This document shows positions 1 through 64,000 of a stretch of 64,000 bases of DNA, one piece after another. The translations under genes were made by a program, and so were the position numbers. The notes below the pieces were generated by a model, which saw only the letters and a program-made list of their open reading frames with translations, was not told the origin of the DNA and made no database searches. Where the stretch lies: the UHGV virus genome UHGV-1351982; one strand, 5' to 3'. Source of the stretch: a virus. Numbering within the stretch: position 1 is the first letter of the stretch; the number at the start of each line of letters is the position of its first letter.

Positions 1-22
1 GTACAATTAGCTAAAATTGCAT

Positions 23-51
23 TTGGCAACTGCTCATAATTATTGTATAAT
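23..51 (+). promoter_or_regulatory. sigma70-type promoter (-35 TTGGCA, 17-nt spacer, extended -10 TGTATAAT), followed by a hairpin at about 79-104
   Basis: Hexamers read directly; same TATAATAT..ATAAATT leader motif as the other early promoters in this window. Confidence 0.45.
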
Positions 52-122
52 ATACACATAAATTTGAGAGAGAAAGTTTCGGATTGATAAGAAAGTCCGA
101 AGCAGAAAAATAAAAATTGTAC

Positions 123-152
123 TTGTCAAATCCTCCCGATTTAATGTATAAT
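123..152 (+). promoter_or_regulatory. sigma70-type promoter (-35 TTGTCA, extended -10 TGTATAAT) with conserved leader ATAAATTGATGAGAG before the ATG at 180
   Basis: Motif nearly identical to the leader upstream of the minus-strand gene starting at 58103. Confidence 0.5.
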
Positions 153-179
153 ATATACATAAATTGATGAGAGACAAAA

Positions 180-542
180 ATGAAATTCTTTGATTACGAG
201 AGAATTTACCTCTTAGCTAGAGGAAACTCCGACCTGATTGTCAAGCTATTTAATAGAATGCTTGCAGAGCCTGATGCTCACCAGTTACTGGTCGGTTCTT
301 CATTCATCTTGAATGAATCAACTATTGTTGATAACCCTTACAAATTGTCTAATAGACAACTGGCAGAATATCTAGGAATTCTAAGTCTACGAAATTATGC
401 CGAATATAAGTTTACAAACGATCCGAGTTTGGACATGCAATATGTTCCCATATGGATACCACGTTCTGTAATCGACACTAACCCACTAATTGCAATCAAT
501 AAATCGAAGATAATCTTTAAAGAGGAAATAAAATATGGCTAA
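180..542 (+). CDS. hypothetical early protein (120 aa)
   Basis: ORF directly downstream of promoter and leader; SD-like GAGAGAC before ATG; no recognisable motif. Confidence 0.5.
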   Translation: MKFFDYERIYLLARGNSDLIVKLFNRMLAEPDAHQLLVGSSFILNESTIVDNPYKLSNRQLAEYLGILSLRNYAEYKFTNDPSLDMQYVPIWIPRSVIDTNPLIAINKSKIIFKEEIKYG

Positions 543-1308
543 GTCTTGGGGCGAAACTACTGGCGGTTCTAACGATAAAATCGACTTCCTGAAATTCAAC
601 AACGGTGTAACTCGTGTTCGTATCGTTTCTGGTGTTCTTCCACGTTATGTCTACTGGCTGACTAACAAAGATGGTAATGCAGCTCCGTTTGAGTGCCTGC
701 GTTTCAACCGTACTAAAGAGAGCTTCGTTCGCGGTAAAGCTGACCCGATTCACGAAATGGGCTTCTTCGAGAAAGAGCTGGACAAAGATGGTAATCGTGT
801 TCCGCTGAAACCGAAGAAAAACTACATCGCTTTCGTTATCGACCGTTCTGATAACAAACTGAAAGTTATGGAAGTTAAAGCTACTATCCTGAAAGGCATC
901 CAGTCTATCATGAAGCAGCTGAAACTGTCCGACCCGTTCGATATCGATATTTCTATCGAGAAGAAAGGTAAAGGCTTCGATACTGAGTACGATGTACAGC
1001 AGATCGCAGCAATGCAGTTCCAGATGGCTCTGAAAGATCCTACTAGCGCAGAAGCTAAACTGCACGCCGCAGATGCCGATATTCTCGGTGAAGCTATGTG
1101 TGATGATACTGGTGAGTTCATCAAGTTTGAAAAAGTTCCTTCTCTGGAAGAAACCTACCCGGTTCCGTCCTACGAAGAGCAGAAAGAAGCTATTCTCGCC
1201 TTCATGGAAGGTCGTGAGAAGCAAGACGGCGGTGACGCTAAGTCTGGTGGTGATGCTGGTTCTCAGAAAGGCATCGACGCTGAAGCTGCTAGCGATCTGG
1301 ACGACTAA
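535..1308 (+). CDS. putative ssDNA-binding protein (T7 gp2.5-like)
   Basis: 257 aa with strongly acidic C-terminal tail (DGGDAKSGGDAGSQKGIDAEAASDLDD) typical of phage SSBs; sits in the replication/recombination block; assignment by resemblance only. Confidence 0.4.
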   Translation: MAKSWGETTGGSNDKIDFLKFNNGVTRVRIVSGVLPRYVYWLTNKDGNAAPFECLRFNRTKESFVRGKADPIHEMGFFEKELDKDGNRVPLKPKKNYIAFVIDRSDNKLKVMEVKATILKGIQSIMKQLKLSDPFDIDISIEKKGKGFDTEYDVQQIAAMQFQMALKDPTSAEAKLHAADADILGEAMCDDTGEFIKFEKVPSLEETYPVPSYEEQKEAILAFMEGREKQDGGDAKSGGDAGSQKGIDAEAASDLDD

Positions 1309-1317
1309 TAAACCAAG

Positions 1318-1342
1318 GGGAGCTACGGCTCCCTTTCTTTTT
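1318..1342 (+). terminator. rho-independent terminator (GGGAGC-TACG-GCTCCC then T-run)
   Basis: GC hairpin plus TTTCTTTTT immediately after the stop at 1308. Confidence 0.6.
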
Positions 1343-1347
1343 AACTT

Positions 1348-2325
1348 ATGAGAATACTATTTAGTGCTGATCATCATATCAAATTAGGACAAGATAAAGT
1401 TCCAAAGGAATGGCAGAAGCGTCGCTTCCTGATGCTAGGAGAACGGTTAAATGACATATTCCATAATCATAACTGTGATCTGCATATTGCTGGTGGTGAT
1501 ATTCTTGATGTTGCCGACCCATCGTCGGAAGAAATAGAACTTCTTGAACAGTTCATGTCAAGACTTGACCATTCAGGCAAGATCTTCACTGGGAACCATG
1601 AAATGTTAACTAAAACTATTTCATGTCTGTATCATTATGCAGGAGTTATTAATAAAGTAACAAACGGAAATTGGGAAGTCATTACTAAACCATATCGTTC
1701 TCCTGAATTTGATATTATCCCTTATGATGAAATCCACAAACCAAAGTGGAAACCATCTGAATCAAAACTATGTTTCACGCATGTTCGTGGTGAAATCCCT
1801 CCACATGTAAAACCAGAGATTGATCTAACGAGGTATAACTGTTATGACACTGTAATTGCTGGCGATTTACATTCTTATACTAATAGTCAAACTGTTGGTT
1901 CTACTAGACTTCTTTATCCAGGATCTCCATTAACTACATCGTTCCATAGAGAAAGAACAAAAGGTACAAATGGTTGTTTTATCATTGATACCGACACATT
2001 AAAAGTAGAATGGATTGAACTTGGTGACTTACCACAACTGATTCGTAAAACAATCGGAGTTGGTGAGGAAATGGAGCCTAGTGACTATGACCGTGTAATT
2101 TATGAAGTCACTGGTGACGTCGTTCAGTTAAAGTCTATTAAAGATTCCGATCTCTTAGATAAAAAGATTAACCATCGAGTTACTAAAGATGCTAAGTTAA
2201 ATCTTGTTGATCTTGATATGTTAGGCGAGCTTGAGCTTTACTTCCGTGAAGTTGAAAAGCTGTCTCAAGACGACATTGATAGAATCTTGGCTAGAGCTGC
2301 TAAATATGTCAAAGATTATAATTAA
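1348..2325 (+). CDS. D12: SbcD/Mre11-like nuclease subunit (T5 D12-like)
   Basis: Metallophosphoesterase motifs (SADHH, GGDILD, TGNHE, HVRGE); immediately upstream of the SbcC-like ATPase. Confidence 0.75.
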   Translation: MRILFSADHHIKLGQDKVPKEWQKRRFLMLGERLNDIFHNHNCDLHIAGGDILDVADPSSEEIELLEQFMSRLDHSGKIFTGNHEMLTKTISCLYHYAGVINKVTNGNWEVITKPYRSPEFDIIPYDEIHKPKWKPSESKLCFTHVRGEIPPHVKPEIDLTRYNCYDTVIAGDLHSYTNSQTVGSTRLLYPGSPLTTSFHRERTKGTNGCFIIDTDTLKVEWIELGDLPQLIRKTIGVGEEMEPSDYDRVIYEVTGDVVQLKSIKDSDLLDKKINHRVTKDAKLNLVDLDMLGELELYFREVEKLSQDDIDRILARAAKYVKDYN

Positions 2326-4144
2326 GACACTAAAATTCAGCAACGTTATGTCTTACGGTAAGGATATAGTAATTCATTTCGATAAGAATCCAGTTACTCA
2401 GTTAATCGGAGGAAACGGTCTAGGGAAGTCCACTATTGCTACTGTTATCGAGGAATTGTTCTATAACAAGAACTCACGTGGTATCAAGAAGGACGCCCTA
2501 TTCTCTTGGGGTTCTCCGAAGAAAGAGTATGATATGCACGCTTACTTCTCGAAAGATGAAGATGAGTATGAGTTGCATAAAGTAGTTAAATCAACTGCTA
2601 AGGTTACACTGATTAAGAATGGAGAAGATATCAGTGGACACACAGCAACTCAAACGTACAAGATGATTGAAGAGATTATGGGTGGTGACTTCCAAACATT
2701 CACTAAACTGATCTATCAATCTGTTGGTTCCAATCTAGACTTCCTCAAAGCAACTGATGCAACACGTAAAGCTTTTCTTGTTAATCTGTTCAATCAGGAA
2801 CAGTATAAAGAGATGTCAGAAACTATTAAGGCTGATCGTAAAGAAGTGGCAAGTACGTTAAGTAACTTGCAAGGCCAGATGGCCGTAATTACGAAGATCC
2901 TCAACGGAAAAGGCAATCTCGGAAGTTTACAAGAGCCAGTTGAAGTTCCAGAGTTTGATGAAGAACCATTAGCACAAGAACTTACTGAATCGAAAATTAA
3001 GGCGGCATTAGCCAAGTCACAAGAGGCTAATATTACTAAACTCCGTAATTTGGACAAAGCTGTACAAGTTGCCGAACAATCTTTCGAGCCTTTCAAAAAT
3101 TTCCCTGCGCCCACTGACCAATCTGAAGAGATCTCAAGTGTTACGCGTGACCTAACGATTGTTACCTCACGTGCGGGAGAAGTCAAGAAACGTTATCAGA
3201 AGTTTAAGCAAGAGGCTTCAAATACTGAATGTCCTACTTGTGGTACGCATCTTGATACAACTGCTGCTCAAAAAGCAATGGATATGGCTAGAACAGAATA
3301 TGATCCTCTGTTTAAAGAGAAACAATCTCTTGAAGCTACATTGGAGCAGTTAAAGAAAGAACAACTCGAGTACACTGCGTATACTAGAGCTAAAGATACT
3401 TTGGATAGGGCAGTAGCAGCTAGAGACGAGTTCAAAAATTCAATGAGTGATGCTTCTTTTGAAGAACTCAATGTGCAAATCCTACAGGTGCAAATCCGAC
3501 AATTAGAACAGGAAATCGCAGATGGACGTTCTAAAGTTGCAATTGCCAAAGAGCATAATGCAAATGTCGAATTAGCCAATGCAAAATATAAGGCGAAATT
3601 AGAACAGATTGAGAAAGCTGAGGCAGAAATGTCTGAGATAACGTCCAAACTGGATGGAGTATCAGAAGCTGTTGCTGATCTTGATATTCTGATCACTGCA
3701 TTGAAAAATCTGGTAGGATATAAATTAGAGCATAGTGTGAAAGTATTTGAGGAATTGATTAATAAATATCTTTCTATTATGACTGGTGGTAAGTTCGCAC
3801 TTGGATTTGAGCTTGATGAAACGAAATTACAAGTAGTAATCTTCAATGATGGGAACCGTACCAGTATGGAGAACTGCTCTACTGGTCAGCAAAGTAGAAT
3901 TAACCTAGCAACTCTGTTAGCTATTCGAATGCTGTTAACATCTATTAGTAAAGTTAATATTAATCTTCTGTTCCTTGACGAAGTTATTAGCTTTATTGAT
4001 ACGAAAGGACTTGATACTCTCGTTGAATTATTAAATGAGGAAGATAGTCTGAATTCTATCATTGTTTCTCATGGGCATACGCATCCATTAGCCCATAAGA
4101 TTACTGTCAAAAAAGATGCAGAAGGATTTTCCTACTTAGAATAA
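2306..4144 (+). CDS. D13: SbcC/Rad50-like recombination ATPase (T5 D13-like)
   Basis: Walker A GGNGLGKST, long central coiled-coil, signature CSTGQQSR, Walker B LLFLDEV; start placed at ATG 2306 (MSKIIIKTLKF) rather than the upstream ORF-track start at 2231 that overlaps D12. Confidence 0.75.
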   Translation: MSKIIIKTLKFSNVMSYGKDIVIHFDKNPVTQLIGGNGLGKSTIATVIEELFYNKNSRGIKKDALFSWGSPKKEYDMHAYFSKDEDEYELHKVVKSTAKVTLIKNGEDISGHTATQTYKMIEEIMGGDFQTFTKLIYQSVGSNLDFLKATDATRKAFLVNLFNQEQYKEMSETIKADRKEVASTLSNLQGQMAVITKILNGKGNLGSLQEPVEVPEFDEEPLAQELTESKIKAALAKSQEANITKLRNLDKAVQVAEQSFEPFKNFPAPTDQSEEISSVTRDLTIVTSRAGEVKKRYQKFKQEASNTECPTCGTHLDTTAAQKAMDMARTEYDPLFKEKQSLEATLEQLKKEQLEYTAYTRAKDTLDRAVAARDEFKNSMSDASFEELNVQILQVQIRQLEQEIADGRSKVAIAKEHNANVELANAKYKAKLEQIEKAEAEMSEITSKLDGVSEAVADLDILITALKNLVGYKLEHSVKVFEELINKYLSIMTGGKFALGFELDETKLQVVIFNDGNRTSMENCSTGQQSRINLATLLAIRMLLTSISKVNINLLFLDEVISFIDTKGLDTLVELLNEEDSLNSIIVSHGHTHPLAHKITVKKDAEGFSYLE

Positions 4145-4147
4145 AAC

Positions 4148-4630
4148 ATGGCCGTAGATAGTAGAGAGAAAGGTAAACGTGGGGAATATCAGGTAAGAGA
4201 TATACTACGTGAACGTACAGGTCTTGAGTGGGAACGTGTTCCAGGCTCTGGTGCTTTTGGCCAGAGCCATGGACTGAAGGGCGACATCTACCTTCCACCA
4301 CAAAGCGGACACATTAGTAAATACTGCTTCGAAGTTAAGTGGTATAAAGATGATAACATATCAAGTAATTTATTTAACGTTGGTGAATCCACTCTAGAGA
4401 AGTGGTGGCAGCAGTGTTCCCGTGAGGGTGAACAGATGAACTCCAAACCAGCCTTAATATTCAAGAAAGACAGAGGACAGTGGTTAATTGCTTTGGATAG
4501 CTCAGACCCGATGGTAGACAACTTAATGAGTCGTACCCATATGGTGTTAAATAAGAAAGACATGGAAATCGTAATCGGGTTATTCGAACCGTGGTTACAT
4601 CACGCATCTGTTGAGGACTTAATTAAATAA
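4148..4630 (+). CDS. hypothetical protein (D14 position)
   Basis: 160-aa ORF tightly packed between the SbcC-like gene and the flap endonuclease. Confidence 0.5.
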   Translation: MAVDSREKGKRGEYQVRDILRERTGLEWERVPGSGAFGQSHGLKGDIYLPPQSGHISKYCFEVKWYKDDNISSNLFNVGESTLEKWWQQCSREGEQMNSKPALIFKKDRGQWLIALDSSDPMVDNLMSRTHMVLNKKDMEIVIGLFEPWLHHASVEDLIK

Positions 4631-5505
4631 TGAGTAAATCCTGGGGAAAATTTATTGAAGAGGAAGAAGCTGAGCTGGCTTCTCGTCGCAACCTAATGAT
4701 TGTTGATGGAACTAACTTAGGCTTCCGCTTCAAACATAATAATAGTAAGAAACCATTCGCATCAAGTTATGTTTCTACAATTCAATCTCTGGCAAAATCC
4801 TATTCAGCTAGAACTACAATAGTTCTCGGTGATAAAGGAAAGTCTGTATTCCGTTTAGAGCATCTCCCTGATTATAAAGGGAACCGTGACGAAAAGTATG
4901 CACAACGTACAGAAGAAGAAAAAGCACTAGATGAACAGTTCTTTGAATATCTTCGTGATGCTTTCGAATTATGTGAAACCACATTCCCGACCTTTACTAT
5001 TCGTGGTGTAGAAGCAGACGATATGGCAGCTTATATTGTTAAGCTCATTGGTCATTTATATGATCACGTTTGGCTGATCTCTACTGATGGTGACTGGGAT
5101 ACCCTATTAACTGATCGAGTTTCTCGCTTCTCCTTCACCACACGTCGTGAGTACCATCTTCGTGATATGTATGAACACCATAACGTTGATGATGTTGATC
5201 AGTTTATCTCCCTGAAAGCAATCATGGGGGATCTCGGTGATAACATTCGCGGCGTTGAAGGCATTGGTGCAAAACGTGGTTATAACATTATCCGTGAATT
5301 TGGTAATGTTCTGGATATTATTGATCAACTCCCTCTGCCTGGGAAACAGAAGTATATACAGAATCTGAACGCATCGGAGGAGTTGCTTTTCCGAAACTTG
5401 ATTCTGGTTGATTTACCGACCTATTGTGTAGATGCTATTGCTGCTGTGGGTCAAGACGTATTAGATAAGTTTACGAGAGATATTTTGGAGATCGCAGGAC
5501 AATGA
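4630..5505 (+). CDS. D15: flap endonuclease / 5'-3' exonuclease (T5 D15)
   Basis: 291 aa; N-terminus MSKSWGKFIEEEEAE..NLMIVDGTNLGFRF matches my recollection of T5 exonuclease; FEN motifs; synteny. Confidence 0.85.
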   Translation: MSKSWGKFIEEEEAELASRRNLMIVDGTNLGFRFKHNNSKKPFASSYVSTIQSLAKSYSARTTIVLGDKGKSVFRLEHLPDYKGNRDEKYAQRTEEEKALDEQFFEYLRDAFELCETTFPTFTIRGVEADDMAAYIVKLIGHLYDHVWLISTDGDWDTLLTDRVSRFSFTTRREYHLRDMYEHHNVDDVDQFISLKAIMGDLGDNIRGVEGIGAKRGYNIIREFGNVLDIIDQLPLPGKQKYIQNLNASEELLFRNLILVDLPTYCVDAIAAVGQDVLDKFTRDILEIAGQ

Positions 5506-5948
5506 TTAAAATTAAACTAACTCATCCAGATTGCATGCCAAAGATTGGCTCTGATGATGCCGCAGGTATGGATCTGCGTGCGTTCTTCGGCACTAACCTT
5601 GCAGCAGATTTACGTGCTATTGCACCAGGCAAATCCCTTATGATTGACACCGGTGTTGCGGTGGAAATTCCGCGAGGTTGGTTTGGTTTGGTAGTTCCTC
5701 GCAGCTCTTTAGGTAAGCGTAAACTGATGATCGCAAATACCGCAGGAGTGATCGACTCAGACTACCGTGGTACTATTAAGATGAACCTTTATAACTACGG
5801 TTCTGAAATGCAAACTCTGGAGAATTTCGAGAGACTTTGTCAGCTAGTAGTACTACCACACTACTCAACTCATCATTTTGAAATCGTTGACGAACTAGAG
5901 GAGACTGATCGTGGAGAAGGCGGCTTTGGAAGCTCAGGAAGTAAATAA
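5502..5948 (+). CDS. dut: dUTP pyrophosphatase
   Basis: dUTPase motifs AGMDLRA, PRSSLG, GVIDSDYRG; 148 aa. Confidence 0.85.
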   Translation: MIKIKLTHPDCMPKIGSDDAAGMDLRAFFGTNLAADLRAIAPGKSLMIDTGVAVEIPRGWFGLVVPRSSLGKRKLMIANTAGVIDSDYRGTIKMNLYNYGSEMQTLENFERLCQLVVLPHYSTHHFEIVDELEETDRGEGGFGSSGSK

Positions 5949-6180
5949 TTATAACTATTCAGATCCTAATATGGTAGGCAATTTTGAGCAGTCAAATACT
6001 TATCATGTTGCAGTTGCTGAACCTAACCTGAATAATGTAGTTCTTAAGGTAGATCGTGAAGGTAACGTAATCCATTGGGATGAAGAAGCTTTTGTCGAAT
6101 TATGTAGTAAGTCTGATGATCCTACACTTAGAACTATGTTGGCAGTGTTTAACTTAGGTATTATTGCTGGAAGCAGATAA
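5911..6180 (+). CDS. hypothetical protein (GTG start, overlaps dut end)
   Basis: ORF only; ORF-track start is a GTG codon; weak. Confidence 0.3.
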   Translation: MEKAALEAQEVNNYNYSDPNMVGNFEQSNTYHVAVAEPNLNNVVLKVDREGNVIHWDEEAFVELCSKSDDPTLRTMLAVFNLGIIAGSR

Positions 6181-6184
6181 TAAT

Positions 6185-6218
6185 AAACCCCAGTGGATTT
6201 CCACTGGGGTTTTCTTTT
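6185..6218. terminator. bidirectional terminator hairpin (CCCCAGTGG-ATTT-CCACTGGGG, A-run before and T-run after)
   Basis: Perfect 9-bp stem between convergent genes ending at 6180 and 6217. Confidence 0.65.
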
Positions 6219-7431
6219 ACTTATCAAGTAATTGTTTTACCAATTTCTTAAGTTCATCAATTTCTTGCTGTTGCTTTTCAACAACTTCATTAAGTTCATT
6301 AAAAGCATTAACTAGGAGAGCGGTAACACCGCTATAACTTACACCTAAATACTCGCTGTTAGAGATTTTATAAACAGCCTCCGGCAAAACTGCCTGTACA
6401 TCCTGAGCTATTACACTTGCTTCCTCAGAATAAATAGAGTGTTCATCTTCATCAAGATTATTACGTTTAAAATAAGTATAACCCTTAATAGATTTAACTT
6501 TCTCTCTTGCTGTTTTAATCTCTTTTAAATTGGCTTTTAATCTAATATCAGAAGTGCTAACCCATTGAACGCAAGACGCATATCCAGCATCATTAAATGT
6601 GTAGATTGCACCTTTTATGTTAAAATGAGCCTCACAACCCCCGGCACTATATCTAACAACATCAAGGCCAGCAGCCCAGTCACCACCCCATCTAACTACT
6701 TTAAACACGTTTGAGGCAGCATCATCACCTGGTAATTCAACAAGAAGGCCACAAGCGCGATCGGCTTCAGCCTTAGCACGATTTGCCTCAGTAGTAGCAT
6801 CTACAGCCTTATCTCCTGCTTCTACAGCAGAACCAGCCGCATTAGTTTCTGATTCTTTAGCATTTAATTCTGATTGTTTAGCGGAAGCAGCATGTTCTCC
6901 AGCAGTTGTAGCAGCAGCTTCTGCACCTGCTTTTGCTGTTTCAGCACCAGTCTTAGCAGTTTCTGCAGCTGTCTGAGCTTGTTGAGCCGCAGTTTTAGCT
7001 TGTTCGGCAAGTCTACGACTGGTCTCCGCATTTTGAGCAGCTAATTCAGCAGAATTCCTGAATCCTTTAGATTCTTCCGCCGATGTAGCGGATGCTTCAG
7101 CACTCTTTTGTGACAGACCAGCTTGTCTCTCAGCTTCCGCGGCAGATGCCGCAGATTGAGTTGCAGATGTTTCAGAAGAAGTAGCATAAATTGCAGCTAG
7201 GTTCTCCGAGTCCTTAGCATTTGTTTCAGATTCTTTTGCTGCAATCTCAGAATCTTTTGCTGCCGCAGCAGAAGAAGCAGAGGCTTCTACAGCAGCAGTT
7301 AATTCACCAGCAGTAATAGAACTAATAGAATTACCTAAAACTACTGTATATTTAGGATACTTACTAGCAGTAGTTGTAGTGTCATCTATATTCAGAATCT
7401 GCTGTACAATAATTTTAGTTTTAAGTGCCAT
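6217..7431 (-). CDS. ltf: short lateral (L-shaped-type) tail fiber with C-terminal intramolecular chaperone domain
   Basis: Ala-rich repetitive N-terminal part; C-terminal about 130 aa with SDIRLK and EAVY.. motifs resembling self-cleaving intramolecular chaperone (S74-like) domains; position before collar/pb4 as in T5. Confidence 0.55.
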   Translation of the reverse strand: MALKTKIIVQQILNIDDTTTTASKYPKYTVVLGNSISSITAGELTAAVEASASSAAAAKDSEIAAKESETNAKDSENLAAIYATSSETSATQSAASAAEAERQAGLSQKSAEASATSAEESKGFRNSAELAAQNAETSRRLAEQAKTAAQQAQTAAETAKTGAETAKAGAEAAATTAGEHAASAKQSELNAKESETNAAGSAVEAGDKAVDATTEANRAKAEADRACGLLVELPGDDAASNVFKVVRWGGDWAAGLDVVRYSAGGCEAHFNIKGAIYTFNDAGYASCVQWVSTSDIRLKANLKEIKTAREKVKSIKGYTYFKRNNLDEDEHSIYSEEASVIAQDVQAVLPEAVYKISNSEYLGVSYSGVTALLVNAFNELNEVVEKQQQEIDELKKLVKQLLDK

Positions 7432-7853
7432 TATTGAGTTACTCCATCGCTGATGTATACTTTACCTTCCATAATACGGAAAGAACTGACTTCAGAGCCA
7501 ATTACATCACGAGTCATTAGGATATCATAATAACCAGCAAAACGTTGTCTTGGGTTATACTTATCACGTTCTTTAGATGCTTTTTCACCAATATTAGTAA
7601 CGTCTGCAACGGAAAGACTAATTGCAGCAGCACCTTGAGCAGCATCAATAACACGAGTTTTAAAGTTAGCTAGAACCTCGGCGTTCTCATCTAAACTAGA
7701 TTTAATAGTTCCTCGGAGTGAATATCCGGTTAAGTTAACAGGAACTTCTGTTGGTGGATATACACTGTCATCAACATCCATAAACTGCATGATAAGACCA
7801 TAAGGTACTTTCTCATCAACAACAATATCAATAACTCGGTTTTCTGTACTCAT
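7431..7853 (-). CDS. collar protein (T5 p132-like)
   Basis: 140 aa, position between ltf and pb4 as in T5; assignment by synteny and size. Confidence 0.45.
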
Positions 7854-7858
7854 TATAA

Positions 7859-9916
7859 TTACCTTATATGGATATACCCACTATTTAGGTCTATCTTCAT
7901 CTTGTAGTATGCTTCAGGGTTCCCTGATAACGCAGCATTTCTATCATAGATTATATTAACACCGATTTGTGATAAGAAGGCATTTCCTGCCACAATCTTA
8001 TCCGCAGTAACAGTTCCATTAACAATCATATTGCCATGAAGAACCATTGCAGGGTTAATCCATCCAGCTCCGTTCCATTGACGGGTAAATGCTGTTTGTG
8101 GAGCATTACTGTTAAATTGTGTTAGAACATCGTATTTAACCGGAGGTTTTCCAAAGTTATTTTGAAAGAATGCGTTAGCTTGTCCATCATCCCAACCGCC
8201 TAATCCAGGAATACCCATGGAGTACATCCCAGGACCACGCTGTCCATCATGTCCTATAGTACCTTCAGTACCACTCCATTGAACTACATCAGACCAGCTA
8301 GTACCTTCAAGAAGTTTGTCAGTAACTGGATCAAGTGTACCTGTAGTCGCATAGATATTTTGTGTCATATCTGTACGGTTAGGTGGAGTTTTTGACCAAC
8401 CAGGAGGTGGATAATCTTGTTCTAACGGTTTGGCCGGTAAAGATGTTGCTAACTTATAAACAAATACTATTTGCTTACCTTGTAAACCAGTTCCAATATC
8501 TACGTCACCATTTGGTGTTCCAATTACTACACCACTAGAAATACGCAGAGTAGTACCATCATAACGTATCCATTGTGTAGCATTACCAATGTCTAACTTA
8601 GCTTTGGCAGAGGTATTATCCATACCCATCCAAATACCAGAGTTATTATCCCCCCAGGATTTACCTTGAGTGTAAATTGCTGGGTTATCTTTACCAGACA
8701 AGTTAGTCATGATAAAGTTCGCAGCATTAATATCTCTAGTAATTACTTTACCATCAACGTTAACAACACGGTTTATAGGGTCAAAAGAAATAGGTGCTTT
8801 ACCTTCTTCATCTAGCAGACCAATGTTAATAGCACCAGTAGCTGCATCAATTAGGAATGTTTGTCTCCAGATTTCCCCATCTTTCATACTACCCTTAATA
8901 AAGGCATAGTTAACATCAATACCCGTCTCATTGACAAAACTATTATCTAGAGGAGTATCTTCATTCAGAATAAATGTTACAGGAGATGACTCTGTTATAT
9001 CTTGTTTGTTTGGTCCCCAGGCAATTGATGAAACCTTAAAGGTATGTTCAACTTTCCATGGGAATGATATAATCGTTGCAGCTCTGGCAGCACCCACGTT
9101 TATCTTTTGAGCTTTAGCCCATCCGGTTTTAGCGTATTCCTCGGAGTTTATGTAAGTAACCAAGAATTCACGAACGTTAGCACCAGCACCACGTTCCCAG
9201 TCCCACTCAATTCTAACATCATATCGTTCTTTACCATCAGCAATTCGTGCAGCTTTAAAAACAATATCGATAGGTGCAGTAGGAGGAACAAAATTATAAG
9301 CTACAGTTAGAATATTAGGGAACTCATAGTACCCAGAAGAATCAACTGTAACACCATCAGGCATAGTTACTTGACCAGATATTCTGATCTTATAATCTCC
9401 GATAGGAACTCCACCAAATTTAATAGTAGAACCTAAAGCCCCAATATAATATTTAGTCCATGGACTGTCTTCAGTGGCTGTACTTTTTAACTCAATAGTA
9501 CAGTAGCTTGCTTCACCAGTTGTTTCCACAACAACTATTGGTGCGCCCACCCCAACATCCACAGGTTCTGACTCAGATCTTGCTGCAACAATTATTGGCT
9601 TCTCTTTTGTTTTAAAGTTAGTTTCATTAGAGAGGTTAATACCAATTTTTGCATTTAAAAGTTCTGAGTCAATAATTGAGTCATAAAAAGCTCCCTGAAC
9701 CTGATAGGTAGTTGAGGGAGTTAAGTTATTGATCATAACAAAGAAAGTGTCGATTCCAGTGAAATCTCTCCTATCCACTTCTTCGCCAAGTTTAAGCCAG
9801 AATGATCTACCGATAACATCGTAGTCGGTATAGATAGAATGCTGGATATACGCCATAGTATATCCAGTCATAATACTATTTAAGACCATCTTGGCTGGTG
9901 CATTATTCGAAATCAT
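7859..9916 (-). CDS. baseplate/central fiber protein (T5 pb4-like)
   Basis: 685 aa (T5 pb4 about 688 aa); synteny upstream of pb3. Confidence 0.6.
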
Positions 9917-12766
9917 TTAAATAGATGCCCAATCCACAGATTGCTCGCCATTATCACCTTCTGCTCTTATACGGAAGCGTAACTTCCTATTAATACCTAG
10001 AGCATCCTCGTTATGAAGAGCATAGTCTGCCTTATTGTATATCAGTAGATAATCGTAGACATACTGATCTTCAATTCGTACACTTCTTAATAAACGATCT
10101 AGGTTATCGTAGATTTCGAGAGTGTAGAAGATTCCATCAATGATATCTTCTTCTGGAATTCTATCCCAGGCCAACTTAACGTCTGGTCCTACAAACTCCG
10201 ATGCATCTCCTGAAGCTGTGTTAGTAACCCTGAAATTACTAACGATGCTTAAGTTTTTAGCAGAGTTAAGTTCTACCGATAATGTTACAGGAGAACTTCG
10301 TCTACCATTAATATCTACAGCTCTAATCTCAAAGACTGCTAAACCAGCAGGTTCTCCAATAATTTCTTGGATCATTCGTAGATTTGGATTAGTTTCTAGT
10401 TGCTGTATGATATAAGGATCAGCATGCCCTGAATGAACGATGGAGTAATAAACAACGTTATTAGTTAAGCTAGGAAGCCAAGATAACTCACCATTCTTAC
10501 CAATAGATCCTACTTGTCCACCCGGTGTTGGTGTGTACATAAAGTCTCTAGGAGGCAGTACGTTATTACTAACATCAGGGATATCGTTACCACTATTATC
10601 AACCTGCTCGGAGTTAATGAATACATCCTCACCATACTCTTGCAGTGTAATATTAATCTTACCTTCTCTAGAGTTTTCAACTTCATCAACTAGGAAGTAT
10701 TTCTTATCCCAACCATAACGACCATATGTAAAAGCAATCGGATCGTTAGGCTCAATGCCTATGAAATGATATGGTAATGAGAATGTGAGAGTTCGTGAGT
10801 AACGAGACTTTTTCAGTTCTCTATCTGCAAAGCTACGTGCAGTATAGTAGTTAGTGATATTTGCAAAAGAAAGCTGAAGTTTTTTATCTAATCCTTTATC
10901 TTGTTCCTTAAATATAGAGTTAAAGAATGTAATGGAGTTAGTTTTCCAGCTTAATGCGGGATCTAATATAGAGGCTTGTACTGAGTTAAACTTATTTCTA
11001 CCAGTAGTATCTGATAGCTCCAGATCACCATAGGTATCTAAGAAGTCAATCTCTAATGGGGTGTTTGAGAACTTCTCAACAGTTATTCTATACTGTCCAG
11101 ATAAGTTGTTGATAGCACCGCCATAAGACTCTATTAATCCCTGCACGTTTTTAAATACTGACTCAGAGGTATCGAGAATAGTATTCATTTGAACTATTTG
11201 TCTATTCTCTCCTACAGCATCAGTCCATCCAACGTATCTCCAGTAGGGTTGCCAAGAAACCTGATAGGATTCATCAATGATATCCAGGATAGCTGCTTCT
11301 TGAATAAGTTGCTGGAGAGGGAACTGATCAATAGTGATATTAGCACCATAGCGATCAGAGGTTAGGTAGTCCAGAGTTTGCCAGATACCATTTAAGCTAG
11401 TCTTGTCAGCAGTTACTCTACCATCTGAATGATAGATCTTAATCTTCTTACCCTGAACTTCAGCACTAACTTCTGGAATTTCTGTTCTGTTTTCATTAAT
11501 AGTAAAGCGAACGATAGCATAAGCAGTATCTAACAGTTTATAACGAGAGTCCCAGTATTCCGGGCCATTCTCATTCATGTTCTGTAAATAGAAACCTTTC
11601 TCTTTTGCAATGTTAACTAGAACATCCGCAGCAGATTGATCTGCTTTACCATGATAAGTCCATATACGGATATCGCCATTACCATCATTATACTTATATT
11701 CCTGTCCATGAACAGAAGGTTCAGAGCTTGGCTGGCCTGAAGCAATACGTTGCATGGTATCACCAGCTACTTTCTTAGTACCAAAGCAAGTACGAGACTT
11801 ACTATCATTAGGATCAATACAGATCATTGGTACATCACCAAAGTAGAAATCTAGGAATCCATCAATCTCACCCTCACAGAAAGCGTATACTACATATACG
11901 ATATTAGGGTTATGCAGTTCAGTATCTGCGAATACTGGGATTCCAGGAATTTTCTGAACTCCGTACACTACTGGCAGGAATTTAGCAGCTAAGTTAAAAT
12001 CAAGATCTACTTCCTTAGTTACAGTCTCATAGTATTTCTTTAGGCTATAGCTTCTAGAAAGACCAAATAACTTTTTCTTAGATTGTAACTTATAACGTTC
12101 TTCCTGAACCTGATACTTAGCAAGAATAGAGATACTCTTGTTAGCGTGGAAGAACCCGTAGTCCTCTTGATATTCAGGTCGCTTAGCACCATTAGACGGA
12201 ACTAATTGTCCGGCAACAATCTCAAGCCCTCTATGGTCAGCATCATCTGTGAAACGTCCATTTACTCTATCAAAGTCATAGAATTGGTTTGAACAGTTCC
12301 ATGTAATAACGGATGTACTAACTCCCGAAGTACCAATGTTATCCTTAATACCACCACCAGTGATTTTACCACGGAAGTAAAGTAAAGGACCATTAGTGTC
12401 TGGATCTACAGGAAGAATGTTACCTTCTTCATCAATAACCGCTTGATGGATTGAGATAGATCTATCTAGGAAGGATACACCATTTTGGACTAGTTTTAAT
12501 ACTTCATCCTCAGCAGTACCTGTGATAGTAAAAGAAAGGCTACCAATGGAAAGTTTTCTATTTTGTTTATGTGTTGTTATAGACTTAACTTTACCGGATG
12601 TGTAAAGAATACCATTATAAATTACATCCCTAAAATAGTCTGTAAGATAAATGTATGCAGAACTTGATCCGGTAGAGCTTGGCAATTCAAGAGTAATAAG
12701 GCATGCAGTTTTTATTTTATTATTAGTTCTTAAATACTCTCTTGCACTGTCAAGAATTTTCTTCAT
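9917..12766 (-). CDS. baseplate hub protein (T5 pb3-like)
   Basis: 949 aa, same length as T5 pb3; synteny between pb4 and pb9. Confidence 0.65.
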   Translation of the reverse strand: MKKILDSAREYLRTNNKIKTACLITLELPSSTGSSSAYIYLTDYFRDVIYNGILYTSGKVKSITTHKQNRKLSIGSLSFTITGTAEDEVLKLVQNGVSFLDRSISIHQAVIDEEGNILPVDPDTNGPLLYFRGKITGGGIKDNIGTSGVSTSVITWNCSNQFYDFDRVNGRFTDDADHRGLEIVAGQLVPSNGAKRPEYQEDYGFFHANKSISILAKYQVQEERYKLQSKKKLFGLSRSYSLKKYYETVTKEVDLDFNLAAKFLPVVYGVQKIPGIPVFADTELHNPNIVYVVYAFCEGEIDGFLDFYFGDVPMICIDPNDSKSRTCFGTKKVAGDTMQRIASGQPSSEPSVHGQEYKYNDGNGDIRIWTYHGKADQSAADVLVNIAKEKGFYLQNMNENGPEYWDSRYKLLDTAYAIVRFTINENRTEIPEVSAEVQGKKIKIYHSDGRVTADKTSLNGIWQTLDYLTSDRYGANITIDQFPLQQLIQEAAILDIIDESYQVSWQPYWRYVGWTDAVGENRQIVQMNTILDTSESVFKNVQGLIESYGGAINNLSGQYRITVEKFSNTPLEIDFLDTYGDLELSDTTGRNKFNSVQASILDPALSWKTNSITFFNSIFKEQDKGLDKKLQLSFANITNYYTARSFADRELKKSRYSRTLTFSLPYHFIGIEPNDPIAFTYGRYGWDKKYFLVDEVENSREGKINITLQEYGEDVFINSEQVDNSGNDIPDVSNNVLPPRDFMYTPTPGGQVGSIGKNGELSWLPSLTNNVVYYSIVHSGHADPYIIQQLETNPNLRMIQEIIGEPAGLAVFEIRAVDINGRRSSPVTLSVELNSAKNLSIVSNFRVTNTASGDASEFVGPDVKLAWDRIPEEDIIDGIFYTLEIYDNLDRLLRSVRIEDQYVYDYLLIYNKADYALHNEDALGINRKLRFRIRAEGDNGEQSVDWASI

Positions 12767-13377
12767 AGACTTTCCCTCAAGGAAAGTGAAATACCAGTAT
12801 ATGTACCATTACTATTTAACGTAGAGCCGAAGCTGTCTCCGTTCATTAATTTAGTTCTAAATAGAATACCATTAAATACCGGTTTCTCACTACCCGTAGT
12901 AGTAATGAATAGATCAGGGTAAACACTTATATTCCAAGTATTTCCTACTGTGTTGATAGAAGTGATTTTGTACACTTTTGGGTGGTTGGACAATTTAAAT
13001 AAATCGCCTGGTTTAGGCAGTCCACGAAGTGTACCTTTAGTGTCCATAATAACTGTTGAACCTTTTTGTCCAGCAGGAATATTTACAGCACTAGTATCAC
13101 CACGAACTCGGAAAGCTTCATATTGTGGTAATAACACATCAATATAGCTACCTGTTCTTTTGTAATCTAGAATGAATGAATCTAATTTAGCAAATTCATC
13201 TGGGAATAATTCTGGATAAGAGATATTAATACCCCAATATTGAGCAGACACCTTAACCTCCCTAACTTTACCATTAGGTAATTCATCACGAATCATAGGG
13301 TCATTGTCTACTAAGTTAACGCTTTCAAAACCTAACCCTGATAGCTCTGGGTTCGTGTATGGGTCTGGTAGTCTCAT
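12763..13377 (-). CDS. distal tail protein (T5 pb9-like, Dit)
   Basis: 204 aa, same as T5 pb9; located between tape measure and hub. Confidence 0.6.
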   Translation of the reverse strand: MRLPDPYTNPELSGLGFESVNLVDNDPMIRDELPNGKVREVKVSAQYWGINISYPELFPDEFAKLDSFILDYKRTGSYIDVLLPQYEAFRVRGDTSAVNIPAGQKGSTVIMDTKGTLRGLPKPGDLFKLSNHPKVYKITSINTVGNTWNISVYPDLFITTTGSEKPVFNGILFRTKLMNGDSFGSTLNSNGTYTGISLSLRESL

Positions 13378-13403
13378 AGTTAATTTCTCCTCTTAATAAC
13401 AAT

Positions 13404-13432
13404 ATTATAATAGGATTGGAAAATTTTATCAA
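13404..13432 (-). promoter_or_regulatory. sigma70-like promoter (TTGATA-N17-TATAAT) upstream of the pb9-like gene
   Basis: Perfect -10 and near-consensus -35 on minus strand, followed by RBS AAGAGGAG and ATG at 13377. Confidence 0.45.
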
Positions 13433-13454
13433 GAAATTTTTATTTTTCCATAAA

Positions 13455-13480
13455 GAAAAGGAGGACATAAAGTCCTCCTC
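13455..13480 (-). terminator. rho-independent terminator after tape measure gene
   Basis: Hairpin GGAGGAC-TTTATG-TCCTCC followed by U-run on minus-strand RNA. Confidence 0.55.
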
Positions 13481-13485
13481 CAGTA

Positions 13486-16400
13486 TTAAGAATTACCAAG
13501 TGATTTCAGGGTGGTTCCATTCTCATTAAGAGCCTGTTCCACGGCATCCCTGAAAGCAGCACTATTGCTCGAAGCAAAATCTCGGAAGCTAGCCGCATCC
13601 ATCGTACTGATGTTCAGCACAATAGGTCTACCCGATGTGCCTTTTGAAGATCCTTTGAGTTCATCAGTAGGGGTAGCCTTCATCGGAACCATAGGAGTGA
13701 TTACTTCGGTACCATGCTCACCCATCTGGTAACTAACTCCAGGATACATATTACCACCTTCTGCACGAGGTACGAAAGAGTTAGCATTACCAATCCCTTG
13801 ATCTCCTCGAATATAAGAAAGTTCACCTGCGTTAGCCGACATAGAAACGTCTACATTCTTCTGGCGCTCTCCAAGAGTTAAGTAACCCGCTGTCTCAGCA
13901 CCAGAGTCTCCAATAGAAGACATACCAGATGCAGAGGATGCTTGAGCAAGAGCCATAGCACCTGCTAAACCAGCCGCAACCATCAGAGGAATAGAGAATG
14001 GATACGGAACAGCTGTTGCTGCTTGCATCACCGCTACTGCCGTCTGGATAATGATTTGCTTCTTAGCTGCATCTTGCTGGATCTTGAGCTTTTCAGCCTC
14101 TAACTTCTTGATCTTAGCTTTGGATTGCTCAGATTTACCATCACGTTTCTGTTCTGCTGCAATAGCTGCATCAATAGCACTTACCTGTTGACCAACACTA
14201 TACTGAATCATTGAAGACACAGTTTGCATACCAGCCGCTACTAGAGAAGTGGTATCCAGAGATCCTTGTGAGAACTGGATCATAGCGTTAGTTAGGTTAC
14301 CCATGCTTTGTGCTACAGCGGTTGCTTCGGAGTTCAGTTCAGACAGCTTAGAAATAGCCTGGTCATAGGACGCCATTCTATTCTGCATATCTGCGAAGTT
14401 TTTATCTTCTCCAGTTAATCCAGTAGTAGGAGTATACGTAGCCCCTACAGCCGCACCTACAGAAGACTGCATTTCTGCATCGCGCTGTACTCTTAAAGCT
14501 GCGAGCTGGGCTCTAGTTTCTGCTAGCTTTTTATTATACTCTAACTGAGCAGCAGCATTCCCTAAAGTTTTTTGCTTAAGGTCTTCGAATAGCTGGATTT
14601 GCTCCTTGATACGTTCCGCAGCTCCCATTAAAGGATTTGCGGTAAATTTCCTTTGTTGCTCCTCTTCCCTGCCAGCAGCCATTTCCCTTTGCTGATCCTG
14701 ACGGAATTTCCAGATTTCACGTTCAATTTGTGCCTGAGCACGTCTTGATTGTTCAGCTTCCTTATGCTTATCAACCTGTTTGGAGTACCATTCATACTTT
14801 TCTTTCTCGACAGTCAGTTCAAGGTTCAACTGAGCTAAACGATATTGAGTATCTGTCATAGTACGGTTATTCAGGAGAGCAATTTCACGATCAACACCAA
14901 GAATCTTATCGGTATAGTCCTTAACCTTCTTCTGGGCTTCCATACCCTGGTTAGTAATCTTGATACGTTCTAACTGAATCTTAGCTATTTCACCTTCGAT
15001 TGCTTTGTTACCTTTGTTAGTTTCTAGGACACGCTTAAGAGCTGCTTCCTGTTCTTCTAACTGTTGAATTTCCAAACGTCTACCAGCTTCCTGTGCTTTC
15101 TCTTTGTCCTTAGTCTGGTTATACACTTCGGCAATCTTCTGCTGAACTTCTAACTGATTCTTAGTCTCATTACCAGTTAATTTTACATAACCAGCAAGAG
15201 CTTGTGAAGCAGTCTTCATCTCACTAAGAGTATTATATCCTAAGTTCAGGCTCTTAACATACTCATCAGCATTTTTACCAGTACCAGCAGAAAGAGACTC
15301 AATAGTCTTAATCGTATCTGATAGGGATGCACTAGTTTTAGCCGCAGTATTAGTATTCTGAGCAATGTTCTGGATATCATTAGCTAAGTCGCTAGCAGTT
15401 TTCTTAGCTTGGTCATACGCTTTCTGCTGTTCTGTCAATCCTTTCAGAGTTGCAGAGTTAAAGTCATAAACCGCATCAGGATCATTCATATCCTTCTGCA
15501 GATTAATCTGCTTCTGAAATTCTGGATTAGCCTTAGCAGCCGCAGCACCCGCAGCTTGATATGCAGATTTCCATGCACCTAAATTATCGGTTGAATCAGT
15601 AACTTCCTTATCCAAACGTTCTACTTGGAGTGCCATAGCCGCAGTTTCAGCTACGAACTTCTTGTTTTCCTCAGAAGCACCAAGAGCCGCAGCACTTACC
15701 GGAACACCCTGAGCCACAGAACGAATTGCACCTGCAGTAAAGAAGTCAGCCTGTTCCATACGCTTGTCTAGATCAGCTTTTAACTTATTACGCTTTTCTA
15801 GAGATTCTTTATACATATCAAGAGCTTTATTATACCCTTCCTCAGAAGCGGAAAGACTTAAAGCTACAGCGCCAACGTTAGTTGGGTCAATCTGACGGTT
15901 AGTTTCTTCCTGTGCTCTAGCAGCAGAAGCTGAGATAGATGCTTGAGAAGTATAGAATACTGCGTTAATAGAATCAATTACCGGACCTAAATACTTAGCA
16001 GCAGCCTGTTGAACCTTTCTCAGTGCAGCATCAGCATTAGCAGCAAACTGTTCCCATGGAGTTGCGCGAAGTACATCATCTAGGTAGCCGAAACGTTTAG
16101 TAGATTCAGCGATTACTGCGTTAGCATATGCTTGTTGCTTCTGGAAAGTAGATAGACTATTAACGTTATATGTAATACCTGTGTTAGCAGCATTTAACTG
16201 TTTAACATAGTCAGCATAAGCATCGTTAAGACGTATAGTAACACCAAGTTCGTCCAGAAGTTCGATTTCTTGTTTAGATACACCCTTGATTACACGGTTA
16301 AGTGCATCAGTCATATCAACACCAAGAACAGCAGCAGCACGACGAGCTACTAGACCAAATTTATTAAGTTGTTCCGCATCGAATCCATATGCAGAAGCAG

Positions 16401-17166
16401 AGGATGCCTGTCTCATTGCTTCTTCGAAGGAGATTGCGTAACCAGCAGCCTCTTGTAGAGATCTAGCTAGAGTTTGTACCGGAGTACCTGTTTGAGTACC
16501 AACAATAGTACCAAACTTCTCAAGACGGTTTAACTGGTCACCCATCTTAAGCTGTTCAAATGCAGATTGTAGAACGAACACGTTAGATGCGATAGCAGCG
16601 TACATAAGAGGTAAACCACCACCCACTTTAGCCATAGCTGCGAAGTCACGAGTAGCACCACGTGCTGAGCCAGAAGTATTACCAATTGCACGACTAGCAC
16701 GTCCTGCAGCGGTAGTTGTATCATTAAAGCCTCTAGCAGTATTACCTAGGGCTCGGTTAGTATCATATAATCTATCTTGAACTTTTTCAGTTGCAGCAGC
16801 TACATCATTACCCATCGCCTTAACAGATTTACCAACATGTGTAAATCCAGACTCTAGCTTCTCAGATACCTCGATCATAGCAAGGGCAAGATCATCTAGC
16901 TTATCACCAATACCCTCAATGGATTTAGTGATACCAGCCATACCTCTGCTAGCCTGCATTTTAGTTAGACTTTTAGCTGCTCTATCCGCCGCCCTCTCAA
17001 TGGAGTAAAGAGTTTTGGGCATTTTTCCTAACTGCTCATTAGTCAGTTCGGAAGCGGCAGCAGCATTTTCTAACGCATCGGAAACGTTCTCAATAGATTT
17101 TGCAGTACGGGTTGCCCCTTTCTGCTTTACATCTATAAGTAGTTCTCGTATTAGCTTATCAGTCAT
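13486..17166 (-). CDS. pb2: tail tape measure protein (T5 pb2-like)
   Basis: 1226 aa, extensive coiled-coil/Ala-Gln-rich sequence, hydrophobic Gly/Ala-rich segment, position in tail module. Confidence 0.85.
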   Translation of the reverse strand: MTDKLIRELLIDVKQKGATRTAKSIENVSDALENAAAASELTNEQLGKMPKTLYSIERAADRAAKSLTKMQASRGMAGITKSIEGIGDKLDDLALAMIEVSEKLESGFTHVGKSVKAMGNDVAAATEKVQDRLYDTNRALGNTARGFNDTTTAAGRASRAIGNTSGSARGATRDFAAMAKVGGGLPLMYAAIASNVFVLQSAFEQLKMGDQLNRLEKFGTIVGTQTGTPVQTLARSLQEAAGYAISFEEAMRQASSASAYGFDAEQLNKFGLVARRAAAVLGVDMTDALNRVIKGVSKQEIELLDELGVTIRLNDAYADYVKQLNAANTGITYNVNSLSTFQKQQAYANAVIAESTKRFGYLDDVLRATPWEQFAANADAALRKVQQAAAKYLGPVIDSINAVFYTSQASISASAARAQEETNRQIDPTNVGAVALSLSASEEGYNKALDMYKESLEKRNKLKADLDKRMEQADFFTAGAIRSVAQGVPVSAAALGASEENKKFVAETAAMALQVERLDKEVTDSTDNLGAWKSAYQAAGAAAAKANPEFQKQINLQKDMNDPDAVYDFNSATLKGLTEQQKAYDQAKKTASDLANDIQNIAQNTNTAAKTSASLSDTIKTIESLSAGTGKNADEYVKSLNLGYNTLSEMKTASQALAGYVKLTGNETKNQLEVQQKIAEVYNQTKDKEKAQEAGRRLEIQQLEEQEAALKRVLETNKGNKAIEGEIAKIQLERIKITNQGMEAQKKVKDYTDKILGVDREIALLNNRTMTDTQYRLAQLNLELTVEKEKYEWYSKQVDKHKEAEQSRRAQAQIEREIWKFRQDQQREMAAGREEEQQRKFTANPLMGAAERIKEQIQLFEDLKQKTLGNAAAQLEYNKKLAETRAQLAALRVQRDAEMQSSVGAAVGATYTPTTGLTGEDKNFADMQNRMASYDQAISKLSELNSEATAVAQSMGNLTNAMIQFSQGSLDTTSLVAAGMQTVSSMIQYSVGQQVSAIDAAIAAEQKRDGKSEQSKAKIKKLEAEKLKIQQDAAKKQIIIQTAVAVMQAATAVPYPFSIPLMVAAGLAGAMALAQASSASGMSSIGDSGAETAGYLTLGERQKNVDVSMSANAGELSYIRGDQGIGNANSFVPRAEGGNMYPGVSYQMGEHGTEVITPMVPMKATPTDELKGSSKGTSGRPIVLNISTMDAASFRDFASSNSAAFRDAVEQALNENGTTLKSLGNS

Positions 17167-17186
17167 TTATTTTTCCCAATAAAAAA

Positions 17187-17211
17187 GGCTCTGGGCAAAT
17201 CACCCAGAGCC
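17187..17211 (-). terminator. hairpin GGCTCTGGG-CAAATCA-CCCAGAGCC in conserved intergenic element upstream of pb2
   Basis: 9-bp stem; same flanking 25-nt sequence CATTTATTTTTCCCAATAAAAAAGG recurs at 22186-22210. Confidence 0.5.
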
Positions 17212-17246
17212 AAGCCTCATCGTGGAACGCCCATTGGAGGAAACTT

Positions 17247-17615
17247 TTACTGAGCTCGAGATCTAGCATGCGGTTTAATGTTCGGAGTACGACCATTAGG
17301 TTTACTATGCTTCTCGGCTCTCTTACGAGCTGCATCTACAGCTTTCGAATCAAATATATTGATTATGTGTAGAACAAACTCTTTCTCTATGGGATCAGTA
17401 ATCCCATAGATATCAAATAAAACACCTAATGCACTTTTGTCTTTTCCTATAAATATAGGAAAATCGCCTGGTATGAAGCAGTCAATAAGACTATTATAAA
17501 TATTCATACTAGTAGATACAATAGGTGGAAAATCTTCGAGTTCAACAGGCATTGCCTTAGGATCAGGTTCAATACCAAGTGACTCACAAAGCATTAAATA
17601 TTGTTGTTTTGTCAT
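17247..17615 (-). CDS. putative tail assembly chaperone (downstream ORF)
   Basis: 122 aa between major tail gene and tape measure; its frame stays open 29 codons upstream of its ATG and overlaps the preceding ORF. Confidence 0.4.
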   Translation of the reverse strand: MTKQQYLMLCESLGIEPDPKAMPVELEDFPPIVSTSMNIYNSLIDCFIPGDFPIFIGKDKSALGVLFDIYGITDPIEKEFVLHIINIFDSKAVDAARKRAEKHSKPNGRTPNIKPHARSRAQ

Positions 17616-17676
17616 TTTAGATGCCGAGGATTTAATGCATTTATCAGCAAAATCGGCAACAGCATCTAGTAACTGC

Positions 17677-18081
17677 TTACGCTTTTGAGCTACGAAAAGT
17701 GTCTAAGTGGAACACTGTCTGGTTGATCCAAGAATCAAACGCAGCAGAGTTCTGCATAAGCATGATAGCGTTATCGCGACTAAATGGAACTTCAGTAGTA
17801 GGATCAGCCTCAGTTTCGATAAGCATCAGCTTCTCAACATCTCCAATCGTCAAGCCAGTCCAGCCAGCAATTGCAGTATCAACGAAAGCTTCAATAAACT
17901 TATCATCATCCTGAACCTGAATCATAGTACCGTTAACCCACTCGTCACGCTTAGCGGAAGAGATAACACGCTTAGACGCAGCACGAGACATGTAGTTCAG
18001 TTGCAGCTTGAAGTTAGGCATACCTGGGTAAGCCAGCTCAATAGTACGAGTTTCAAGGGTAATATCTTTTAAATTGATCAT
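17677..18081 (-). CDS. putative tail assembly chaperone (upstream ORF)
   Basis: 134 aa, acidic; canonical position of siphovirus chaperone gene pair. Confidence 0.45.
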   Translation of the reverse strand: MINLKDITLETRTIELAYPGMPNFKLQLNYMSRAASKRVISSAKRDEWVNGTMIQVQDDDKFIEAFVDTAIAGWTGLTIGDVEKLMLIETEADPTTEVPFSRDNAIMLMQNSAAFDSWINQTVFHLDTFRSSKA

Positions 18082-18977
18082 TTCTTTATTTCTCCAAAGA
18101 AGTCGATTCTTACCGGATCAGAGTCTGCAGTAGGGATTACATCCCATTCAACTCTGTATATATCCGAGAATTGTAGGCGTTTTGTTATACGTGCTGAAGG
18201 AAAATCAATCGAAATATGTTCATTTCGGATGGTTAATGGTATGTCAGTTTCGGGTTCAATATTATAAAACATATCGCCAGCAAATCGCTTGGTGTAGTAA
18301 AATGCAATTGTTGCCGAAGCATTCATTTCATTAACATAAGCTCTCTTATTATTATATATTTTGTTTATGTCAAATACGCTTTTATCTTCTCTCCAAGAAC
18401 ATTGTTGCTGGAATGACATAGAAGCGGATAAAAGAGCCGGTAAAACGTTACTGTTAGTAGATACTCTAGGAGGACTATATGACATAACTTCACCCTGAAC
18501 AATAGAACCAGCAGGAGTAAAAGTAGACACCTCAGAGAACTTACCAGATTCAATTCCTACGTTTAGAATAGGAACGCTTTTATCTAGAGAAAAGTCTACA
18601 GTAGATACATAGCAATTCTCAAAATACACACAGTTATTATCTTTATTAACTATGTATATATTAAACATTGTTGGCTCAATATTTGTACTATAAAGTGGTA
18701 GTAGGAATGTGTTACCCTCTCGGTCAAAGCCCATCCATTCAAAGAAGTTAGCTTCAGTAAGGGTATTACTAAAATTTATAGCCAGCGATATTGAAGATGG
18801 AGTTTGTGCATTAATAATAGAGTCAGCATAGTTGGTTCTACGATGTATAGTCCTACGAAGAGTTTTAAATTCCTCATAGGACGTATTGATATCGTAATTT
18901 GACAGGGCATCAAAATGATAAGCCCTGCCATCGTACTCAACTATAACTTTTGACTCCCTCATTAGAGAGTAGTACAT
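18078..18977 (-). CDS. minor tail protein (T5 p140-like)
   Basis: 299 aa immediately downstream of major tail tube gene; assignment by synteny only. Confidence 0.4.
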   Translation of the reverse strand: MYYSLMRESKVIVEYDGRAYHFDALSNYDINTSYEEFKTLRRTIHRRTNYADSIINAQTPSSISLAINFSNTLTEANFFEWMGFDREGNTFLLPLYSTNIEPTMFNIYIVNKDNNCVYFENCYVSTVDFSLDKSVPILNVGIESGKFSEVSTFTPAGSIVQGEVMSYSPPRVSTNSNVLPALLSASMSFQQQCSWREDKSVFDINKIYNNKRAYVNEMNASATIAFYYTKRFAGDMFYNIEPETDIPLTIRNEHISIDFPSARITKRLQFSDIYRVEWDVIPTADSDPVRIDFFGEIKK

Positions 18978-18981
18978 TTAA

Positions 18982-20391
18982 TTAGCCACCAGAAGCAGTA
19001 ACTGTAATGCTCTTAGTACCTTCTACACCAGAACCATCTTTAGCTACAGCTTTCACAGTAACTGCACCAGTCTTAGAAGCATCAGCGGTTAGTAACCCAG
19101 AAGTTGCATCAATAGTGGCAGCAGTACCAGAGGAAATAGACCAAGTTACTTCCTTATTAGTAGCTTCAGCAGGTAAAACATCTACAGTCATCTGAAGAGT
19201 TGCACTATTCTTGACGGAAGTTGCATCACCCGCAGATTTAACAGTAATACCTGTTACTTTTACTGGAGCTGCTTTACCACCGTCACCAGTTGCAATCAGA
19301 TTTGCAATAGTAGCTTTGGTGTACTTATTAGAGAAACCAAGATAACCTTCATCACCAGTATCCAGATCAGTAGGAATTGCTTTGAACTCTACAGAAGTAC
19401 CAAGTACATCGTCAGTCTCAATAGTTGGGATGTTTACGTGGGCTTGCTTAGCAACCAGAACAGCAGCAGGGCGCTCATCATCATATTCACCCCCAAGTAC
19501 TAGAGCGATTTCGAAACGGTTAACTACTTTCAGGGTCTTAATTAGATCTTTGTACAGATCCATAGAACCTAGAGCTTTATCGTTAAGATAAGCAGTTAGA
19601 GAACCAGTTAGTTCGAATGCACCAGTAAATGAACCGATTGGGATGTTAACACGGGACATAACGTTCGGAGTCAGGTAGGTGATGTTGTTGTTGATTGTAA
19701 AACTACCACCAGTGATCGGAATGTCATATGCCTTACCAGTATCCATATCCTTAATTTTGAGGATAGTCAGTTTGTTCTTGATATAAGAACCCTGGATAGT
19801 CATGTAAGTTTCATCATCAATACCTACAGTATCAGGATCAAATGGAGCAGCATCCAGAGGGATCAGCTGGTTACCATTACCTGACCAAGTTACACGACCG
19901 ATATCTTCGATATCAACGTTTACTTCAGCCTGGTTGATCTGGCAGGAATCGATGTAGCTCCATGCTTTATCAGTAAGGATGTAAATATGTAGCATTGCCA
20001 GTTCGTGGTATGCGTTATCCTTAAAGTTAACCATGAAGTTAGTTTCGTTAGTGTGTGCACCTGTATCACCATCTAGGTTGATAGGCTTACCACTAGAAAG
20101 AGCATGCCACAGCATGTAGTCCGGAACGATCTGCTTACTCGTAGTCTTGTCTAAGTAAGGCAGGATGTAAGTAGAGAAACTCCACTCAGCTGCGTTCAGG
20201 GAGTCGTTGAAACGTTTTGAACCACGAGTTGGACGCGGACCAGCTTCGTTAACAGTAATATCGGTTGAGTTACTGTCCTGACCCCAAGAAATATCATCTT
20301 GAACTAGAATCTCTTGCGTGTTTTCTTTGGTGTGACCAGACTTAACCGTAGACACGAAGATTCGAGTATTACGTAATAGTTGTAAAGACAT
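18982..20391 (-). CDS. pb6: major tail tube protein with C-terminal Ig-like (Big_2-like) domain (T5 pb6-like)
   Basis: 469 aa; C-terminal VTGITVKSAGDATSVKNSATLQMTVDVLPAEATNKEVTWSISSG.. is Ig-like; synteny. Confidence 0.75.
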   Translation of the reverse strand: MSLQLLRNTRIFVSTVKSGHTKENTQEILVQDDISWGQDSNSTDITVNEAGPRPTRGSKRFNDSLNAAEWSFSTYILPYLDKTTSKQIVPDYMLWHALSSGKPINLDGDTGAHTNETNFMVNFKDNAYHELAMLHIYILTDKAWSYIDSCQINQAEVNVDIEDIGRVTWSGNGNQLIPLDAAPFDPDTVGIDDETYMTIQGSYIKNKLTILKIKDMDTGKAYDIPITGGSFTINNNITYLTPNVMSRVNIPIGSFTGAFELTGSLTAYLNDKALGSMDLYKDLIKTLKVVNRFEIALVLGGEYDDERPAAVLVAKQAHVNIPTIETDDVLGTSVEFKAIPTDLDTGDEGYLGFSNKYTKATIANLIATGDGGKAAPVKVTGITVKSAGDATSVKNSATLQMTVDVLPAEATNKEVTWSISSGTAATIDATSGLLTADASKTGAVTVKAVAKDGSGVEGTKSITVTASGG

Positions 20392-20417
20392 TTATATATA
20401 TTCTCCTAATCTGTAAC

Positions 20418-20903
20418 TTATCTGCGTAATGCACGCTTAGGTGGCATATAACGCACTGTTACATTTATTTCCGCTAAACCATATGGGGCCAGTAGACCTT
20501 CATCTGTAGCTACTGAGGTGATGTTCATATCAGTTGCCTCACATGGGAAGGTCGATCCATTAGGTTTACTAACAGTATATTCTAAATTTCCACCTGTGTC
20601 AATGACGGTTTTTATGTCAGCTACGAGTTTTTCAAGTTGCTCTTGAATATCTGTTTTCTCTTTGTCATACACGAGGATTGGAAGTTCTAAAAACATCCAC
20701 TGTTGGCCTGAAGGAAGATACTGCCCAGTTTCAGTTCCGATATGGACTGCCACATAAGGAAATTCTCGGATTTCCTCAAATTTATAAGTTTGACGAGAAA
20801 CGTTTCCATAAAGGTTATTGAAATACTCGTCAGGTTGTGAACCATCCATTTGTGTGGCGATTCGGTCAACCACTGCTTGTGCAATACTTGTTCTGTGATC
20901 CAT
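20418..20903 (-). CDS. putative tail terminator/completion protein
   Basis: 161 aa directly upstream of major tail tube gene. Confidence 0.4.
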   Translation of the reverse strand: MDHRTSIAQAVVDRIATQMDGSQPDEYFNNLYGNVSRQTYKFEEIREFPYVAVHIGTETGQYLPSGQQWMFLELPILVYDKEKTDIQEQLEKLVADIKTVIDTGGNLEYTVSKPNGSTFPCEATDMNITSVATDEGLLAPYGLAEINVTVRYMPPKRALRR

Positions 20904-20906
20904 TTA

Positions 20907-21674
20907 TTAGGTTCCTTGATTAACCTTGATTTTATATCTAGAATGAATCAGGTCTCTTGCAGCTTTTGCGATTGCTTCCCCAATAAGTTTTTGAGGGTTT
21001 CGAGCGCCAGGGTAAGGTCGTAGAGAAAGTCTTCGATATGTAGAAACTGCGGGGTTGAACACAGAATAAGGACGAACCATATAATTATACGTCACATTCA
21101 GCTCTGGAGCACCTTTACTAGTTTCTGCATCACGTAGCATAACGTCTTTAATCTTTAAGGAGTTAGCAAAGCGACCAGTTCTGAACTTCAATGGTGCTCC
21201 TGCTTTTTTCATATCCTTGATTAAGTATTCCTTAGCTACTATCTCAAGAATAGCACGCATGTTACTATTCGATACGAAACGACCGGAAGCACCTGTTACT
21301 GCACCAGAATAGCCATCTTCAGTATCTCTAGGATCTCCAAAGTTTACCTGAACTCTACCGGTAGAACGTTTTTTACCAACAGCAGAACGTTTACCTGCGG
21401 TTGCTTGAATTAGATTCTCTAGAGCACCTAAATCACCAGAAAGATCTAAGTTAGAAGAGACGGCCTTCAATATAGATGCTGTCCTAACATTTAATAAGTC
21501 TTGAGATACTGGTTTTGAGAATTTGAAAGATACCTGTGCAACTGTACCATCTCTTGTAGGATCTTTCAAACCTGTCTCAACTGTATACACAACAGTATTC
21601 TTATTATTCTCAGATCGTCCTGCAGTATCTAGCTGCTCTTTAATAATTTGTCTAGCTAGATCAGAAAGAGCCAT
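20907..21674 (-). CDS. putative neck/tail completion protein
   Basis: 255 aa in head-tail joining region. Confidence 0.4.
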   Translation of the reverse strand: MALSDLARQIIKEQLDTAGRSENNKNTVVYTVETGLKDPTRDGTVAQVSFKFSKPVSQDLLNVRTASILKAVSSNLDLSGDLGALENLIQATAGKRSAVGKKRSTGRVQVNFGDPRDTEDGYSGAVTGASGRFVSNSNMRAILEIVAKEYLIKDMKKAGAPLKFRTGRFANSLKIKDVMLRDAETSKGAPELNVTYNYMVRPYSVFNPAVSTYRRLSLRPYPGARNPQKLIGEAIAKAARDLIHSRYKIKVNQGT

Positions 21675-22186
21675 TACACTCTCCTATAGACTTCGATGAT
21701 TGTACGAATATGCTCTGGAATACCAGACTTAGTATTGTTAAACGTAACTGTCTCACCACCAATAGTCTTGGCTTGACGATAATCTTGCTTATGCCAGTGA
21801 TCTACTAACAGACATGCTGCCAGTTTAAGATCTTCAGGCATTGGATTGAAACCACCTTGAGTATACTCTACATCCATGTATCCTTCAGGAGGATTAAACT
21901 TAAGGAGAATAACACCATCAGGATACAGTTTAAACTGTTCCGGGTCTATTTCATTCTCGTTAATAGTCATCTTTGTAATAGATGTGGCTGAGGGAGAACT
22001 CAGAAAATATTTTCTGCGAGTAGGTTTTGTGTTGATTAGCTGATCTATCGCATCCGCATCATCCATACCTAAAAGGCTAGTAATCAGCGTATTGGCAGCC
22101 TTAATCATCATGTCTACTCCAGATTCGATTTCAGGTCGTTTTAGGCTACCGTATAGTCTATAATCTTCAGCTGTGATGATTTGCAT
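21674..22186 (-). CDS. putative head completion/connector protein
   Basis: 170 aa directly downstream of major capsid gene. Confidence 0.4.
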   Translation of the reverse strand: MQIITAEDYRLYGSLKRPEIESGVDMMIKAANTLITSLLGMDDADAIDQLINTKPTRRKYFLSSPSATSITKMTINENEIDPEQFKLYPDGVILLKFNPPEGYMDVEYTQGGFNPMPEDLKLAACLLVDHWHKQDYRQAKTIGGETVTFNNTKSGIPEHIRTIIEVYRRV

Positions 22187-22206
22187 TTATTTTTCCCAAT
22201 AAAAAA

Positions 22207-22224
22207 GGAGAGCCGAAGCTCTCC
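22207..22224 (-). terminator. rho-independent terminator after major capsid gene (GGAGAGC-CGAA-GCTCTCC plus U-run)
   Basis: 7-bp GC stem followed by TTTTTTATTGGG on minus-strand RNA; plausible attenuation after a highly expressed gene. Confidence 0.6.
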
Positions 22225-22245
22225 TTATCGGCTGAAAAGCCTGTA

Positions 22246-23619
22246 TTAAGCAGCGTAAGCACCAGATACAACGCCGTTTTCGAAGTAACGTTGCAGGTTA
22301 ACACGCTGAGTAACGTAGTATGCGTCACGCTGTTTTCCAGCTTGGCGCTCACGTTCAACAGTAACAGCACGCTGACGCGGCATTACGAAGTTATCTTTGT
22401 AAACAATAACTGCGAATTCAGCGGAAGCAGCTTTAGCTGGGAAGTACTCAGAAACTACAACCGGTAGACCGTAAATACGACCAACCTGACCCTGCAGTTT
22501 AACAGCATCATTACCAACCTGGGCAACATCCTGCCATTCTTCATCTTCCAGCAGATCGTAGTAAGCATCCATAGATACGATCAGTACCAGTTTACTCAGT
22601 TTCAAACCATGACGGCCCAGTTTACGACGCAGCTTGGAGATAGTCTTAGCAGTTACCAGAACAGAACCGTCAGCTTTAGCTTCGGTAACAACCTTAGCAC
22701 CATCATCAGCAGCCAGTTTCAGCAGACCCTTAGGCTGACCAGTACCATTACCAGACATGAAAGCTTCTTCGATAGAAACAGCGTGTGCTTCGATCAGACG
22801 CTTACGCAGCAGAGGCAGCAGGGAGAAGATTGCATCTTCTTCAGTTTCATCAGTGATGAAGGATTTAGCAGCCAGCTTGTAAGTTTTGAAGCTGATTTCA
22901 GTCAGTTGACCTTTAACTTCGTCACCAACAGTTTCGTCAGTACCGAATTTGGAAGCGTCTACCCAAGTAGCACGACCAGCTTCTGGTTCAACGAGCATAG
23001 TAAGAATTTTGCTGGACATTGGCAGTTCATCGAACAGTGCACCAACTACCAGTTCCTTCTGCAGGTCACGGATAATACGGGTAGAGAAGATAGTTTCGTA
23101 TGCTTCGCTAGACATGGAAACGGAAGAAGAACCGTTAACAGCTTTAACGTGAGCCTTACCATGTTCAGTTTCGAATACGTCCTTCTCCATCATATAAGAC
23201 AGAAGAACCAGTTTCTCAACTTCATCCTCGAAAGCATCCTGAGTGCCATAAAGAGCTTTAGCTACGCTATCACCAACGAAGGAACGACCTTCACGAGCTG
23301 CCAACAGAGACTTGATTTCGTCCTGAAGACCAACGATGGTTTCCTGTTGCTTTTCTACAGTCTGTGCAAACAATTCTGCGCTCTTCTTAGACTTCTCGTC
23401 CAGGTTCTTAACCAGATCCAGAGCTTCTTCCAGACGCTTACGGTCTTCACCAACAGCTTTAGATACTAGGTCGTTCATACGAGCCAGTTCTTTTTCTTCC
23501 TGCTCTTCACGCAGACGCTTAGCTTCCGCAGCTTTCTGAGCAGCAGTCAGACCTTCCAGAGATTTAGCCAGATCACCCAGACCAAGTTCTTCCTTCAGCT
23601 TATTAATATCAATAGTCAT
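22246..23619 (-). CDS. pb8: major capsid protein precursor (T5 pb8-like)
   Basis: 457 aa; N-terminal coiled-coil delta domain (KLKEELGLGDLAKSLEGL..) followed by capsid body; downstream of protease. Confidence 0.85.
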   Translation of the reverse strand: MTIDINKLKEELGLGDLAKSLEGLTAAQKAAEAKRLREEQEEKELARMNDLVSKAVGEDRKRLEEALDLVKNLDEKSKKSAELFAQTVEKQQETIVGLQDEIKSLLAAREGRSFVGDSVAKALYGTQDAFEDEVEKLVLLSYMMEKDVFETEHGKAHVKAVNGSSSVSMSSEAYETIFSTRIIRDLQKELVVGALFDELPMSSKILTMLVEPEAGRATWVDASKFGTDETVGDEVKGQLTEISFKTYKLAAKSFITDETEEDAIFSLLPLLRKRLIEAHAVSIEEAFMSGNGTGQPKGLLKLAADDGAKVVTEAKADGSVLVTAKTISKLRRKLGRHGLKLSKLVLIVSMDAYYDLLEDEEWQDVAQVGNDAVKLQGQVGRIYGLPVVVSEYFPAKAASAEFAVIVYKDNFVMPRQRAVTVERERQAGKQRDAYYVTQRVNLQRYFENGVVSGAYAA

Positions 23620-23636
23620 TTTTAAATAATTCTCCG

Positions 23637-24269
23637 TTATTCTTTAACGTAGCCTAAAGCTATCGCAAGTTTTTCTAGTTCAGAAAGATTACGTTCTTGA
23701 GCTGGGACAGCCTTAGAACTTGTTGCAGTAAAAGATTTGCGCCATTCAGTGTAATCGTGGCCATTCATACTCTTAGCGAGGTTGAACGTTGAGTCCTGAT
23801 TACAAGGTACAGAAACTACCGAAACTTCGTATAGTTCTAAATCTTTAATAATAAATATGTCAGTAGCTTCATCCCATTCTGCGTCTAGGCAGCGGAATCC
23901 GATACTGAAGGTTTTCAGTACACCGTTTTTAATTAGTGAGAAGATAGCTGGATCAGAACTTTCATAAATCTCGCATTCAATTTCGAGACCCATTTCAGTA
24001 GGGTTAAGATCAATACACTTGCCGATTGGACGACGATGGTCGTGGCCGAAAAGAATAATCGGGTTTTTCATGTAGTTAGCAAGTGCATTAGACGTTTTCC
24101 ATGCCGAAGCAGGAATTACGTCACCAGCGCGATCTTTACTAATTGTATTAGCGAATCCACGGATTTTTACAACACCCTCTTTGGATTCGCTATCAATAGA
24201 CTTAATGTAAGCGTCTAAATGAACCGGTGCTGATTTTAACTTGTTATAGTCAATAGCAGCATTTGTCAT
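23637..24269 (-). CDS. pb11: prohead protease (T5 pb11-like)
   Basis: 210 aa with FGHDH motif of HK97-type prohead proteases; between decoration protein and capsid genes. Confidence 0.75.
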   Translation of the reverse strand: MTNAAIDYNKLKSAPVHLDAYIKSIDSESKEGVVKIRGFANTISKDRAGDVIPASAWKTSNALANYMKNPIILFGHDHRRPIGKCIDLNPTEMGLEIECEIYESSDPAIFSLIKNGVLKTFSIGFRCLDAEWDEATDIFIIKDLELYEVSVVSVPCNQDSTFNLAKSMNGHDYTEWRKSFTATSSKAVPAQERNLSELEKLAIALGYVKE

Positions 24270-24272
24270 TTA

Positions 24273-24755
24273 TTAAGCCTCCAGCGCAGGGTTGATAGTT
24301 GTTACGCACTCGTTAGAAGTAATAGAAGTAGATTTACTATCCGTTACAACAACTTTGTAAGTACCAGCATCTTCTGCAGCAGCTGTAGCTTTGTTGAAAT
24401 TAGGGCCAGTAACACCACTAAGTGGAGAACCGTCTTTAGTCCAAGCATAAGTATATGGTGCAGTACCACCAGTAACTGTTACGCCCAGATTAATTGCTGC
24501 ACCAGTATCAACAGCTAGAGTTTTAGCCAGATTCTTCGTGAAAGCTAGAGCCGGAACAACCGGAGCAGTAACTTCGTATGCTTCTTTGAACTTATTCCAA
24601 ACCTTGCGGTTGGTATGTGCAGTGGTCATTCCAAACTCTTTACGTAGAGTAGTGTAGTTTGGAACGAACTTGTGTGCTGCAACCGTAGCAAAGAAGATAT
24701 GAGATTCTGGCAGCTTTTCACCAAAAATGGCCTTTAGACCATCATAATCAATCAT
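24273..24755 (-). CDS. capsid decoration protein with Ig-like domain (T5 pb10-like)
   Basis: 160 aa; C-terminal TVTGGTAPYTYAWTKDGSPL..GTYKVVVTD is Ig-like. Confidence 0.6.
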   Translation of the reverse strand: MIDYDGLKAIFGEKLPESHIFFATVAAHKFVPNYTTLRKEFGMTTAHTNRKVWNKFKEAYEVTAPVVPALAFTKNLAKTLAVDTGAAINLGVTVTGGTAPYTYAWTKDGSPLSGVTGPNFNKATAAAEDAGTYKVVVTDSKSTSITSNECVTTINPALEA

Positions 24756-25969
24756 TCTTTATCCCCATCGGCAGTGCCTTGCGGTCTACCACCTTCTTGA
24801 CCAGATACACCTGTTGCAGAACCAGCAACGTTAGCAGGAATACGAATCTTATTCATCTGCTCATCATCTAAAGGTTCAAGGTTAAGCTCTTCACGAGCTT
24901 CGTTACCAGTCATGATACCGTTATTAACCAAAGAGGTTAAATGTTTAGCCTCAGCTTCTTTATCTGGCGTCAGTGCAGCTACTTCCTTAGTATTAGGAGT
25001 AACCTTGTAGCCAAAGAAGAAAGTAAGAGAACTAGTCAGCTTGTTCAGCATAGGAATGATAGTCATGTAATAGAACAATTCGATGTTTGGTCGAATGTTA
25101 GCATTATTACCACCATCAAGTAACACTTGCGGAACACCAAAGGCAAGACAGATGGATTTATTAAATCCTTCGATATCTTCCTTGAAGTCTAGATCTTTAA
25201 AAGAGGATATTTGGGAGTACGGTTTTGCTTTCATACCACCATCTAGAATCAGGACAGTAGACTGACCAGTACTAGGATTATAATCGAGTTGTAATTCTTC
25301 TTGTTTACGCTCACGCAATTTCTTGTTCAGGATTTCATCCGTCTCAAGAATAAGACCAATCACTGTGCCGTTATCGAGGAACTTCTCTTTAAAGTTAAGC
25401 ATTTTAGAACGCTTCTCAAGAGAGTCAATAACTGTAGCAACACGAGATTGTCCAGAAATTTGGGAGTTTGTGCCACACACGTAACTGTTATCCTTTATAA
25501 AGATAATCTCATCTACGCGATAGTCTATCTGGTTATTAAATATGAATTTTTTGATAAACTTATTGGCATCTGCCTCTACTTGCATTAGTGCAGCAGGGAC
25601 ATGGTAAAGTGCTGTGCCATCCCAATAGATGTATGCACAACCCTCAAAAAGTAGGTCAGTGACTACAAGTCTACGGAATGTGCTTATATCCATGAATGGA
25701 TTAGGTCGTACATTTAAGAGAGTGTCTAGAGTCTTTGCCTTGACGCCATTAGCGTACGTGACAATATTATATTTATCTCCGACAGTATAAGAACACTCCG
25801 CCGCACTATCGATAACCATGTTAGCAGTTCGGTTGAGAATCTCAATCTTACTGTAGGCTTGTCCAGTGGTAAATGGCTTACGGTTAGTGCGATGACTAAC
25901 TGGTTCCATGTCTCTTATAATACGTTGACCCGGATTTAGCTTTTCAGTAATCCAGCTTTTTAAACCCAT
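24752..25969 (-). CDS. pb7: portal protein (T5 pb7-like)
   Basis: 405 aa, downstream of terminase side of the head module; acidic C-terminus. Confidence 0.75.
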   Translation of the reverse strand: MGLKSWITEKLNPGQRIIRDMEPVSHRTNRKPFTTGQAYSKIEILNRTANMVIDSAAECSYTVGDKYNIVTYANGVKAKTLDTLLNVRPNPFMDISTFRRLVVTDLLFEGCAYIYWDGTALYHVPAALMQVEADANKFIKKFIFNNQIDYRVDEIIFIKDNSYVCGTNSQISGQSRVATVIDSLEKRSKMLNFKEKFLDNGTVIGLILETDEILNKKLRERKQEELQLDYNPSTGQSTVLILDGGMKAKPYSQISSFKDLDFKEDIEGFNKSICLAFGVPQVLLDGGNNANIRPNIELFYYMTIIPMLNKLTSSLTFFFGYKVTPNTKEVAALTPDKEAEAKHLTSLVNNGIMTGNEAREELNLEPLDDEQMNKIRIPANVAGSATGVSGQEGGRPQGTADGDKE

Positions 25970-26493
25970 TATAAGAACCTTGCGAATCCTGATTTAATTT
26001 CAGTCTTGACTTGTGTCTTTTCTTGAGGATTCTGTAGCTTTTCCTTTTGTTTAAGAACCCATACCTTCTGCTTATTAGCAGAGAAAAGGGGAGGTTCTTT
26101 AGTGTACACCTTATGTAATAGTTGGTGATGGTGGACACAAAGGGTAACAGTGTCATCTACTAGCTCATGCCTATATCTTTCATAGAATGCCGTCCTATTT
26201 GAGAGGACTGTTTCTTCGTCAGTGAAATCCAACTGGAGTTCTTTAGCAAATTTTTTAACTAGTAGAGACACTGTATGGTAATGATGAAGCTCTAATTCTT
26301 CACCACAACCACAGATTTCGCAGCGATCGGCTTTTTTATATTGACTTTTTATACCGTCTCGCATGAGTGATATAGCATCACGTTTATATTTTACATTTCC
26401 TGCCACAGTATTCTCCTCAACTGTATGAATATAGTATACATAATCATGTCGAATTTGTAAAGGGGATTTTAAAATGCAGGAATGGGATACCAA
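25969..26493 (-). CDS. HNH-type endonuclease-like protein
   Basis: Cys/His clusters CEICGCGEELELHHYH and LCVHHHQLLH; located between terminase and portal. Confidence 0.4.
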   Translation of the reverse strand: MVSHSCILKSPLQIRHDYVYYIHTVEENTVAGNVKYKRDAISLMRDGIKSQYKKADRCEICGCGEELELHHYHTVSLLVKKFAKELQLDFTDEETVLSNRTAFYERYRHELVDDTVTLCVHHHQLLHKVYTKEPPLFSANKQKVWVLKQKEKLQNPQEKTQVKTEIKSGFARFL

Positions 26494-26520
26494 CTGAGTA
26501 GTATCCCATCCTATACTTAT

Positions 26521-27837
26521 TTATTTCCCACGGGAAATTGAGTAAATTCCATAACGCAGTGCGTCACAAAGGTGAGAGTTCGCATCATGACGTGGTTTTT
26601 CACGTGATAATTTCTCTTCGCCTTCCTGGAAGTCCCACTTGTAGTTCGCTAGGGCGTGGATCAATGAGGTACATGAAGCATCTACGATGATCTTGCCTTG
26701 CTGGAACAGTGCTTGCAGACATGCCAAACCATCTAGGACAGATTTCTTAGCAGGTGCAGAAGCGATTTCATGTTCATATGCTAAGTCCTGACGGAACTGA
26801 GCAGCAGCGGAGTCTACAAATATACGATCAACATTATAACGATCTATGCAGTGTTGGATATAAGCAGCGTGTTGAGCTGTAGTCTTTTCAGCTTGCTGAT
26901 ATTCTTCCAGTACGTAATAAACATCAGTATCATAGTGATACTTGATAGTAAGAACTGCTGTAGGGTCACGATAACCAACGTCGATACCAAGTAATGTTTC
27001 GAAAGCCTCATCATCTTTAAAGAAGTGGCGCATACCTTTGAGGTCTTTAACATGTTCGATAGCATTGAAGGTGTCAAAGATCTGACCTTCGAATACAGAG
27101 AAGTCAGCCTCATATTCTTGACGGAAGTAGTTTTTACTAACAGTACGACGCGCTTCTTCGATATCGTTCAGATCAGCACGTGGGTTATCACGATATGTAC
27201 CATGAATAGATACCCAGTTAGGTAGCGTTTCGTTAAATCCTTTCTCATAGAACTCTTTAAACCAGTTACCACCACGAGGTGTGGAAATAAACAGAGCTTT
27301 AGAGTTTGGCTTATCTAGAGTAGGACGTAACTGAATATCGAAAGCTGCACCACCAACGTCGGAAATCGCTGCTTCGTCAAAAATGATGAAGTCATATGAA
27401 CGACCAACCGCGGAGTCAGCCTGCGCCGCAGAAGCCAGCTTAAAGAGAGAGCCGTTTGCTAGCTCAATCTCTTTATCTTTGGCGTTCTCACGTTCAGTCT
27501 GTAGTCCATACTTCTTAATAAGACCACGAATCTGTGACCAACCGATGTTAGCCAGTGAGTAGTTAGGTGCAACTACCAGCACCTTCACATTGGGTTCCAG
27601 AAGTTTTAGGAACCCAAGTGTATATGCGATGAATGACTTACCTACACGACGTGATACACATGCAGTCACGAAGCGGTGTCTTGGGTCTTCCAGCGCATTA
27701 ATGATTGCAATCTGAGGGGCATTAGGTGTAATTCCCTCTTGAGCTAGAATGCTAGAGACTGGCAGACGGAAGAATCGTTTGTCAATACCAAAGTCAATAA
27801 CATCTGTGGTGTTAATATAGTCTCTAGAGACTTTCAT
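26521..27837 (-). CDS. terL: terminase large subunit
   Basis: 438 aa; Walker A VSRRVGKS, Walker B FIIFDEA, C-terminal nuclease-like region (IDVGYRDP, VDSA). Confidence 0.85.
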   Translation of the reverse strand: MKVSRDYINTTDVIDFGIDKRFFRLPVSSILAQEGITPNAPQIAIINALEDPRHRFVTACVSRRVGKSFIAYTLGFLKLLEPNVKVLVVAPNYSLANIGWSQIRGLIKKYGLQTERENAKDKEIELANGSLFKLASAAQADSAVGRSYDFIIFDEAAISDVGGAAFDIQLRPTLDKPNSKALFISTPRGGNWFKEFYEKGFNETLPNWVSIHGTYRDNPRADLNDIEEARRTVSKNYFRQEYEADFSVFEGQIFDTFNAIEHVKDLKGMRHFFKDDEAFETLLGIDVGYRDPTAVLTIKYHYDTDVYYVLEEYQQAEKTTAQHAAYIQHCIDRYNVDRIFVDSAAAQFRQDLAYEHEIASAPAKKSVLDGLACLQALFQQGKIIVDASCTSLIHALANYKWDFQEGEEKLSREKPRHDANSHLCDALRYGIYSISRGK

Positions 27838-28319
27838 TATCTCTTACCTCCTCCTGCTAGAGCGGTAATAAGATTCATATAGTTTTCGTCACCACTTCCA
27901 GCAATAATATTATTCTGAATATTAGTCTGGTTAGCCGGAGTACGGGCTGCTGCCTTCACTTTCTCCAGTTCTACCATCATTTTCATTTCTTCCATCTTCA
28001 TCTTGTGCGCCTTCCAGAGAATATCCATGATATCCTGGTCAGAACCCATGCCAGTTTCTTCGAGTTCTTCCAACTTGCGCTTGATAACTTCATCAAGAAC
28101 TCCGAATAAGCGGTCACGATTACGGAAGCCGCTTTCCATAAAGATATCGTTAAGATAGTTTTTAACTTCCCCACGATTCATTATATCACGGAATGCAATC
28201 TCGGACATCCCAAGACTACGAGCAGCGGCAGGAACATCACTACCGCACTGTAAATAGGCTTCAATAACATCCATGCCTTCGGGAGACATGAGATCGGGAA
28301 CTAATACATCATTTGCCAT
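27837..28319 (-). CDS. putative terminase small subunit
   Basis: 160 aa directly upstream of terL with overlapping stop/start; HTH-like N-terminus. Confidence 0.45.
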
Positions 28320-28329
28320 ATATCCTCCT

Positions 28330-30111
28330 TTAGGTTAGGCGTTGAACTGTTACACGTAGTCTTGGCAAGAAAACAGCTGCCGCTTCTGCAGCGTGAATGA
28401 TAACACCCAACTCAACGTTGCCATTACCAAGGTTTTTAATAGTATAAATATATCCGTTCCTACGGAAAGCAAACTTATCAGGCCTACTAGCCCAAGTTTG
28501 TGTATAACTATAGGAAGTTGTACTGTGATAAGGTACTAGATATCCAGGTGGCAGAGTAAGAATCTGGTGGAATACACCATCACCAGCTGTATAACTTTGT
28601 TGACGTCTACCTTGTACCTGCCAAGCGCTACCGCCGTAAGTACGCACAGGCATTCCAGCAGTATTAAGATTACCCATAATAACTTCAGTAGTTAATATAA
28701 CGGTAGAGTGAGCATTAGGTAATCCTAACCAAACAGTGGCCAAAGGTGTATAGAAGTCACCAGCACCAGGGTAGGAAGGAGTTATATCATCACCAACATA
28801 AGTACTTGCAACGTTGCCTGGAAATAACCTGAGGGGTACAGTACTAGGACTCCACACAGGTCCATGTTCATTACCGATGGAGTTGGTATTAGTATCTACA
28901 TACCATTGTTTACCTACACCAAATTTATATAAGCTAATTTGAGAAGCTGCACCCCCATAGTTAACAGGAGACCACAACCCGCCATTACTAGAGCCGATAA
29001 ATTCACATCGTGCAGTATTATCACCAAAAACTCCGGTATACGCAGCGTTATTACCAACATACTCCATATCAGGGCGATAGCCTAAGTTTCCAAAGGCATT
29101 CTGGTTAATGAATTTATATCCTGTATTTGGTAAACTAACACCTTTAATAGTAAAGTTAGATGGAGATATTAGGATATCTGAACCGGTAAATGGATTACCA
29201 GAAACTCCCATACTACCATTAGAATAGCGCAGATTTAGCACATACCAAATAACCTTAGTTGGCGTAACGTTATACCAGTCCTGTACATATACCTTTCTAG
29301 CAGACTGAGCAGCCATATTAGAAGTAGAACCTCTACAAACATATATTTTTTTTGGATATGCAGGAGATTGGTAAAGAACGTTTACGTTATCTGGTAGTAC
29401 ACCTTTCTTACCTGCAAAGCCACGAATATTAGAATTACAAACATAAAACCAATCATGGCCTCTACCAGCAGAACCAACAGGCGCCTGCCAGTTAGGTTCC
29501 CAATAATCTGCGTTACCACCATCTAAAGGAACAGTAGAGACACCAGTTGGAAAACCCATAAGACTCCAGGCTCTGGCAATGGCTTCACCAGCAGAAACAC
29601 CACCAGGTCTAAAGATCTGGAAACCAGAGGACTGTAGTAAACTGCCTCCAGAACCTTGCCGAGCAATAGATTCCTCATGACCAAGACCACCATTATAGAT
29701 ATAGGTACCATGAGCTAAACTATCACCGATCGCAAAAGCAGATGTTACAGATAATTCAGCACCAGCACGTGGTTGGTCTTCAAAGAATGATAAGAACTGG
29801 CCAACCTGAGATTGTGTACCATTAAGGAAACCCCTATGAGTACCATTTATCTCAATAGCAGTTAATATAACTCTACCAGGATCATTGGATTTAATGTTTA
29901 TAATATCCCAAGGCATCTGAGTAACAAAGTACCCATTACCTGCATCACCTAGGGCAGCCTCATAAGTCCCATCAACTAGGACGAAGGGCATATCTGAGTG
30001 GAAGATACTATTAGTATTTGGAGAGTAGTGCTGATTTATATCACCACCATTAGCAGCGTTTAGAGATAATACAGTTTTACCATCACTAAATTTTCCTGCG
30101 AAAAAACTCAT
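28330..30111 (-). CDS. oad: receptor-binding protein (T5 pb5/oad-like)
   Basis: 593 aa; N-terminus [18 protein letters not shown]...IFHSDM resembles my recollection of T5 pb5; divergently adjacent to llp as in T5-like phages. Confidence 0.6.
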
Positions 30112-30136
30112 ACAATCTCCTTCTTTAAAAATGTAT

Positions 30137-30165
30137 TTGCTTAGATCCCTCTATTTTGCTATAAT
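30137..30165 (+). promoter_or_regulatory. early-type promoter (TTGCTT-N17-TATAAT) with ATAAATT leader upstream of llp
   Basis: Hexamers and spacing read directly; same family as minus-strand early promoters. Confidence 0.55.
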
Positions 30166-30194
30166 ATATTTATAAATTAAACAGAGGAACGATT

Positions 30195-30461
30195 ATGAAA
30201 AAGTTACTAGCTATCGTAGTTGCAGCAGTAGTGTTGACTGGTTGTGTGCCAGCTCCCGAGCCATTTTGTAGGGCATATGTGAAGTCTTATGGTCATGTTG
30301 GTGAAGAACACTACGCTTTAGATATTCGAGAAGCACGTACTGTGGGCTACCGATTCCCTAAAACTCAGTTACGCACTAAGTTTGGGTGGTGGGATTTGTC
30401 ACAGTTTGATCTCAAATATGGCGATTGCAAATTTAAACTAGAACAATCTGGTCACTTGTAA
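30195..30461 (+). CDS. llp: lipoprotein Llp-like (receptor-blocking superinfection exclusion)
   Basis: Signal peptide with lipobox LTGC; small; divergent from the receptor-binding gene as in T5. Confidence 0.6.
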   Translation: MKKLLAIVVAAVVLTGCVPAPEPFCRAYVKSYGHVGEEHYALDIREARTVGYRFPKTQLRTKFGWWDLSQFDLKYGDCKFKLEQSGHL

Positions 30462-30535
30462 TTAGTATAAAGTAAAAAGATCTCGAAGTAAACAAAAATT
30501 TTTATTTCTGGGATGAGGTACAGGTAGCAAACACA

Positions 30536-30850
30536 ATGCAAGATGAAGAAAAGTCCTTTCAGGAACCTGTTAACTTTGAAATAGATCCCAGGACTAAAGC
30601 AATACATGATGCGATTAACGAAATCATTCAAGACGTCATAGAAGATACAATGGAAGATGTGATGGGAACATCCTTCTTACTAGAAGAATCCGGCTTCGAT
30701 GAAGTAATGGATCTTATCGGGACAGTCATAATGGTTCGTGCAATTGCTAGGATATTCCAAATACCAGGACTACAGGAGAAGCAAAGAGATGTCAGACGAC
30801 AACAGAAGAAAGAACAGACGCGGGGAAGTGTACGAAAGTTGGATAAATAG
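30536..30850 (+). CDS. hypothetical acidic protein
   Basis: 104-aa ORF, acidic N-terminal half, basic C-terminus. Confidence 0.4.
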   Translation: MQDEEKSFQEPVNFEIDPRTKAIHDAINEIIQDVIEDTMEDVMGTSFLLEESGFDEVMDLIGTVIMVRAIARIFQIPGLQEKQRDVRRQQKKEQTRGSVRKLDK

Positions 30851-30923
30851 TTTCGGATTCGGGACTGTATTATTCTTTATCTTTGTACTCTTTTGGTTAG
30901 CGGCTATGGCGGGATGGTTATAA
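30738..30923 (+). CDS. possible small membrane protein (overlapping, uncertain)
   Basis: C-terminal hydrophobic helix GTVLFFIFVLFWLAAMAGWL; overlaps previous ORF in another frame. Confidence 0.25.
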   Translation: MQLLGYSKYQDYRRSKEMSDDNRRKNRRGEVYESWINSFGFGTVLFFIFVLFWLAAMAGWL

Positions 30924-31026
30924 TGGAAGTAGTAATTATTGCTTTACTAGTTGTGGTACTTATCGGGCAGTGCATCTTAGACAACCACTTAGCTCGTATC
31001 GAACGTAAGCTGCGGGGAGACAAATA

Positions 31027-31221
31027 ATGGATTGGTTAGGACTTATTACACTTGTAGTATGGCTTGTCTGGATTGTTGGATATATGACTTCACATCGTAA
31101 CCGTATACAGCGGCTAGAGGATAAAGTCACCCAGCTTAATATTAATATGGATAAGTTACTGGACTCCCAACGTAATGATCGGGCACGTATTCACCAACTT
31201 GAGAGGGAATTAGATGTTTAG
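31027..31221 (+). CDS. small membrane protein
   Basis: 64 aa with N-terminal TM helix LGLITLVVWLVWIVGY. Confidence 0.4.
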   Translation: MDWLGLITLVVWLVWIVGYMTSHRNRIQRLEDKVTQLNINMDKLLDSQRNDRARIHQLERELDV

Positions 31222-31441
31222 CTTTGTAGCTATCTTCATTATCGGGGTGCTTGCGGGAATCTTCGGAACACTCGGGGCTATTAACAAGCATCGTGAATAC
31301 GTTGCGGGAGTATCGCGGGAGCTTTCGGAAAGGGAGCGGAAGTTTGCGGAGAAACGTGCGGAGTTTGAGCGAGAGTGGTCGGATGGATCTCGGGCGTCGC
31401 AGAGGAGGTTTCGGGCTGATTCCGTGAGTTCTCCTAAGTAG
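31214..31441 (+). CDS. small membrane protein
   Basis: 75 aa with N-terminal TM helix FSFVAIFIIGVLAGIFGTLGAI. Confidence 0.4.
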   Translation: MFSFVAIFIIGVLAGIFGTLGAINKHREYVAGVSRELSERERKFAEKRAEFEREWSDGSRASQRRFRADSVSSPK

Positions 31442-31599
31442 CGCTAATTTGACTTTTGCCAAATCTCATAAGATTACACATGAAGGTGTGCCCAGAGGTT
31501 CCCTAGATGAGAATGAGTCTCATTACCGCCCCCTTACTTAGCAAGCTAATAGTCACACCATGTTATCATTACACAGTGTGACTATTTTATTTTTAATTG

Positions 31600-32334
31600 T
31601 TAGGCAACTTTTAATTTATCAATGAATTGTTGCGGTGTGGTACTATATTCCGCGCGTTCTTCCTCGGTCATACCTTCCCAACACATTTTTAAACGTTCGG
31701 CTAGGAATTGATAATCGTTATCATCATCAAGCGATTCATCAATAAAGGTTTCACCGATCAATGTTACGCCGATTGATAGGATATCGTTAACGGCTTGAGC
31801 ATCCAGCGTTTTAAATCCAGCACTTGCCGCCGCTGATAATACACCTTTATGATCATCAATCATTGTAAAATCAGCATTAGGATATAGCTGTTTAAACAGT
31901 TCAAAGTAATAAGATTTATATACAGCGTCTTTACTGTGGTATATTTCGCTAACCTTATTTGCATCAAAGTATTTATGTAATGTATCGCGGGAAAATACGC
32001 GAATATTACTATTTCCGCGCCCTCGCAAGCCTTGTTTGCGTAAATAAAAATAATCGCTTTTAGACATTAGGCGCGCGGTACAAATAATATTTAAAGTATT
32101 TGCATCATTCATACATTGGCGCATATATTCAACCAATGGCAATAAAGAATCCTGCATAATTAAATCATGCTTGCAGGCTTCGCGGGAATATTTATTTAAA
32201 TCTAAATTCCCATTATCATCAAAACAAGGCCCGACACGGTGCATTGAGTTAATGATTGTACCGTCTAAATCCCAAATCATAACGCGGGAAATATGCGGGA
32301 AAGTGCGGGTAATATTCATGTTGACTTGATTCAT
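31600..32334 (-). CDS. dmp: 5'-deoxyribonucleotidase (T5 Dmp-like, HAD-family)
   Basis: 244 aa, same length as T5 Dmp; HAD motif I VMIWDLDGTI near N-terminus. Confidence 0.6.
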   Translation of the reverse strand: MNQVNMNITRTFPHISRVMIWDLDGTIINSMHRVGPCFDDNGNLDLNKYSREACKHDLIMQDSLLPLVEYMRQCMNDANTLNIICTARLMSKSDYFYLRKQGLRGRGNSNIRVFSRDTLHKYFDANKVSEIYHSKDAVYKSYYFELFKQLYPNADFTMIDDHKGVLSAAASAGFKTLDAQAVNDILSIGVTLIGETFIDESLDDDNDYQFLAERLKMCWEGMTEEERAEYSTTPQQFIDKLKVA

Positions 32335-32421
32335 TTGTTACATTCTCCATTTAAGGGATTTAGGTTAATTCAATCTTGCCAGCTAATTATATTGGATTAG
32401 CTGGCAATGTTCAATTAACTA

Positions 32422-32814
32422 TTAATTAGTGAGGCCATACGCTAGCGCGTCACCAATAAAGCTAAGATCTTCACCATGTACGCTAGAACGAATCCCCGCG
32501 CAAGTGTAGACCATCGCGCTAGCTTCTGGATTGCAGACCGGACACGGCTTAACAACCGCAAACGCTAGACCGGATTTAAGCGCATCAATAATAATTGTTT
32601 GTACTGTTAAAGTATCAGCGTAAACACCTTTTGCTTTTGTATGGCTTGCCACTTTGCCGGTATCATAAGCAAAGGTAGTAACCTGCAAAACGTCGTTATA
32701 ATTCAGCAAATCGAAATTAACTTGCCCCGCCTCGACGTGATAACGTTCGCCATTAGAATAAACTAGAACGATGGAAGAAGTAGCGCGGTCAAAAGGAATG
32801 CTTTGGTTTTTCAT
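32422..32814 (-). CDS. hypothetical pre-early protein
   Basis: 130-aa ORF between dmp and A1-like gene. Confidence 0.4.
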   Translation of the reverse strand: MKNQSIPFDRATSSIVLVYSNGERYHVEAGQVNFDLLNYNDVLQVTTFAYDTGKVASHTKAKGVYADTLTVQTIIIDALKSGLAFAVVKPCPVCNPEASAMVYTCAGIRSSVHGEDLSFIGDALAYGLTN

Positions 32815-32846
32815 GTTTATGACTCCAGATTATTTAATTACGGGAT

Positions 32847-33125
32847 TTATTGAAAAAATACATTTAAAGATAAATCAGTTTTACGAAAATATGTTTCGTC
32901 GCCGTCTTTCCTTTCTTGATTAAGGTAATCGCCTGTCATTACCTGAATAGAATCTTTTCCGAAAAAGATCATATTTTCGCCAATATTACTATCCCATACG
33001 GCGTACATTCCCGCGTACATTCCACGGGTAACTAAATAAACGCAACTATCAAAAGACATTTCAGACCATGCAATATCTTCTAAACAATTGCTATCAGGGA
33101 TAGATATATTAATTTTACTAGCCAT
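32847..33125 (-). CDS. hypothetical pre-early protein
   Basis: 92-aa ORF. Confidence 0.4.
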   Translation of the reverse strand: MASKINISIPDSNCLEDIAWSEMSFDSCVYLVTRGMYAGMYAVWDSNIGENMIFFGKDSIQVMTGDYLNQERKDGDETYFRKTDLSLNVFFQ

Positions 33126-33177
33126 TTAATAAACCTTTTATTAATGGCGGTATATTTCAACCGCCGATTAAATTTAA

Positions 33178-34842
33178 TTATGCAAAGAATTTACCGTTCT
33201 TAAAGTCAATCAATGTTCTTTGACCGTTTGCATAGGTAATTAAATGCGTTTGCGTCCAGCTTGACGCGCCCACGTTGTAGCCCATATCAAGGGAACCAGC
33301 AACGCCAGCGGTATAAACGCCGCCGTAAATGCTAGCCGTATGAGTATGACCAGTGTTAAGGCGTCCCAACTTTTTAAACTGCTTAGGATTGCCCCGACTG
33401 CCGTTAATGCCATTGTGACCATGTACGCCGCATTCAATGCCAGCGATTTTAAACGACTGGTCAGTAGTCAGGAAAATAGCGTTAAATTCGCAACCTGCGA
33501 CACTACGCAAGGCGTAATCTAGCACGTTAAAAGTATCATCCTTTTCAGCAATAGCGGCGTATATAGCAGCGTTTAGACGGTGATACAATTCCGCGTTTGC
33601 GGGATCGTCTTTAATGTTAGCGTTACGATCATCTAACCAGCGGGATAAAGCTAAATCATGGTTAGATTCAACAATGATTGTTTGAGAGAAATCACGCTCC
33701 ATTGATTCTAATACGCGTCCAGTGTCGATAAGATCATCTAGAACCTTGTCACGTCCTGCGGCGTACTGTTTAGCAAGGAATACACCACTAGCGCGGTTGT
33801 GATGGTTACGCGATGTAAAATCATGCACATCATGAATAAACTGATATTTAGGCTTGAGAATATCAAGCAAGCTGTTTTCACTAGCCCATGAAGCAACGGC
33901 GCATTCATCATCTAATTTTTCGGCGTGAATATCACCATATTGCAAGCCTAGAACATGATCGGACGTTTCAAAACATCCGGTAGGCATAGCGCAAACATTC
34001 AAATCATAAAACATTCCGCTTTCGTCCATCGTTTCAAGCTGACGAACAAAAAATTCGCCGTCGTCGTCAAATTCTACCAGCAAAGCGCCGAAATTATGTA
34101 AAGCCTCGGCCTTTTGTCCTGCCTTTTGCTGGATATAGTTTTTAAGCGTAGCCGTTCCGGTTGAATACATACGGCGCACTACTTCACCTTTTAACGCTGG
34201 CACACTTTCAGCGGTAATTTTAGCGTGACCAATTGCCAGACCTTCAATATTTAAAGCCGTGGCGGTTTCTGCGAATCCTGAAAGCGGATAGTCTGCCGTT
34301 GGTAACACGTTAATTTCAGCCATGAAAGCAAAACGGCGATTATTTAAAAATACGTTTTTCTCGCAAATATATTTATTAAATGCGGGATCGTATTTAATGC
34401 CTTCGTTACCTTCTCCATTCTGGAAGCCGTTTTTATTGTAAATGAATTTACTAACCAGCAATTCACCGCCGATATATTCAGCGAATTTTTCCAGACTTGC
34501 TAAAAAGTTTTTATGCGGGAAAGTATTATTTTGAATCGACGTTAGAATAAAACGGCGACCGGATTTAACTTCCCACTGTTCCACGGTACTAGAAACAATT
34601 CCCGCCGCTTCGGGGCGATCATCATTTTTAATCGCCTTTTCAGCTTTTGCCGCTTTCGGTTTTGCTGGCTTATTTGCTTCCAACCAATCGCAAATTGCGG
34701 TTGAATGTTTCGTTGTATCGTAAACAGCTTTTGATATATCGTCGCAAACTTCCAGCTTAGTAGCGCGTAAACGTTTACCGTAGAAATTAAAATCAGCGGC
34801 AAGTTTAACGATCTGGGCTTGTTTTTCTGCGGAAATATTCAT
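33178..34842 (-). CDS. A1: A1-like pre-early protein with metallophosphatase motifs
   Basis: 554 aa (T5 A1 about 556 aa); calcineurin-like motifs GDIHAE and GHTHTASIYGG; in pre-early region next to dmp. Confidence 0.6.
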   Translation of the reverse strand: MNISAEKQAQIVKLAADFNFYGKRLRATKLEVCDDISKAVYDTTKHSTAICDWLEANKPAKPKAAKAEKAIKNDDRPEAAGIVSSTVEQWEVKSGRRFILTSIQNNTFPHKNFLASLEKFAEYIGGELLVSKFIYNKNGFQNGEGNEGIKYDPAFNKYICEKNVFLNNRRFAFMAEINVLPTADYPLSGFAETATALNIEGLAIGHAKITAESVPALKGEVVRRMYSTGTATLKNYIQQKAGQKAEALHNFGALLVEFDDDGEFFVRQLETMDESGMFYDLNVCAMPTGCFETSDHVLGLQYGDIHAEKLDDECAVASWASENSLLDILKPKYQFIHDVHDFTSRNHHNRASGVFLAKQYAAGRDKVLDDLIDTGRVLESMERDFSQTIIVESNHDLALSRWLDDRNANIKDDPANAELYHRLNAAIYAAIAEKDDTFNVLDYALRSVAGCEFNAIFLTTDQSFKIAGIECGVHGHNGINGSRGNPKQFKKLGRLNTGHTHTASIYGGVYTAGVAGSLDMGYNVGASSWTQTHLITYANGQRTLIDFKNGKFFA

Positions 34843-34951
34843 AACTAATTCAACTCCTATAAAGGGATAAAGATTAAAGCTGGCAATATTGCCAAATATA
34901 ACGCCTTGCCTGAAGTGAGGACAATTTAAAAGGCGTTATAATTTGCAACAT

Positions 34952-35176
34952 TTAATTAATCGGCATTAAACTAGAACAAAAGCCAAATACAATGCCAATT
35001 GTAAGAAAGATAATTGACATATATTTTTGAATGTTCGCGTTTTTGCGGAAATTATTTGCGGCGTAAACGTTATTAATTCCAATTATTGCCAGAATTGACC
35101 GCGTATAATTCAGAATAAAAGCGGCGGCAATAATAAATAAACCTAAAATAAACGCTTCGCTAGGATAAAAGATCAA
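34952..35176 (-). CDS. small membrane protein
   Basis: 74 aa, two hydrophobic helices. Confidence 0.35.
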   Translation of the reverse strand: MIFYPSEAFILGLFIIAAAFILNYTRSILAIIGINNVYAANNFRKNANIQKYMSIIFLTIGIVFGFCSSLMPIN

Positions 35177-35226
35177 GATTATTCTCCTTTAAGGGATAGC
35201 GGGGAATATTCCCCGCTAATTAAAAT

Positions 35227-35643
35227 TTATTCACCTGCGGCCTGTTTTACTTCCTCCGCTACGCCTAACAATTGCGCTACGGCGTCCAGCGTTTCCAGTT
35301 TTGCACTTTCCAGACTTGCCAAATCGTCGGCATCTTTTACAATGCCGCTATCAATGGCATGTTTAGCAATGACGCGCACATAGTGAGCTTTACGGACAGA
35401 GCTACCGCCGCCAACTTTACGCGGTTTATCGCTTTTCTGATAGGCTTTTGCACTGGCCAATTTAGAACGTACAGAAACAGGGGACGCAGCGCCAACGGCG
35501 GCGGCAATTTCTTTTAAGCCGTCACTATTCGCAAACTCAATCCCGCTTTTAGCAACCATTTCAGAGTACATAGAAACAGCTTTTTCGGTGTTTTCTTCGT
35601 TCCAAGAGAATTTTGCGGTTTTTTCGGTTTTAACGTTAGACAT
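35227..35643 (-). CDS. A2-like pre-early protein (putative DNA-binding)
   Basis: 138 aa immediately upstream of A1-like gene; size and position as T5 A2. Confidence 0.4.
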   Translation of the reverse strand: MSNVKTEKTAKFSWNEENTEKAVSMYSEMVAKSGIEFANSDGLKEIAAAVGAASPVSVRSKLASAKAYQKSDKPRKVGGGSSVRKAHYVRVIAKHAIDSGIVKDADDLASLESAKLETLDAVAQLLGVAEEVKQAAGE

Positions 35644-35743
35644 AATTTAATACTCCATTCAATTATTAATTAAGGGATTATGATTAACTAATGTTAATCC
35701 ATATATTCCCCATATTTCAGGGGAATATAAAAGTAACACTAAT

Positions 35744-35995
35744 TTATGCTATAGCTTGCCATTTATCATCTTTCTGAATGATCTTTACAACGTCGCCAGA
35801 TTTAACGCGAACATTATAAATAGGCTTGCTGTTGTTACTGCGTTCCGTTTCCGCATAGACCGCTTCAATCTTATCAAAGGGATCAAGCGCCGCACCTTTG
35901 ATACGTTCGGCTTTTCCGGTTAATTCATCAGTTTTAGTTACAAAAGGAATGAAAACAGATTGACCTACTTTCGGCGCGGTAATAACGTTTTGCAT
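35744..35995 (-). CDS. hypothetical protein
   Basis: 83-aa ORF. Confidence 0.4.
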   Translation of the reverse strand: MQNVITAPKVGQSVFIPFVTKTDELTGKAERIKGAALDPFDKIEAVYAETERSNNSKPIYNVRVKSGDVVKIIQKDDKWQAIA

Positions 35996-36159
35996 TTTTA
36001 ATACTCCGGTTTATTGGGGATTATTCCACAATAGCGCCTCGATACTTTGAAACGCTATTAGATTATAATCCGCTAGGAGTTAGCCTAAACATTACCATTA
36101 TCCAAATTTTTAAAGAGCAGTTACTACGGGGAACATCTTAAAACCTATCGGCTAGCGTG

Positions 36160-36378
36160 TCAAGCGTTTTTTAAACTTTTTTCGATTTGATGTGAGTTAT
36201 ATAAATCAATCATTATATTACGCCACACCATTTCCAGACCTTGCTGCTTACCTTTCTTGTATTGCTTGAATCTGTATTTTACAGATCGTTGCGCTACTGT
36301 CAACAAATTTTTTGTTCTGCTATCCAGTGGGCTAGCAGGTTTTGCACTAATCACTAAAGCGTTTTTTGATTTGATCAT
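36160..36378 (-). CDS. hypothetical basic protein
   Basis: 72-aa basic ORF. Confidence 0.35.
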   Translation of the reverse strand: MIKSKNALVISAKPASPLDSRTKNLLTVAQRSVKYRFKQYKKGKQQGLEMVWRNIMIDLYNSHQIEKSLKNA

Positions 36379-36760
36379 TATCGTCGATTCCTTATAATGT
36401 ATAAGTTTACCGCCGATAGGCTTTAAGATGTTCCCTAGTTTTTAAAGAGCATGGCGGTAAACTTCCCCGCCGTGTAATCTTGCGTTTCGTTTCCGTCCCG
36501 CCGTCCTACGAGATAAATAATAGGGGATTCCCGAAAATGGCGCAACCTTATTTTTGTAAAGAAACGTAAAGAAAACCACTACCCGCACCACGGCAAGCGG
36601 CGCACTAAGTTTAATGAAACAGGCGCGCGAATAACACTAAAACAACCACTTTAGCAAGTAATTTTTTCATTTATATCTGCTCTAGGGTACTTGACAAAAT
36701 CTAAAATCCTCGTGGTGAGGTTTTCTCGGTGTACCCCTTATGATTGCCTATCTTTTCCTT

Positions 36761-36798
36761 TGATGCGCTTAGAATCGCTTACAGAGCGTTTTAGACCC
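36761..36798. repeat. direct repeat copy 1 (TGATGCGCTTAGAATCGCTTACAGAGCGTTTTAGACCC)
   Basis: About 85 percent identical to 40503-40538 by eye. Confidence 0.6.
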
Positions 36799-37010
36799 TG
36801 TTAATAACTTATACAAAAAGCAAAAATGAAATTTAATGAGTTATCCACTTGATTTTTCAAAAAAGTATTTTCTGCTGTTATTTTTCATTGACAAATAAGT
36901 TTAGACGTGCATTGATTGGTTAGCAGACTAACAATCGCTAGGATAATAATCACGCTGGTGGATTGTAACAGCCGAAACAGTTAGCAGACTATTAATACTC
37001 TAAAAACCTA

Positions 37011-37041
37011 TTAGCCAACTAACTATTTCATATTATATAAT
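37011..37041 (+). promoter_or_regulatory. candidate promoter (-10 TATAAT with ATAAATT leader) about 430 nt upstream of the plus-strand cluster
   Basis: TATAATATACTTATAAATT matches the conserved early promoter/leader motif; -35 weak. Confidence 0.35.
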
Positions 37042-37099
37042 ATACTTATAAATTAAAGAGAAATAATAACTATAAGAAACTATCGGCTAAGTGAGAACC

Positions 37100-37222
37100 A
37101 CTATCATTTAGGTTATTCACAAAGTTATCCACAGCACAAAATAACTTGACGCAATAGGCGACGTTTTGGCGACTTATCCACAGACTTATGTACAGGTTAT
37201 CCTACTGTATAAATATACAGGG
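37100..37222. repeat. left copy of about 120-bp imperfect inverted repeat carrying two DnaA boxes (TTATTCACA 37113-37121, TTATCCACA 37125-37133), a third DnaA box (37174-37182) and a LexA-like box (37203-37222)
   Basis: Reverse complement of 40567-40690 aligns by eye; includes an identical 16-mer TTATCCACAGACTTAT. Confidence 0.6.
37203..37222. promoter_or_regulatory. LexA (SOS) box-like palindrome TACTGTATAAATATACAGGG
   Basis: CTGT-N8-ACAG core with AT-rich spacer, close to the E. coli consensus TACTGTATATATATACAGTA. Confidence 0.5.
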
Positions 37223-37469
37223 TAGAATGGTAGCAGTAACAACCGCAATCAAATTTAAGCGGCCTAGAACGCGCTACACGGCGTTTTCTCACTGCTACCC
37301 TTATTATAATAAAGCCTTGTGTACGCTTACAGAGAGCTAGAAATAGAAAACGCGCGGTTATCATAAAAACAGGCAGTAGGCAAGGAATAAAAAACCTTTT
37401 CTTTTTTCTTGCCCATAGTGAACAAATATCTATATCATTCACTCACCGATTAACGAGGGAGGCAAAGAA

Positions 37470-38489
37470 ATGTCTACTGTAAGAATTGCAGTGCCAGCAA
37501 ACGCAACTATTGTTAAAGGTAGTTTGCGCAACCTGCTAGATGGTAGTAGTGCGGCAAGTATTCAGCACACCGCTACTATTGTAGAAAAGATTCACGATGA
37601 AATTTTAGACAATAATGATACTCATTATTCAGTTGATGATTTCACGCTATTACTAGACCAGACAAGGGCGCTAGTAATTTTCAACCGTGATTATCACATT
37701 TTCCGTAATAGTCGGGGAACTGATATTGATTTTATCATTGTTGGTTATAGTGAGTCTCATAGTGGTTACATTGCGCGATTATATAACGTGCAAGAAAAGG
37801 AGCAGGTAACAGCAACAAAAGTAAATAATATCCGGCTGGATAGTGTCGGATCGTTATTAAATAGTATCTGGCGTGAATTATCCTCAAGCTATAAAGGTGC
37901 GGATAGTGACGCAATCGAAACAACTGGCGTATTGTGTTTTGAAAAGTCAACGGGTAACATGTTGATCCCTAGCGATTATTTAGGGTATGGGAATGAATCA
38001 AACGTTGCAAACGCTGGATTTACACTTTTCCCGCTTGACAATGTAACAAAACAGGCTGTAAACTCTCAAACTTCAAGCGCAATTGCGCAAACTACTGAAA
38101 ATAAAGGAAATAACACTATGTCTAAAGTAACCGCTATCGTTGCCGCTAATAAATCCGCCGCCGCTACCGCTGCAAAACTGGAAGCGGGTAAAGTAGCACT
38201 AACTCAGCTTACAAAAGTAGCGGCTAAAGCCCTGCCTTCTGGTATGGCTGGCATGTTCGCTAAACAGTATTTAGATACTCCGGTCGGGCGCGTTGTTGTT
38301 GCCAACTTGTTAAATCTGGCAATCGAACAATACGCACCGAATAACCAGAAAGCGCGAATTGTTGCTAAAGCCGCAATGGATGCCGCAATGCTGGAAGTGG
38401 TACAGAGTTTCAATATTTCTGAAATGATCGACAAGGCAATCGAGGGAATCAACATTGATGCTTTGACTGCTAATATTTCAGAAGAGTAA
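37470..38489 (+). CDS. hypothetical protein (339 aa), first gene of plus-strand pre-early cluster
   Basis: Strong RBS GAGGGAGG before ATG; own terminator hairpin after stop; no recognisable domain. Confidence 0.5.
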   Translation: MSTVRIAVPANATIVKGSLRNLLDGSSAASIQHTATIVEKIHDEILDNNDTHYSVDDFTLLLDQTRALVIFNRDYHIFRNSRGTDIDFIIVGYSESHSGYIARLYNVQEKEQVTATKVNNIRLDSVGSLLNSIWRELSSSYKGADSDAIETTGVLCFEKSTGNMLIPSDYLGYGNESNVANAGFTLFPLDNVTKQAVNSQTSSAIAQTTENKGNNTMSKVTAIVAANKSAAATAAKLEAGKVALTQLTKVAAKALPSGMAGMFAKQYLDTPVGRVVVANLLNLAIEQYAPNNQKARIVAKAAMDAAMLEVVQSFNISEMIDKAIEGINIDALTANISEE

Positions 38490-38498
38490 TAATAACAA

Positions 38499-38525
38499 GC
38501 GGGAATTAATTTTCCCGTTTTCTTC
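38499..38525 (+). terminator. terminator-like hairpin after the 339-aa gene
   Basis: CGGGA-ATTAATTT-TCCCG followed by TTTTCTT. Confidence 0.45.
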
Positions 38526-38547
38526 CCTTTTAGTTAGGAGACTAATT

Positions 38548-39039
38548 ATGTTTGGTAACAGAAATTATGGCAACCCTATTGAAGCACGATCCCTTAATCA
38601 TGACGCAATTGTATTCACTCATGCGTCTACCGGTTATTGTGGATCAGATGGGAATGATTATCATTTCGTTCCCGCTGGTGACGATATTGATGATCTATGT
38701 AATGAGGCAGGTTATGAAAATGCTTGCTCTTATGGTCTAGAAGTTATTGAAGTAGACGACGGCGAATATGAGGATAATGATAATATTGAATGCTCCGCTT
38801 ATCATTATCAGTTAAGTGAATCAGGTTGTTATATTGGCGGCGGCGATCCTATTAATTCCATCACTGAAATAATTATTGAAAATGGTGGCGTTTCGCTGAA
38901 TGGTAACAAGGCGTTACTATATGCAAACCGATTAAAGCAACTTGTATATATTCCTGATGGGAAAGAATGGGAAGAATACAACGTTCTAATTGCAGAATTG
39001 AAAAGCTGTTTCGGCGTGGAAGTGGTAGAAATAGTCTAA
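38548..39039 (+). CDS. strongly acidic hypothetical protein (163 aa)
   Basis: RBS TTAGGAGA; Asp/Glu make up over one fifth of residues with very few Lys/Arg, several Cys. Confidence 0.5.
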   Translation: MFGNRNYGNPIEARSLNHDAIVFTHASTGYCGSDGNDYHFVPAGDDIDDLCNEAGYENACSYGLEVIEVDDGEYEDNDNIECSAYHYQLSESGCYIGGGDPINSITEIIIENGGVSLNGNKALLYANRLKQLVYIPDGKEWEEYNVLIAELKSCFGVEVVEIV

Positions 39040-39054
39040 TGTAAAGTTTTGTAA

Positions 39055-39081
39055 AGGTCGCCCTAATCGGCGGCCTTTTTT
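39055..39081 (+). terminator. rho-independent terminator (GGTCGCC-CTAATC-GGCGGCC then TTTTTT)
   Basis: GC stem plus T6 immediately after the stop at 39039. Confidence 0.6.
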
Positions 39082-39146
39082 GTTATAATGCCTTTACACC
39101 GAAACGGTGGATTGAAAATTTTCCCTGATTTCTAGGAGGCGTTAAA

Positions 39147-39377
39147 ATGGTTGCTTTCTCTTCTTCTGACTCCCTTTTCACTGGTAAAGGTTGGGTATCT
39201 AATCGCTGGATCATTGATCAAATGGTTTCGGAATTTGGGATTGGTAAAACTTATGTTACCATTCAGGCGCTTTATGATAATGACAAGATTGACCAGCAAA
39301 CCGCCGGATTTTTGCTGGATACGCTGAAAGCGGAACATTGCACTAAAAAGCAAGCGGCAAAAATTGTTTTAATGTAA
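39147..39377 (+). CDS. hypothetical protein (76 aa)
   Basis: RBS CTAGGAGG; followed by hairpin GGGGCG-TTACTTTC-GCCCC. Confidence 0.45.
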   Translation: MVAFSSSDSLFTGKGWVSNRWIIDQMVSEFGIGKTYVTIQALYDNDKIDQQTAGFLLDTLKAEHCTKKQAAKIVLM

Positions 39378-39424
39378 TTAATAACGGGGCGTTACTTTCG
39401 CCCCTCATTCCCTTACTAGGAGTT

Positions 39425-39643
39425 ATGCAAATGTTAAAGAATGTTTCCCTTGCCCGTTCTAAAGGTTTTAAGCTGGTGGATGTTAACACCTTCGAGCGTC
39501 CAGATTGTAAAATCGAATATGTAGCACGCAACAAAAACCCTTTCCGTGTTACAGAAAAGAAATTTGACAAGCGCGGCAATTTGATAGCCGAAACGGTTAA
39601 ACACTTTGCTACTTTTTACGCTGCTTTTCGTGGGGTATTATGA
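39425..39643 (+). CDS. hypothetical basic protein (72 aa)
   Basis: RBS CTAGGAG; possible 33-aa hydrophobic ORF (39642-39743) overlapping its stop. Confidence 0.45.
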   Translation: MQMLKNVSLARSKGFKLVDVNTFERPDCKIEYVARNKNPFRVTEKKFDKRGNLIAETVKHFATFYAAFRGVL

Positions 39644-39752
39644 GATCCTTATATATTGCTCTAGCGTTTGCTACTGTTGGCGTTGTATGCTCATTCGCCG
39701 CATTTGTTTTAAAAATGTACATGATATTTTCCCAGCTTTAGGAGGTTGACAA

Positions 39753-40100
39753 ATGGTAATTTATGAGGGCAATCGTTTTGTTGCTAATTGCCGTCCGGCA
39801 TTGTTAGCAAACTATTTAAATCAGCTTTCACCAGTTTATAAAGGCGTGGTTAATATCTATGAAGGCAAAGCACATTATAAAATTTCTGCCGTTGTCGCTC
39901 GCGAGCTTGCCTTTCAGTTTCTTACTTTTAACTCATGCGATATTCAGGTTATGGGTGAGCCATTAGTCGCAGAAAATGAAAATGAATTTATTGACATTTT
40001 CCGCAAAGTATGTACAGAGCGCCTGATTATGAAGGGCGCGTATATTCAATCAACCGCTGAAAGTATTGAAACAGCGTTTCGAAAAATTGTAAATGAATAG
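39753..40100 (+). CDS. hypothetical protein (115 aa)
   Basis: RBS TTAGGAGG 8 nt before ATG. Confidence 0.45.
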   Translation: MVIYEGNRFVANCRPALLANYLNQLSPVYKGVVNIYEGKAHYKISAVVARELAFQFLTFNSCDIQVMGEPLVAENENEFIDIFRKVCTERLIMKGAYIQSTAESIETAFRKIVNE

Positions 40101-40226
40101 CTGGTGGCGAAAAACACAAAGCCATAAATCTAATAATACCGCTGGGAAACATTCCCAGCGTTTACGATTTGGTAATGGCTGCGTAATGATATTGATAATC
40201 ATCCTCATTCTAGGAGCGATGGCGTT

Positions 40227-40421
40227 ATGAGTGATAAAATTGTTGTAACTAAAACTACTGTTACCGTTGATACTTTCTTTGTGCCTGATACGCTGGAAAA
40301 TCGGCAATTAGTCGAGCGTGGCGATTATGACAAAGTGATATATGATGGGGATGGATACTATCAACATTTGGTAGACTCCTACGGCGAAAGCGAAAAGATC
40401 ACACATCGACTACCAGACTAA
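40227..40421 (+). CDS. hypothetical acidic protein (64 aa)
   Basis: RBS CTAGGAGC; terminator follows. Confidence 0.4.
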   Translation: MSDKIVVTKTTVTVDTFFVPDTLENRQLVERGDYDKVIYDGDGYYQHLVDSYGESEKITHRLPD

Positions 40422-40427
40422 TAATAA

Positions 40428-40457
40428 CGGGGCGCAACTATCGGCCCCGTCTTTTCT
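40428..40457 (+). terminator. rho-independent terminator (CGGGGCG-CAACTATC-GGCCCCG then TCTTTTCT)
   Basis: Strong GC hairpin and T-rich tail after last gene of plus-strand cluster. Confidence 0.6.
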
Positions 40458-40502
40458 GGCCTTCCTCAAATTTCCCCTTATTAAAATACCTCTTCCAAAA
40501 AT

Positions 40503-40538
40503 AAACGCGTTAGAATGCGTTACAGAGCGTTTTAGAGC
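40503..40538. repeat. direct repeat copy 2 (AAACGCGTTAGAATGCGTTACAGAGCGTTTTAGAGC)
   Basis: Matches 36761-36798. Confidence 0.6.
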
Positions 40539-40566
40539 TATATTAGAGTTATTCACTACGCAGGAA

Positions 40567-40586
40567 TACTGTATAAATATACAGTA
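40567..40586. promoter_or_regulatory. near-consensus LexA (SOS) box TACTGTATAAATATACAGTA
   Basis: Perfect palindrome TACTGTAT/ATACAGTA, 19 of 20 matches to the E. coli LexA consensus. Confidence 0.55.
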
Positions 40587-40690
40587 GAATAATCTGTTGA
40601 TAAGTCTGTGGATAACGCCTCAAAATCGCTAGGATTTTGTCAAGTCAAATCGTGCTGTTAATAAACCTGTGGATAACTTAAATAACAGTG
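40567..40690. repeat. right (inverted) copy of the about 120-bp repeat with LexA box (40567-40586) and two DnaA boxes TGTGGATAA (40607-40615, 40668-40676)
   Basis: Reverse complement aligns with 37100-37222. Confidence 0.6.
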
Positions 40691-40708
40691 TTTCTCACTT
40701 CGCTTTGT

Positions 40709-40852
40709 AAATGCGAGTCATTCTCATTATCATTCGCGTTTCCCTTCCTAAATGCAAATCATTCTCATTCGTATTCCGGTAGTCAAATGATAACTATTCT
40801 CATTCGCATTCAACTTCTCAAATGCGAATCAATCTCATTATCATTCGCATTT
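40709..40852. repeat. four tandem copies of a palindromic unit (AATGCGA..TTCTCATT..CATTCGC)
   Basis: Units at about 40709, 40750, 40785 and 40820; last unit has perfect 10-bp arms AAATGCGAAT/ATTCGCATTT. Confidence 0.6.
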
Positions 40853-40889
40853 CGGCAGGCAGGGCATTTTCTATTTGCCCTGCGCTTTT

Positions 40890-41489
40890 GTGCAAATCCG
40901 ACATTTGCCCCCACGGATTACGTGCCAGCGTGTATGTGCGAATCCGACAATTTTTGGTAGTGTGCAAATCCGACCCGAAATATTTTTATAGTGTGCGAAT
41001 CCGACAATGAATTTCCCTAAAAACTCCAGCAATCTCGAACTGCGATCGAATCCTGTGGGATATGCGCAAATCCGACATGAGTTTGCTAGGAGACAGATTT
41101 ATGGTTTCAGGAATATTTTTGTGACTTCGATGAGAGGGTGTGTAATTGTGTGAGTTTGGGGAGAAGTGCGAATCCGATGAGGTTTTGGGAGGAACTATGA
41201 GAGGAGCAGCGGTGTTGGTGCTTTAGCACCGATTTGCTGCGTTTTTGGGGATAATGTGAGATGTTTTGGGATAATTGGGCGTGGGGTGAGATAAAGTGAA
41301 ATTTTATTAGTTAAATGGGGCAAAATCGCTTGACAAGTGAAAATTCCTGTGTCCCTAAAAACTCAGGCAATCATGGGCCTTCGGCCCGAAATAATGCTGC
41401 TATTTTCAGGAGATTATGTGCTCATGAAAACTTAGGCAATTGTGCAAATCCGACCAGTTTTTAAACTTATATCAGTGTGCAAATCCGAT
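40890..41489. repeat. iteron-like array: 8 direct copies of GTGC(A/G)AATCCGA(C/T), all in one orientation, irregular spacing
   Basis: Copies at 40890, 40936, 40962, 40993, 41064 (variant GCGCAAATCCGAC), 41166, 41442, 41477. Confidence 0.7.
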
Positions 41490-42025
41490 AGCAATTTCCA
41501 GAAATGTGTTTTCAAAAAATGTTGTCTAGAAATAACCGCCCTCCCCATAACCGCCCTGTATTAACCGCCTATTGCTGGAGTTTCTAGGAACATGAAAACC
41601 GCCTGAGTTAATGGGAGTTTTCCTAGAAACTTAGGAGTCTAGAAGAAAGTGTTGTGCCATCCTAGCAGATGAGCGGCAACAGGTGTATCATCTTGAACGT
41701 TAATTTATCTATTTAACAGTATTAGTTTTTATATAAGTATAAGATCCCCAAGGGTTCTCATATAGAGCTTTGCCCCCGCCAGAAGGTCTCGTGATGTTTC
41801 TAGTAATCTTTATTAAATTACTTGTTGACTTGTCCTGTCGCTCCGTAACCTACGCTACAAGTCAGTAATTTAAGATTCCTGAACCACCACACCTTCTGTG
41901 TGGCAACTCTAAATGGTTAATTCTATTAACTCATAGAGTTATGATAACATACATTTAGCTATCTGTCAACGAGAGTTTGTATCTGAGTCTCGGTACAGGT
42001 ATTGTGCACCGAGACATGCAGGATC

Positions 42026-42913
42026 TTACAGTAACTCTTGGTATGCTTTTTGGTACGCCTCAGTGTTAGTAGGTGTATCTTTTGCAATAGTTATTAATTC
42101 ATCTGTGATCTGAATATTCGTATTATAACGTGAGTGGAACTCGTCAGGAATTTCTAGATACCTATTGATGAATGCTGCAGCAAGCGGTGAAGCTATACCC
42201 ATTTCTAGAACCCATCCAACTTGTTTCTCAAACTTCAAATAAGGAGATTCTGTTTGAATAGTAGAAGTTTTGGTTTCCTTGATTTCTTTTATTGGTAGGA
42301 TTGGATTTTCATAACGTGCTTCTTCAGGGATAGCAGATCTACGTTCTTTATAAATATAAGTCTCTAGATCCGATGCTTTAGACCCTGAATATACTGCAAA
42401 GACACTTGCTTTACCTTGTGATGCTCTAATTGGTAAATAGCAATTTGGATAACTTCTCAATGCATCGTGGAAAGGGCTTCCAGAATATTGATAACGCTCT
42501 CCATATAAATCATCAATGTTCATTCGTTCATCTTCGAAGATATGGAATGCACTAAATGAAGGTAGTGTGAAATATTCTGTTTCTAGCGCGCGAATTAAGA
42601 ATCGATGAGCATATGCACTAATCTTAATAACTGTGTAGGGTTTTTCTCCTTCTTTGAGAGCGTTACCCTTAGATGTAACTTGATAACGTTTTCCGAAGAA
42701 CTCTACTAAACGCTTCTCGTTTAAAGAGAGTGTAGAGTATAAACGTCCGTTCAGTCCTAGCAAGGTATCAAACATAAATGCTAGCTTATCTTTTTCTTCT
42801 TGGGTTAGTTCAGGAAATGGTAGGATCTTAGCATTTGGAATGTTATTTGTTTCCTTTGCCTTTCCTTTGCCAGCATTTTGTCTCAGTTTGTCTTTAAAAT
42901 TATAAGTACCCAT
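42026..42913 (-). CDS. hypothetical early protein (295 aa)
   Basis: ORF with coding-like composition; last gene of minus-strand early block. Confidence 0.5.
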   Translation of the reverse strand: MGTYNFKDKLRQNAGKGKAKETNNIPNAKILPFPELTQEEKDKLAFMFDTLLGLNGRLYSTLSLNEKRLVEFFGKRYQVTSKGNALKEGEKPYTVIKISAYAHRFLIRALETEYFTLPSFSAFHIFEDERMNIDDLYGERYQYSGSPFHDALRSYPNCYLPIRASQGKASVFAVYSGSKASDLETYIYKERRSAIPEEARYENPILPIKEIKETKTSTIQTESPYLKFEKQVGWVLEMGIASPLAAAFINRYLEIPDEFHSRYNTNIQITDELITIAKDTPTNTEAYQKAYQELL

Positions 42914-42982
42914 TGTATTTCCTTTTTAAGGTCAGATGACCTGCTTTTTATTTTAAAGCCTCCGTAGAGGCTTTTGTGTTAG

Positions 42983-43228
42983 CTACTTTTTGCGTGGTAT
43001 TACATCCACACATACTAGACCTAGTTGTTTAACAAGATCTGCTAAATAACAATGATGCAAGATTGCTTCTTTTGGTATTTTACTTACTAACTCAATAATA
43101 GTGCGTAGATCTTGTTGGTTAGCAAAGAAAACATGTCTGATTTCTTCTTTTAAATAAATACCAAACGTATCTGTATTAATAAGTTTTATACTAAAGTCTT
43201 CATGTTCATAAGAGAGCAGTGTATCCAT
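42983..43228 (-). CDS. hypothetical protein (81 aa)
   Basis: ORF, start overlaps upstream gene stop. Confidence 0.4.
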   Translation of the reverse strand: MDTLLSYEHEDFSIKLINTDTFGIYLKEEIRHVFFANQQDLRTIIELVSKIPKEAILHHCYLADLVKQLGLVCVDVIPRKK

Positions 43229-43890
43229 TAACGACCTCTAGCCTTATCTGCATCAATAGCTTCGAATACTTTCGTTAACATTTCTTCAAGCTCACCTTCT
43301 TTGCTAGGATTGCTCAAGCGAATAGTATATGAGTTCCTAGAAACTCCGGAGTCCTCGAACTGTTTCTGTGCTATCTCTTGGAACTTCTCGGTAGACCCCG
43401 TCCCACCATCCGCAATCTTTAGAGCATCAATTTTAGTACCGATTACCATTCCATTAGCTAGAATGGGTTCTCCACTAACTTCACCAAACTTATAAGACTG
43501 TGTGCTATTTACTACACCACCACACTTAATATTGTGCATATCCAACATTAATCTTTTATCAGAATTATTTAATATCGTGATTGGTCCCGACTGCCACGGA
43601 TCTCTAATAGTTACTGGAGTACTCGGGCGATTCACCTCAGTCTTCACGAGTTTGTATCCAGCGTCGATTAGTGAATTAATCAGATTATCAGCCGGGATGC
43701 GAGCTGTGCCAAAGATCTTACGAGCATTCATGAGTTTAGCCTGAAACTCTTTGCACGCCTGAAGATCAATGTGCAAAAACGACAGTTGCATAGATTTAAA
43801 TTGTACTGTAGCAGTCAGATCTTTAAAGCTATAATCCCACGTGTCGAGTTCGTGATCTGCAACTACTTTAATGGTTTGTTGTGTAAACAT
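43228..43890 (-). CDS. hypothetical protein (220 aa)
   Basis: ORF. Confidence 0.5.
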   Translation of the reverse strand: MFTQQTIKVVADHELDTWDYSFKDLTATVQFKSMQLSFLHIDLQACKEFQAKLMNARKIFGTARIPADNLINSLIDAGYKLVKTEVNRPSTPVTIRDPWQSGPITILNNSDKRLMLDMHNIKCGGVVNSTQSYKFGEVSGEPILANGMVIGTKIDALKIADGGTGSTEKFQEIAQKQFEDSGVSRNSYTIRLSNPSKEGELEEMLTKVFEAIDADKARGR

Positions 43891-44075
43891 TATCTATTCT
43901 CCAGTTTATCTAACAGCTTACGAGCTGCGATATTATGTTGTTTAATTTCTCGGTTAAGAATCTCATTCTCACTATTTAATTCTAGATTCTTAACATTAAG
44001 ACGACTGCATATAATTATCAAGCCTAGAATAGTTAAGAGTGAGCCGCCTAGTAGTACAAGAAGTAGTGTTTCCAT
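43890..44075 (-). CDS. small membrane protein (61 aa)
   Basis: N-terminal TM helix LLLVLLGGSLLTILGLIIIC. Confidence 0.35.
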   Translation of the reverse strand: METLLLVLLGGSLLTILGLIIICSRLNVKNLELNSENEILNREIKQHNIAARKLLDKLENR

Positions 44076-44076
44076 A

Positions 44077-44361
44077 TTAACCCCAGATTAGCATCCAACT
44101 TTTATCAAAGGTGGCTGCTCTATTAATTACTTCACGCATAGAGATACTATTATCTTCTACAGCTTCTATTACAAACTCATGCCCAAAAGAGTCTAGCAGA
44201 TATTCTTTACCATCAATCTTTACCTTAAATAGGGTAGGAACTAACGGATGATTATTTGGGTAAGGATTTGTACCTATAAAGACTTCATGCCTCCCCCACG
44301 TCGTCTTGAATAGTTTGTGGGAGAGTAGAGCTAAGGGGTTTGACCAGACTACGTACTCCAT
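44077..44361 (-). CDS. hypothetical protein (94 aa)
   Basis: ORF. Confidence 0.35.
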   Translation of the reverse strand: MEYVVWSNPLALLSHKLFKTTWGRHEVFIGTNPYPNNHPLVPTLFKVKIDGKEYLLDSFGHEFVIEAVEDNSISMREVINRAATFDKSWMLIWG

Positions 44362-44827
44362 CTTTCTTTAACTCCTGTTTTAACTTTTGATCTTTATTAT
44401 ACCAAATTATGTGCTCACCGTCAACTACAAATTTGTGGAAAGATGCTGGTACGGTGTACACTCCATATTCTGTTAAGCGTGTCACAACTTTATGGGCGCA
44501 TAATCGGCAACCGTGTCCTTCTAAGTGAGACCGTGCAGTTTGCAAGAAGTAACCATCGTGATCTGGACAATAGATTTCAACTTGCTGTTGCATCGTTCTA
44601 TACTTAACTCTTTCATACCCAAAGAACTTACCATGTGCTTCTACAGCTCTTCTAATAAAGATTAGATTAAGTGCATCTTGCTGAAAGTCTGGATGAAGTT
44701 GTTTGAGTTTAGTTCTATTAATAGATCCATCTGACTTAGTGAATCTATTTATAGGGAATTGTAGTGCTTCCTCATACAGTAATTCGTTTATTTTATCACG
44801 CATAGTATACACGAAAGGCCAGAACAA
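44285..44827 (-). CDS. hypothetical protein with Cys/His cluster (180 aa)
   Basis: CPDHDGY..HLEGHGCRLCAHK suggests a zinc-binding motif. Confidence 0.4.
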   Translation of the reverse strand: MFWPFVYTMRDKINELLYEEALQFPINRFTKSDGSINRTKLKQLHPDFQQDALNLIFIRRAVEAHGKFFGYERVKYRTMQQQVEIYCPDHDGYFLQTARSHLEGHGCRLCAHKVVTRLTEYGVYTVPASFHKFVVDGEHIIWYNKDQKLKQELKKDGVRSLVKPLSSTLPQTIQDDVGEA

Positions 44828-44847
44828 TTAAGTTCTGGCCTCTAGGA

Positions 44848-45297
44848 TTAGTGAAGTTGCTTGCCGTTTAAGGCCATATCAGCAGTTTCCAGAAGAGATT
44901 CGGTAATCTCACGAGAAACTAGATATTCATCAATTGAATGGCGGCGTTTATAGGCATAAGCATTAACAATCAGATCTAGAGCACCGAGAACATCATGAAC
45001 AGTTACTTCTTCATCATTATCTAGCTCTTCTTGGGTGATCTCAATTAATTGGCCCACTGCCATTAAAAGCCCAAGAATATCTGCTGTTTCACCTGCCACC
45101 AGCGGATTAGCACATCCTACTGTAAGATCGAAAGCATGATTGACAATTGACTGTCCATCAACGCTTCCTTCTTCAATCTGCTTCTCCAACTGCTTCATCT
45201 GCTCTAGCACTGGATTTTTCTTTTGTGTCATGGTAAAGATTTCCTGTATCAGTTGGAAGGAATGCCGATTGTGCCTTCGGCGGATGTTGTTTAGCAA
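44848..45297 (-). CDS. hypothetical protein (149 aa, start uncertain)
   Basis: ORF; 5' end overlaps the next ORF so the true start is probably downstream. Confidence 0.4.
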   Translation of the reverse strand: MLNNIRRRHNRHSFQLIQEIFTMTQKKNPVLEQMKQLEKQIEEGSVDGQSIVNHAFDLTVGCANPLVAGETADILGLLMAVGQLIEITQEELDNDEEVTVHDVLGALDLIVNAYAYKRRHSIDEYLVSREITESLLETADMALNGKQLH

Positions 45298-45640
45298 TCC
45301 AGTTGAGGATCAGTACACGGCTAGGAACGATATCGGTATTATACCAGAAGTCATGAACCCAATGTCGTGCATCTTCGAACTTACCGAACTTATATGCTTT
45401 CTTAAACAGTTCAAAACCAAAACAGTCAGGTGCAAAATCTACATCACGATAAGGAATTACCTTAGAACCAGTGAGATCTTGAATCGCTGCGTTAATCTCT
45501 GTATGCGAGAACTTCGTTTCATGGAAAGTATTAAAGAAGCGGTAATTAAAACGTCCGTTCGTTTCGACAAACAACTGGATGAATAAATCATTAAATTGGC
45601 TATCAAACCAGTAATTCTGTAATCTTTGCAGTGCTGTCAT
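45173..45640 (-). CDS. hypothetical protein (155 aa)
   Basis: ORF. Confidence 0.4.
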   Translation of the reverse strand: MTALQRLQNYWFDSQFNDLFIQLFVETNGRFNYRFFNTFHETKFSHTEINAAIQDLTGSKVIPYRDVDFAPDCFGFELFKKAYKFGKFEDARHWVHDFWYNTDIVPSRVLILNWIAKQHPPKAQSAFLPTDTGNLYHDTKEKSSARADEAVGEAD

Positions 45641-45837
45641 TTACGAACTCCATTTATTGCTGCGATAACGCCTTCATACATGAAAGGAAGAACTTGTGAA
45701 ATGTGGAAATCTTGAACTGTCCAACCAGCTTCTTGGTACATAATGTTAATGATTGCACAACTTAACATAAAGGCTGGTAGAACTATAAAGTAATCCCACG
45801 TTGCTTTCTGCAAGTTAGGGTTATAAAAATTAATCAT
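45637..45837 (-). CDS. small membrane protein (66 aa)
   Basis: Hydrophobic segment FIVLPAFMLSCAIINIM. Confidence 0.35.
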   Translation of the reverse strand: MINFYNPNLQKATWDYFIVLPAFMLSCAIINIMYQEAGWTVQDFHISQVLPFMYEGVIAAINGVRK

Positions 45838-45937
45838 CTATTTTTAAGTCTCCGTATTACTTTGGCCTGCTCAACGATTATGAAAACGGCAACCACTAAA
45901 CCGAAGATTAGGATTGCCGTAATAGTTGTTAAATCAA

Positions 45938-46270
45938 TCAAGGCAGACGCCAAACGTAATGGGCTGTCCAAAGTGTTTCTGGTTCATCGTCATGATGCAT
46001 CACTAGGGACTCTGGAGAATAACTATTAGCCAGTTCTTTACGAACCATTTCACGTTCTTCACCAGTTTCAATATTTTTAACAATCACTTTCATATTAAGA
46101 GGAGTTAACTCAGAAAGCGGTCGCCATAAGTCTTCCAGATCTGTTTTAGTTTTATTCTGGATGGATTGCAGTACTTCTAGTGTCTGAGGGTCTACGTTAA
46201 TAAACCCACATTCAGTAACAAAACCTAGAAACTCGTCCAGCAGGGTTAGTTCACTAAAATTAAGCTTCAT
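45938..46270 (-). CDS. hypothetical protein (110 aa)
   Basis: ORF. Confidence 0.4.
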   Translation of the reverse strand: MKLNFSELTLLDEFLGFVTECGFINVDPQTLEVLQSIQNKTKTDLEDLWRPLSELTPLNMKVIVKNIETGEEREMVRKELANSYSPESLVMHHDDEPETLWTAHYVWRLP

Positions 46271-46505
46271 CTTTCAGGATATCCTCGATCATGTCAGAAG
46301 ATTGCTGTAGTTCGTCTACAATGCGTCTAACGTCAGTTTTTGTTACTTTACCGGCCAACATCGTGAATAGCATAGCAACGATGATGATAGGAACCGGCAG
46401 AACAAACAGTGCTACTTTACCAACGTTCTTCGGAGTCCAGGTGTGATACTTAGTAACCAGAACACCAACAATAACCAGATAAAAAGCTAAGATAATTAAC
46501 ATCAT
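46260..46505 (-). CDS. small membrane protein (81 aa)
   Basis: Two hydrophobic helices. Confidence 0.4.
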   Translation of the reverse strand: MMLIILAFYLVIVGVLVTKYHTWTPKNVGKVALFVLPVPIIIVAMLFTMLAGKVTKTDVRRIVDELQQSSDMIEDILKDEA

Positions 46506-46783
46506 TTCTTAATCTCCGTGATTACCTGAGCGCGCAGGACTTTAATAGGAAGTTTAGTGTTACCAACAAGAGTTTCAATATTCGTTAGCTTTTCTTTAAG
46601 GAGATCTGAGCGTCTTTGCGTGTCCTCGATATCTTTTTCAGCAGCTATATATTTTTCCCAAAGCGCATTGTTGGTGGCCTTCATTGCTTCCATATTTTTA
46701 TTAGCATTAAGAATGCCAATGATTCCACCAATTGCTGCTAAAGTAGTGAGAACCAGCAATCCAATTAAAATTTCTGTAATCAT
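46502..46783 (-). CDS. membrane-anchored coiled-coil protein (93 aa)
   Basis: N-terminal TM helix then coiled-coil. Confidence 0.4.
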   Translation of the reverse strand: MITEILIGLLVLTTLAAIGGIIGILNANKNMEAMKATNNALWEKYIAAEKDIEDTQRRSDLLKEKLTNIETLVGNTKLPIKVLRAQVITEIKK

Positions 46784-47178
46784 TTAAATACTCCGTTGCC
46801 ACATTCAATATATGGGCTTATAGTTCTATAAAACGTGATTTTTTCTAAAGATTGGTCTATTGATTTACAAAATCTTTTGGCCTCTTCAATTTGATGCTTT
46901 ATTTCTTCCAAGTCTTTCATAACGTGTGCATCTTTTACTTCAGCACCGGAATATTTTGAGAGAGCTATATCAAACTCTGCTTGATTAAGCACAAGGTTTG
47001 CTTCTGCGAGCATTTTATTACGTTTTGCTTGTTCTTTGATTTCCGGGCTAATGTACACTTGTTCAAGAGCTTCTTTCTTCTCATGCTGATTAAGCATGAA
47101 GTCACTAACACCGAGTGTGATAGCTAGAGAGACTAGGGCATTCAGCCCTAGTACAAGTAAGAATTTTCCATTAGTCAT
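46780..47178 (-). CDS. membrane-anchored protein (132 aa)
   Basis: N-terminal TM helix. Confidence 0.4.
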   Translation of the reverse strand: MTNGKFLLVLGLNALVSLAITLGVSDFMLNQHEKKEALEQVYISPEIKEQAKRNKMLAEANLVLNQAEFDIALSKYSGAEVKDAHVMKDLEEIKHQIEEAKRFCKSIDQSLEKITFYRTISPYIECGNGVFK

Positions 47179-47429
47179 TATTTCTTACCTTTCAGTTGCT
47201 TAACTTCACGCTCAAAGGATGCTGCACGACGTTCGGCAGTTGCCTGATGCTCTTTCGCAAAACGTGCTTCCTGTTTTGTTAGGTTGAATGCCATAGCATT
47301 CTTGTTCAGAGAATCATACATTTTTTTCATTGCCGGAATAGACATCTTCATGAGCTGACCTTCAAAACCCTGCATATCGAGGAGAATTGCCAGAACGTTA
47401 GCCATTTCAGTTTTAGTCATGTTTTCCAT
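47178..47429 (-). CDS. hypothetical protein (83 aa)
   Basis: ORF directly downstream of promoter 47464-47492. Confidence 0.4.
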   Translation of the reverse strand: MENMTKTEMANVLAILLDMQGFEGQLMKMSIPAMKKMYDSLNKNAMAFNLTKQEARFAKEHQATAERRAASFEREVKQLKGKK

Positions 47430-47463
47430 TAGAATTTCCTCTCTCTCATTAATTTATGAACTT

Positions 47464-47492
47464 ATTATACAGAATTTTAAAGCTAAAAGCAA
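47464..47492 (-). promoter_or_regulatory. early promoter (TTGCTT-N17-TGTATAAT) with conserved leader
   Basis: Read on minus strand; leader TAAATTAATGAGAGAGAGG precedes ATG at 47429. Confidence 0.55.
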
Positions 47493-47509
47493 CTGAATTT
47501 TTTATTTAC

Positions 47510-47941
47510 TTACCAATCGTTAACGAAACCTGAGAACTCAGAAGCAAATACTAGCTCAAATTTCTCAGCAATTTCAGGATGATCTTTACAGATCAGTTCG
47601 ATACACTTCTCAGGTTCCATACCATCTTCTTCGGGGTCACCATAATACTTGTCCCAAAGATCGTCAGGAATAACTTGCTCAGCTAGATCTTGGAAGTTCA
47701 CTAACTGATAGCGTGGAGTATCCTCATTAATAAAGATCTCATGCAATTCCTCAGATACTTCTCCTTTATAATCGGAAATTAGCAGAGCATTGCAAGCAAA
47801 ACATTCCCACATCATCAAACGCTCAGAAATCGGGTTAGATTTGTCTTGAACATAGGACTGAAAGACTGCCTTAAAAGTAGCTTTAACTTGCTCAAACTTA
47901 TCTGCTGTTGCGATTAAAAGTGCTTTATCAATCTTTTGCAT
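47510..47941 (-). CDS. hypothetical protein (143 aa)
   Basis: ORF downstream of promoter 47971-48000. Confidence 0.45.
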   Translation of the reverse strand: MQKIDKALLIATADKFEQVKATFKAVFQSYVQDKSNPISERLMMWECFACNALLISDYKGEVSEELHEIFINEDTPRYQLVNFQDLAEQVIPDDLWDKYYGDPEEDGMEPEKCIELICKDHPEIAEKFELVFASEFSGFVNDW

Positions 47942-47970
47942 TTTGATTCCTTCTCATCAATTTATAAAGT

Positions 47971-48000
47971 ATATATACAGAAAACTAAGCGTTTTAGCAA
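47971..48000 (-). promoter_or_regulatory. early promoter (TTGCTA-N18-TATATA)
   Basis: Minus strand; leader TTTATAAATTGATGAGAAGG precedes ATG at 47941. Confidence 0.5.
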
Positions 48001-48102
48001 ATGAAGTTTTAAAATAAAAGGCCTAAGCCTAGGCCTGTAAAGAAAGAGATAAGGACTACTATCCCTATTGCTATAAATAGCTCACGAGCCATTCCATCAA
48101 AA

Positions 48103-48687
48103 TCAAACATCATATACTCCCATCGCTAAATCTCCAGCATCAATTTCAGATACCACACCAGTTACAGGATCAACAATTTTATTCCACGTCTGAAACTTGC
48201 CAGATACAATATCCTCTAGAGGAATTGGAGTCTTACTCATCTCAAAGGAGACGTTGATATAGCGTTGGTCACGTACAGAATTAGTGTGCACGTGCCCGTG
48301 AATGTTCAGCTTACCCCGAAGTTCCTCTGGATGTAAAGGACAGTGAGATAGCCAAAACTTCTTGCCACCACCAGTCTGCTTACCTAGAGCTTGAATATCA
48401 TCATAAACGTCTACAAGATCTTTAATACGCAGACCCTGACGCTCAGCATCATGGTTGCCCATGATTAACTGGTTAGGCACGTTGTGGATAACCGACTTCA
48501 ATTTGGCCAATCCTTCACGTCCCACGGCACTATCTCCTAGCAGTACAAGTTTTGTACGCTTGCCAATGTGCTTGGACAAAGTATCCAGAATATATTCGTC
48601 ATGCTCTTTCATGTTCTTAAACCACGGACGGAAGCGAAGAGTTCCAGGGTGGTCTAAGTGCAACTCCGACCAGAATTTAACTTTCAT
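48103..48687 (-). CDS. metallophosphoesterase (calcineurin-like)
   Basis: Motifs LLGDSAVGR, IMGNHDAE, GHVH; 194 aa. Confidence 0.6.
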   Translation of the reverse strand: MKVKFWSELHLDHPGTLRFRPWFKNMKEHDEYILDTLSKHIGKRTKLVLLGDSAVGREGLAKLKSVIHNVPNQLIMGNHDAERQGLRIKDLVDVYDDIQALGKQTGGGKKFWLSHCPLHPEELRGKLNIHGHVHTNSVRDQRYINVSFEMSKTPIPLEDIVSGKFQTWNKIVDPVTGVVSEIDAGDLAMGVYDV

Positions 48688-48893
48688 TATTTATTCCTTA
48701 CACATGTGGATGTAATAGTTATGGTATCCCAGAATGGGCCTTTTGTGATCCCAATCTGGATACTAGAATTATCTAGTTTACCATTAGCCACATCGCATAG
48801 CTGTTTGGTATCTTCTGCGGTGAATCGCATACTATTATCATAAGGATTACATCCAGCTAACAGAAATATGGATAAGAATACCAGCTTTTTCAT
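48687..48893 (-). CDS. small lipoprotein (68 aa)
   Basis: Signal peptide with lipobox LLAGC. Confidence 0.4.
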   Translation of the reverse strand: MKKLVFLSIFLLAGCNPYDNSMRFTAEDTKQLCDVANGKLDNSSIQIGITKGPFWDTITITSTCVRNK

Positions 48894-48895
48894 TA

Positions 48896-49192
48896 CTACC
48901 TCTGTTTAGTTAACCAATACATATGGTGCTCATATTGATAGCGATTCCACTTATCTTTAAATTCATTCATATGATTAAAGATATGTTTGGCTAAATCGTT
49001 AGCATTCTCTAGTGTTTTAGCATAAAGTTTTACTGGTTCGCTATTTTCATATGAGATAATAATAAAGAGCCTATTATCTTCTTCAAATGAGGGGGATATA
49101 GATCGTATCCCCTCAACATCAATAAAGCCAGCCCAGCCTAGAGACTCAAAGTTACAATACTTAGTAATTGTTGGTATAATAGGTTTTTCCAT
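48896..49192 (-). CDS. hypothetical protein (98 aa)
   Basis: ORF. Confidence 0.4.
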   Translation of the reverse strand: MEKPIIPTITKYCNFESLGWAGFIDVEGIRSISPSFEEDNRLFIIISYENSEPVKLYAKTLENANDLAKHIFNHMNEFKDKWNRYQYEHHMYWLTKQR

Positions 49193-50070
49193 TACAGAAT
49201 CCTCTGTACACCACAGCTATCATTTTTGTCCGTGGTAAATGTCATAATCTTACCGGCTTCATCATTAACTTGCGCAACCGTCAACTGCCCGTTGAAAACA
49301 CCGCCAGTATCGAGATAAACACGGTTCTTGTACAGAATTGGGTAAGGAACACCAGTGTGACCATGGAATACGAAATCTACACTTTCAACTTCTGGTACTT
49401 CCACAGTCAATTCATCTTTAAATCCTGCATAACGCTGGAAATAGGGATGCTCTGCACCTTGCTTAGACAGATGAAAACCAATTTCCTGAATTACATCACG
49501 ATCCCACAGATACGGCTCAATGTAATAGCTAGGATGATCATTGGGATCATTTTCACTTGCAGCGATATGATCAATAATATCATCCCAATTAGGTGTATGT
49601 ACATCGAATCCAGCATCTTTATACTGAAACGGTATTCCGCCATGAACAACACCGTATTTCTTGCCACGATGGAGTACGGTCATGAATACAGGCATTTTAG
49701 CTGCCATATCTTCTGCGATACCTTTAATTGTATCGGTATCCAGATCATTCATTGCCCACATTCCACCATTATACATCCAGTTGGCGTAGTCACCAGCAAT
49801 CATAAACTGATCATGGTTGCCACGAACGCTACGGAAGCGTGGGTTATATAAGAATTTGGCTAGAACCTGTAAGTTCTGCGGGCCACGGTCGATCAGGTCG
49901 CCAACACAGACAACATAGTCACGCTTTTCTTTATACCCTGCTAGTTTAAGAGCATCTTCCAGCATATCATTACAGCCGTGAATATCTCCTACGAAGAACA
50001 GGTTAACATCATCTGGTACTACTAACATTTCGTGCAGGTTAAATTCTTTTTTCATTATCGAGTCATCCAA
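49192..50070 (-). CDS. Ser/Thr protein phosphatase (PPP-family, lambda-PPase-like)
   Basis: Motifs GDIHG, GDLIDRG, GNHD in canonical order; 292 aa. Confidence 0.7.
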   Translation of the reverse strand: MDDSIMKKEFNLHEMLVVPDDVNLFFVGDIHGCNDMLEDALKLAGYKEKRDYVVCVGDLIDRGPQNLQVLAKFLYNPRFRSVRGNHDQFMIAGDYANWMYNGGMWAMNDLDTDTIKGIAEDMAAKMPVFMTVLHRGKKYGVVHGGIPFQYKDAGFDVHTPNWDDIIDHIAASENDPNDHPSYYIEPYLWDRDVIQEIGFHLSKQGAEHPYFQRYAGFKDELTVEVPEVESVDFVFHGHTGVPYPILYKNRVYLDTGGVFNGQLTVAQVNDEAGKIMTFTTDKNDSCGVQRIL

Positions 50071-50435
50071 TTAGTGTGTTTTTCAGCTTCTGTATCGTTT
50101 GGCTCAAAGACAACGTGACAGTCTACTGCTTCCCAGAAAGATTGACGGATGATAGCATTTTGTTCTGCAATATCCAACTCTTCCCATTCTTCAAGTGTTT
50201 CTAGATCTGTATCAACTTCGGTATCACAGCCCACCAGCCCCAAAGTAACAACAATAGTAACACGGCCTTCACGTTCTTCGGGATAAGCCTCAGCATATTC
50301 CCAAGCAGCTTGCTCAACATAATATTCTTGCTCCTTTTCAGGCAGTGACTTATATTTTTCTTCTGTGATTCCCATTTCTACAGCACGAGTACCACAGACC
50401 ACGTTGTTATGTATTATAAGATATGCGTAATTCAA
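50055..50435 (-). CDS. hypothetical acidic protein (126 aa)
   Basis: ORF downstream of promoter 50467-50495. Confidence 0.4.
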   Translation of the reverse strand: MNYAYLIIHNNVVCGTRAVEMGITEEKYKSLPEKEQEYYVEQAAWEYAEAYPEEREGRVTIVVTLGLVGCDTEVDTDLETLEEWEELDIAEQNAIIRQSFWEAVDCHVVFEPNDTEAEKHTNWMTR

Positions 50436-50466
50436 TGTGATACTCCTCCCATCAATTTATACATAT

Positions 50467-50495
50467 ATTATATCAAAATTTTTAGCAGAAAGCAA
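50467..50495 (-). promoter_or_regulatory. early promoter (TTGCTT-N17-TATAAT)
   Basis: Minus strand; hexamers read directly. Confidence 0.55.
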
Positions 50496-50500
50496 GTAAT

Positions 50501-50528
50501 AAAAAAGCCTAGTCAGCTAAGACTAGGC
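50501..50528 (-). terminator. rho-independent terminator (GCCTAGTC-AGCTAA-GACTAGGC then U6)
   Basis: 8-bp stem; U-run on minus-strand RNA after thioredoxin-like gene. Confidence 0.55.
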
Positions 50529-50536
50529 TTTGGGTA

Positions 50537-50827
50537 TTAATCCTCTGGATTATCTTCCAGGAAGTTTTTGATTGCATCGTGCATAGTTTCTTTACGAAGC
50601 TGACGACCAATCAGAATGTGGTTGGCTTCCACACGACCATTCGGGAGACGATCTGCTAAAACTACTACAGGAACCTGACGAACGCCAAATTTCTGCATAA
50701 GTTCTGTGTTATCAGTCTCTTTATGAACTTCTAGACTGTAATCCTGTACTACTTTATCGAATACAGGCTCAAACATTTTGCATGGATTGCAGGTAGATCC
50801 CTTTAATAGATATACTAATTTACTCAT
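50537..50827 (-). CDS. thioredoxin/glutaredoxin-like protein
   Basis: 96 aa with CNPC active-site-like motif near N-terminus. Confidence 0.5.
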   Translation of the reverse strand: MSKLVYLLKGSTCNPCKMFEPVFDKVVQDYSLEVHKETDNTELMQKFGVRQVPVVVLADRLPNGRVEANHILIGRQLRKETMHDAIKNFLEDNPED

Positions 50828-51230
50828 GTTTATTAATGGCCTCCAAAAATGCCTTCATCACTTTAACAGTTGCAGTGCTAAGATCTAAGGTAGCACCTAA
50901 GCACTCAGATACAGCAGCCTGATAAGGGGCCTTTAGCCTGCCTTCCGGTACTTGTACTTTCTTATAGGTTTTCTTTTTGACTTTATCCAGCATCGTTTCA
51001 AGAACATTGAGAGGCAACTTCTGACCTTCAATATTCACGCCAAGCTCTTCCATTAGCATGGTATTTAAGTCAATACGAGTAAGTTTCTTGCCCTTGCTAG
51101 ACATACGAATTCCCGCCTTTTTCTCAAGTTTTGCACGCTCTGGTGAATCGAGGTCACGTAATGCGATGTTCAATTCATACGGAGCCATATTGTAATGGTT
51201 AGCCATCTGAGTATAGTAACGATCTGACAT
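50820..51230 (-). CDS. hypothetical protein (136 aa)
   Basis: ORF downstream of promoter 51264-51292. Confidence 0.4.
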   Translation of the reverse strand: MSDRYYTQMANHYNMAPYELNIALRDLDSPERAKLEKKAGIRMSSKGKKLTRIDLNTMLMEELGVNIEGQKLPLNVLETMLDKVKKKTYKKVQVPEGRLKAPYQAAVSECLGATLDLSTATVKVMKAFLEAINKHE

Positions 51231-51263
51231 TTGTGAAACTCCTCTGATTCAATTTATACAAAT

Positions 51264-51292
51264 ATTATATAAAAATTTCAGCGTAAAGTCAA
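51264..51292 (-). promoter_or_regulatory. early promoter (TTGACT-N17-TATAAT)
   Basis: Minus strand; leader TTTGTATAAATTGAATCAGAGG precedes ATG at 51230. Confidence 0.55.
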
Positions 51293-51305
51293 CTACTTTT
51301 TTATA

Positions 51306-51722
51306 TTAATGTGCTTGATGTGGGAATCTCTTCCTAACTAAGTACATTGTTATTGGATATATTGAATACATAAGTATAGGGGAGAAAAGGGTGAAATAAG
51401 CCGTGACTCCCCCAGCTAACATTAGTGGTATCAATGCTAGAGTAAGGGCCATAAGAATCATACCGAATGAGACAGCCAGGGCTACTGTGATGCAGTTCTC
51501 TAACTCCATCCAAAGCCAACAATATTTCGTATTCCTCTGGCAGTTGCATTTGCAAACGCCGAATGTGCCCATAATTATATACTCTAGCCCATGAACGACT
51601 TTCTTTAATGTATCATTTTGGGTAACTAGTGCGACAACAGTGAGAATTATCATTAAGATGAAAACTACTAGGCTTATTTTCCATATTCCTAGTAATATCA
51701 TAGTGAATAGTTCTGCAAACAT
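51306..51722 (-). CDS. integral membrane protein (138 aa)
   Basis: Multiple hydrophobic helices; next to endolysin/holin, so possibly a lysis accessory. Confidence 0.4.
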   Translation of the reverse strand: MFAELFTMILLGIWKISLVVFILMIILTVVALVTQNDTLKKVVHGLEYIIMGTFGVCKCNCQRNTKYCWLWMELENCITVALAVSFGMILMALTLALIPLMLAGGVTAYFTLFSPILMYSIYPITMYLVRKRFPHQAH

Positions 51723-51797
51723 GGCTTTCTCCTATCATTAAGTTTTTAAAGCCCCCTTTGCTTTAAAAGGCGGGAATTACCCCGCCTTGATTTATTA

Positions 51798-52211
51798 TCA
51801 GACTAATTCTACGTGACCACCGTCGTAAGTACCACGATCGATCTCATCATGATAATCACCAGAACTATTCCAGTCGGCACCAAAACGAAGTTTGACACCA
51901 AGTTCCTTACCCGCTTGTTCAAAAGCCTTCTTAACAGCCCAAAATGCTTCCAGATCTTTCCAATCAATCTTACCATTAATATATGGTGCAAAATCGATAG
52001 CGTCTCCAGTTACATGCTTACTTTTGCTAGGGTCTTTCAAGAATGAAGTACCATTAGCAATATTTTGGGCACTTTGTGCTACTGTACGAATACCCTGTAC
52101 GATTGTGAAATCATACGGGGATAATTCTAAAGCCCTACGAGCTACCTTCTGTAGCTCGGGCTTAACAGTTGCTAATTGTTTTTCGCTATTTTTACCAAAT
52201 TTAAAACTCAT
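51798..52211 (-). CDS. lys: endolysin, L-alanyl-D-glutamate peptidase (M15-type, T5 endolysin-like)
   Basis: 137 aa, same size as T5 endolysin; Zn-peptidase motifs HVTGDAIDF and DGGHVE. Confidence 0.75.
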   Translation of the reverse strand: MSFKFGKNSEKQLATVKPELQKVARRALELSPYDFTIVQGIRTVAQSAQNIANGTSFLKDPSKSKHVTGDAIDFAPYINGKIDWKDLEAFWAVKKAFEQAGKELGVKLRFGADWNSSGDYHDEIDRGTYDGGHVELV

Positions 52212-52864
52212 ATAGATCTACCTAATGATCTTTGCTGTGGTGAGCAAAGCTTTGTTAAGTACTCATTAAATTGTTCCGAGTCAGCTGTATCTACGGGTTT
52301 ATCCTTCCAGGCAATACCTATGTATCCAGCATAGATATTATTTAGGTTGAAATACGGACAAGTGTAGACGTAATTAAAAGTAACGTTCTTAAACGCGGGT
52401 ATATTTGACCCCATATATTTATTTACTTTTACACTTAAATCCGAAGCGTAGTTAAAGCCTTCCAGGTGACGTCTATAAAGTTCAGACGTCTTGTTTACTG
52501 CTTTATCGGCCAAGTCAGCCCTATCCAATTGCGCATTGCTTTCCCATGCAATAATGTTCGAATAATCGTTTATAGCATCGGGTTTATACTTGACTACAAA
52601 AACAGCATCCGCACCCGTCTGAGAGAAAAGAACCATACTCTTTTCTCGTGCTACATTAGGAAAGTTATCTATCCTTTGGGTTTGAACATCCTGTAAAACC
52701 GCAGACGTGGAGAAAGTCTTTAAAAATGACATCACCTCGCTAGTGTTACTTACAAACAAGAAAATAATGACAGCAACTAAGATAGTTAGCAGACGTTTTA
52801 GTAGCGAAGCTGGATCTTTCGCTTCTTGGAGCAGTACCGTTAATAGTTGTAGAAACTTTTCCAC
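52208..52864 (-). CDS. putative holin
   Basis: 218 aa with N-proximal TM helix LTILVAVIIFLFV; immediately upstream of and overlapping the endolysin. Confidence 0.5.
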   Translation of the reverse strand: MEKFLQLLTVLLQEAKDPASLLKRLLTILVAVIIFLFVSNTSEVMSFLKTFSTSAVLQDVQTQRIDNFPNVAREKSMVLFSQTGADAVFVVKYKPDAINDYSNIIAWESNAQLDRADLADKAVNKTSELYRRHLEGFNYASDLSVKVNKYMGSNIPAFKNVTFNYVYTCPYFNLNNIYAGYIGIAWKDKPVDTADSEQFNEYLTKLCSPQQRSLGRSI

Positions 52865-52980
52865 TTGTAACCTCCTCTAACCATTACCATTATACTAACT
52901 CTAGAGGAAAATTACAATGTGTTTTTAAAGTTCACTTCTGGAGCACAATTTTTTGTCGTTGTCAAGAAGAATTTTAGGCA

Positions 52981-53010
52981 AAAGAAAAGCCAGAGTCGTT
53001 AAACTCTGGC
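52981..53010 (-). terminator. rho-independent terminator (GCCAGAGT-TTAACG-ACTCTGGC then U-run)
   Basis: 8-bp stem after the stop of the ClpP-like gene. Confidence 0.55.
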
Positions 53011-53020
53011 TTAAAACTAC

Positions 53021-53503
53021 TTACACTTCTCCATGTTCTTCTGGATGCGGAGCTTGAGCTCTACTATATTGCTCTTTGCGATAATTCGCCAAAATTTCAA
53101 TACGCTTATTGATTTCTTTGCTGTTGAGGTAGATATTCTTATTCTCTTTTACCATATCCTCGATCTCGTCAATAGAGAAGAACGGGAAGTAAACATCGAG
53201 CATCATATCTTCTACAAACTGGTTGTAAGATTCATAGGCTTTCTTGATTTCTTGACCTTTCTCACAGAATCCGCCAGAGAACGTATGTCCCATAAGCGTA
53301 GCATGTGGATGTACAACCCAACCGTGGCAAGACAGGAAGATTGTGCAGTAAGCAGAAGCACTAGGACCGAGCAGGTGTCCAATAACCGTTCCACGACAGT
53401 TAGCGATTAAGTTAGATAGCTGTGCAGCAGTATCAACATAACCACCAGGCCCATTAATCATCAGATTAATTTCATCATCTTCACCAGCCTGCATCAGTAT
53501 CAT
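53021..53503 (-). CDS. ClpP-like serine protease (N-terminally interrupted, see findings)
   Basis: Aligns by eye to ClpP core: INLMINGPGG (YINSPGG), GPSASAY (Ser site), MGHTF (His site). Confidence 0.55.
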   Translation of the reverse strand: MILMQAGEDDEINLMINGPGGYVDTAAQLSNLIANCRGTVIGHLLGPSASAYCTIFLSCHGWVVHPHATLMGHTFSGGFCEKGQEIKKAYESYNQFVEDMMLDVYFPFFSIDEIEDMVKENKNIYLNSKEINKRIEILANYRKEQYSRAQAPHPEEHGEV

Positions 53504-53631
53504 CGATAGATCACGATACTCATCTGGTGAACCTAATTCTTCGTCAAAGAAAAGGTATATTCGTTAGATTGGCGAACAGTGTGAAACAGGTTAGTCTTTT
53601 CTTCTTTCTTATTAGTCATAGTGATCCTTAA

Positions 53632-54384
53632 TTATCCAACTAGTGGTTCTAGCTCTAAGTCACAGAAGTGGTACACATCGGTACGAAGTGCATCAAGTCC
53701 GTTGAAGGTATTCTCAAATTTATGAGAAATGTATTTTTCAGGAATACCGCTTTCAGACGGGTGATCTGTCTCGATGCGATACTTATTAGTAATACCAGAT
53801 TCAACCTTAATAAGCATGGAATCCATATCTAGAGTATTGGTTTCCATGATTAGCTCTCCCTCATTGGGGAAACGCACATCGGTAACGATTGCGACGTCTG
53901 GGTCGTCTTTATCGATGGATTGCTCCAGAATTATGAGCCAAATGCGTTCATGCACCAGCTGCCTTCCTAACTCAGTACCTACAAGCTGTAGCATTTTTCT
54001 TGGGGAGATAAACACGCTATATAGCGCATCATCAGCTTGCCCAATCAATTGCTGAGGATCAAGGTATTTTCCTTCAAAAATCGGCCAAACGTACGAGAAG
54101 TCCTCAAACTTATCGATACCATACTTAAACCATACGTCTCTAGCTCGCTCCAATTGAGATTGTGTGACCATAAACCATTGGTCAATCTCTTTTCCCCTGC
54201 GCTCTCCCAGAAACTCTGGAGTTACCCCGAGGATTACGGATGCAAGTTCGTAAACGGGTTTAGCAAAACTGTAACGACGGGATAAACACGTTGGGAACGT
54301 GTCATTACACCAGTCAATCATTAATTCTGCAACGGTATCTTTTCCCGCACCAGCCTCACCATGTAAACCGACTAATACTGACAT
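53632..54384 (-). CDS. dnk: deoxynucleoside monophosphate kinase (T5 Dnk-like)
   Basis: 250 aa; P-loop GLHGEAGAGKDT at N-terminus; size matches T5 dNMP kinase. Confidence 0.6.
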   Translation of the reverse strand: MSVLVGLHGEAGAGKDTVAELMIDWCNDTFPTCLSRRYSFAKPVYELASVILGVTPEFLGERRGKEIDQWFMVTQSQLERARDVWFKYGIDKFEDFSYVWPIFEGKYLDPQQLIGQADDALYSVFISPRKMLQLVGTELGRQLVHERIWLIILEQSIDKDDPDVAIVTDVRFPNEGELIMETNTLDMDSMLIKVESGITNKYRIETDHPSESGIPEKYISHKFENTFNGLDALRTDVYHFCDLELEPLVG

Positions 54385-54737
54385 TAATCTTTCCTATTTG
54401 TAATGGGTGGATAGTAAACTAAGCAACGTTTTTCTTGTAAATCTTGACGATAGAAGCAAACCATACCGGTCAGTCGTGAAATGTAAGAGTAAACTGCTTC
54501 CTCGCATTTTGCTTTTGCATTCCAATCTTTGTAAGGTACAACAACTACTACGCCATCTTCACCATTTGTAGCTAATTTCTTTTCGAATTTGAAATCAAAG
54601 CTACACGGCTGAAGTCCTTTAGGCCAGTCAACATGAGCTTGCTTTAACTCATGAGATGGCTCTGGTTTTATTTCTTCTGCACAGCCTGTGATTGTGATTG
54701 CGGCTGCGAGCAGTACTCCAAGTTTCCAGTTAAACAT
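54384..54737 (-). CDS. lipoprotein (117 aa)
   Basis: Signal peptide plus lipobox ITGC. Confidence 0.45.
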   Translation of the reverse strand: MFNWKLGVLLAAAITITGCAEEIKPEPSHELKQAHVDWPKGLQPCSFDFKFEKKLATNGEDGVVVVVPYKDWNAKAKCEEAVYSYISRLTGMVCFYRQDLQEKRCLVYYPPITNRKD

Positions 54738-55117
54738 GCTAATCTTTCCTCGAACTCTTTATTCTGCTTTTTAGCAATTAATGTTACCAATCCAGGCTTT
54801 GCAGCGATAACATCCTGACGACTAAGAGCTTTATCTAACTGCTTAATCTTTTTGTCTAGATCTGCTTGTGAAATATTATTCATTGTGAAGTACTGATTCA
54901 TTAGAGTCTCACGAAGTTCACTCTCAGTTTTCACTTTATTAAGAGAAGTCTCTAGAGTGGAGATCTTTTTAGTCGCAACTGCAAGATCTCCCGCTAAAGT
55001 TTCAACCTTATTTACTAAATGATAAGCACCGAATCCGATACCTATCGCAAGACCAGCTCCCAGGATATACCACTTACCTTGCCATATTCCTGAAAGAAGT
55101 TTTTGTATCAAATCCAT
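54668..55117 (-). CDS. membrane-anchored coiled-coil protein (149 aa)
   Basis: N-terminal TM helix; overlaps the downstream ORF. Confidence 0.4.
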   Translation of the reverse strand: MDLIQKLLSGIWQGKWYILGAGLAIGIGFGAYHLVNKVETLAGDLAVATKKISTLETSLNKVKTESELRETLMNQYFTMNNISQADLDKKIKQLDKALSRQDVIAAKPGLVTLIAKKQNKEFEERLACLTGNLEYCSQPQSQSQAVQKK

Positions 55118-55772
55118 GTGCTGCTAACCTGTCTTTATCTGATACGGTAATCATATCAGGCTCACCAGTTCCTAGTACACCGAAGATATACTGTTCGAGA
55201 ACTTGGTGTAAACGGTATAAGTTACTTTCAATTTCCTGCCACGGAATACCTGACTGGTGGAAACGAATGTTTGTCTGAATTACGAAGTTACGAACATCAT
55301 CGTTATCGTTCTTCTTAATACCTTTCACATACGCAATTGGTACGCGCAGTTCAGATAAGATACGTTCTGCTTTAGGTTTTGCTTCAACCAACATATCTCG
55401 CATGGTTTCACGAACATCACCACGATTCTTATCTAGTAAGTAAGAACGGGCATGTAATCCCATTTCTTCCATTTTATCAAATACAGCATCGATGTTGAAC
55501 GTTTTGAAACTGAATGCCGGATGCCAGCAGGACAGCTCATGTAACCAGTAAACTTCACCTGCAATAAATAGCGGATTTACTGAGTATTCGAAATCACCAC
55601 GGAAGGATAAGGAACCCTCACGAAACACCTGACGATTATGAACGATATTCTTTTCTACATCGTCAGTTACTTTTACCAGCAGCTCTTCAGTTTTACGCTC
55701 CCAGACACGATCTGGATCAAATAAACTATTCTGCAAATCGTATACATCATTGAACTTTGAAATGATTCTCAT
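55074..55772 (-). CDS. hypothetical protein (232 aa)
   Basis: ORF downstream of promoter 55804-55832. Confidence 0.45.
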   Translation of the reverse strand: MRIISKFNDVYDLQNSLFDPDRVWERKTEELLVKVTDDVEKNIVHNRQVFREGSLSFRGDFEYSVNPLFIAGEVYWLHELSCWHPAFSFKTFNIDAVFDKMEEMGLHARSYLLDKNRGDVRETMRDMLVEAKPKAERILSELRVPIAYVKGIKKNDNDDVRNFVIQTNIRFHQSGIPWQEIESNLYRLHQVLEQYIFGVLGTGEPDMITVSDKDRLAAHGFDTKTSFRNMAR

Positions 55773-55803
55773 AAATTATCCTTTTGCCTCAATCTATAAA
55801 CAT

Positions 55804-55832
55804 ATTATACAATACTTGTGGCATCTGAGCAA
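55804..55832 (-). promoter_or_regulatory. early promoter (TTGCTC-N17-TGTATAAT)
   Basis: Minus strand; hexamers read directly. Confidence 0.5.
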
Positions 55833-55917
55833 CTGAAATTTTATTACAAAAATAGCCCAGTCGCAAAATTGCAGGCTGGGCTTTGTCATTATTATTCTTG
55901 CTAGGAGGTGATTATCA

Positions 55918-56307
55918 TCACTCTTGTTTACTTAATTCTCTAGCACGACGTAGCGATCCAGCGGTTCTCCATAATTTAATGTCGTCAACAACTTCTTTGT
56001 AGGGAGCAATAGTAAGACCTAGCGGCCCCGCTACCAACAGTCCAAAGAAACCAATTACACGCATGTAAAGCAAGCATTCTTTGGGAGTCATTGACTGGAC
56101 AGCCTGTCTTTCCTCAGCACTGTCGAACTCGTGTTCTTGATCGTCTAAACGTAGGTACTTAATAAACCATTCAGCAGAATATTCATCCAGATGACGAATA
56201 ACTGCAATAGCATAGCCTAAACCAATAATAAACCATGCTGCTACAATGAATAAAATAAAGCTCATGATATCTCCAATTAAAGTTGAGGTCAGCGACCAAC
56301 TCACCAC
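55918..56307 (-). CDS. membrane protein (129 aa)
   Basis: Two hydrophobic helices. Confidence 0.4.
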   Translation of the reverse strand: MVSWSLTSTLIGDIMSFILFIVAAWFIIGLGYAIAVIRHLDEYSAEWFIKYLRLDDQEHEFDSAEERQAVQSMTPKECLLYMRVIGFFGLLVAGPLGLTIAPYKEVVDDIKLWRTAGSLRRARELSKQE

Positions 56308-56381
56308 TTACCGCACTAAGGGGCACGACTCCCTTATCCGTAACAGTTGCAGGTGACGCAACTCGGTCCTACGCGAGTTCT

Positions 56382-56666
56382 TTACTTGCTCTGCATTTCA
56401 GCACGGAACTTTTTCATCTTACGAGTTTTACGGAAGAAGAAATAAGTAGCTACTAGCCCGAACAAGGTGTCCATGATAAGCATACCTGACATAATGAATT
56501 TGAACATCTTTTCATCGTCAAATTCTGCTAATTCTGGTGGACGATATTTGTTTATAACATAAAGAATAACATCTTTATTTTTAGAGATATACAGATCATC
56601 AATCAGACTGTAAATCGCGACAACCGCACCAATAACAAACCACAAAGCAAATGGAGAGATAATCAT
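56382..56666 (-). CDS. membrane protein (94 aa)
   Basis: Hydrophobic helices. Confidence 0.4.
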   Translation of the reverse strand: MIISPFALWFVIGAVVAIYSLIDDLYISKNKDVILYVINKYRPPELAEFDDEKMFKFIMSGMLIMDTLFGLVATYFFFRKTRKMKKFRAEMQSK

Positions 56667-56956
56667 TTAAGATCCTTTTCGTCAATTAAAATAGTAACAA
56701 ATAATGGTACACAACCTGGGCATAAATCTTTGCCAAACTTTTCCATTACATCCCAAAGTGGTAAAGTAATCATACCATTCTTAACTCTAGGATCTGTATA
56801 CTCAGCTATTCGTTTATTTGCAAAATCGGTAGCTAAATCTGAATTATGCTCATAGCTATAATCAGTCCAGAATTTAGTGTGATCCTTTCTAAGATACTCT
56901 AGTACAGCATCAGTTGCTGGAATCTGTACTAGACTGTTGAGATTTAGCTCTTTCAC
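56663..56956 (-). CDS. hypothetical protein (97 aa)
   Basis: ORF. Confidence 0.4.
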   Translation of the reverse strand: MKELNLNSLVQIPATDAVLEYLRKDHTKFWTDYSYEHNSDLATDFANKRIAEYTDPRVKNGMITLPLWDVMEKFGKDLCPGCVPLFVTILIDEKDLK

Positions 56957-57407
56957 GTTCTTCTCTCCGACGTTTGCGTTCTTTCATCATGTAAGCTGCT
57001 ACAACCTCATGGTAGTAGTCGTTAATGTTGCCTTCTGGCAAGAAATGTTTAATTGTTTCTAGCTGACAGATAACACGGTAAAGATGTTTATTTGGCAAAC
57101 ATAATTTCATGCCCATAACAAATCCAGAGAAACCTGGAACACTGAACATGGGTTGGGCTTCTACGTTGCCCTCGGGATTGATACTAAGTTCAATCGAGAT
57201 ACCCATTTTCATACTATAAAGCTGACAACCCTCACCATTACCAAATCTTGACCAAACAGTGAAGTCCTCATCGATTTGATCTTGGATTTCTTCAATCGCA
57301 AGTTTAATTCTAGGATCTAAATTAGTCATCTTCACCTTCAAAGTCGCAATCATAACGACAAGTAAACGAATCGGAATTGTTAGAACGTTGAGTAGTGATT
57401 TCACCAC
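56910..57407 (-). CDS. hypothetical protein (165 aa, start uncertain)
   Basis: ORF; N-terminus overlaps upstream gene. Confidence 0.4.
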   Translation of the reverse strand: MVKSLLNVLTIPIRLLVVMIATLKVKMTNLDPRIKLAIEEIQDQIDEDFTVWSRFGNGEGCQLYSMKMGISIELSINPEGNVEAQPMFSVPGFSGFVMGMKLCLPNKHLYRVICQLETIKHFLPEGNINDYYHEVVAAYMMKERKRRREERERAKSQQSSTDSSN

Positions 57408-57621
57408 GTTTGCTAACAGTAACAGCCGGAGTAGAGAAGTTTTTATTAGTATAGATCTCTACTTTGCCATTACGTTCTTTAATATCACGCACTTTACCAT
57501 ATTCGGTGGTAATACCGTTCTGCTGAACTTTAATATTACCATTTTTCATAGAAACTTTGGTGGATGCCAGAGAACCGAAACTAACTGCTGAAATTACTAG
57601 AGCAATAATAAGTTTACGCAT
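57322..57621 (-). CDS. secreted/periplasmic small protein (99 aa)
   Basis: Signal peptide MRKLIIALVISAVSFGSLAS. Confidence 0.4.
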   Translation of the reverse strand: MRKLIIALVISAVSFGSLASTKVSMKNGNIKVQQNGITTEYGKVRDIKERNGKVEIYTNKNFSTPAVTVSKRGEITTQRSNNSDSFTCRYDCDFEGEDD

Positions 57622-57895
57622 AATGCAACTCTCTTAGTTTATTCGTGATAGCCTGTAGTACGCCTTCTCGACTAGTATCTATAGTTACACCGATAGAGTC
57701 TCCAGTCACATACACTTTACACCTATTAGGGCCTTCACTAATTATTAATGCCACTGTAGTTATATTTATAGAACAGTCCTTATAATTAGAAGTTCTAAAG
57801 GTAACGAAAGGAGAACAGAAATTACTCATCTTCATCATCCTCCTTACAGTCACGGCATACATCATAATCATTGAAAGAATGTTCGTGAGCTTCAC
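57614..57895 (-). CDS. hypothetical protein (93 aa)
   Basis: ORF. Confidence 0.35.
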   Translation of the reverse strand: MKLTNILSMIMMYAVTVRRMMKMSNFCSPFVTFRTSNYKDCSINITTVALIISEGPNRCKVYVTGDSIGVTIDTSREGVLQAITNKLRELHYA

Positions 57896-58103
57896 ACCAC
57901 CAAGAACAAGAATCGCACAAGAAAATTTCTGTTTTCTCTATTGCCTGTCCAAGCAGTTCGTCTGCTTCATCTTCTGTGATTTTCAAACTACAAACATCAG
58001 CAATACGTTTAACAATCATTCTGCCTGCTTCATGATAGGACATACAAGTCCCAGCAACATCATGCTCAAGAACATGGACAGCGCAGTCTAAGCGAGTTTT
58101 CAT
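57822..58103 (-). CDS. Cys-rich small protein (93 aa)
   Basis: CDSCSWWC..CRDC motifs; first ORF after promoter 58134-58161. Confidence 0.4.
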   Translation of the reverse strand: MKTRLDCAVHVLEHDVAGTCMSYHEAGRMIVKRIADVCSLKITEDEADELLGQAIEKTEIFLCDSCSWWCEAHEHSFNDYDVCRDCKEDDEDE

Positions 58104-58133
58104 TTCAAAGCCCTCTCATCAATTTATATAAAT

Positions 58134-58161
58134 ATTATATCAAGAAAAGAGGGTTTTAGCA
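58134..58161 (-). promoter_or_regulatory. early promoter (TTGCTA-N17-TGATATAAT) with conserved leader ATAAATTGATGAGAGG
   Basis: Minus strand; leader nearly identical to the plus-strand one at 153-172. Confidence 0.55.
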
Positions 58162-58179
58162 AATGAATTATTTACGAAA

Positions 58180-58575
58180 TTAGTCGTAGCACCACCATAA
58201 CCCCCGCTTACGCAGATCATGATCGCGATTATAGTCGTAATTTTCTGGATCTTTCATCACATGATGAAGTTCACGACGGTTTCCCTGACGAACCATTTTG
58301 TTAGAATGCCACTTAACGTTCCTACTAACAGAATCCCACCAGTGCCCATCTTTCTTCTCGTTACGGATGATATTTTCCTGAATCTCCTTCTCAATTTCAT
58401 CCCAAGTTTTAGCCCATGCTTCATTGGATCGAACTTGATAATACTTCCACTGCTTACCATCCCTATCCGTGTAGATATACGGAATACGGATATTAGTGCT
58501 ATGAAAGTTATAAGTAGAACGATGTGAATCACGCCAGTGACGATTTCCAGATTGTTTACGATATGTACGGCTCAT
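58180..58575 (-). CDS. hypothetical basic protein (131 aa)
   Basis: Trp/His/Arg-rich ORF. Confidence 0.4.
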   Translation of the reverse strand: MSRTYRKQSGNRHWRDSHRSTYNFHSTNIRIPYIYTDRDGKQWKYYQVRSNEAWAKTWDEIEKEIQENIIRNEKKDGHWWDSVSRNVKWHSNKMVRQGNRRELHHVMKDPENYDYNRDHDLRKRGLWWCYD

Positions 58576-58633
58576 ATTACCTCCATTAAGTCTTTTAAAT
58601 TAACTTAATGTGGGCGAACTTCAAAATATAACA

Positions 58634-58819
58634 TCAGTAATCTCCGTTGTCGTTGTATACTACCCCACTGCTAGGGAGTTCTTCTATTGTCACATTCTCG
58701 AATTCTATAGAACTTCTATGGTTTCTGGCCAGTTCGATTGCTTCTTCCGCAGTTTCCGCAATAACAATAGCTGTACCACCCAACCACAGGCCTTTATAGT
58801 CAACTCTAAAAATTTTCAT
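58634..58819 (-). CDS. hypothetical small protein (61 aa)
   Basis: ORF. Confidence 0.35.
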   Translation of the reverse strand: MKIFRVDYKGLWLGGTAIVIAETAEEAIELARNHRSSIEFENVTIEELPSSGVVYNDNGDY

Positions 58820-58885
58820 TTTGAAAATCCTGCGTATATAAGAAAACCCCAGACTACTTATTCAATAGCTGGGGTTTATTATTAA

Positions 58886-59185
58886 TTAGATAATTTCGAC
58901 AATATCCTGGGTTACAAACCCGTCGAATTCATCAGAGATACCACCTGTAAAGGTGATGCCCATAATCATTGCATCCATTTTTCTTATCTCCGATATTTTC
59001 ATGCCTGCTTTACTATTTTTATAGTATTTGCGAGGATTTCCACACATCCAACAAGAACAGATGCAAGGAGTGGTAGTGATAATGCCCAAACGTTTAGGAC
59101 TTTCCTCGTGTGGGAAGACTGTCCAATACTTTTTGCGATTGTTTTTCACACGTTGACGGTGATGACGCCTTAATGCTCTGTCCAC
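58886..59185 (-). CDS. Cys-cluster protein (99 aa)
   Basis: TPCICSCWMCGNPRK metal-binding-like cluster; directly downstream of the GrcA-like gene. Confidence 0.4.
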   Translation of the reverse strand: MDRALRRHHRQRVKNNRKKYWTVFPHEESPKRLGIITTTPCICSCWMCGNPRKYYKNSKAGMKISEIRKMDAMIMGITFTGGISDEFDGFVTQDIVEII

Positions 59186-59266
59186 TAAGTTCTCCTAAAA
59201 CTTGGGAGATAAATGGAGTTTGCTCGACTACTTTGCGTAGCTGGGAGAAATCGTATCCAAACCCCA

Positions 59267-59635
59267 TTATATCGCCTGAGTAAATGTACGACTAATAACG
59301 TCGTTCTGTTGTTCACGCGTCAGTGCATTAAATCGAACAGCATAGCCAGAGACACGAATGGTCAACTGAGGGTATTTTTCAGGATGTTTCTGTGCATCCA
59401 AAAGCTGATCACGACTTAACACATTGACATTTAGGTGCTGACCGCCCTCGACCTGAGGAACTACTTCAACATCTACGATGCGAAAGGCTTCAGGATCAAA
59501 GTGAGGTGTGATACCTTCTAGATCTTCAACTAGAACTTTTTGTTTAAGTTCACCATCTTTAGAGTATAATTGAATGATCTGATTGTCATGAACAAGGTTA
59601 ATTACGCCGGATTTAAGGTTTTGGTATGCTTTCAT
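59267..59635 (-). CDS. grcA: autonomous glycyl radical cofactor (GrcA/YfiD-like)
   Basis: 122 aa; C-terminal [12 protein letters not shown]...[33 protein letters not shown] matches my recollection of E. coli GrcA including glycyl-radical signature RVSGYAV. Confidence 0.75.
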
Positions 59636-59818
59636 TAGATCTCCCTGATGTTAGAATTTGGCTCAGCTTTTTGTTAACCCAGAAGCAAGATAAAAACTGG
59701 GAGGCAGGCTGTTTATTAAGTGAATACCCGATAATCGCTCGTAGTCCGGCTTGTGGATTGATAGTCCCATTCAGTTTAATAAACACAGAGATCTGGCACA
59801 AAGGCCTGATCTTATCTT

Positions 59819-59894
59819 TGGTAGTTAGTAGTGGATTTGAACCACTGTAGTCGCTCCGTATGAAGGAGGTGCATAACCTCTCTGCCAACTAACT
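59819..59894 (-). tRNA. tRNA, anticodon CAU (Met or Ile2), encoded CCA
   Basis: Manual fold: acceptor AGTTAGT/ACTAACT, T-arm AGTGG-TTCAAAT-CCACT, anticodon loop TTCATAC. Confidence 0.5.
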
Positions 59895-59990
59895 ATTATG
59901 TTTTACTAGACTAAGTAAGTATTCTTTATACTCTTTAGACCAATTAGCTTTTTTAAACTTTCCTGGACGCATAGTCTTACTTCCTAAATT

Positions 59991-60067
59991 TGGTACTCCG
60001 GGAGGGATTTAAACCCCCGATCTCTCGGTTATCAGCCGAGTGCTTTAGATCGCTAAGCTACCGAAGC
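59991..60067 (-). tRNA. tRNA-Ile (GAU), encoded CCA
   Basis: Manual fold: anticodon arm CTCGG-CTGATAA-CCGAG, T-loop TTTAAAT, acceptor GCTTCGG/CCGGAGT. Confidence 0.55.
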
Positions 60068-60068
60068 A

Positions 60069-60275
60069 TTAACATTTAATTGCAGAACGTTTACCATTTC
60101 TAGGCGCACCTGGAAGTCGTGCACGTTCTGCCATTCTTCGCTTAATCTTTGAGATATTTTCTAGTGTTTGTTCTTCAGGCTTAATACCTGAAACACTACA
60201 CCACTGATTACCATCCCATGCGGTAATGATCATAACACCATTGCCCATAATCTTTTCTGTGAAAGTAATTCTCAT
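60069..60275 (-). CDS. hypothetical small protein (68 aa)
   Basis: ORF between tRNAs. Confidence 0.35.
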   Translation of the reverse strand: MRITFTEKIMGNGVMIITAWDGNQWCSVSGIKPEEQTLENISKIKRRMAERARLPGAPRNGKRSAIKC

Positions 60276-60568
60276 TATAACAACTCGTCTAAGTAAGAGG
60301 TATACTGGTATTTAGCTTCACCAGTTTTATCTACTTCGACTTCTGTTCTAGGTACTTTTCGTACCAGACCGTGAATCATCTTATATTGAATAGATTTAGA
60401 TGGTTCGTGATCTTTAGGAAAGACCTGCTTAACTGTAACTACTTTAAATCCCTCACGTGGTGTTAGTACAACAACTTGATCACCTTCTTTGATTTTCCAA
60501 GACTCAGGAAATTCATAAGTGTAGCGTTGACCACCGGTAAGGAATATAACAGAAAGATAACGTTTCAT
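60275..60568 (-). CDS. hypothetical protein (97 aa)
   Basis: ORF after promoter and leader. Confidence 0.4.
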   Translation of the reverse strand: MKRYLSVIFLTGGQRYTYEFPESWKIKEGDQVVVLTPREGFKVVTVKQVFPKDHEPSKSIQYKMIHGLVRKVPRTEVEVDKTGEAKYQYTSYLDELL

Positions 60569-60598
60569 TTGGTTTTCCTCTCATTAATTTATATAAAC

Positions 60599-60627
60599 AT
60601 TATATCAAGAAATAAGAGGAAAGGCAA
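60599..60627 (-). promoter_or_regulatory. early promoter (TTGCCT-N17-TGATATAAT)
   Basis: Minus strand; conserved leader before ATG at 60568. Confidence 0.5.
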
Positions 60628-60642
60628 ATGAATTTTTAAATT

Positions 60643-60717
60643 TGGTGCTCCCACCAGGAATCGAACCCGGTTCAGATGCTTACAAGGCAACTGCATCGCC
60701 AGCAATGCTTTAGGAGC
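60643..60717 (-). tRNA. tRNA-Thr (UGU), encoded CCA
   Basis: Manual fold: D-stem GCAT/ATGC, anticodon loop CTTGTAA, T-arm CCGGG-TTCGATT-CCTGG. Confidence 0.55.
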
Positions 60718-60884
60718 AATAAACCCGTTATTTCAACGGGATTTCTTTTTCAAATACAGGAGACTTATCAGACATTACTGTCATAGCCAACTGCTGTAGA
60801 AATTCGAATGAGAGTTTTAAACGTTCTTCGCCCAACTCAACCTCAACGCGCTTCATTCGTTTATCTACCTTTATCTTTAGATTA

Positions 60885-61106
60885 TCAGCCATCTTCGGGT
60901 TCTCTTTGCTCAGCTATTGCTAGCCAGTCTGGTAAAAGAAACTTAGTACGAAATTCTTCATATGTTTCTTCCGGATGAAAGCTATAGCCTTGCTTTTCAT
61001 CATTTAATAAAACCGAACCGTCTTCCTGCTCATAAGCTCGGTATGTTTCACCAATAATTAAAACTCGCCTATTAGGATTTTTATTACGAAACTCAAAAAC
61101 GTCCAT
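60885..61106 (-). CDS. hypothetical small protein (73 aa)
   Basis: ORF between tRNAs. Confidence 0.35.
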   Translation of the reverse strand: MDVFEFRNKNPNRRVLIIGETYRAYEQEDGSVLLNDEKQGYSFHPEETYEEFRTKFLLPDWLAIAEQREPEDG

Positions 61107-61121
61107 AACGTTTCCTTAAAT

Positions 61122-61196
61122 TGGTGCGGGATACGAGAGTCGAACTCGTGTCTACTGGTTGGAAGCCAGTTATTCTAGCCACTGAACTAATCACGC
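61122..61196 (-). tRNA. tRNA-Gly (UCC), encoded CCA
   Basis: Manual fold: anticodon arm ACTGG-CTTCCAA-CCAGT, T-arm ACGAG-TTCGACT-CTCGT. Confidence 0.6.
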
Positions 61197-61203
61197 ATTC
61201 GTT

Positions 61204-61279
61204 TGGCTGGAGAAGGAGGAATCGAACCTACCATTAACGGAGTCAAAGGCCGTTGTGCTAACCATTACACTACTCTCCA
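61204..61279 (-). tRNA. tRNA-Gln (UUG), encoded CCA
   Basis: U1-A72 pair and G73 as in E. coli tRNA-Gln; anticodon loop CTTTGAC. Confidence 0.5.
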
Positions 61280-61285
61280 AGTATT

Positions 61286-61361
61286 TGGCTGGGATGCCAC
61301 GGATCGAACGTGGAACCTTCGGAGTCAGAGGCCGACGATCTGCCAATTGATCTACATCCCA
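61286..61361 (-). tRNA. tRNA-Gln (CUG), encoded CCA
   Basis: U1-A72, G73; anticodon loop CTCTGAC; T-arm CCACG-TTCGATC-CGTGG. Confidence 0.5.
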
Positions 61362-61369
61362 ATAATTTT

Positions 61370-61570
61370 TTATTCTTCAGGAACCGTGGCTATTGGATCT
61401 GGTTCTTCTAGACGTTTACCATTATGATCGACACGAATAATGCCACAACCTTCACAGATTACAACAGCACCATAGCCTTCTTTAACTTCGGCTTCTGTAA
61501 TCAGACCAGATAAATCACCAGTATCTTTGCCCCACATATCAATAGAGCATTCTTTGCAGAAATCAGCCAT
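61370..61570 (-). CDS. small zinc-ribbon-like protein (66 aa)
   Basis: CKEC ... CEGC paired Cys motifs. Confidence 0.4.
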   Translation of the reverse strand: MADFCKECSIDMWGKDTGDLSGLITEAEVKEGYGAVVICEGCGIIRVDHNGKRLEEPDPIATVPEE

Positions 61571-61594
61571 ATTTTAGTTCCTGTATAAGTTAAT

Positions 61595-61669
61595 TGGTGC
61601 ATCCTCAGGGAATCGAACCCCGATCGTAAAGTTCGTAGCTTTACATTCTTTCCGTTGAAATAAGGACGC
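61595..61669 (-). tRNA. tRNA-Arg (ACG), encoded CCA
   Basis: Manual fold: anticodon arm TAAAG-CTACGAA-CTTTA, acceptor GCGTCCT/AGGATGC. Confidence 0.5.
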
Positions 61670-61675
61670 AATATT

Positions 61676-61752
61676 TGGGGTGGCTAGTGGAATTCGAATC
61701 CACATAGGCCTGATTCACAATCAGGATCATTAACCAATTATGATATAGCCAC
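61676..61752 (-). tRNA. tRNA-His (GUG), encoded CCA
   Basis: Manual fold: D-stem TCAT/ATGA, anticodon arm CCTGA-TTGTGAA-TCAGG, T-arm GTGGA-TTCGAAT-TCCAC, C73. Confidence 0.6.
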
Positions 61753-62116
61753 AATTGAAAACCATTGAGGAGTAGCGAACTCTCTACACTAGAAGCTTGC
61801 ATGCTCATACCTAGTGATTAGACCTAGCAAATAGGCGCTACAAGTAACGACCCTAAGTGGTAGACTCAAACAGACAATGATTTTCAATTGTGGCGGCTCT
61901 CCGAAACTCATCACACTAACAACTAGTTGATTACTTCTGGATTCTCGCCCAGAAAATTCTCTAGAAAGGTGCACCGTTACTCTTTGAGCCATTGATGATG
62001 GGATGGTCTCTCATCCCCACTAACTACTTAATCCTTACGATTCGTCGGTTAGCACGAGCAGCAACCCTTCATATATAATTTATAGTGCCCAGAAGGTCAT
62101 TAGAAGCACTTTATCA

Positions 62117-62246
62117 AGAAGTAGAAGGACTCGAACCTTCAAGAGATAGACCATTTATCTCAGCCTCGTTTTCGGGTATCTTATGAGGAGTGGATGTTCC
62201 CCTTACGCCCTTTAGGAAGCCCCGTCTACCGATTCCGGCATACTTC
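62117..62246 (-). ncRNA. tRNA-like structured RNA (about 130 nt; T-arm and acceptor pairing but no canonical cloverleaf)
   Basis: GAAGG-TTCGAGT-CCTTC T-arm, acceptor-like pairing GAAGTAT/CTACTTC about 115 nt apart, internal 6-bp hairpin GAGATA-AATGGTC-TATCTC; no long ORF. Confidence 0.3.
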
Positions 62247-62255
62247 AAGAATTAT

Positions 62256-62459
62256 TTAAAACTTGTAACCTTTGGGAACCTTATCTTTAACACCGATATA
62301 CTCAGCTTGGATGTAGTATGTTGGCACATGATCTTTAGGTAGATCTTTATTTACATCATTAACTTCCATCAAGGCTTCGGCCTCGGTGTCAAATGGGCGA
62401 TACCAGATTTCACCACCCCAGCCACGTTCACTTTCAGTATACTTAACAATGTGTTTCAT
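62256..62459 (-). CDS. hypothetical small protein (start trimmed to MKHIVKY)
   Basis: ORF-track start at 62510 would overlap tRNA-Ser; internal Met at 62459 has upstream AGGAAAAC. Confidence 0.35.
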   Translation of the reverse strand: MKHIVKYTESERGWGGEIWYRPFDTEAEALMEVNDVNKDLPKDHVPTYYIQAEYIGVKDKVPKGYKF

Positions 62460-62477
62460 AAGGTTTTCCTTATTAGT

Positions 62478-62567
62478 TGGAGGAAGGTAATGGAGTCGAA
62501 CCATCACCATATCGCTACAGCGGGCAGGTTTTCAAGACCTGTTACATACCACTATGTCCTACCTTCC
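62478..62567 (-). tRNA. tRNA-Ser (UGA), type II with long variable arm, encoded CCA
   Basis: Perfect acceptor GGAAGGT/ACCTTCC, anticodon arm CAGGT-CTTGAAA-ACCTG, variable hairpin CGCT-GT-AGCG. Confidence 0.6.
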
Positions 62568-62794
62568 AGTATTTGTTCTACTTCTTTGCGTAGATCTTCT
62601 GGATTATCATGATAGGTTGTTTGCCATACATAAATAACCCCGGCATCACATGCTTTATCAAAGATTTCTCGCTCAGGAAGTTTCATCCCCATTGCATACT
62701 TGATATGTAACTCTAGAGCTTGCTTACTAGGGAATGTATGACGCAAGAAAAACTTATCATTAGCTAAATCCAACATCATAATTTTGACTTTCAT
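62552..62794 (-). CDS. hypothetical small protein (80 aa)
   Basis: ORF; 3' end overlaps tRNA-Ser 5' end by about 16 nt. Confidence 0.35.
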   Translation of the reverse strand: MKVKIMMLDLANDKFFLRHTFPSKQALELHIKYAMGMKLPEREIFDKACDAGVIYVWQTTYHDNPEDLRKEVEQILEGRT

Positions 62795-62815
62795 TTATAT
62801 CCCCTATTAGTTGTT

Positions 62816-62907
62816 TGGCGGAAGAAGAGAGATTCGAACTCTCAAGCCTGCTTTCACAAGTCAGCCACTTTCCAAGCGGTTTTCGTCACCTATCGATTTG
62901 CTCTTCC
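62816..62907 (-). tRNA. type II tRNA, probably tRNA-Ser (GGA), encoded CCA
   Basis: Acceptor GGAAGAG/TTCTTCC, T-arm GAGAG-TTCGAAT-CTCTC, candidate anticodon loop TTGGAAA; D-arm atypical. Confidence 0.4.
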
Positions 62908-63081
62908 GTAGATCTCAGGATTAAATCATAAACTTCATTAGCGGATACTGGAAGTATGAGATTATACATCTTTTGGTCATACCTCTGACCATACTCTATA
63001 AACACATACTCTTTAGTTAATGTATTAACAGCTAACCAGATATCAGTTATAGGAGTTTTCATCATGAGTTAATCTAATGTT

Positions 63082-63162
63082 TGGTAGGGATGGAGGGACT
63101 CGAACCCACACCCGAAGACTAGAACCTAAATCTAGCGCGTCTGCCAATTTCGCCACATCCCC
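63082..63162 (-). tRNA. tRNA-Leu (UAG), encoded CCA
   Basis: Anticodon arm CTAGA-TTTAGGT-TCTAG, extended variable arm, acceptor GGGGATG/CATCCCT. Confidence 0.5.
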
Positions 63163-63169
63163 ATTTTAT

Positions 63170-63388
63170 TTAGTTAGAAATAAATAATAATCCCGCAACA
63201 ATGGAACCTACGCCACTGAATACCATTATCAGCATAGCTTCTAAGCTGATAAAGCGGACAGTATATGGAGCGCCCCAAGAATAATCAGTAAAGAAAGTTT
63301 TCTTTTCTTTAGCTAAATCTTTAACAGTTCTAAAATAGATAGCTAGTGCTAAAGCTGCAAGAACTACAGAGGCTGCTAAGAATACCAT
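63170..63388 (-). CDS. small membrane protein (72 aa)
   Basis: Two hydrophobic helices. Confidence 0.35.
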   Translation of the reverse strand: MVFLAASVVLAALALAIYFRTVKDLAKEKKTFFTDYSWGAPYTVRFISLEAMLIMVFSGVGSIVAGLLFISN

Positions 63389-63407
63389 ATTATTTCCTTA
63401 ATTTGTT

Positions 63408-63483
63408 TGGTGGAGTCACTCAGAATTGAACTGAGTTCCACTGCTTGCAAGGCAGTAAGTTTAACCAAATAACCTATGACCCC
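63408..63483 (-). tRNA. tRNA-Cys (GCA), encoded CCA
   Basis: Anticodon arm ACTGC-CTTGCAA-GCAGT, T-arm CTCAG-TTCAATT-CTGAG. Confidence 0.6.
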
Positions 63484-63488
63484 GAATT

Positions 63489-63562
63489 TGGTGGAGAAAG
63501 AGGGAGTTGAACCCTCGTCTTCTGCGTGCAAAGCAGATGTTCTACCATTAAACTATATCCCC
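63489..63562 (-). tRNA. tRNA-Ala (UGC), encoded CCA
   Basis: Anticodon arm TCTGC-TTTGCAC-GCAGA, T-arm GAGGG-TTCAACT-CCCTC. Confidence 0.55.
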
Positions 63563-63824
63563 AAAATCTTTAAGTTTACTAAGGCTATTAGCTCGGTGTG
63601 CGTAATACCCTCGGCAATTAGCCATGCGAGGATACCCGCTCTCCACAAACCCGATACACTATTCAGTTGCCGCTGAATCTAGTGGACTAATCTAGAACTT
63701 CTTGCAAAGTATCCCCCGCCATTAGGGGTCTAATTGCAACCGTGCTTTTTGGCAGCCAGTCCTAGGTCGAGCTAATACCTTAGTGAACTTTGATGAGGAT
63801 TTCTCCTCATCAATTTATATAAAT

Positions 63825-63857
63825 ATTATAACAAGAAATTAAGCATCAAGCAAGTAC
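63825..63857 (-). promoter_or_regulatory. early promoter (TTGCTT-N17-TATAAT) reading into the leader and tRNA cluster
   Basis: Minus strand; conserved leader ATAAATTGATGAGGAG follows, but no ORF start. Confidence 0.5.
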
Positions 63858-64000
63858 ATTTTTGCAGATTTCTTGTATTTCCTTAACGTCACTAACGAAA
63901 AGGTAATCAGAGCTTCCAGAGTGCATACTCTGCATAACCACACCACCATCCGGTGCATCATCTTTCAGAGTAATTCCTAACCAGAACTCGGCAAAACTAG

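What the first reader, a model, noticed from the sequence alone, without database searches (positions are those of the whole stretch)
37100..40690. 3.3-kb plus-strand gene cluster in the pre-early region, bracketed by 120-bp inverted repeats
Between the A1/A2-like genes and the repeat tract sits a cluster of 6-7 small ORFs (339, 163, 76, 72, about 33, 115, 64 aa) on the opposite strand to all surrounding genes. Almost every ORF has its own strong (T)TAGGAG-type RBS and its own GC hairpin terminator, which is unusual for tightly packed phage operons. The cluster is bounded by imperfect inverted repeats (37100-37222 and 40567-40690) that share an identical 16-mer, plus a 35-bp direct repeat outside them (36761-36798, 40503-40538). 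None of the proteins has a motif I recognise. An inverted-repeat-bounded, self-contained module in the first-injected DNA is a plausible home for host-takeover or anti-defence functions, or it may be a mobile or invertible accessory cassette.
Basis: partly seen in the sequence, partly recalled or inferred. Interest (0 to 1): 0.8.

Follow-up and report, generated by a model that had tools for sequence, protein, structure and literature searches.

The report
T5-type pre-early cassette between repeats
This is the well-known second block of first-injected genes of a T5-like phage, flanked by that family's conserved inverted repeats carrying host DnaA (and apparently LexA) binding sites; it is ordinary for the family, although the block lies flipped in some distant relatives.

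Summary
Seven plus-strand ORFs (37470-40421) sit between minus-strand genes and are bracketed by a 135-nt, 75%-complementary inverted repeat (37086-37220 / 40569-40703).

It is not new. The window is a T5-like phage. The region is the right half of the first-step-transfer terminal repeat, and the ORFs are orthologs of T5.011, .012, .014, .015 and .017. The arms are T5's published IRC-spacer-IRD and IRD'-spacer-IRC' repeats, with four DnaA-box pairs. The right arm opens the injection-stop region.

In T5, genes 011 and 015 are toxic host-takeover genes, and hegG-017 can be deleted.

The "mobile or invertible cassette" idea is only partly right:
- No recombinase is present, and the arms occupy this locus across the family.
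- A synthetic flipped junction matches 0 of 542 related genomes.
- The bracketed unit does lie flipped in Klebsiella Sugarland-type phages and Pectobacterium My1, which implies at least two ancient inversions.

Leads I could not find in the literature:
- Each arm ends in a near-consensus LexA box, conserved out to Vibrio and Aeromonas relatives.
- Chi sites are enriched on one strand.
- RefSeq and PHROGs attach the Ung-nickase name to the wrong neighbouring gene.

The parts
36769..36795 (+). Left copy of a 27-nt direct repeat (TTAGAATCGCTTACAGAGCGTTTTAGA), about 290 bp outside the left arm
   Evidence: D9 (89% identical to 40510-40536). The motif recurs next to arms in IME260, AAS21 and KEY.
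37086..37222 (.). Left (A2-side) arm of the inverted repeat, equivalent to T5 IRC-spacer-IRD (Repeat Region 2). DnaA-box pairs at 37113-37133 and 37174-37194 (plus strand, 3-bp gaps). LexA-box-like palindrome at 37203-37222.
   Evidence: I1; (matches T5 NC_005859 6098-6237 and, inverted, 9411-9542); literature.
37409..37438 (+). Candidate sigma-70 promoter of the rightward unit (TTGCCC-18-TATCAT), preceded by an A/T-rich stretch
   Evidence: Window 37352-37549 aligns to T5 6377-6565, which holds the annotated promoter at 6411-6489. That promoter upstream of gene 011 was characterised experimentally.
37470..38489 (+). orf339: ortholog of T5.011 (DUF7566). N-terminal alpha/beta domain that varies between phages, plus a conserved C-terminal helical module.
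   Evidence: PF24450, E = 4e-124; 47% identity to T5.011. T5 011 is toxic and disorganises the nucleoid.
38497..38520 (+). Hairpin after orf339 (-12.2 kcal/mol), followed by a T-rich tract
   Evidence: T5 annotates a terminator after T5.011.
38548..39039 (+). orf163: accessory gene with no T5 homolog (phrog_6741). Homologs in about a third of relatives and in My1 (My1_018), the Sugarland group and AAS21.
39053..39089 (+). Strong terminator (39053-39078, -16 kcal/mol plus T-run), immediately followed by an extended -10 motif TGTTATAAT (39081-39089)
   Evidence: The region is 87% identical to T5 7514-7881, which holds the annotated terminator at 7534-7559.
39147..39377 (+). orf76: ortholog of T5.012 (89% aa identity). 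A hairpin follows at 39386-39404.
39431..39643 (+). orf72 (probably 70 aa): ortholog of T5.014 (90% aa identity). Function unknown; the nickase label in RefSeq and PHROGs appears misplaced. Contains a Chi site at 39472.
39640..39741 (+). orf33: small hydrophobic peptide. Its start overlaps the orf72 stop (ATGA), and its stop lies inside the next RBS. Doubtful gene; no homolog detected.
39753..40100 (+). orf115: ortholog of T5.015 (87.5% aa identity), the Ung-dependent AP-site nickase of Mahata et al. 2021. A hairpin follows at 40140-40160, and a Chi site overlaps the stop codon (40100-40107).
   Evidence: (UniRef name 'DNA-(apurinic or apyrimidinic site) endonuclease' for the 114-aa T5.015), 113
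40227..40421 (+). orf64: ortholog of T5.017 (78% aa identity). A terminator-like hairpin follows at 40427-40450.
40510..40536 (+). Right copy of the 27-nt direct repeat, lying inside the bracket
   Evidence: D9
40567..40703 (.). [quoted passage not shown] LexA-box-like palindrome at 40567-40586 (1 mismatch to the 20-nt consensus). DnaA-box pairs at 40595-40615 and 40656-40676 (minus strand).
   Evidence: I1; literature
40692..41600 (.). Tract of direct repeats and palindromes continuing from the right arm; homolog of the T5 injection stop signal region
   Evidence: D1-D5. (window 40445-42489 aligns to T5 9287-11402). T5 iss misc_feature at 9140-10149.

Best explanation
What it is. The segment is the rightward pre-early transcription unit of a T5-like (Tequintavirus/Epseptimavirus-type) phage. 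It lies in the terminal repeat, which is the first DNA to enter the cell.

The genes. It has its own promoter region and terminators. It encodes dispensable accessory host-takeover proteins that are orthologs of T5 genes 011, 012, 014, 015 and 017, plus one extra gene, orf163, that T5 lacks.

The arms. The two ~135-bp inverted repeats are not the ends of a mobile element. They are the family's conserved IRC-spacer-IRD and IRD'-spacer-IRC' cis elements. Each holds two pairs of DnaA boxes and, at its inner end, a near-consensus LexA-type palindrome. The right arm is the first element of the injection-stop-signal region.

How it most likely works:
- Shown here or in the literature: orthology, synteny, the motifs themselves, and the toxicity and dispensability of the T5 orthologs.
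- Inferred: host RNA polymerase transcribes the unit straight after first-step transfer, and the products disturb the nucleoid and nick the host DNA.
- Inferred: the arms act as landing sites for host DNA-binding proteins at the border of the injected DNA. Davison's untested proposal is that DnaA binding there halts DNA transfer.
- Inferred: because the arms are inverted and enclose a complete transcription unit, rare recombination between them can flip the unit without harm. This has happened in the Sugarlandvirus and Myunavirus lineages. The conserved arms also let gene content between them be swapped.
For: Synteny and orthology:
- The region is collinear with the T5 left terminal repeat, and five ORFs match T5.011.012.014.015 and .017.
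- 536 phage records match the region, and 100 of them cover at least 80% of it.

Identity of the arms:
- They map to T5 NC_005859 6098-6237 and 9411-9542.
- These are Davison's IRC-spacer-IRD (6022-6152) and IRD'-spacer-IRC' (9332-9462), after the ~80-bp offset between the two T5 records.

Motifs:
- There are four DnaA-box pairs with 3-bp gaps, found only in the arms.
- Perfect TTATCCACA occurs 5 times against 0.72 expected, and 4 of the 5 are in the arms.

Function of the orthologs in T5:
- 011, 013 and 015 are toxic, and hegG-017 can be deleted.
- A promoter upstream of 011 was characterised experimentally.
- T5.015 is an Ung-dependent nickase.
- BF23 pre-early genes form 'two inversely oriented transcriptional units'.

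Flipping:
- In IME260, Sugarland and My1 the arms are in place, but the 011-like and orf163-like genes are reversed in both order and strand.
- In AAS21, KEY, Stubb, PSTCR5, Aeromonas TS3 and Vibrio 70E36-1 the cluster is divergent, as it is here.
- dmp, A1 and A2 all place IME260 nearest to T5, and the A1 tree supports this at 97% bootstrap. That implies at least two inversion events.

Mosaicism:
- In the phage with 99%-identical A2 (locus L002), orf339 is 71% and orf163 44% identical.
Against: - Two-step injection has been demonstrated only for T5 and BF23, not for this phage.
[quoted passage not shown] - The count of inversion events rests on trees from three first-step-transfer genes. ICTV taxonomy groups AAS21 and KEY with T5 in Markadamsvirinae, which conflicts with those trees. 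Under that grouping one event could suffice if Sugarlandvirus and Myunavirus were sisters.
- The arms are only 75% identical, with runs of at most about 18 identical bases, so they are poor recombination substrates.
Confidence: 0.85

Rival explanations
1. A mobile accessory cassette (transposon or IS-like element) whose terminal inverted repeats are the two arms.
For: The segment is bounded by inverted repeats and its content varies between phages.
Against: - No transposase or recombinase domain appears in any of the seven proteins.
- The arms sit at the same locus, in the same outer-to-inner orientation, from E. coli and Salmonella phages to Pantoea, Erwinia, Klebsiella and Pectobacterium phages.
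- The arm sequence consists of host-factor motifs.
- The arm sequence gave no third significant match anywhere in the 64-kb window, and its motifs occur nowhere else in the window.
- I saw no flanking target duplication in the sequence.
Confidence: 0.02
2. A programmed invertible switch of the Mu G / P1 C / Hin type, flipping within phage populations.
For: Both orientations of the unit exist among Demerecviridae. The arms end in an identical 18-mer palindrome at the cassette borders.
Against: - No invertase gene is present.
- Orientation is fixed by clade. Every Tequintavirus- or Epseptimavirus-like record sampled is divergent, and every Sugarland-type record sampled is co-directional.
- The synthetic flipped junction is contiguous in 0 of 542 records, against 340 of 538 for the native junction.
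- The asymmetric centre of the palindrome (AAA or TTT) shows no consistent relative orientation between the arms.
Confidence: 0.03
3. The arms act mainly as transcriptional boundary or regulatory elements rather than in the injection stop. DnaA bound to its boxes, and LexA bound to its operator, would insulate or modulate the rightward unit and keep RNA polymerase out of the injection-stop region. This is not exclusive of the best explanation.
For: - The arms lie just outside the promoter and just after the last terminator, so they enclose exactly one transcription unit.
- The palindromes score like strong E. coli SOS operators. Their heterology indices are 1.3 and 4.3, and the next best site in the window scores 9.5.
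- From established knowledge (Schaefer and Messer, late 1980s): a DnaA/DnaA-box complex can block transcribing RNA polymerase.
Against: - No convincing promoter overlaps either palindrome.
- The T5 promoter for 011 lies about 200 bp downstream of the left palindrome.
- No expression data were available to test this.
Confidence: 0.2
4. The arms persist mainly as conserved homology anchors that let co-infecting T5-like phages exchange the accessory module between them. This is not exclusive of the best explanation.
For: - Content between the arms is mosaic while the flanks stay conserved.
- Davison notes that the repeats are better conserved than the roughly 3-kb coding region between them.
Against: - This does not explain why the arms are inverted.
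- It does not explain why they consist of precisely spaced DnaA boxes and a LexA-type palindrome.
- It does not explain why those motifs persist in Vibrio and Aeromonas relatives whose arms are no longer alignable.
Confidence: 0.2

Closest known systems
Phage T5 pre-early genes T5.011-T5.017, flanked by IRC-spacer-IRD (Repeat Region 2) and IRD'-spacer-IRC' (Repeat Region 3 / injection stop signal). Sources: Heusterspreute 1987; Wang 2005; Davison 2015; Davison 2020 bioRxiv 10.1101/866236.
   Same: - Same position in the terminal repeat and same strand arrangement.
- Five orthologous genes.
- Arms of the same length (~131-135 bp) with four DnaA-box pairs at 3-bp gaps and the same 16-nt palindrome.
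- Same downstream repeat tract.
   Different: - Gene content differs. There is no hegG, T5.013 or T5.016, and orf163 and a possible 33-aa peptide are extra.
- orf339 is only 47% identical to T5.011.
- This phage has all eight DnaA or DnaA-like boxes, whereas T5 has seven.
Clusters of DnaA boxes at oriC and at DnaA-titrating loci in E. coli
   Same: Repeated TTATCCACA-type 9-mers at fixed spacing, strongly enriched over chance.
   Different: - The boxes are arranged as two inverted sets 3.4 kb apart.
- No AT-rich unwinding element was identified.
- T5 replication origins lie elsewhere.
- Binding is untested.
LexA (SOS) operators of gammaproteobacteria, with consensus TACTG(TA)5CAGTA
   Same: - The right-arm site matches 19 of 20 consensus positions and the left-arm site 17 of 20. 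None is expected by chance in 64 kb.
- Both rank among strong operators on a heterology index.
- The motif is conserved in phages whose hosts share this LexA motif.
   Different: - Neither site is placed over a recognisable promoter.
- No LexA-binding or expression data exist.
- The sites could instead be targets of a phage protein such as A2.
Invertible DNA segments of phages and bacteria (Mu G, P1 C, Salmonella Hin)
   Same: A gene block bounded by inverted repeats and found in both orientations.
   Different: - No invertase is present.
- The arms are about five times longer than hix- or gix-type sites.
- Orientation is fixed within clades, and no flips are seen among 542 relatives.
Phage 'moron' or accessory-gene cassettes carrying their own promoter and terminator
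   Same: Non-essential, variable genes that are separately transcribed, some toxic to the host.
   Different: The unit sits at a fixed, family-wide locus between conserved cis elements, not at scattered insertion points.

Membership tests
T5-type first-step-transfer (pre-early) rightward gene unit | Lies in the terminal-repeat DNA between the dmp-A1-A2 leftward operon and the injection-stop repeat tract, on the opposite strand | tested here: met
   The region is collinear with the T5 left terminal repeat.
T5-type first-step-transfer (pre-early) rightward gene unit | Orthologs of the T5.011-T5.017 genes | tested here: met
   Five of T5's seven genes are present, at 47, 89, 90, 87.5 and 78% aa identity. 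T5.013 and T5.016 are absent. PHROG and Pfam families agree.
T5-type first-step-transfer (pre-early) rightward gene unit | Expressed before second-step transfer; two-step DNA injection | not testable with these tools
   Shown only for T5 and BF23. Pre-early transcripts and proteins were seen for Bas33.
IRC-spacer-IRD / IRD'-spacer-IRC' repeats of T5-like phages | A pair of ~131-bp inverted repeats, one in the divergent-promoter region and one at the start of the iss tract | tested here: met
   Arms at 37086-37220 and 40569-40703. They match both T5 arms with E = 5e-29 and 4e-23.
IRC-spacer-IRD / IRD'-spacer-IRC' repeats of T5-like phages | Eight DnaA or DnaA-like boxes in four pairs, each pair separated by 3 bp | tested here: met
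   Four pairs are present: five boxes match the consensus TTWTNCACA and three are one-base variants. The two pairs start 61 bp apart in each arm.
IRC-spacer-IRD / IRD'-spacer-IRC' repeats of T5-like phages | DnaA binding and a role in stopping DNA injection | not testable with these tools
   This is a hypothesis of Davison 2020 and remains untested.
Site-specific invertible segment (Gin/Hin/Cin type) | An adjacent invertase (serine recombinase) gene | tested here: not met
   No recombinase domain appears in the seven proteins. Neighbouring genes are A2, T5.007-like and hdi-like orthologs.
Site-specific invertible segment (Gin/Hin/Cin type) | Both orientations found among close relatives or within a population | tested here: not met
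   The flipped junction is contiguous in 0 of 542 records, and the native junction in 340 of 538. Heterogeneity within a population could not be tested.
Transposon / insertion sequence | A transposase gene, and terminal inverted repeats found at varied genomic sites | tested here: not met
   There is no transposase. The arms occupy the same locus in all relatives.
LexA (SOS) operator | Match to CTGT-N8-ACAG / TACTG(TA)5CAGTA | tested here: met
   The sites at 40567-40586 and 37203-37222 have 1 and 3 mismatches; 0 matches are expected.
LexA (SOS) operator | Overlaps or adjoins a promoter that it represses | tested here: inconclusive
   No convincing -35/-10 pair overlaps either site.
LexA (SOS) operator | LexA binding, and derepression on SOS induction | not testable with these tools
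   Requires EMSA, ChIP or reporter assays.

The most novel reading that the evidence does not exclude
The arms are composite landing pads for host DNA-metabolism proteins, not only DnaA-box clusters. Each ends in a near-consensus LexA operator placed 8 bp from a DnaA-box pair.

This DnaA-box plus CTGTAT-N4-ATACAG pairing brackets the divergent accessory unit throughout Demerecviridae. It holds even in Aeromonas and Vibrio relatives whose A1 protein is only 32-35% identical. In addition, Chi sites in the first-step-transfer right half are enriched on one strand, oriented for RecBCD entering from the right genome end.

If LexA really binds, then the SOS repressor, and its RecA-dependent removal once A1 starts destroying host DNA, could be part of the long-unexplained stop and restart of T5 DNA injection, or of terminal-repeat recombination. 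I found no mention of LexA boxes or Chi sites in T5-type first-step-transfer DNA in the searchable literature. However, the key older papers (Heusterspreute 1987, Wang 2005, Davison 2015) are not held, so prior description cannot be excluded.
Probability: 0.3. Interest if true: 0.7.

Novelty: already known. Interest (0 to 1): 0.3.

Why it matters
As submitted, the finding re-discovers a textbook feature of T5-like phages, so it needs no new category.

Its value lies in three by-products, each of which can be tested directly:

1. Conserved LexA-type operators sit beside the DnaA boxes at both borders of the unit. How T5 halts and resumes DNA injection has been open since the 1960s. These sites point to concrete experiments: infection of lexA and recA mutant hosts, and mutation of the boxes.

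2. The arm-bracketed transcription unit has been flipped at least twice in the family's evolution. Its orientation relative to the injection-stop region is therefore not critical. The arms themselves keep their orientation, so that is what is conserved.

3. A propagated database error assigns the Ung-dependent nickase name to the 70-aa T5.014 family instead of the 114-aa T5.015 family. This affects the annotation of hundreds of phage genomes.

Tried and rejected
- Protein function. Pfam, PHROGs, NCBIfam and PADLOC gave only DUF7566 and unnamed phage families. Sequence searches of the PDB were empty.
- DUF7566 C-terminal module. An exhaustive search found 639 representatives, always with the module at the C-terminus and with variable N-termini. 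One carries a HIRAN domain. No function emerged.
- RNA families. Rfam found nothing near any gathering score.
- The 27-nt direct repeat as a marker of inversion. Rejected, because the motif sits at both inner ends in IME260 and beside the A2-side arm in the non-flipped AAS21 and KEY.
- Orientation of the palindrome's asymmetric centre (AAA or TTT) as a crossover-site signature. Rejected, because it varies freely.
- A promoter overlapping the LexA-type boxes. None was convincing.
- A second IMG/VR scan with an A1 profile returned the same contigs as the first scan.
- Literature. Davison 2015 is not held. Searches for T5 with LexA or with Chi found nothing relevant.

Full report
**1. What is in the sequence**

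One search confirms seven plus-strand ORFs between 37470 and 40421, of 339, 163, 76, 72, 33, 115 and 64 aa. Minus-strand genes lie on both sides:
- To the left are a 554-aa ORF (33178-34842), a 138-aa ORF (35227-35643) and two small ORFs.
- To the right is a 295-aa ORF (42026-42913).

One search finds the inverted repeat at 37086-37220 and 40569-40703. It is 135 nt long and 75% complementary, and a direct BLAST of one arm against the window gives E = 8e-22. The arms share an identical 18-mer, TACTGTATAAATATACAG (D17).

Six ORFs have a strong Shine-Dalgarno sequence. orf339 has GAGGGAGG and five others have (T)TAGGAG(G). orf33 has none, and its ATG overlaps the orf72 stop.

Stable hairpins of -12 to -16 kcal/mol follow orf339, orf163, orf76, orf115 and orf64. 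Those after orf339, orf163 and orf64 passed the scan's T-run criterion, with an uninterrupted T-run only after orf163.

- The direct repeat is 27 nt at 89% identity, and its right copy (40510-40536) lies inside the bracket, not outside it (D9).
- orf72 probably starts at 39431, giving 70 aa.

**2. What it is**

The region matches 536 phage records, nearly all T5-like phages of Salmonella, Escherichia and Klebsiella. The best matches are about 95% identical over 99% of the query.

The region is collinear with the left terminal repeat of phage T5. That repeat is the first-step-transfer DNA, the part that enters the cell first. The window runs dmp, A1, A2 on the minus strand, then the plus-strand unit, then the injection-stop repeat tract.

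The window ORFs correspond to T5 genes as follows:

| Window ORF | T5 ortholog | aa identity |
|---|---|---|
| orf339 | T5.011 | 47% |
| orf76 | T5.012 | 89% |
| orf72 | T5.014 | 90% |
| orf115 | T5.015 | 87.5% |
| orf64 | T5.017 | 78% |
| orf163 | none | - |

hegG, T5.013 and T5.016 are absent from the window.

The arms align to T5 (NC_005859) 6098-6237 and 9411-9542. Allowing for the ~80-bp offset between the two T5 records, these are Davison's IRC-spacer-IRD (6022-6152) and IRD'-spacer-IRC' (9332-9462). The offset follows from the terminal-repeat ends: 10219 in NC_005859 and 10409 minus 270 in the record Davison used.

Davison describes these repeats as conserved in nearly all T5-like phages and as holding eight DnaA boxes in pairs separated by 3 bp. 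The window has exactly this pattern:
- Pairs lie at 37113-37133 and 37174-37194 on the plus strand, and at 40595-40615 and 40656-40676 on the minus strand. The pair pattern occurs nowhere else in the 64 kb.
- Perfect TTATCCACA occurs five times against 0.72 expected, and four of the five are in the arms.

[quoted passage not shown] The architecture is therefore published.

**3. What the genes do**

By orthology with T5:
- Genes 011, 013 and 015 are toxic when expressed alone. 011 disorganises the nucleoid.
- T5.015 binds host Ung and nicks the abasic sites that Ung creates.
- A T5 mutant lacking hegG through 017, together with most left-hand genes, is viable but makes small plaques.
- A promoter upstream of 011 was characterised experimentally. 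The window region 37352-37549 aligns with it and contains a TTGCCC-18-TATCAT candidate.

The strong terminator after orf163 is followed at once by an extended -10 motif, TGTTATAAT. The block is therefore probably several short transcription units rather than one operon. This is inference.

My own function searches added little:
- The conserved C-terminal ~120 residues of orf339 form a widespread module. It has 639 representatives, is always C-terminal, and is fused to variable N-termini, one of which carries a HIRAN domain.
- No protein matches a defence-system model.

**4. Is it mobile or invertible?**

There is no transposase or invertase. The arms sit at this locus, palindrome innermost, in phages of Escherichia, Salmonella, Klebsiella, Pantoea, Erwinia and Pectobacterium. 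This rules out a transposable element.

The unit does, however, exist in both orientations:
- In Klebsiella phages IME260 and Sugarland, the arms are in place (L040 4426-4553 and 8083-8211). The 011-like gene (E = 1e-31) and the orf163-like gene (E = 3e-14) lie on the same strand as A1 and A2, in reversed order. This is what a flip of the whole bracketed segment predicts.
- Pectobacterium My1 shows the same pattern (arms at 7821-7957 and 11721-11857; My1_019, My1_018 and a T5.017-like gene co-directional with A1).
- The divergent arrangement seen in the window is found in AAS21, KEY, Stubb, PSTCR5, Aeromonas TS3 and Vibrio 70E36-1. It is therefore probably ancestral.

dmp, A1 and A2 each place IME260 closest to the T5 group. 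The A1 neighbour-joining tree gives that clade 97% bootstrap support with My1 excluded. On that tree at least two inversions are needed, or one inversion plus a reversal or a transfer. This is a tree of first-step-transfer genes only, and it disagrees with the ICTV grouping of AAS21 and KEY with T5.

[quoted passage not shown] The homology of the flipped genes shows that at least part of this is an inversion rather than a replacement.

The flip is rare. A synthetic junction (left flank + left arm + reverse complement of 40100-40568) is contiguous in 0 of 542 matching records. The native right junction is contiguous in 340 of 538. This argues against a working switch. It fits rare recombination between diverged arms, which are 75% identical with at most about 18 identical bases in a run.

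The flip is probably tolerated because the arms enclose a complete unit, from promoter to last terminator. This is inference.

Content between the arms is mosaic. In the phage whose A2 is 99% identical (locus L002), orf339 is 71% and orf163 44% identical.

**5. How the arms may work**

The only published model is Davison's. In it, membrane-bound DnaA binds the boxes and halts DNA transfer, and A1/A2 release the block. It is untested. I adopt 'host-factor binding cis elements at the border of the injected DNA' as the most likely role, and I mark it as inference.

Rival or additional roles are transcriptional insulation and service as homology anchors for module exchange. Neither is excluded.

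**6. Leads beyond the finding**

(a) LexA-type palindromes
- The 18-mer at the inner end of each arm matches the gammaproteobacterial LexA operator consensus TACTG(TA)5CAGTA. The site at 40567-40586 has 1 mismatch and the site at 37203-37222 has 3.
- No other site in the 64 kb has 3 or fewer mismatches, and none is expected by chance.
- On a heterology index built from E. coli operators that I listed from memory, the two sites score 1.3 and 4.3. That is within the range of strong SOS operators. The next best site in the window scores 9.5.
- In 39 of 40 IMG/VR loci the iss-side site is within 1-2 mismatches of the consensus.
- The stricter pattern CTGTAT-N4-ATACAG occurs once or twice in 81 of 88 loci fetched, and where I compared positions with the arms the sites lie in the arms.
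- It also occurs twice in Aeromonas TS3 (0.00 expected) and three times in Vibrio 70E36-1 (0.01 expected). In TS3 each site, and in the Vibrio phage two of the three, lies within about 130 bp of TTATCCACA boxes, and the sites bracket most of the divergent small-gene cluster.
- A phage DNA-binding protein this diverged might be expected to have shifted its specificity. Persistence of the host consensus therefore favours a host factor, but the A2 protein remains an alternative.
- No promoter overlaps the sites.
- Davison's text calls palindromes in this region palC and palD and never mentions LexA or SOS. Library searches for T5 with LexA found nothing. The older key papers are not held.

(b) Chi sites
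- GCTGGTGG occurs six times in the window against 0.84 expected.
- Three sites are on the plus strand at 36954, 39472 and 40100. None is on the minus strand within the terminal repeat.
- Across 40 related loci there are 80 Chi sites on the strand opposite A1 and 9 on the A1 strand, against about 10 expected per strand. These loci are not independent.
- The bias recurs in T5, KEY, AAS21, TS3, the Vibrio phage and Stubb.
- In IME260 the two Chi sites inside the flipped unit keep the same absolute orientation.
- PSTCR5 is reversed and My1 is mixed.
- The orientation is the one active for RecBCD moving leftward, as it would when entering at the right genome end.
- Coding-strand codon usage (CTG GTG) may contribute to the bias.

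(c) Annotation errors
- Mahata et al. name the nickase by locus tag T5.015. That tag belongs to the 114-aa protein, and UniRef names it an AP endonuclease.
- RefSeq and PHROG phrog_4227 put the nickase name on the 70-aa T5.014 protein, which another T5 record calls 'ORF015'.
- The nickase ortholog in the window is therefore orf115, not orf72.

**7. Verdict**

The feature is already known. The interest of the finding as posed is low. The LexA and Chi leads, and the evolutionary flips, are the parts worth following up.

Noticed in passing
window 37203-37222 and 40567-40586; also T5 L001 6213 and 9411, L040 4461 and 8161, L087 5569 and 9491, L088 7167, 10264 and 10941: The palindrome at the inner end of each arm is a near-consensus LexA (SOS) operator, with 1 and 3 mismatches to TACTGTATATATATACAGTA and none expected by chance. 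It is conserved next to DnaA boxes across Demerecviridae, including Aeromonas and Vibrio phages. It is not mentioned in the T5 papers I could read.
   Followed up: partly
window 36954, 39472 and 40100 (plus strand); 45096 and 50231 (minus strand); 1489 (plus strand): Chi sites (GCTGGTGG) are enriched: 6 against 0.84 expected. In the right half of the terminal repeat all three are on the plus strand, and related loci show 80 against 9 by strand. In IME260 the Chi sites inside the flipped unit keep the same absolute orientation. That orientation suits RecBCD entering from the right genome end.
   Followed up: partly
window 39431-39643 (orf72) and 39753-40100 (orf115); T5 L001 8086-8298 and 8300-8644: RefSeq and PHROG phrog_4227 label the 70-aa T5.014 family as the Ung-dependent abasic-site nickase. 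The source paper uses locus tag T5.015, which is the 114-aa protein, and UniRef names that one an AP endonuclease. The likely cause is confusion with 'ORF015' in another T5 record. The error has propagated to many phage annotations.
   Followed up: yes
window 37470-38489 (orf339): UniRef and several GenBank records call this DUF7566 family 'DNA N-6-adenine methyltransferase'. Neither Pfam nor the fold search supports that name. Its conserved C-terminal ~120-aa module occurs in 639 cluster representatives, fused to variable N-terminal domains, one of them carrying HIRAN.
   Followed up: partly
window 39053-39089: The strong terminator after orf163 is followed immediately by an extended -10 motif, TGTTATAAT. 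This suggests a restart promoter for orf76 onward. The stretch is 87% identical to the T5 region that holds an annotated terminator.
   Followed up: no
window 39640-39741 (orf33): This is a 33-aa hydrophobic ORF whose start overlaps the orf72 stop (ATGA) and whose stop lies inside the orf115 RBS. T5 has no gap at this position, and its two-transmembrane toxic gene T5.013 is missing from this phage. orf33 may be a small membrane peptide or may not be a gene.
   Followed up: no
window 36919-36935 and 36980-36996; 40594-40616 and 40655-40677; 37113 and 37174: A start-to-start spacing of 61 bp recurs three times: between the DnaA-box pairs in each arm, and between two copies of GTTAGCAGACTA just outside the left arm.
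   Followed up: no
window 59819-63562: A cluster of 13 tRNA genes lies on the minus strand, as is typical of the early region of T5-like phages. A 593-aa ORF (28330-30111) sits just left of the terminal-repeat DNA, in the position where AAS21 and KEY have their receptor-binding protein. This suggests the record is an assembly with a single collapsed copy of the terminal repeat.
   Followed up: no

What the first reader, a model, noticed from the sequence alone, without database searches (positions are those of the whole stretch)
37203..40586. Two near-consensus LexA (SOS) boxes in a virulent phage
TACTGTATAAATATACAGGG (37203-37222) and TACTGTATAAATATACAGTA (40567-40586) both have the CTGT-N8-ACAG core and AT-rich spacer of the E. 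coli LexA operator; the second matches the consensus at 19 of 20 positions. They lie symmetrically at the inner edges of the inverted repeats around the plus-strand cluster. LexA control would couple the cluster, or local DNA transactions, to host DNA damage, which is unexpected in a lytic T5-like phage.
Basis: seen in the sequence. Interest (0 to 1): 0.55.

Follow-up and report, generated by a model that had tools for sequence, protein, structure and literature searches.

The report
LexA boxes in T5 injection-stop repeats
Two near-perfect binding sites for the host DNA-damage repressor LexA sit next to paired DnaA boxes in the inverted repeats of the first-injected DNA of a T5-like lytic phage; the same arrangement recurs across the whole phage family, which points to an unreported host factor at the poorly understood T5 injection-stop region.

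Summary
TACTGTATAAATATACAGGG (37203-37222) and TACTGTATAAATATACAGTA (40567-40586) score 22.5 and 25.6 bits on a LexA matrix. That equals or exceeds the known E. coli operators in the matrix. The next best hit in 64 kb scores 14.7 bits, and about 4e-6 sites of 25.6 bits are expected by chance.

The window is a T5-like phage (Epseptimavirus-like). The sites lie in the terminal-repeat (first-step-transfer) DNA, at the inner ends of the known IRC-spacer-IRD and IRD'-spacer-IRC' repeats. The distal site is T5's annotated "palindrome D" in the injection stop signal. No paper I could search calls it a LexA site.

Both boxes occur in every informative close relative. LexA-like boxes, usually 7-9 nt from a DnaA-box pair, also occur in Klebsiella, Pantoea, Pectobacterium, Proteus, Aeromonas and Vibrio relatives. 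The exact 20-mer sits upstream of imuA, umuD-like, dnaE2, recA and lexA genes in many bacteria.

The sites do not overlap the characterised promoter of the flanked gene cluster, so classical SOS control of that cluster is not supported. The best reading is a conserved DnaA-DnaA-LexA host-protein landing module. Its function is unproven; I favour an SOS-sensitive roadblock or injection-stop component.

The parts
37203..37222 (.). Proximal LexA-like box TACTGTATAAATATACAGGG, at the inner end of the left repeat arm
   Evidence: 22.5 bits, heterology index 3.65. It is homologous to T5 6135-6154, at the end of 'inverted repeat D'.
40567..40586 (.). Distal LexA-like box TACTGTATAAATATACAGTA. It corresponds to T5 'palindrome D' (AY587007 9330-9349).
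   Evidence: 25.6 bits, heterology index 0.68. T5 annotation and sequence.
37086..37220 (+). Left arm of the inverted repeat (T5 IRC-spacer-IRD)
   Evidence: repeat I1. Davison preprint 10.1101/866236.
40569..40703 (-). Right arm of the inverted repeat (T5 IRD'-spacer-IRC'), inside the region annotated as the injection stop signal in T5
   Evidence: iss annotated at 9140-10149 in AY543070.
37174..37194 (+). Inner DnaA-box pair TTATCCACA-gac-TTATGTACA, 8 nt from the proximal LexA box
37113..37133 (+). Outer DnaA-box pair TTATTCACA-aag-TTATCCACA of the left arm
40595..40615 (-). Inner DnaA-box pair (TGTTGATAA-gtc-TGTGGATAA on the + strand), 8 nt from the distal LexA box
40656..40676 (-). Outer DnaA-box pair (TGTTAATAA-acc-TGTGGATAA on the + strand) of the right arm
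37146..37151 (+). TTGACG, a -35-like hexamer in the spacer of the left arm. It reads toward the DnaA pair and the LexA box, and no convincing -10 element follows it.
40638..40643 (-). TTGACA, the mirror -35-like hexamer in the spacer of the right arm. Vibrio and Aeromonas relatives carry a sigma54-type TGGCAC-N5-TTGC at this position.
37264..37287 (+). CTAGAACGCGCTACACGGCGTTTT, a copy of the TTAGAA...GCGTTTTAGAG motif on the cluster side of the proximal box
40510..40536 (+). TTAGAATGCGTTACAGAGCGTTTTAGA, a copy of the same motif on the cluster side of the distal box. A third copy lies at 36769-36795.
   Evidence: (repeat D10)
37409..37438 (+). Promoter-like TTGCCC-18-TATCAT upstream of the first cluster gene. 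It is homologous to the annotated T5 promoter T5P4.
37470..40421 (+). Rightward pre-early gene cluster of 6 ORFs. The 339-aa ORF is DUF7566 and matches the T5 gene 011 region. The 115-aa ORF is 87.5% identical to T5 AY587007 ORF016 (AY543070 T5.015 by position), described elsewhere as an Ung-dependent nickase.
40428..40453 (+). Terminator-like hairpin CGGGGCGCAACTATCGGCCCCG followed by TCTTTT, at the end of the cluster (T5 'palindrome C')

Best explanation
The two palindromes are genuine high-affinity binding sites for the host SOS repressor LexA, and they have been kept by selection. Each is the inner element of a composite module: a -35-like or sigma54-like element, about 25 nt, two DnaA boxes 3 nt apart, 7-9 nt, then the LexA box. 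The module is conserved across the T5 family (Demerecviridae).

The distal module is the best conserved. It lies 0.2-0.8 kb inside the inner end of the terminal repeat. In T5 it lies about 290 nt before the calculated shear point of first-step-transfer DNA.

Inferred mechanism: this DNA enters an uninduced cell, and LexA dimers and DnaA then occupy both modules. That builds a host-protein complex at each end of the rightward pre-early cluster and at the last-entering part of the injected DNA. I think it most likely acts as an SOS-sensitive roadblock or anchor. It would insulate the injection-stop region from transcription, or take part in holding the DNA. It would not act as a classical operator of the cluster's main promoter.

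LexA self-cleavage would dissolve the LexA part of the complex. That cleavage could follow earlier DNA damage or the A1-driven breakdown of host DNA.

Shown here: site quality, non-randomness, conservation, coupling to DnaA boxes, and position. Inferred: LexA occupancy and every functional consequence.
For: Site quality: 25.6 and 22.5 bits against 11.9-23.6 bits for the E. coli operators in the matrix. The sites are unique in the window and in 50 kb of T5.

Use as an SOS operator: the exact 20-mer occurs in at least 120 bacterial stretches, where roughly 1 is expected from my own estimate. Nearly all are Beta- or Gammaproteobacteria. It lies within 250 nt upstream of ImuA (21 loci), S24 peptidase/UmuD-like (21), PA0069 radical SAM (18), error-prone DnaE2 (16), RecA (7) and LexA-like (4) genes.

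Conservation in close relatives: both boxes are present in 39 of 40 loci found through A2, without reference to the box. The fortieth lacks the upstream DNA. Both are also present in T5.

Conservation in distant relatives: boxes of 17-25.6 bits occur in Sugarland, Pantoea AAS21, Proteus Stubb, Aeromonas TS3 and three Vibrio phages, whose A1 proteins are 31-73% identical to the window's. More IMG/VR contigs show the same.

Coupling to DnaA boxes: I anchored on DnaA-box pairs rather than on the LexA matrix. Fifteen of 31 pairs in 19 distant loci are followed at 7-9 nt by a 20-mer of at least 18.9 bits, where P is about 2e-7 per position. The strict composite pattern hits only contigs already retrieved through A1 or A2 among 2.9 million viral contigs.

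Substitution pattern: variants of the distal box keep CTG and CAG and change only positions that E. coli operators tolerate, such as CTGG, CCAG, TGTAC and CACAG. The per-position conservation profile tracks the LexA profile (Spearman 0.94; this is partly circular).

Position: the distal box lies 211-793 nt inside the terminal-repeat boundary in Stubb, Sugarland, Stitch and T5. T5 annotates this region as the injection stop signal.
Against: There is no experimental evidence of LexA binding or of any SOS effect on T5-like phages. I found none in the searchable literature.

Neither box overlaps a convincing promoter, and LexA is not known to act architecturally or at a distance.

The proximal box has lost a CTG or CAG in several lineages: CCTTGT and TCTTGT in IMG/VR loci and ACGG in Stitch. 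It is probably removed in the viable T5 hegG-to-017 deletion mutant (that the arm is included is my inference from gene order).

A second family-wide context upstream of A2 carries a conserved degenerate half-site, GCATGT, scoring 13.7-16.7 bits. That is odd for a site selected only for LexA.

Positions 6-9 of the half-site are more conserved in the phage boxes than in E. coli operators (information 1.35-1.5 against 0.6-0.9 bits). Something beyond LexA may constrain them.

My LexA matrix was built from sites recalled from memory, and boxes were mostly selected with it.

It is unclear how a cytoplasmic DNA-binding protein could halt DNA entry.
Confidence: 0.5

Rival explanations
1. The boxes are classical SOS operators. 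LexA represses weak promoters that lie inside the repeat arms. Transcription of the rightward cluster from the left arm, and of an antisense or non-coding RNA from the right arm, would then become SOS-inducible.
For: Promoter-like hexamers overlap the boxes. The scan found TTATCA-16-TATATT on the minus strand at 40603..40576. By eye, the mirror TTATGT-16-TATAAA lies on the plus strand at 37186-37213. A -35-like TTGAC(A/G) lies about 50 nt upstream of each box and reads toward it, so the DnaA and LexA sites would fall at about +10 to +75 of a transcript. In Proteus and Pectobacterium-like relatives, and in one IMG/VR contig (L060), a LexA-like box directly abuts a TTGACA -35 upstream of the A2 operon. 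The cluster encodes toxic, DNA-directed functions (gene 011 and the gene 015 nickase), which would plausibly benefit from SOS coupling.
Against: The overlapping hexamers are really DnaA boxes and match the -35 consensus poorly (3 of 6). The spacer TTGAC(A/G) elements lack a conserved -10. The annotated, conserved promoter of the cluster lies about 185 nt downstream of the proximal box. The distal and best conserved box has no gene for which it could be an operator. Promoter-like hits in the region are not significantly enriched: 21 found against 14.7 +/- 3.4 expected.
Confidence: 0.2
2. The palindrome is the operator of a phage protein. The most plausible candidate is the dimeric pre-early DNA-binding protein A2, alone or with A1. 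It would mediate shut-off of pre-early transcription or release of the DNA for second-step transfer. The resemblance to a LexA box would be coincidence, or deliberate mimicry in which the phage protein competes with LexA.
For: A2 is conserved wherever the boxes are found. It is annotated as a DNA-binding protein required with A1 for second-step transfer. Boxes lie close to the A2 operon's upstream region in distant relatives. The spacer of the phage boxes is more conserved than LexA requires. A conserved asymmetric variant, GCATGT...ACAGTA, exists.
Against: A 19-of-20 match to the LexA consensus is expected about 4e-6 times per 64 kb by chance. The tolerated variants are those seen in LexA operators. 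The A2 model (pLDDT 83) is all-helical with no beta strands, and no PDB match reaches E below 1. There is therefore no sign of a LexA-like winged helix. The A2-like sequences of Proteus and Vibrio relatives are only about 38-43% identical to the window's A2, while the box stays near the LexA consensus.
Confidence: 0.12
3. The palindrome is a structural or recombination element, and any LexA binding is incidental. It could be the end of the homology used to invert the cluster, or a hairpin or cruciform in the repeat-rich injection-stop region.
For: The boxes mark the inner ends of the repeat arms. The segment between the arms is inverted in Klebsiella phage Sugarland compared with T5, the window and Pantoea AAS21. 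The central AAA/TTT of the box flips between close relatives without intermediates. As single-stranded DNA the distal palindrome folds to -4.9 kcal/mol, z = -4.1.
Against: A purely structural palindrome need not match any particular sequence. This one keeps the LexA consensus in Vibrio, Aeromonas and Proteus phages whose flanks have diverged. The hairpin is short, AT-rich and weak. No recombinase domain was found among the neighbouring proteins. Homologous recombination between 135-nt arms explains the inversion without a special site.
Confidence: 0.08

Closest known systems
Chromosomal SOS boxes of Gamma- and Betaproteobacteria (LexA operators of recA, lexA, umuDC, sulA, imuA-imuB-dnaE2)
   Same: The 20-bp palindrome is the same, with a CTGT-N8-ACAG core and an AT-rich spacer. 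The exact distal 20-mer is found directly upstream of such genes in many genomes. Scores equal or exceed those of E. coli operators.
   Different: These sites are in a virulent phage. They do not overlap a recognisable promoter of a downstream gene. They are fused at a fixed 7-9 nt to a pair of DnaA boxes and duplicated as an inverted repeat around a gene cluster.
T5 'palindrome D', inverted repeats D and D', and the IRC-spacer-IRD and IRD'-spacer-IRC' elements of the injection stop signal region (GenBank annotations AY587007 and AY543070; Davison preprint 10.1101/866236)
   Same: It is the same element by position and sequence. The distal box equals T5 9330-9349 and the proximal box equals T5 6135-6154. 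The eight DnaA boxes, in pairs 3 nt apart, match Davison's description.
   Different: The element has been described only as a palindrome and inverted repeat with DnaA boxes. The Davison text contains no mention of LexA or SOS. Neither do the later T5 papers I checked. Searches of the library pairing LexA with T5-family names found no paper making the link. I could not read the 1987, 2005 and 2015 papers.
LexA operators that control lysis-lysogeny switches of temperate phages and other mobile elements (coliphage 186 tum, GIL01 P1 with gp7, CTXphi, LexA-controlled antirepressors). This comparison rests on my own knowledge and on PMC4551915 as listed.
   Same: A phage genome carries binding sites for host LexA, so phage behaviour could be tied to the host SOS state.
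   Different: Those sites overlap promoters of switch genes in temperate elements. This phage is strictly lytic, no switch gene is present, and the sites flank a pre-early cluster and the injection-stop region.
DnaA-box arrays (oriC-like clusters, and DnaA-box complexes that block transcribing RNA polymerase). This comparison rests on my own knowledge.
   Same: Paired consensus DnaA boxes lie next to an AT-rich segment. Five of the window's nine strict DnaA boxes lie in the two 135-nt arms.
   Different: No replication function is known here. Davison notes that the T5 origins map near the genome centre. The AT-rich partner is a LexA consensus rather than 13-mer unwinding repeats.

Membership tests
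LexA operator (SOS box), Gammaproteobacteria type | A 20-bp palindrome with a CTGT-N8-ACAG core and an AT-rich spacer | tested here: met
   Both sites contain CTGTATAAATATACAG.
LexA operator (SOS box), Gammaproteobacteria type | A matrix score or heterology index within the range of experimentally verified operators, and clearly above the genomic background | tested here: met
   Scores are 25.6 and 22.5 bits (heterology index 0.68 and 3.65) against 11.9-23.6 bits for the 30 training operators. The background maximum is 14.7 bits, and 4e-6 such sites are expected per 64 kb. The matrix was built from sites recalled from memory.
LexA operator (SOS box), Gammaproteobacteria type | The same sequence is used upstream of known SOS genes | tested here: met
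   The exact 20-mer lies no more than 250 nt upstream of ImuA, UmuD-like, DnaE2, RecA, LexA-like and PA0069 genes in 87 of 120 bacterial loci.
LexA operator (SOS box), Gammaproteobacteria type | The site overlaps or abuts the promoter (-35, -10 or +1) of the regulated gene | tested here: not met
   The proximal box is about 185 nt upstream of the -35 of the conserved cluster promoter. The distal box is about 115 nt downstream of the cluster terminator. Only weak hexamers overlap the boxes. The result is inconclusive for unannotated weak promoters.
LexA operator (SOS box), Gammaproteobacteria type | Physical binding by LexA, and derepression on RecA-mediated LexA cleavage | not testable with these tools
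   This needs EMSA or footprinting, ChIP, and lexA(Def) and lexA(Ind-) hosts.
T5 injection-stop-region repeats (IRD' and palindrome D; IRD) | Homology in position and sequence to the annotated T5 elements inside the terminal repeat | tested here: met
   T5 annotation and sequence. The window region aligns with terminal repeats of Stitch and other relatives. The arm alignment is highly conserved.
T5 injection-stop-region repeats (IRD' and palindrome D; IRD) | A cis-acting role in stopping first-step DNA transfer | not testable with these tools
   Papers from 2023 and 2026 state that functional studies of these sites are lacking and that second-step transfer remains poorly understood.
Temperate-phage LexA-controlled switch | A LexA box over the promoter of an antirepressor or lytic regulator in a temperate element | tested here: not met
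   The phage belongs to the T5 family. Neighbouring proteins matched only domains of unknown function, and no promoter overlaps the boxes.
Site-specific inversion system | Inverted crossover sites plus an adjacent recombinase gene | tested here: not met
   The inverted repeats are present, and the segment is inverted in Sugarland. No recombinase domain was found in the flanked or neighbouring ORFs.
oriC-like replication origin | A DnaA-box cluster plus an unwinding element and replication initiation | tested here: inconclusive
   The DnaA-box pairs are present. An unwinding element was not tested. Davison notes that the T5 origins map elsewhere.

The most novel reading that the evidence does not exclude
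LexA, together with DnaA, is a host factor of the T5 injection stop that has been sought for decades. LexA and DnaA would load onto the distal module as it emerges into the cytoplasm and help arrest or hold the DNA at about 8%. RecA activation caused by A1-driven breakdown of host DNA would then destroy LexA. With A2, this would license second-step transfer. The SOS signal the phage itself provokes would serve as the timer of its two-step injection.
Probability: 0.1. Interest if true: 0.9.

Novelty: new variant of a known kind. Interest (0 to 1): 0.62.

Why it matters
How T5 stops DNA injection at about 8% and later resumes has been unresolved since the 1960s. Papers from 2023 and 2026 still describe the stop region only as repeats, palindromes and DnaA boxes with no functional data. 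One of its most conserved palindromes turns out to be a consensus LexA operator, fixed 7-9 nt from a DnaA-box pair across the whole family. That names a second concrete host factor. It also makes the question testable with existing tools: lexA(Def), lexA3(Ind-) and recA hosts, purified LexA, and the T5 genome engineering already published. It would also be an unusual case of a strictly lytic phage keeping LexA sites. This suggests the SOS state of the host is read during the first minutes of infection.

Tried and rejected
Chance was rejected by the exact score distribution and by simulations.

A scatter of hits across the genome was rejected. Nothing scores above 14.7 bits elsewhere in the window, and nothing above 13.2 bits in T5 11401-61400.

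Structured RNA was rejected. There are no Rfam matches in 35000-43000.

I tested whether A2 is a LexA-like winged-helix protein. There was no match in the local Pfam or NCBIfam libraries. The AlphaFold2 model is all-helical, and Foldseek against the PDB gave nothing with E below 1. This leaves A2 binding possible but unsupported.

Phylogenetic footprinting within the close T5/Epseptimavirus group was uninformative. The whole repeat arm is 80-100% conserved, so the box does not stand out. The informative comparison was with distant genera.

The Fur-box resemblance of the repeats at 40709-40846 is weak. The best matches are 14 of 19, and better matches occur elsewhere in the window.

Literature searches for LexA together with T5, Tequintavirus, Demerecviridae or Epseptimavirus found no paper making the link. 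One search and one in-paper look-up failed on a term shorter than three characters, and surfaced none in the 15 papers it listed. Davison's 2015 review could not be retrieved. A search of a T5 RNA-polymerase paper for pre-early promoter data found nothing.

I considered scanning A1-carrying Rhizobium and Caulobacter phages for an alphaproteobacterial LexA motif. I dropped it because the short motif would not be significant. The non-Demerecviridae A1 contigs simply lack a strong gamma-type box; their best scores are 16.8-19.7 bits.

Full report
**Observation.** TACTGTATAAATATACAGGG lies at 37203-37222 and TACTGTATAAATATACAGTA at 40567-40586. CTGT-N8-ACAG occurs only at these two places in the window, both times as CTGTATAAATATACAG. 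That loose pattern is not significant by itself: 20 of 100 shuffles gave two or more matches.

I built a symmetrised LexA weight matrix from 30 E. coli operators recalled from memory. On it the sites score 25.6 and 22.5 bits, with heterology indices of 0.68 and 3.65. The training operators score 11.9-23.6 bits. The next best hit in the 64-kb window scores 14.7 bits. The exact score distribution gives 6.6e-11 per position for 25.6 bits, or 4e-6 expected per 64 kb. Markov-1 simulations of 64 kb give a maximum of 13.2 +/- 2.2 bits. In T5 itself, positions 11401-61400 hold nothing above 13.2 bits. The two boxes are copies within one inverted repeat, so they count as one event plus its duplication.

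**What the region is.** The region is 95% identical to E. coli phage NG_S8 and to many Salmonella T5-like phages. In Salmonella phage Stitch the homologous stretch lies inside the 9,982-bp terminal repeat. The window carries A1 (33178-34842, minus strand) and A2 (35227-35643, minus strand). After a non-coding stretch comes a rightward cluster of six ORFs, 37470-40421.

The boxes sit at the inner ends of a 135-nt inverted repeat, 37086-37220 and 40569-40703. This is the IRC-spacer-IRD / IRD'-spacer-IRC' pair described for T5. In GenBank record AY587007 the distal box is annotated as "palindrome D" (9330-9349). The proximal box ends "inverted repeat D" at 6135-6154, where it reads CACTGTATAAATATACAGGG. 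Record AY543070 annotates 9140-10149 as the injection stop signal.

Each arm holds two pairs of DnaA boxes with 3-nt gaps. The inner pair lies exactly 8 nt from the LexA box. Five of the window's nine strict DnaA boxes are in these arms.

**Is it known?** Davison's 2020 preprint analyses these repeats in 25 phages and proposes that DnaA binding stops injection. Its text contains no occurrence of "LexA" or "SOS". Three later T5 papers I checked individually do not mention LexA either. Searches pairing LexA with bacteriophage T5, Tequintavirus, Demerecviridae, Epseptimavirus or T5-like phage found no paper that makes the link. Papers from 2023 and 2026 say that functional studies of these sites are lacking and that second-step transfer is poorly understood. 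I could not read the 1987 and 2005 sequence papers or Davison's 2015 review, so an older mention cannot be excluded.

By my own estimate about one match is expected by chance in 596 Gb. Nearly all hits are Beta- or Gammaproteobacteria, the clades that use this LexA motif.

In 117 of the 120 loci an ORF of at least 70 aa starts within 250 nt and reads away from the site. I clustered these ORFs and identified representative members:

| Downstream gene family | Loci |
|---|---|
| ImuA | 21 |
| S24 peptidase (UmuD-like) | 21 |
| PA0069-family radical SAM | 18 |
| Error-prone DNA polymerase DnaE2 | 16 |
| RecA | 7 |
| LexA-like | 4 |

This exact sequence therefore serves as an SOS operator in nature. 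In vitro binding by enterobacterial LexA is very likely, though untested.

**Conservation.** I retrieved relatives through the A2 protein, without reference to the box. That gave 40 loci from 30 IMG/VR contigs. All 39 with enough upstream DNA carry both boxes.

- The distal box is nearly always 25.6 bits. Its variants (TACTGG..., ...TGTAC..., ...ACACAG, CACTGT...) keep CTG and CAG and change only positions that E. coli operators also vary.
- The proximal box is usually CCCTGTATATTTATACAGTA (22.5 bits). It has lost a CTG or CAG in several lineages: CCTTGT, TCTTGT, and ACGG in Stitch.

Within this close group the whole arm is 80-100% conserved, so footprinting is uninformative. The informative comparison is with distant genera, whose A1 proteins are 31-73% identical to the window's. 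These are Klebsiella Sugarland, Pantoea AAS21, Proteus Stubb, Aeromonas TS3, and Vibrio PG07, Thalassa and 70E36-1. All carry two or three LexA-like boxes scoring 13.7-25.6 bits near A2 and A1, and each carries at least one of 19 bits or more, although the flanking sequence has diverged. A further scan seeded with an A1 alignment shows the same in most T5-family-sized contigs (about 86-128 kb). The short or high-GC A1-carrying contigs from other phage types have no comparably strong box; their best scores are 16.8-19.7 bits.

**The composite module.** In distant relatives the recurring layout has four parts in order:

1. A promoter-like element. This is TGGCAC-N5-TTGC in the Vibrio and Aeromonas phages and TTGAC(A/G) in enteric ones.
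2. About 25 nt of spacer.
3. Two DnaA boxes.
4. After 7-9 nt, the LexA box.

To avoid circularity I anchored on relaxed DnaA-box pairs in 19 distant loci. Fifteen of 31 pairs are followed at 7-9 nt by a 20-mer of at least 18.9 bits, where the per-position probability is about 2e-7. A strict version of the composite pattern hits only 19 stretches among 2.9 million viral contigs. All 19 are on contigs already retrieved through A1 or A2.

The distal module always lies close to the inner boundary of the terminal repeat: 211 nt in Stubb, 248 nt in Sugarland, and about 790 nt in Stitch and T5. In T5 it lies about 290 nt left of the calculated shear point at 9618 and about 315 nt left of the 7.9% nick.

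The per-position conservation of all distinct phage boxes parallels the E. coli LexA profile (Spearman 0.94). Positions 6-9 are more conserved than in host operators. This test is partly circular, because boxes were picked with the matrix.

**Why classical control of the cluster is not supported.** The conserved promoter of the first cluster gene is TTGCCC-18-TATCAT at 37409-37438. It is homologous to T5's annotated T5P4. A 2026 preprint lists a promoter upstream of gene 011 among three experimentally characterised pre-early promoters. Its -35 element starts about 185 nt downstream of the proximal box. The distal box lies about 115 nt beyond the cluster's terminator hairpin at 40428-40453. The only promoter-like hexamers that overlap the boxes are the DnaA boxes themselves. 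These are TTATCA-16-TATATT on the minus strand and, by eye, TTATGT-16-TATAAA on the plus strand. They are weak, and promoter-like hits are not enriched in the region.

A viable T5 mutant lacking hegG to gene 017 makes small plaques. By gene order the deletion should remove the proximal arm, so that copy appears dispensable. This fits its decay in some lineages and Davison's remark that some relatives have only the distal arm.

**Most likely mechanism.** The following is shown: consensus LexA sites, conserved family-wide, stereospecifically coupled to DnaA-box pairs, bracketing the rightward pre-early cluster, with the better conserved copy at the last-entering edge of the first-step DNA.

The following is inferred. 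On entry into an uninduced cell, LexA dimers and DnaA occupy the modules and build a host-protein complex. I favour a role as an SOS-sensitive roadblock or anchor. It would insulate the stop region from rightward read-through out of the cluster and from leftward transcription of the early genes beyond it. Alternatively it would take part in holding the DNA at the stop. LexA self-cleavage would remove the LexA component, whether triggered by earlier damage or by A1-driven breakdown of host DNA. In the Vibrio and Aeromonas phages the upstream element is a sigma54-type site. Such sites bind holoenzyme stably without firing (my own knowledge). That fits an array of stably bound host proteins better than a regulated gene, but this is inference. 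My confidence is about 0.5 for selected LexA sites in a DnaA-LexA module that is not a classical operator. It is much lower for any specific downstream effect.

**Rivals.**

1. Classical SOS operator of weak promoters in the arms (0.2). This would gain support from a transcription start within about 80 nt of a box that responds to the lexA genotype of the host.
2. Operator of a phage protein such as A2 (0.12). A2 is conserved with the boxes and is DNA-binding. However, its model is all-helical with no detectable LexA-like fold, and coincidence with the LexA consensus is very improbable.
3. Structural or recombination palindrome with incidental LexA binding (0.08). The cluster between the arms is inverted in Sugarland. 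Homologous recombination between the arms explains this without needing this particular sequence.

**Verdict.** It extends to the whole T5 family and to T5 itself, where the site has been annotated for 20 years as a plain palindrome of the injection stop signal. LexA boxes are a known kind of element. What appears unreported is their presence in a strictly lytic phage, fused to DnaA boxes, at the injection-stop region. This makes an old question directly testable. Function remains unproven.

Noticed in passing
L050 (Klebsiella phage Sugarland) 5189-9141, compared with window 37203-40586: The whole gene cluster between the two DnaA/LexA repeat arms is inverted in Sugarland compared with T5, the window and Pantoea AAS21. 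Homologues of the 339-aa, 163-aa and 115-aa ORFs read in the same direction as A2 and in reversed order, while the arms keep their orientation. The arms have therefore mediated an inversion during evolution.
   Followed up: partly
L046, L047, L048, L049, L053, L056, L060, L064, L066 (Vibrio and Aeromonas T5-like phages), within about 10 kb upstream of A1: Sigma54-type promoter consensus TGGCA[CT]-N5-TTGC[AT] occurs 1-5 times per locus, where about 0.03 is expected per 20 kb. Copies often lie just upstream of the DnaA pair and LexA box, or about 430 nt upstream of A2. None occur in T5, the window, Sugarland, Pantoea AAS21 or Proteus Stubb. Pre-early regions of aquatic members of the family may use or bind sigma54 holoenzyme.
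   Followed up: partly
window 36769-36795, 37264-37287, 40510-40536 (all + strand): A second conserved non-coding motif, TTAGAAnCGCTTACAGAGCGTTTTAGAG, lies beside the LexA-like boxes. It recurs next to them in the Vibrio, Proteus-like, Pantoea, Sugarland and Pectobacterium-like relatives I examined. Its function is unknown.
   Followed up: partly
L048 5438, L049 3532, L053 8587, L064 8618, L072 5588, L082 6244: Upstream of the A2 operon, several distant relatives carry a LexA-like box with a conserved degenerate half, GCATGTATA(A/T)3TATACAGT (CCATGT in L064). It scores 13.7-16.7 bits. It is followed by TTGACA or TTGGCAT-N5-TTGC and, in most, by a conserved TGCTACRCGYGYGCGC. The conserved asymmetry is not explained by simple LexA binding.
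   Followed up: no
window 37212-37214 and 40576-40578; loci L002-L041: The central AAA/TTT of the palindrome flips orientation between close relatives, so the box is replaced by its own reverse complement. I saw no intermediate, and never the perfect ATATATAT consensus. This suggests inversion or gene conversion between the arms rather than point mutation.
   Followed up: no
window 40709-40846: Four copies of a roughly 27-nt palindromic repeat, AAATGCGAATCATTCTCATTATCATTC (T5 direct repeat C and palindromes E-I). They resemble a Fur box at 14 of 19 positions in three places, but better matches occur elsewhere in the window, so the resemblance is weak.
   Followed up: partly
window 40890-41489: Seven copies of GTGCRAATCCGAY (T5 direct repeat D). 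The first follows CCCTGCGCTTTT, the homologue of the T5 7.9% nick site. By offset to Stitch, the terminal repeat would span about 31369-41350. The window would then come from an assembly in which the terminal repeat is collapsed or the genome is permuted.
   Followed up: no
window 35227-35643 (-): A2, essential for second-step transfer, has no match in the local Pfam or NCBIfam libraries; the database lists it under PF26822. It is predicted at pLDDT 83 to be an eight-helix protein with no solved structural relative (best Foldseek E about 1, with weak Myb- or HTH-like matches to the N-terminal part).
   Followed up: yes

Follow-up and report, generated by a model that had tools for sequence, protein, structure and literature searches.

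T7 Ocr (gp0.3) is a DNA-mimic inhibitor of type I restriction-modification (R-M) and of BREX, and forms an all-helical dimer shaped like bent B-DNA. It is small, very acidic and non-enzymatic, is encoded on the DNA that enters the cell first, and can be dispensed with under laboratory conditions. ArdA (PF07275), an anti-restriction DNA mimic found on plasmids and transposons, has about 165 residues and is likewise carried in an early-entering region, while Ugi, p56 and SAUGI are small, acidic alpha/beta proteins that inhibit uracil-DNA glycosylase as DNA mimics. Small acidic proteins can also be the trigger of a defence system, as in the case of PARIS, which responds to Ocr and to the T5 proteins Ptr1 (ORF094) and Ptr2 (ORF103); judging by their ORF numbers, we take the latter two to lie outside the 17-gene pre-early set of T5.

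T5-like phages find wide use in biocontrol and therapy, and for the majority of their pre-early genes no function has yet been assigned. Provided that the sites are outside the terminal repeat, T5 and BF23 resist restriction of types I, II and III; the two phages likewise escape methylation by the host, but the gene behind this resistance has not been identified (PMC10644984). Resistance is a trait of Tequintavirus, whereas Epseptimavirus phages are measurably restriction-sensitive (PMC8594841). Only dmp, A1, A2 and T5p007 occur in every T5-like phage, and the last of these has been proposed as a candidate for restriction insensitivity (bioRxiv 10.1101/866236). In addition, T5.011 has a toxic effect on E. 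coli, in which it disrupts the organisation of the nucleoid (bioRxiv 10.64898/2026.04.02.716235), and T5.015 binds Ung and nicks the abasic sites that Ung makes (PMC8201957). Here, we analyse a 64,000-nucleotide stretch of viral DNA (UHGV virus genome UHGV-1351982, hereafter "the window") that encodes a 163-aa acidic protein, which an initial annotation had likened to Ocr and ArdA and linked to the restriction evasion of T5.

The acidic gene lies in a T5-like pre-early operon

The window belongs to an Epseptimavirus, a T5-like phage of the Demerecviridae, and its closest relatives are Salmonella phages 1-29 and EH3 and E. coli phage NG_S8, with about 97% identity at the DNA level. In its rightward operon, the DUF7566 gene (the T5.011 homologue) is followed by the acidic gene and then by homologues of T5.012, T5.014 and T5.015 (Table 1). 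In Stitch and BF23, the homologue of the acidic gene is located inside the annotated terminal repeat, that is, in first-step-transfer (FST) DNA. The initial annotation had described the protein as pre-early and its gene as the second of the cluster; both descriptions agree with the synteny with dmp, A1 and A2, with the position directly after the T5.011 homologue and with the terminal repeats of Stitch and BF23, so that pre-early expression, as read from gene order, is well supported.

The non-coding region to the right of the T5.015 homologue contains at least seven copies of a TGTGCAAATCCGAC-containing repeat, several families of 27–51-nt direct repeats and two DnaA-box-like CTGTGGATAAC sites, features that are consistent with the injection-stop-signal (iss) region of T5. 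Late tail genes, including the gene for a tape-measure protein of 1226 aa, lie upstream of the FST region. From this it follows that the window does not begin at the physical left end of the genome, and that it either comes from an assembly that is circularly permuted or in which the terminal repeat has collapsed, or else extends across the right terminal repeat. A pre-early transcriptome and proteome have been published for the phage Bas33 (PMC13250531).

Table 1 Features of the window discussed in the text (positions of the whole 64,000-nucleotide stretch).
Feature	Position	Strand	Details
Late tail genes	12763-20391		upstream of FST region
Tape-measure protein gene, 1226 aa	13486-17166		among the late tail genes
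FST region	31600-41600		
dmp	31600-32334	-	
A1	33178-34842	-	
A2	35227-35643	-	
Sigma-70-like promoter match upstream of DUF7566 gene	37409-37438	+	consensus match only
DUF7566 protein gene, 339 aa, T5.011 homologue	37470-38489	+	Pfam PF24450, E 3.8e-124
Present/absent cassette (hairpin, RBS, ORF), about 545 bp	38494-39036	+	approximate extent; alignment with T5, BF23, Stitch
Hairpin with U-rich tail between DUF7566 and acidic genes	38497-38520	+	-12.2 kcal/mol, z -3.8; terminator-like
Shine-Dalgarno AGGAG	38536-38540	+	read from sequence; 7 nt before ATG
CDS of 163-aa acidic protein, PHROG 6741 family	38548-39039	+	ATG start; dN/dS 0.13; AlphaFold2 pLDDT 86.6, pTM 0.79
Codons for residues 42-81: helix alpha1 and next hairpin, conserved acidic face	38671-38790	+	15 Asp/Glu, 0 Lys/Arg
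Codons for residues 101-163: C-terminal alpha/beta domain	38848-39036	+	5 of 7 basic residues
Intrinsic terminator ending the DUF7566-acidic unit	39053-39078	+	RNA fold -16.2 kcal/mol, z -3.3
Extended -10 element TGTTATAAT	39081-39089		right after terminator
T5.014 homologue, 71/72 aa	39425-39643		
T5.015 homologue (Ung-dependent AP-site nickase), 115 aa	39753-40100	+	in distant relatives adjoins acidic-family gene
Non-coding repeat and DnaA-box-like region	40580-41600		

The promoter match upstream of the DUF7566 gene is likely to be the start of a two-gene unit composed of this gene and the acidic gene, and in T5 there is an experimentally characterised promoter at the equivalent site upstream of gene 011 (bioRxiv 10.64898/2026.04.02.716235). 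The terminator that closes the unit is conserved in T5, where it lies directly 3' of T5.011. Between the two genes there is a hairpin, whose equivalent is present in Stitch and BF23 and absent in T5, and which may serve as a partial terminator, an attenuator or an mRNA stabiliser. The phages T5, BF23 and Stitch all conserve the TGTTATAAT element that follows the terminator; it is probably where the next pre-early unit starts, with the T5.012 homologue as its first gene.

A mismatch of labels affects two of the genes further downstream. RefSeq and PHROG 4227 both attach the description "endonuclease nicking abasic sites generated by host Ung" to the short T5.014 homologue. Pfam PF26847 (Phage_T5_AP_Endonuclease), however, matches proteins of 110–130 aa, and BLAST searches with these lead to the longer gene of the window, the homologue of locus tag T5.015, and the experimental paper uses this name. 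The mismatch probably goes back to an off-by-one annotation that was then propagated.

Charge is concentrated in one stretch of a protein under purifying selection

The ORF, which starts with ATG, has exactly the extent given in the initial annotation, and the computed isoelectric point (4.05) and net charge (about -23 at pH 7) confirm that its product is strongly acidic. The accompanying statement on composition, that Asp and Glu exceed one fifth of the residues with almost no Lys or Arg, is slightly too high in its first part, the acidic fraction being 30/163, or 18.4%; Lys and Arg together number seven (4.3%). Of the 65 ATG-initiated ORFs in the window that are 100 aa or longer, a list that includes nested ORFs, this one is the most acidic. 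The ORF scan also picked up "acidic ORFs" at about 13.6 and 16.1 kb; these fall within the tape-measure gene, and we discarded them as artefacts.

Half of the acidic residues (15 of 30) fall within residues 42–81, where there is no Lys or Arg; a density of 15 acidic residues in any 40-residue window was matched by 174 of 10,000 shuffled sequences. The gap without Lys or Arg is longer still, and extends from R14 to K121 (residues 15–120). The C-terminal domain (residues 101–163), in which most of the few basic residues lie, is strongly conserved across the alleles of Markadamsvirinae and is variable or missing in distant members of the family.

When the gene was compared with the 94%-identical allele of Obesumbacterium phage Ob_P, dN/dS was 0.13 at a dS of 0.26, which indicates that the ORF is real and that it is under purifying selection within its allele class. 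A functionless or decaying ORF that merely hitch-hikes would fit with the empty sites of the T5 type described below, from which the gene appears dispensable in nature. This explanation is nevertheless largely refuted by the low dN/dS, by an ORF that is intact and has a good ribosome-binding site in more than 300 genomes, by the retention of the family across Demerecviridae subfamilies and by a confident predicted fold that its members share, and we consider it to have almost no likelihood.

A Demerecviridae family with a conserved acidic face

The only assignment of the acidic protein is to PHROG 6741, which it matches over its full length (E 1.3e-48); scans of it against Pfam, NCBIfam and PADLOC gave no match. 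An exhaustive profile search of 1.84 billion representative proteins recovered 31 clusters; a Pfam scan of all 31 members yielded weak zinc-ribbon matches and single chance matches, such as one to DinI at E 0.03. A search for related loci with a shallower family alignment found 13 loci. Every family context inspected, in Markadamsvirinae, Klebsiella Sugarlandvirus, Pectobacterium Hongcheonvirus and metagenomic contigs carrying A1 and A2, was a T5-like pre-early operon headed by a DUF7566 gene, and the family is restricted to Demerecviridae. Our literature search found no paper or experiment on its members.

Although identity within the family falls to 20–30%, all 31 representatives are acidic, with isoelectric points of 4.05–4.8 and net charges of -10 to -33, so that the high negative charge and low pI typical of DNA mimics are here a family-wide property. 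The charge is also conserved in its location, since the equivalent of residues 42–81 carries a net charge of -10 to -16 in 31/31 representatives. Within this stretch, acidic residues are conserved at the columns of D48 (94%), E53 (90%) and E57 (81%), and also at columns 65 (E65), 69–71, 76 and 78. By contrast, the only near-invariant residues are T28, G29, G32, A55, A59 and G98; these Gly, Ala and Thr residues are structural and do not form a catalytic constellation, and the lack of any invariant polar residue argues against an enzyme. Many members carry a CxxC...CxxC zinc-ribbon insert within the 42–81 stretch; in the window protein a short acidic loop takes its place, and the common allele described below also has no ribbon. 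Two distant members, L023 37-822 (P0034) and P0040, have acidic C-terminal extensions of about 80–100 aa to which no domain could be assigned.

A predicted alpha/beta fold distinct from known DNA mimics

AlphaFold2 gave a confident model of the acidic protein (scores in Table 1), made up of an N-terminal beta3-alpha-beta3 unit and a C-terminal alpha-beta-beta-alpha-alpha-beta unit, and predicted the same topology for a zinc-ribbon homologue, with the insert following helix alpha1. Judged by sequence, D49, E53 and E57, at positions i, i+4 and i+8 of helix alpha1, would point to one face. Comparison of the model with solved structures, Ocr, ArdA and Ugi included, produced only matches below significance, and sequence searches of the PDB with phmmer and with the family profile returned unrelated proteins (best E 0.85 and 1.1). 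The predicted fold thus has no solved relative and is putatively new. A fold from a non-mimic enzyme family, which the initial annotation had named as grounds for abandoning mimicry, did not emerge from the structure prediction.

The likening to Ocr and ArdA fared less well, as neither Pfam, nor PDB sequence searches, nor fold searches gave any similarity to either protein. The acidic protein resembles Ocr in being small, very acidic, encoded on first-entering DNA, dispensable and apparently non-enzymatic, but differs from the all-helical Ocr dimer in its predicted alpha/beta fold with two sub-domains, and belongs to the Ocr family neither by sequence or profile homology nor by fold. In the case of ArdA, the length, the similar net negative charge and the early-entering location are shared, whereas the Pfam domain, the three-domain fold and any sequence or fold match in the PDB are lacking, and we found no plasmid homologues of the acidic gene.

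The structural data also bear on a different biochemical role, as a metal- or cation-binding protein, a small enzyme, or a nucleic-acid-binding protein of zinc-ribbon or OB-like type. OB-folds with an inserted zinc ribbon, as in the MCM N-terminal domain and RPA70C, consist of a five-stranded barrel with a helix between strands 3 and 4 and the ribbon in a loop. The zinc ribbon of many homologues points in this direction, and the Gly-rich loops TGxCG and GGDP, which are conserved, might make up a ligand site. However, the ribbon must be dispensable, since the window protein and the common allele do without it; invariant polar residues are absent, structural matches are all below significance, and a domain that has no Lys or Arg and a net charge of -20 is unsuited to nucleic-acid binding. 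We therefore regard such a role as highly improbable.

The gene is carried on an optional cassette

A tblastn search of the left terminal repeat of T5 revealed no trace of the acidic gene. In T5, the stop codon of T5.011 is followed by the terminator and then by T5.012, with no intervening gene, and in the alignment a clean T5 gap covers the hairpin, ribosome-binding site and ORF. Directly after the stop codon of the acidic gene, at the terminator, DNA identity to T5, BF23 and Stitch returns to 88–95%. When the T5 junction was used as a probe against Salmonella and Escherichia phages, empty sites gave a single piece of 281 bp and occupied sites gave two, over a span of about 828 bp, a polymorphism that was clean in both genera.

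In the phage collection, A1 was found in 275 Salmonella, 127 Escherichia and 81 Klebsiella records, DUF7566 in 251, 115 and 79, and the acidic gene in 162, 73 and 70, respectively. Overall, 333 phage records carry the acidic gene, compared with 496 that carry DUF7566 and about 480 enterobacterial records with A1. The gene is thus present in about 60% of the Salmonella and Escherichia relatives and missing from about 40%, which makes it accessory. With its defined boundaries, its flanking hairpin and terminator and its polymorphism among close relatives, the segment has the properties of an accessory, moron-like pre-early cassette.

This distribution is difficult to reconcile with the suggestion that the acidic protein is an Ocr/ArdA-type mimic that blocks type I R-M and forms the basis of restriction evasion in T5-like phages. 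Strong acidity, small size, first-injected DNA and the lack of an enzyme fold all speak for it. Yet the gene is absent from T5 itself and is common in the more restriction-sensitive Epseptimavirus (Bas27 being one carrier), so that its occurrence does not track restriction resistance. Since T5 has no copy while restriction-sensitive relatives do, the acidic protein cannot underlie the restriction insensitivity of T5, for which T5p007 is the published candidate, and the gene can be taken off the list of candidates for this classic trait. Furthermore, resistance to three types of restriction, together with avoidance of methylation (PMC10644984), is broader than a type I mimic explains. Together with the predicted alpha/beta fold, which matches neither Ocr nor ArdA, this leaves inhibition of type I R-M very unlikely.

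Exchange of old alleles and, in the window lineage, of part of the neighbouring gene

Between the window and Stitch, which belong to the same genus, the acidic proteins are 51.5% identical and the DUF7566 proteins 83%, while other pre-early proteins are mostly 93–100% identical. The divergent block, of about 830 bp, runs from around position 38200, in the last third of the DUF7566 gene (its last ~100 aa), to the stop codon of the acidic gene. There are at least three allele classes of the acidic gene: a common, BF23/Stitch-like class with 229 records at 80% DNA identity or more; the rare class of the window, with 7 of the 333 carrier records at 94% identity or more, which is about 50% identical to the common class; and a zinc-ribbon class (L020 and P0013–P0015). 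Pairwise dN/dS between classes is 0.3–0.5, with dS saturated at about 1 or more. We did not take these values as a sign of positive selection; with dS saturated, the pattern reflects an exchange of old alleles rather than demonstrable recent positive selection.

The DUF7566 gene and the acidic gene are the fastest-diverging of the pre-early genes, the DUF7566 protein having 47% identity to its T5 counterpart as against about 90% for A1. The C-terminal 100 aa of the window's DUF7566 protein are about 63% identical to a type that is elsewhere at least 92% conserved; this part of the protein is Ala-rich and looks helical.

The type of DUF7566 C-terminus co-varies with the allele of the acidic gene (r = 0.82). 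We do not count this figure in favour of co-adaptation, since a single allele class produces it and L020 runs counter to it.

It is nevertheless conceivable that the acidic protein is a partner or regulator of phage toxins that tempers, localises or chaperones the DUF7566 protein or the T5.015-like nickase, or, in another version, a self-protection factor that keeps DNA-directed activities off phage DNA. The sequence arrangement suggests that DUF7566 and the acidic gene share one transcript, with a single promoter before them and a single terminator after them, and in the window lineage one block comprising both the DUF7566 C-terminus and the acidic gene was exchanged. In distant Demerecviridae, moreover, the family gene adjoins the T5.015-like gene, with start and stop bases shared or overlapping in L005, L022, L023 and L024, and both neighbours, T5.011 and T5.015, are toxic to E. 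coli when expressed alone. Against this, T5 possesses both toxins without the acidic gene, and T5.015 works in vitro with Ung alone (PMC8201957). The zinc-ribbon allele L020 is paired with the common DUF7566 C-terminus, and the co-variation reflects a single exchange event that is confounded by physical linkage; in an operon as short as the pre-early one, adjacency is in any case weak evidence. On balance, we consider a partnership with the toxins unlikely, though a serious alternative to the decoy proposed below.

The frequent proximity to an Ung-dependent nickase gene also invites comparison with Ugi, p56 and SAUGI, which the acidic protein resembles in its small size, acidity and alpha/beta architecture. 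It differs from them in that the model has no fold match to these inhibitors and thus provides no grounds for placing it among Ugi-type proteins. Furthermore, Ugi cancels T5.015 activity experimentally (PMC8201957); as any Ung inhibitor would do the same, a role of this kind is unlikely.

A tentative role as an early decoy

We tentatively favour a reading in which the acidic protein is an accessory early decoy, or inhibitor, of a host nucleic-acid-binding protein, although we would put this at somewhat below an even chance. It is preferred because the charge is localised and conserved, because neither a catalytic signature nor an enzyme fold was found, because the gene lies in first-injected DNA and because its distribution is accessory and mosaic, with alleles that are swapped. 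According to this proposal, the cassette and the T5.011-like DUF7566 gene would be transcribed together within minutes of the start of infection, and the cassette would yield a small, non-enzymatic alpha/beta protein whose functional feature would be the Lys/Arg-free, strongly negative face made up of helix alpha1 and the hairpin after it. We infer that binding would occur by charge mimicry, with the acidic face filling the surface by which a host protein binds polyanions (DNA or RNA) and inactivating that protein early, as a stoichiometric decoy. The target might be a strain-specific defence nuclease or sensor, or else a DNA-repair or nucleoid factor, and the decoy would act beside the neighbouring host-DNA-directed toxins of T5.011-like and T5.015-like type.

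A precedent is provided by the small acidic T5 and T7 proteins Ocr, Ptr1 and Ptr2, which are recognised in defence interactions. Ptr1 and Ptr2 in particular are, like the acidic protein, small, highly acidic and uncharacterised proteins of T5-like phages, and they demonstrate that host immunity can sense, or be acted on by, proteins of this sort; they differ in being present in T5, whereas the acidic gene is pre-early and absent from it.

Several considerations weigh against the decoy. Many phage early proteins are acidic for unrelated reasons. As T5 and about 40% of its relatives thrive without the gene, any target must be dispensable or strain-specific. In addition, a location beside two phage toxins fits a phage-internal role equally well.

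Being made before the rest of the genome enters, the protein is a candidate strain-specific counter-defence or host-takeover factor. If a host target were found, the family could explain some of the host-range differences among near-identical Epseptimavirus and Tequintavirus isolates, and the protein would provide a new structural solution to protein-based charge mimicry. A bolder extension, which we think distinctly unlikely, is that the family forms a new structural class of pre-early acidic decoy across Demerecviridae and, together with the T5.011-like toxin and the T5.015-like nickase, a three-part module for attack on host DNA. In such a module, the acidic protein would either disable a host defence protein involved in DNA repair or DNA sensing, so that nicked host DNA is neither rescued nor sensed, or shield the phage's own first-injected DNA from the T5.011-like and T5.015-like activities; the latter possibility would be relevant to how T5-like phages can destroy the DNA of the host yet spare their own.

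Turning to distant T5-like phages, the position right after DUF7566 can also hold other small acidic ORFs, which the family profile does not match. These are ORFs of 164 aa in L022 (3335-3829, pI 4.3), of 174 aa in L024 (5136-5660, pI 4.5) and of 101 aa in L026 (5685-5990, pI 4.27), which suggests that the pre-early operon has a recurrent "acidic protein slot".
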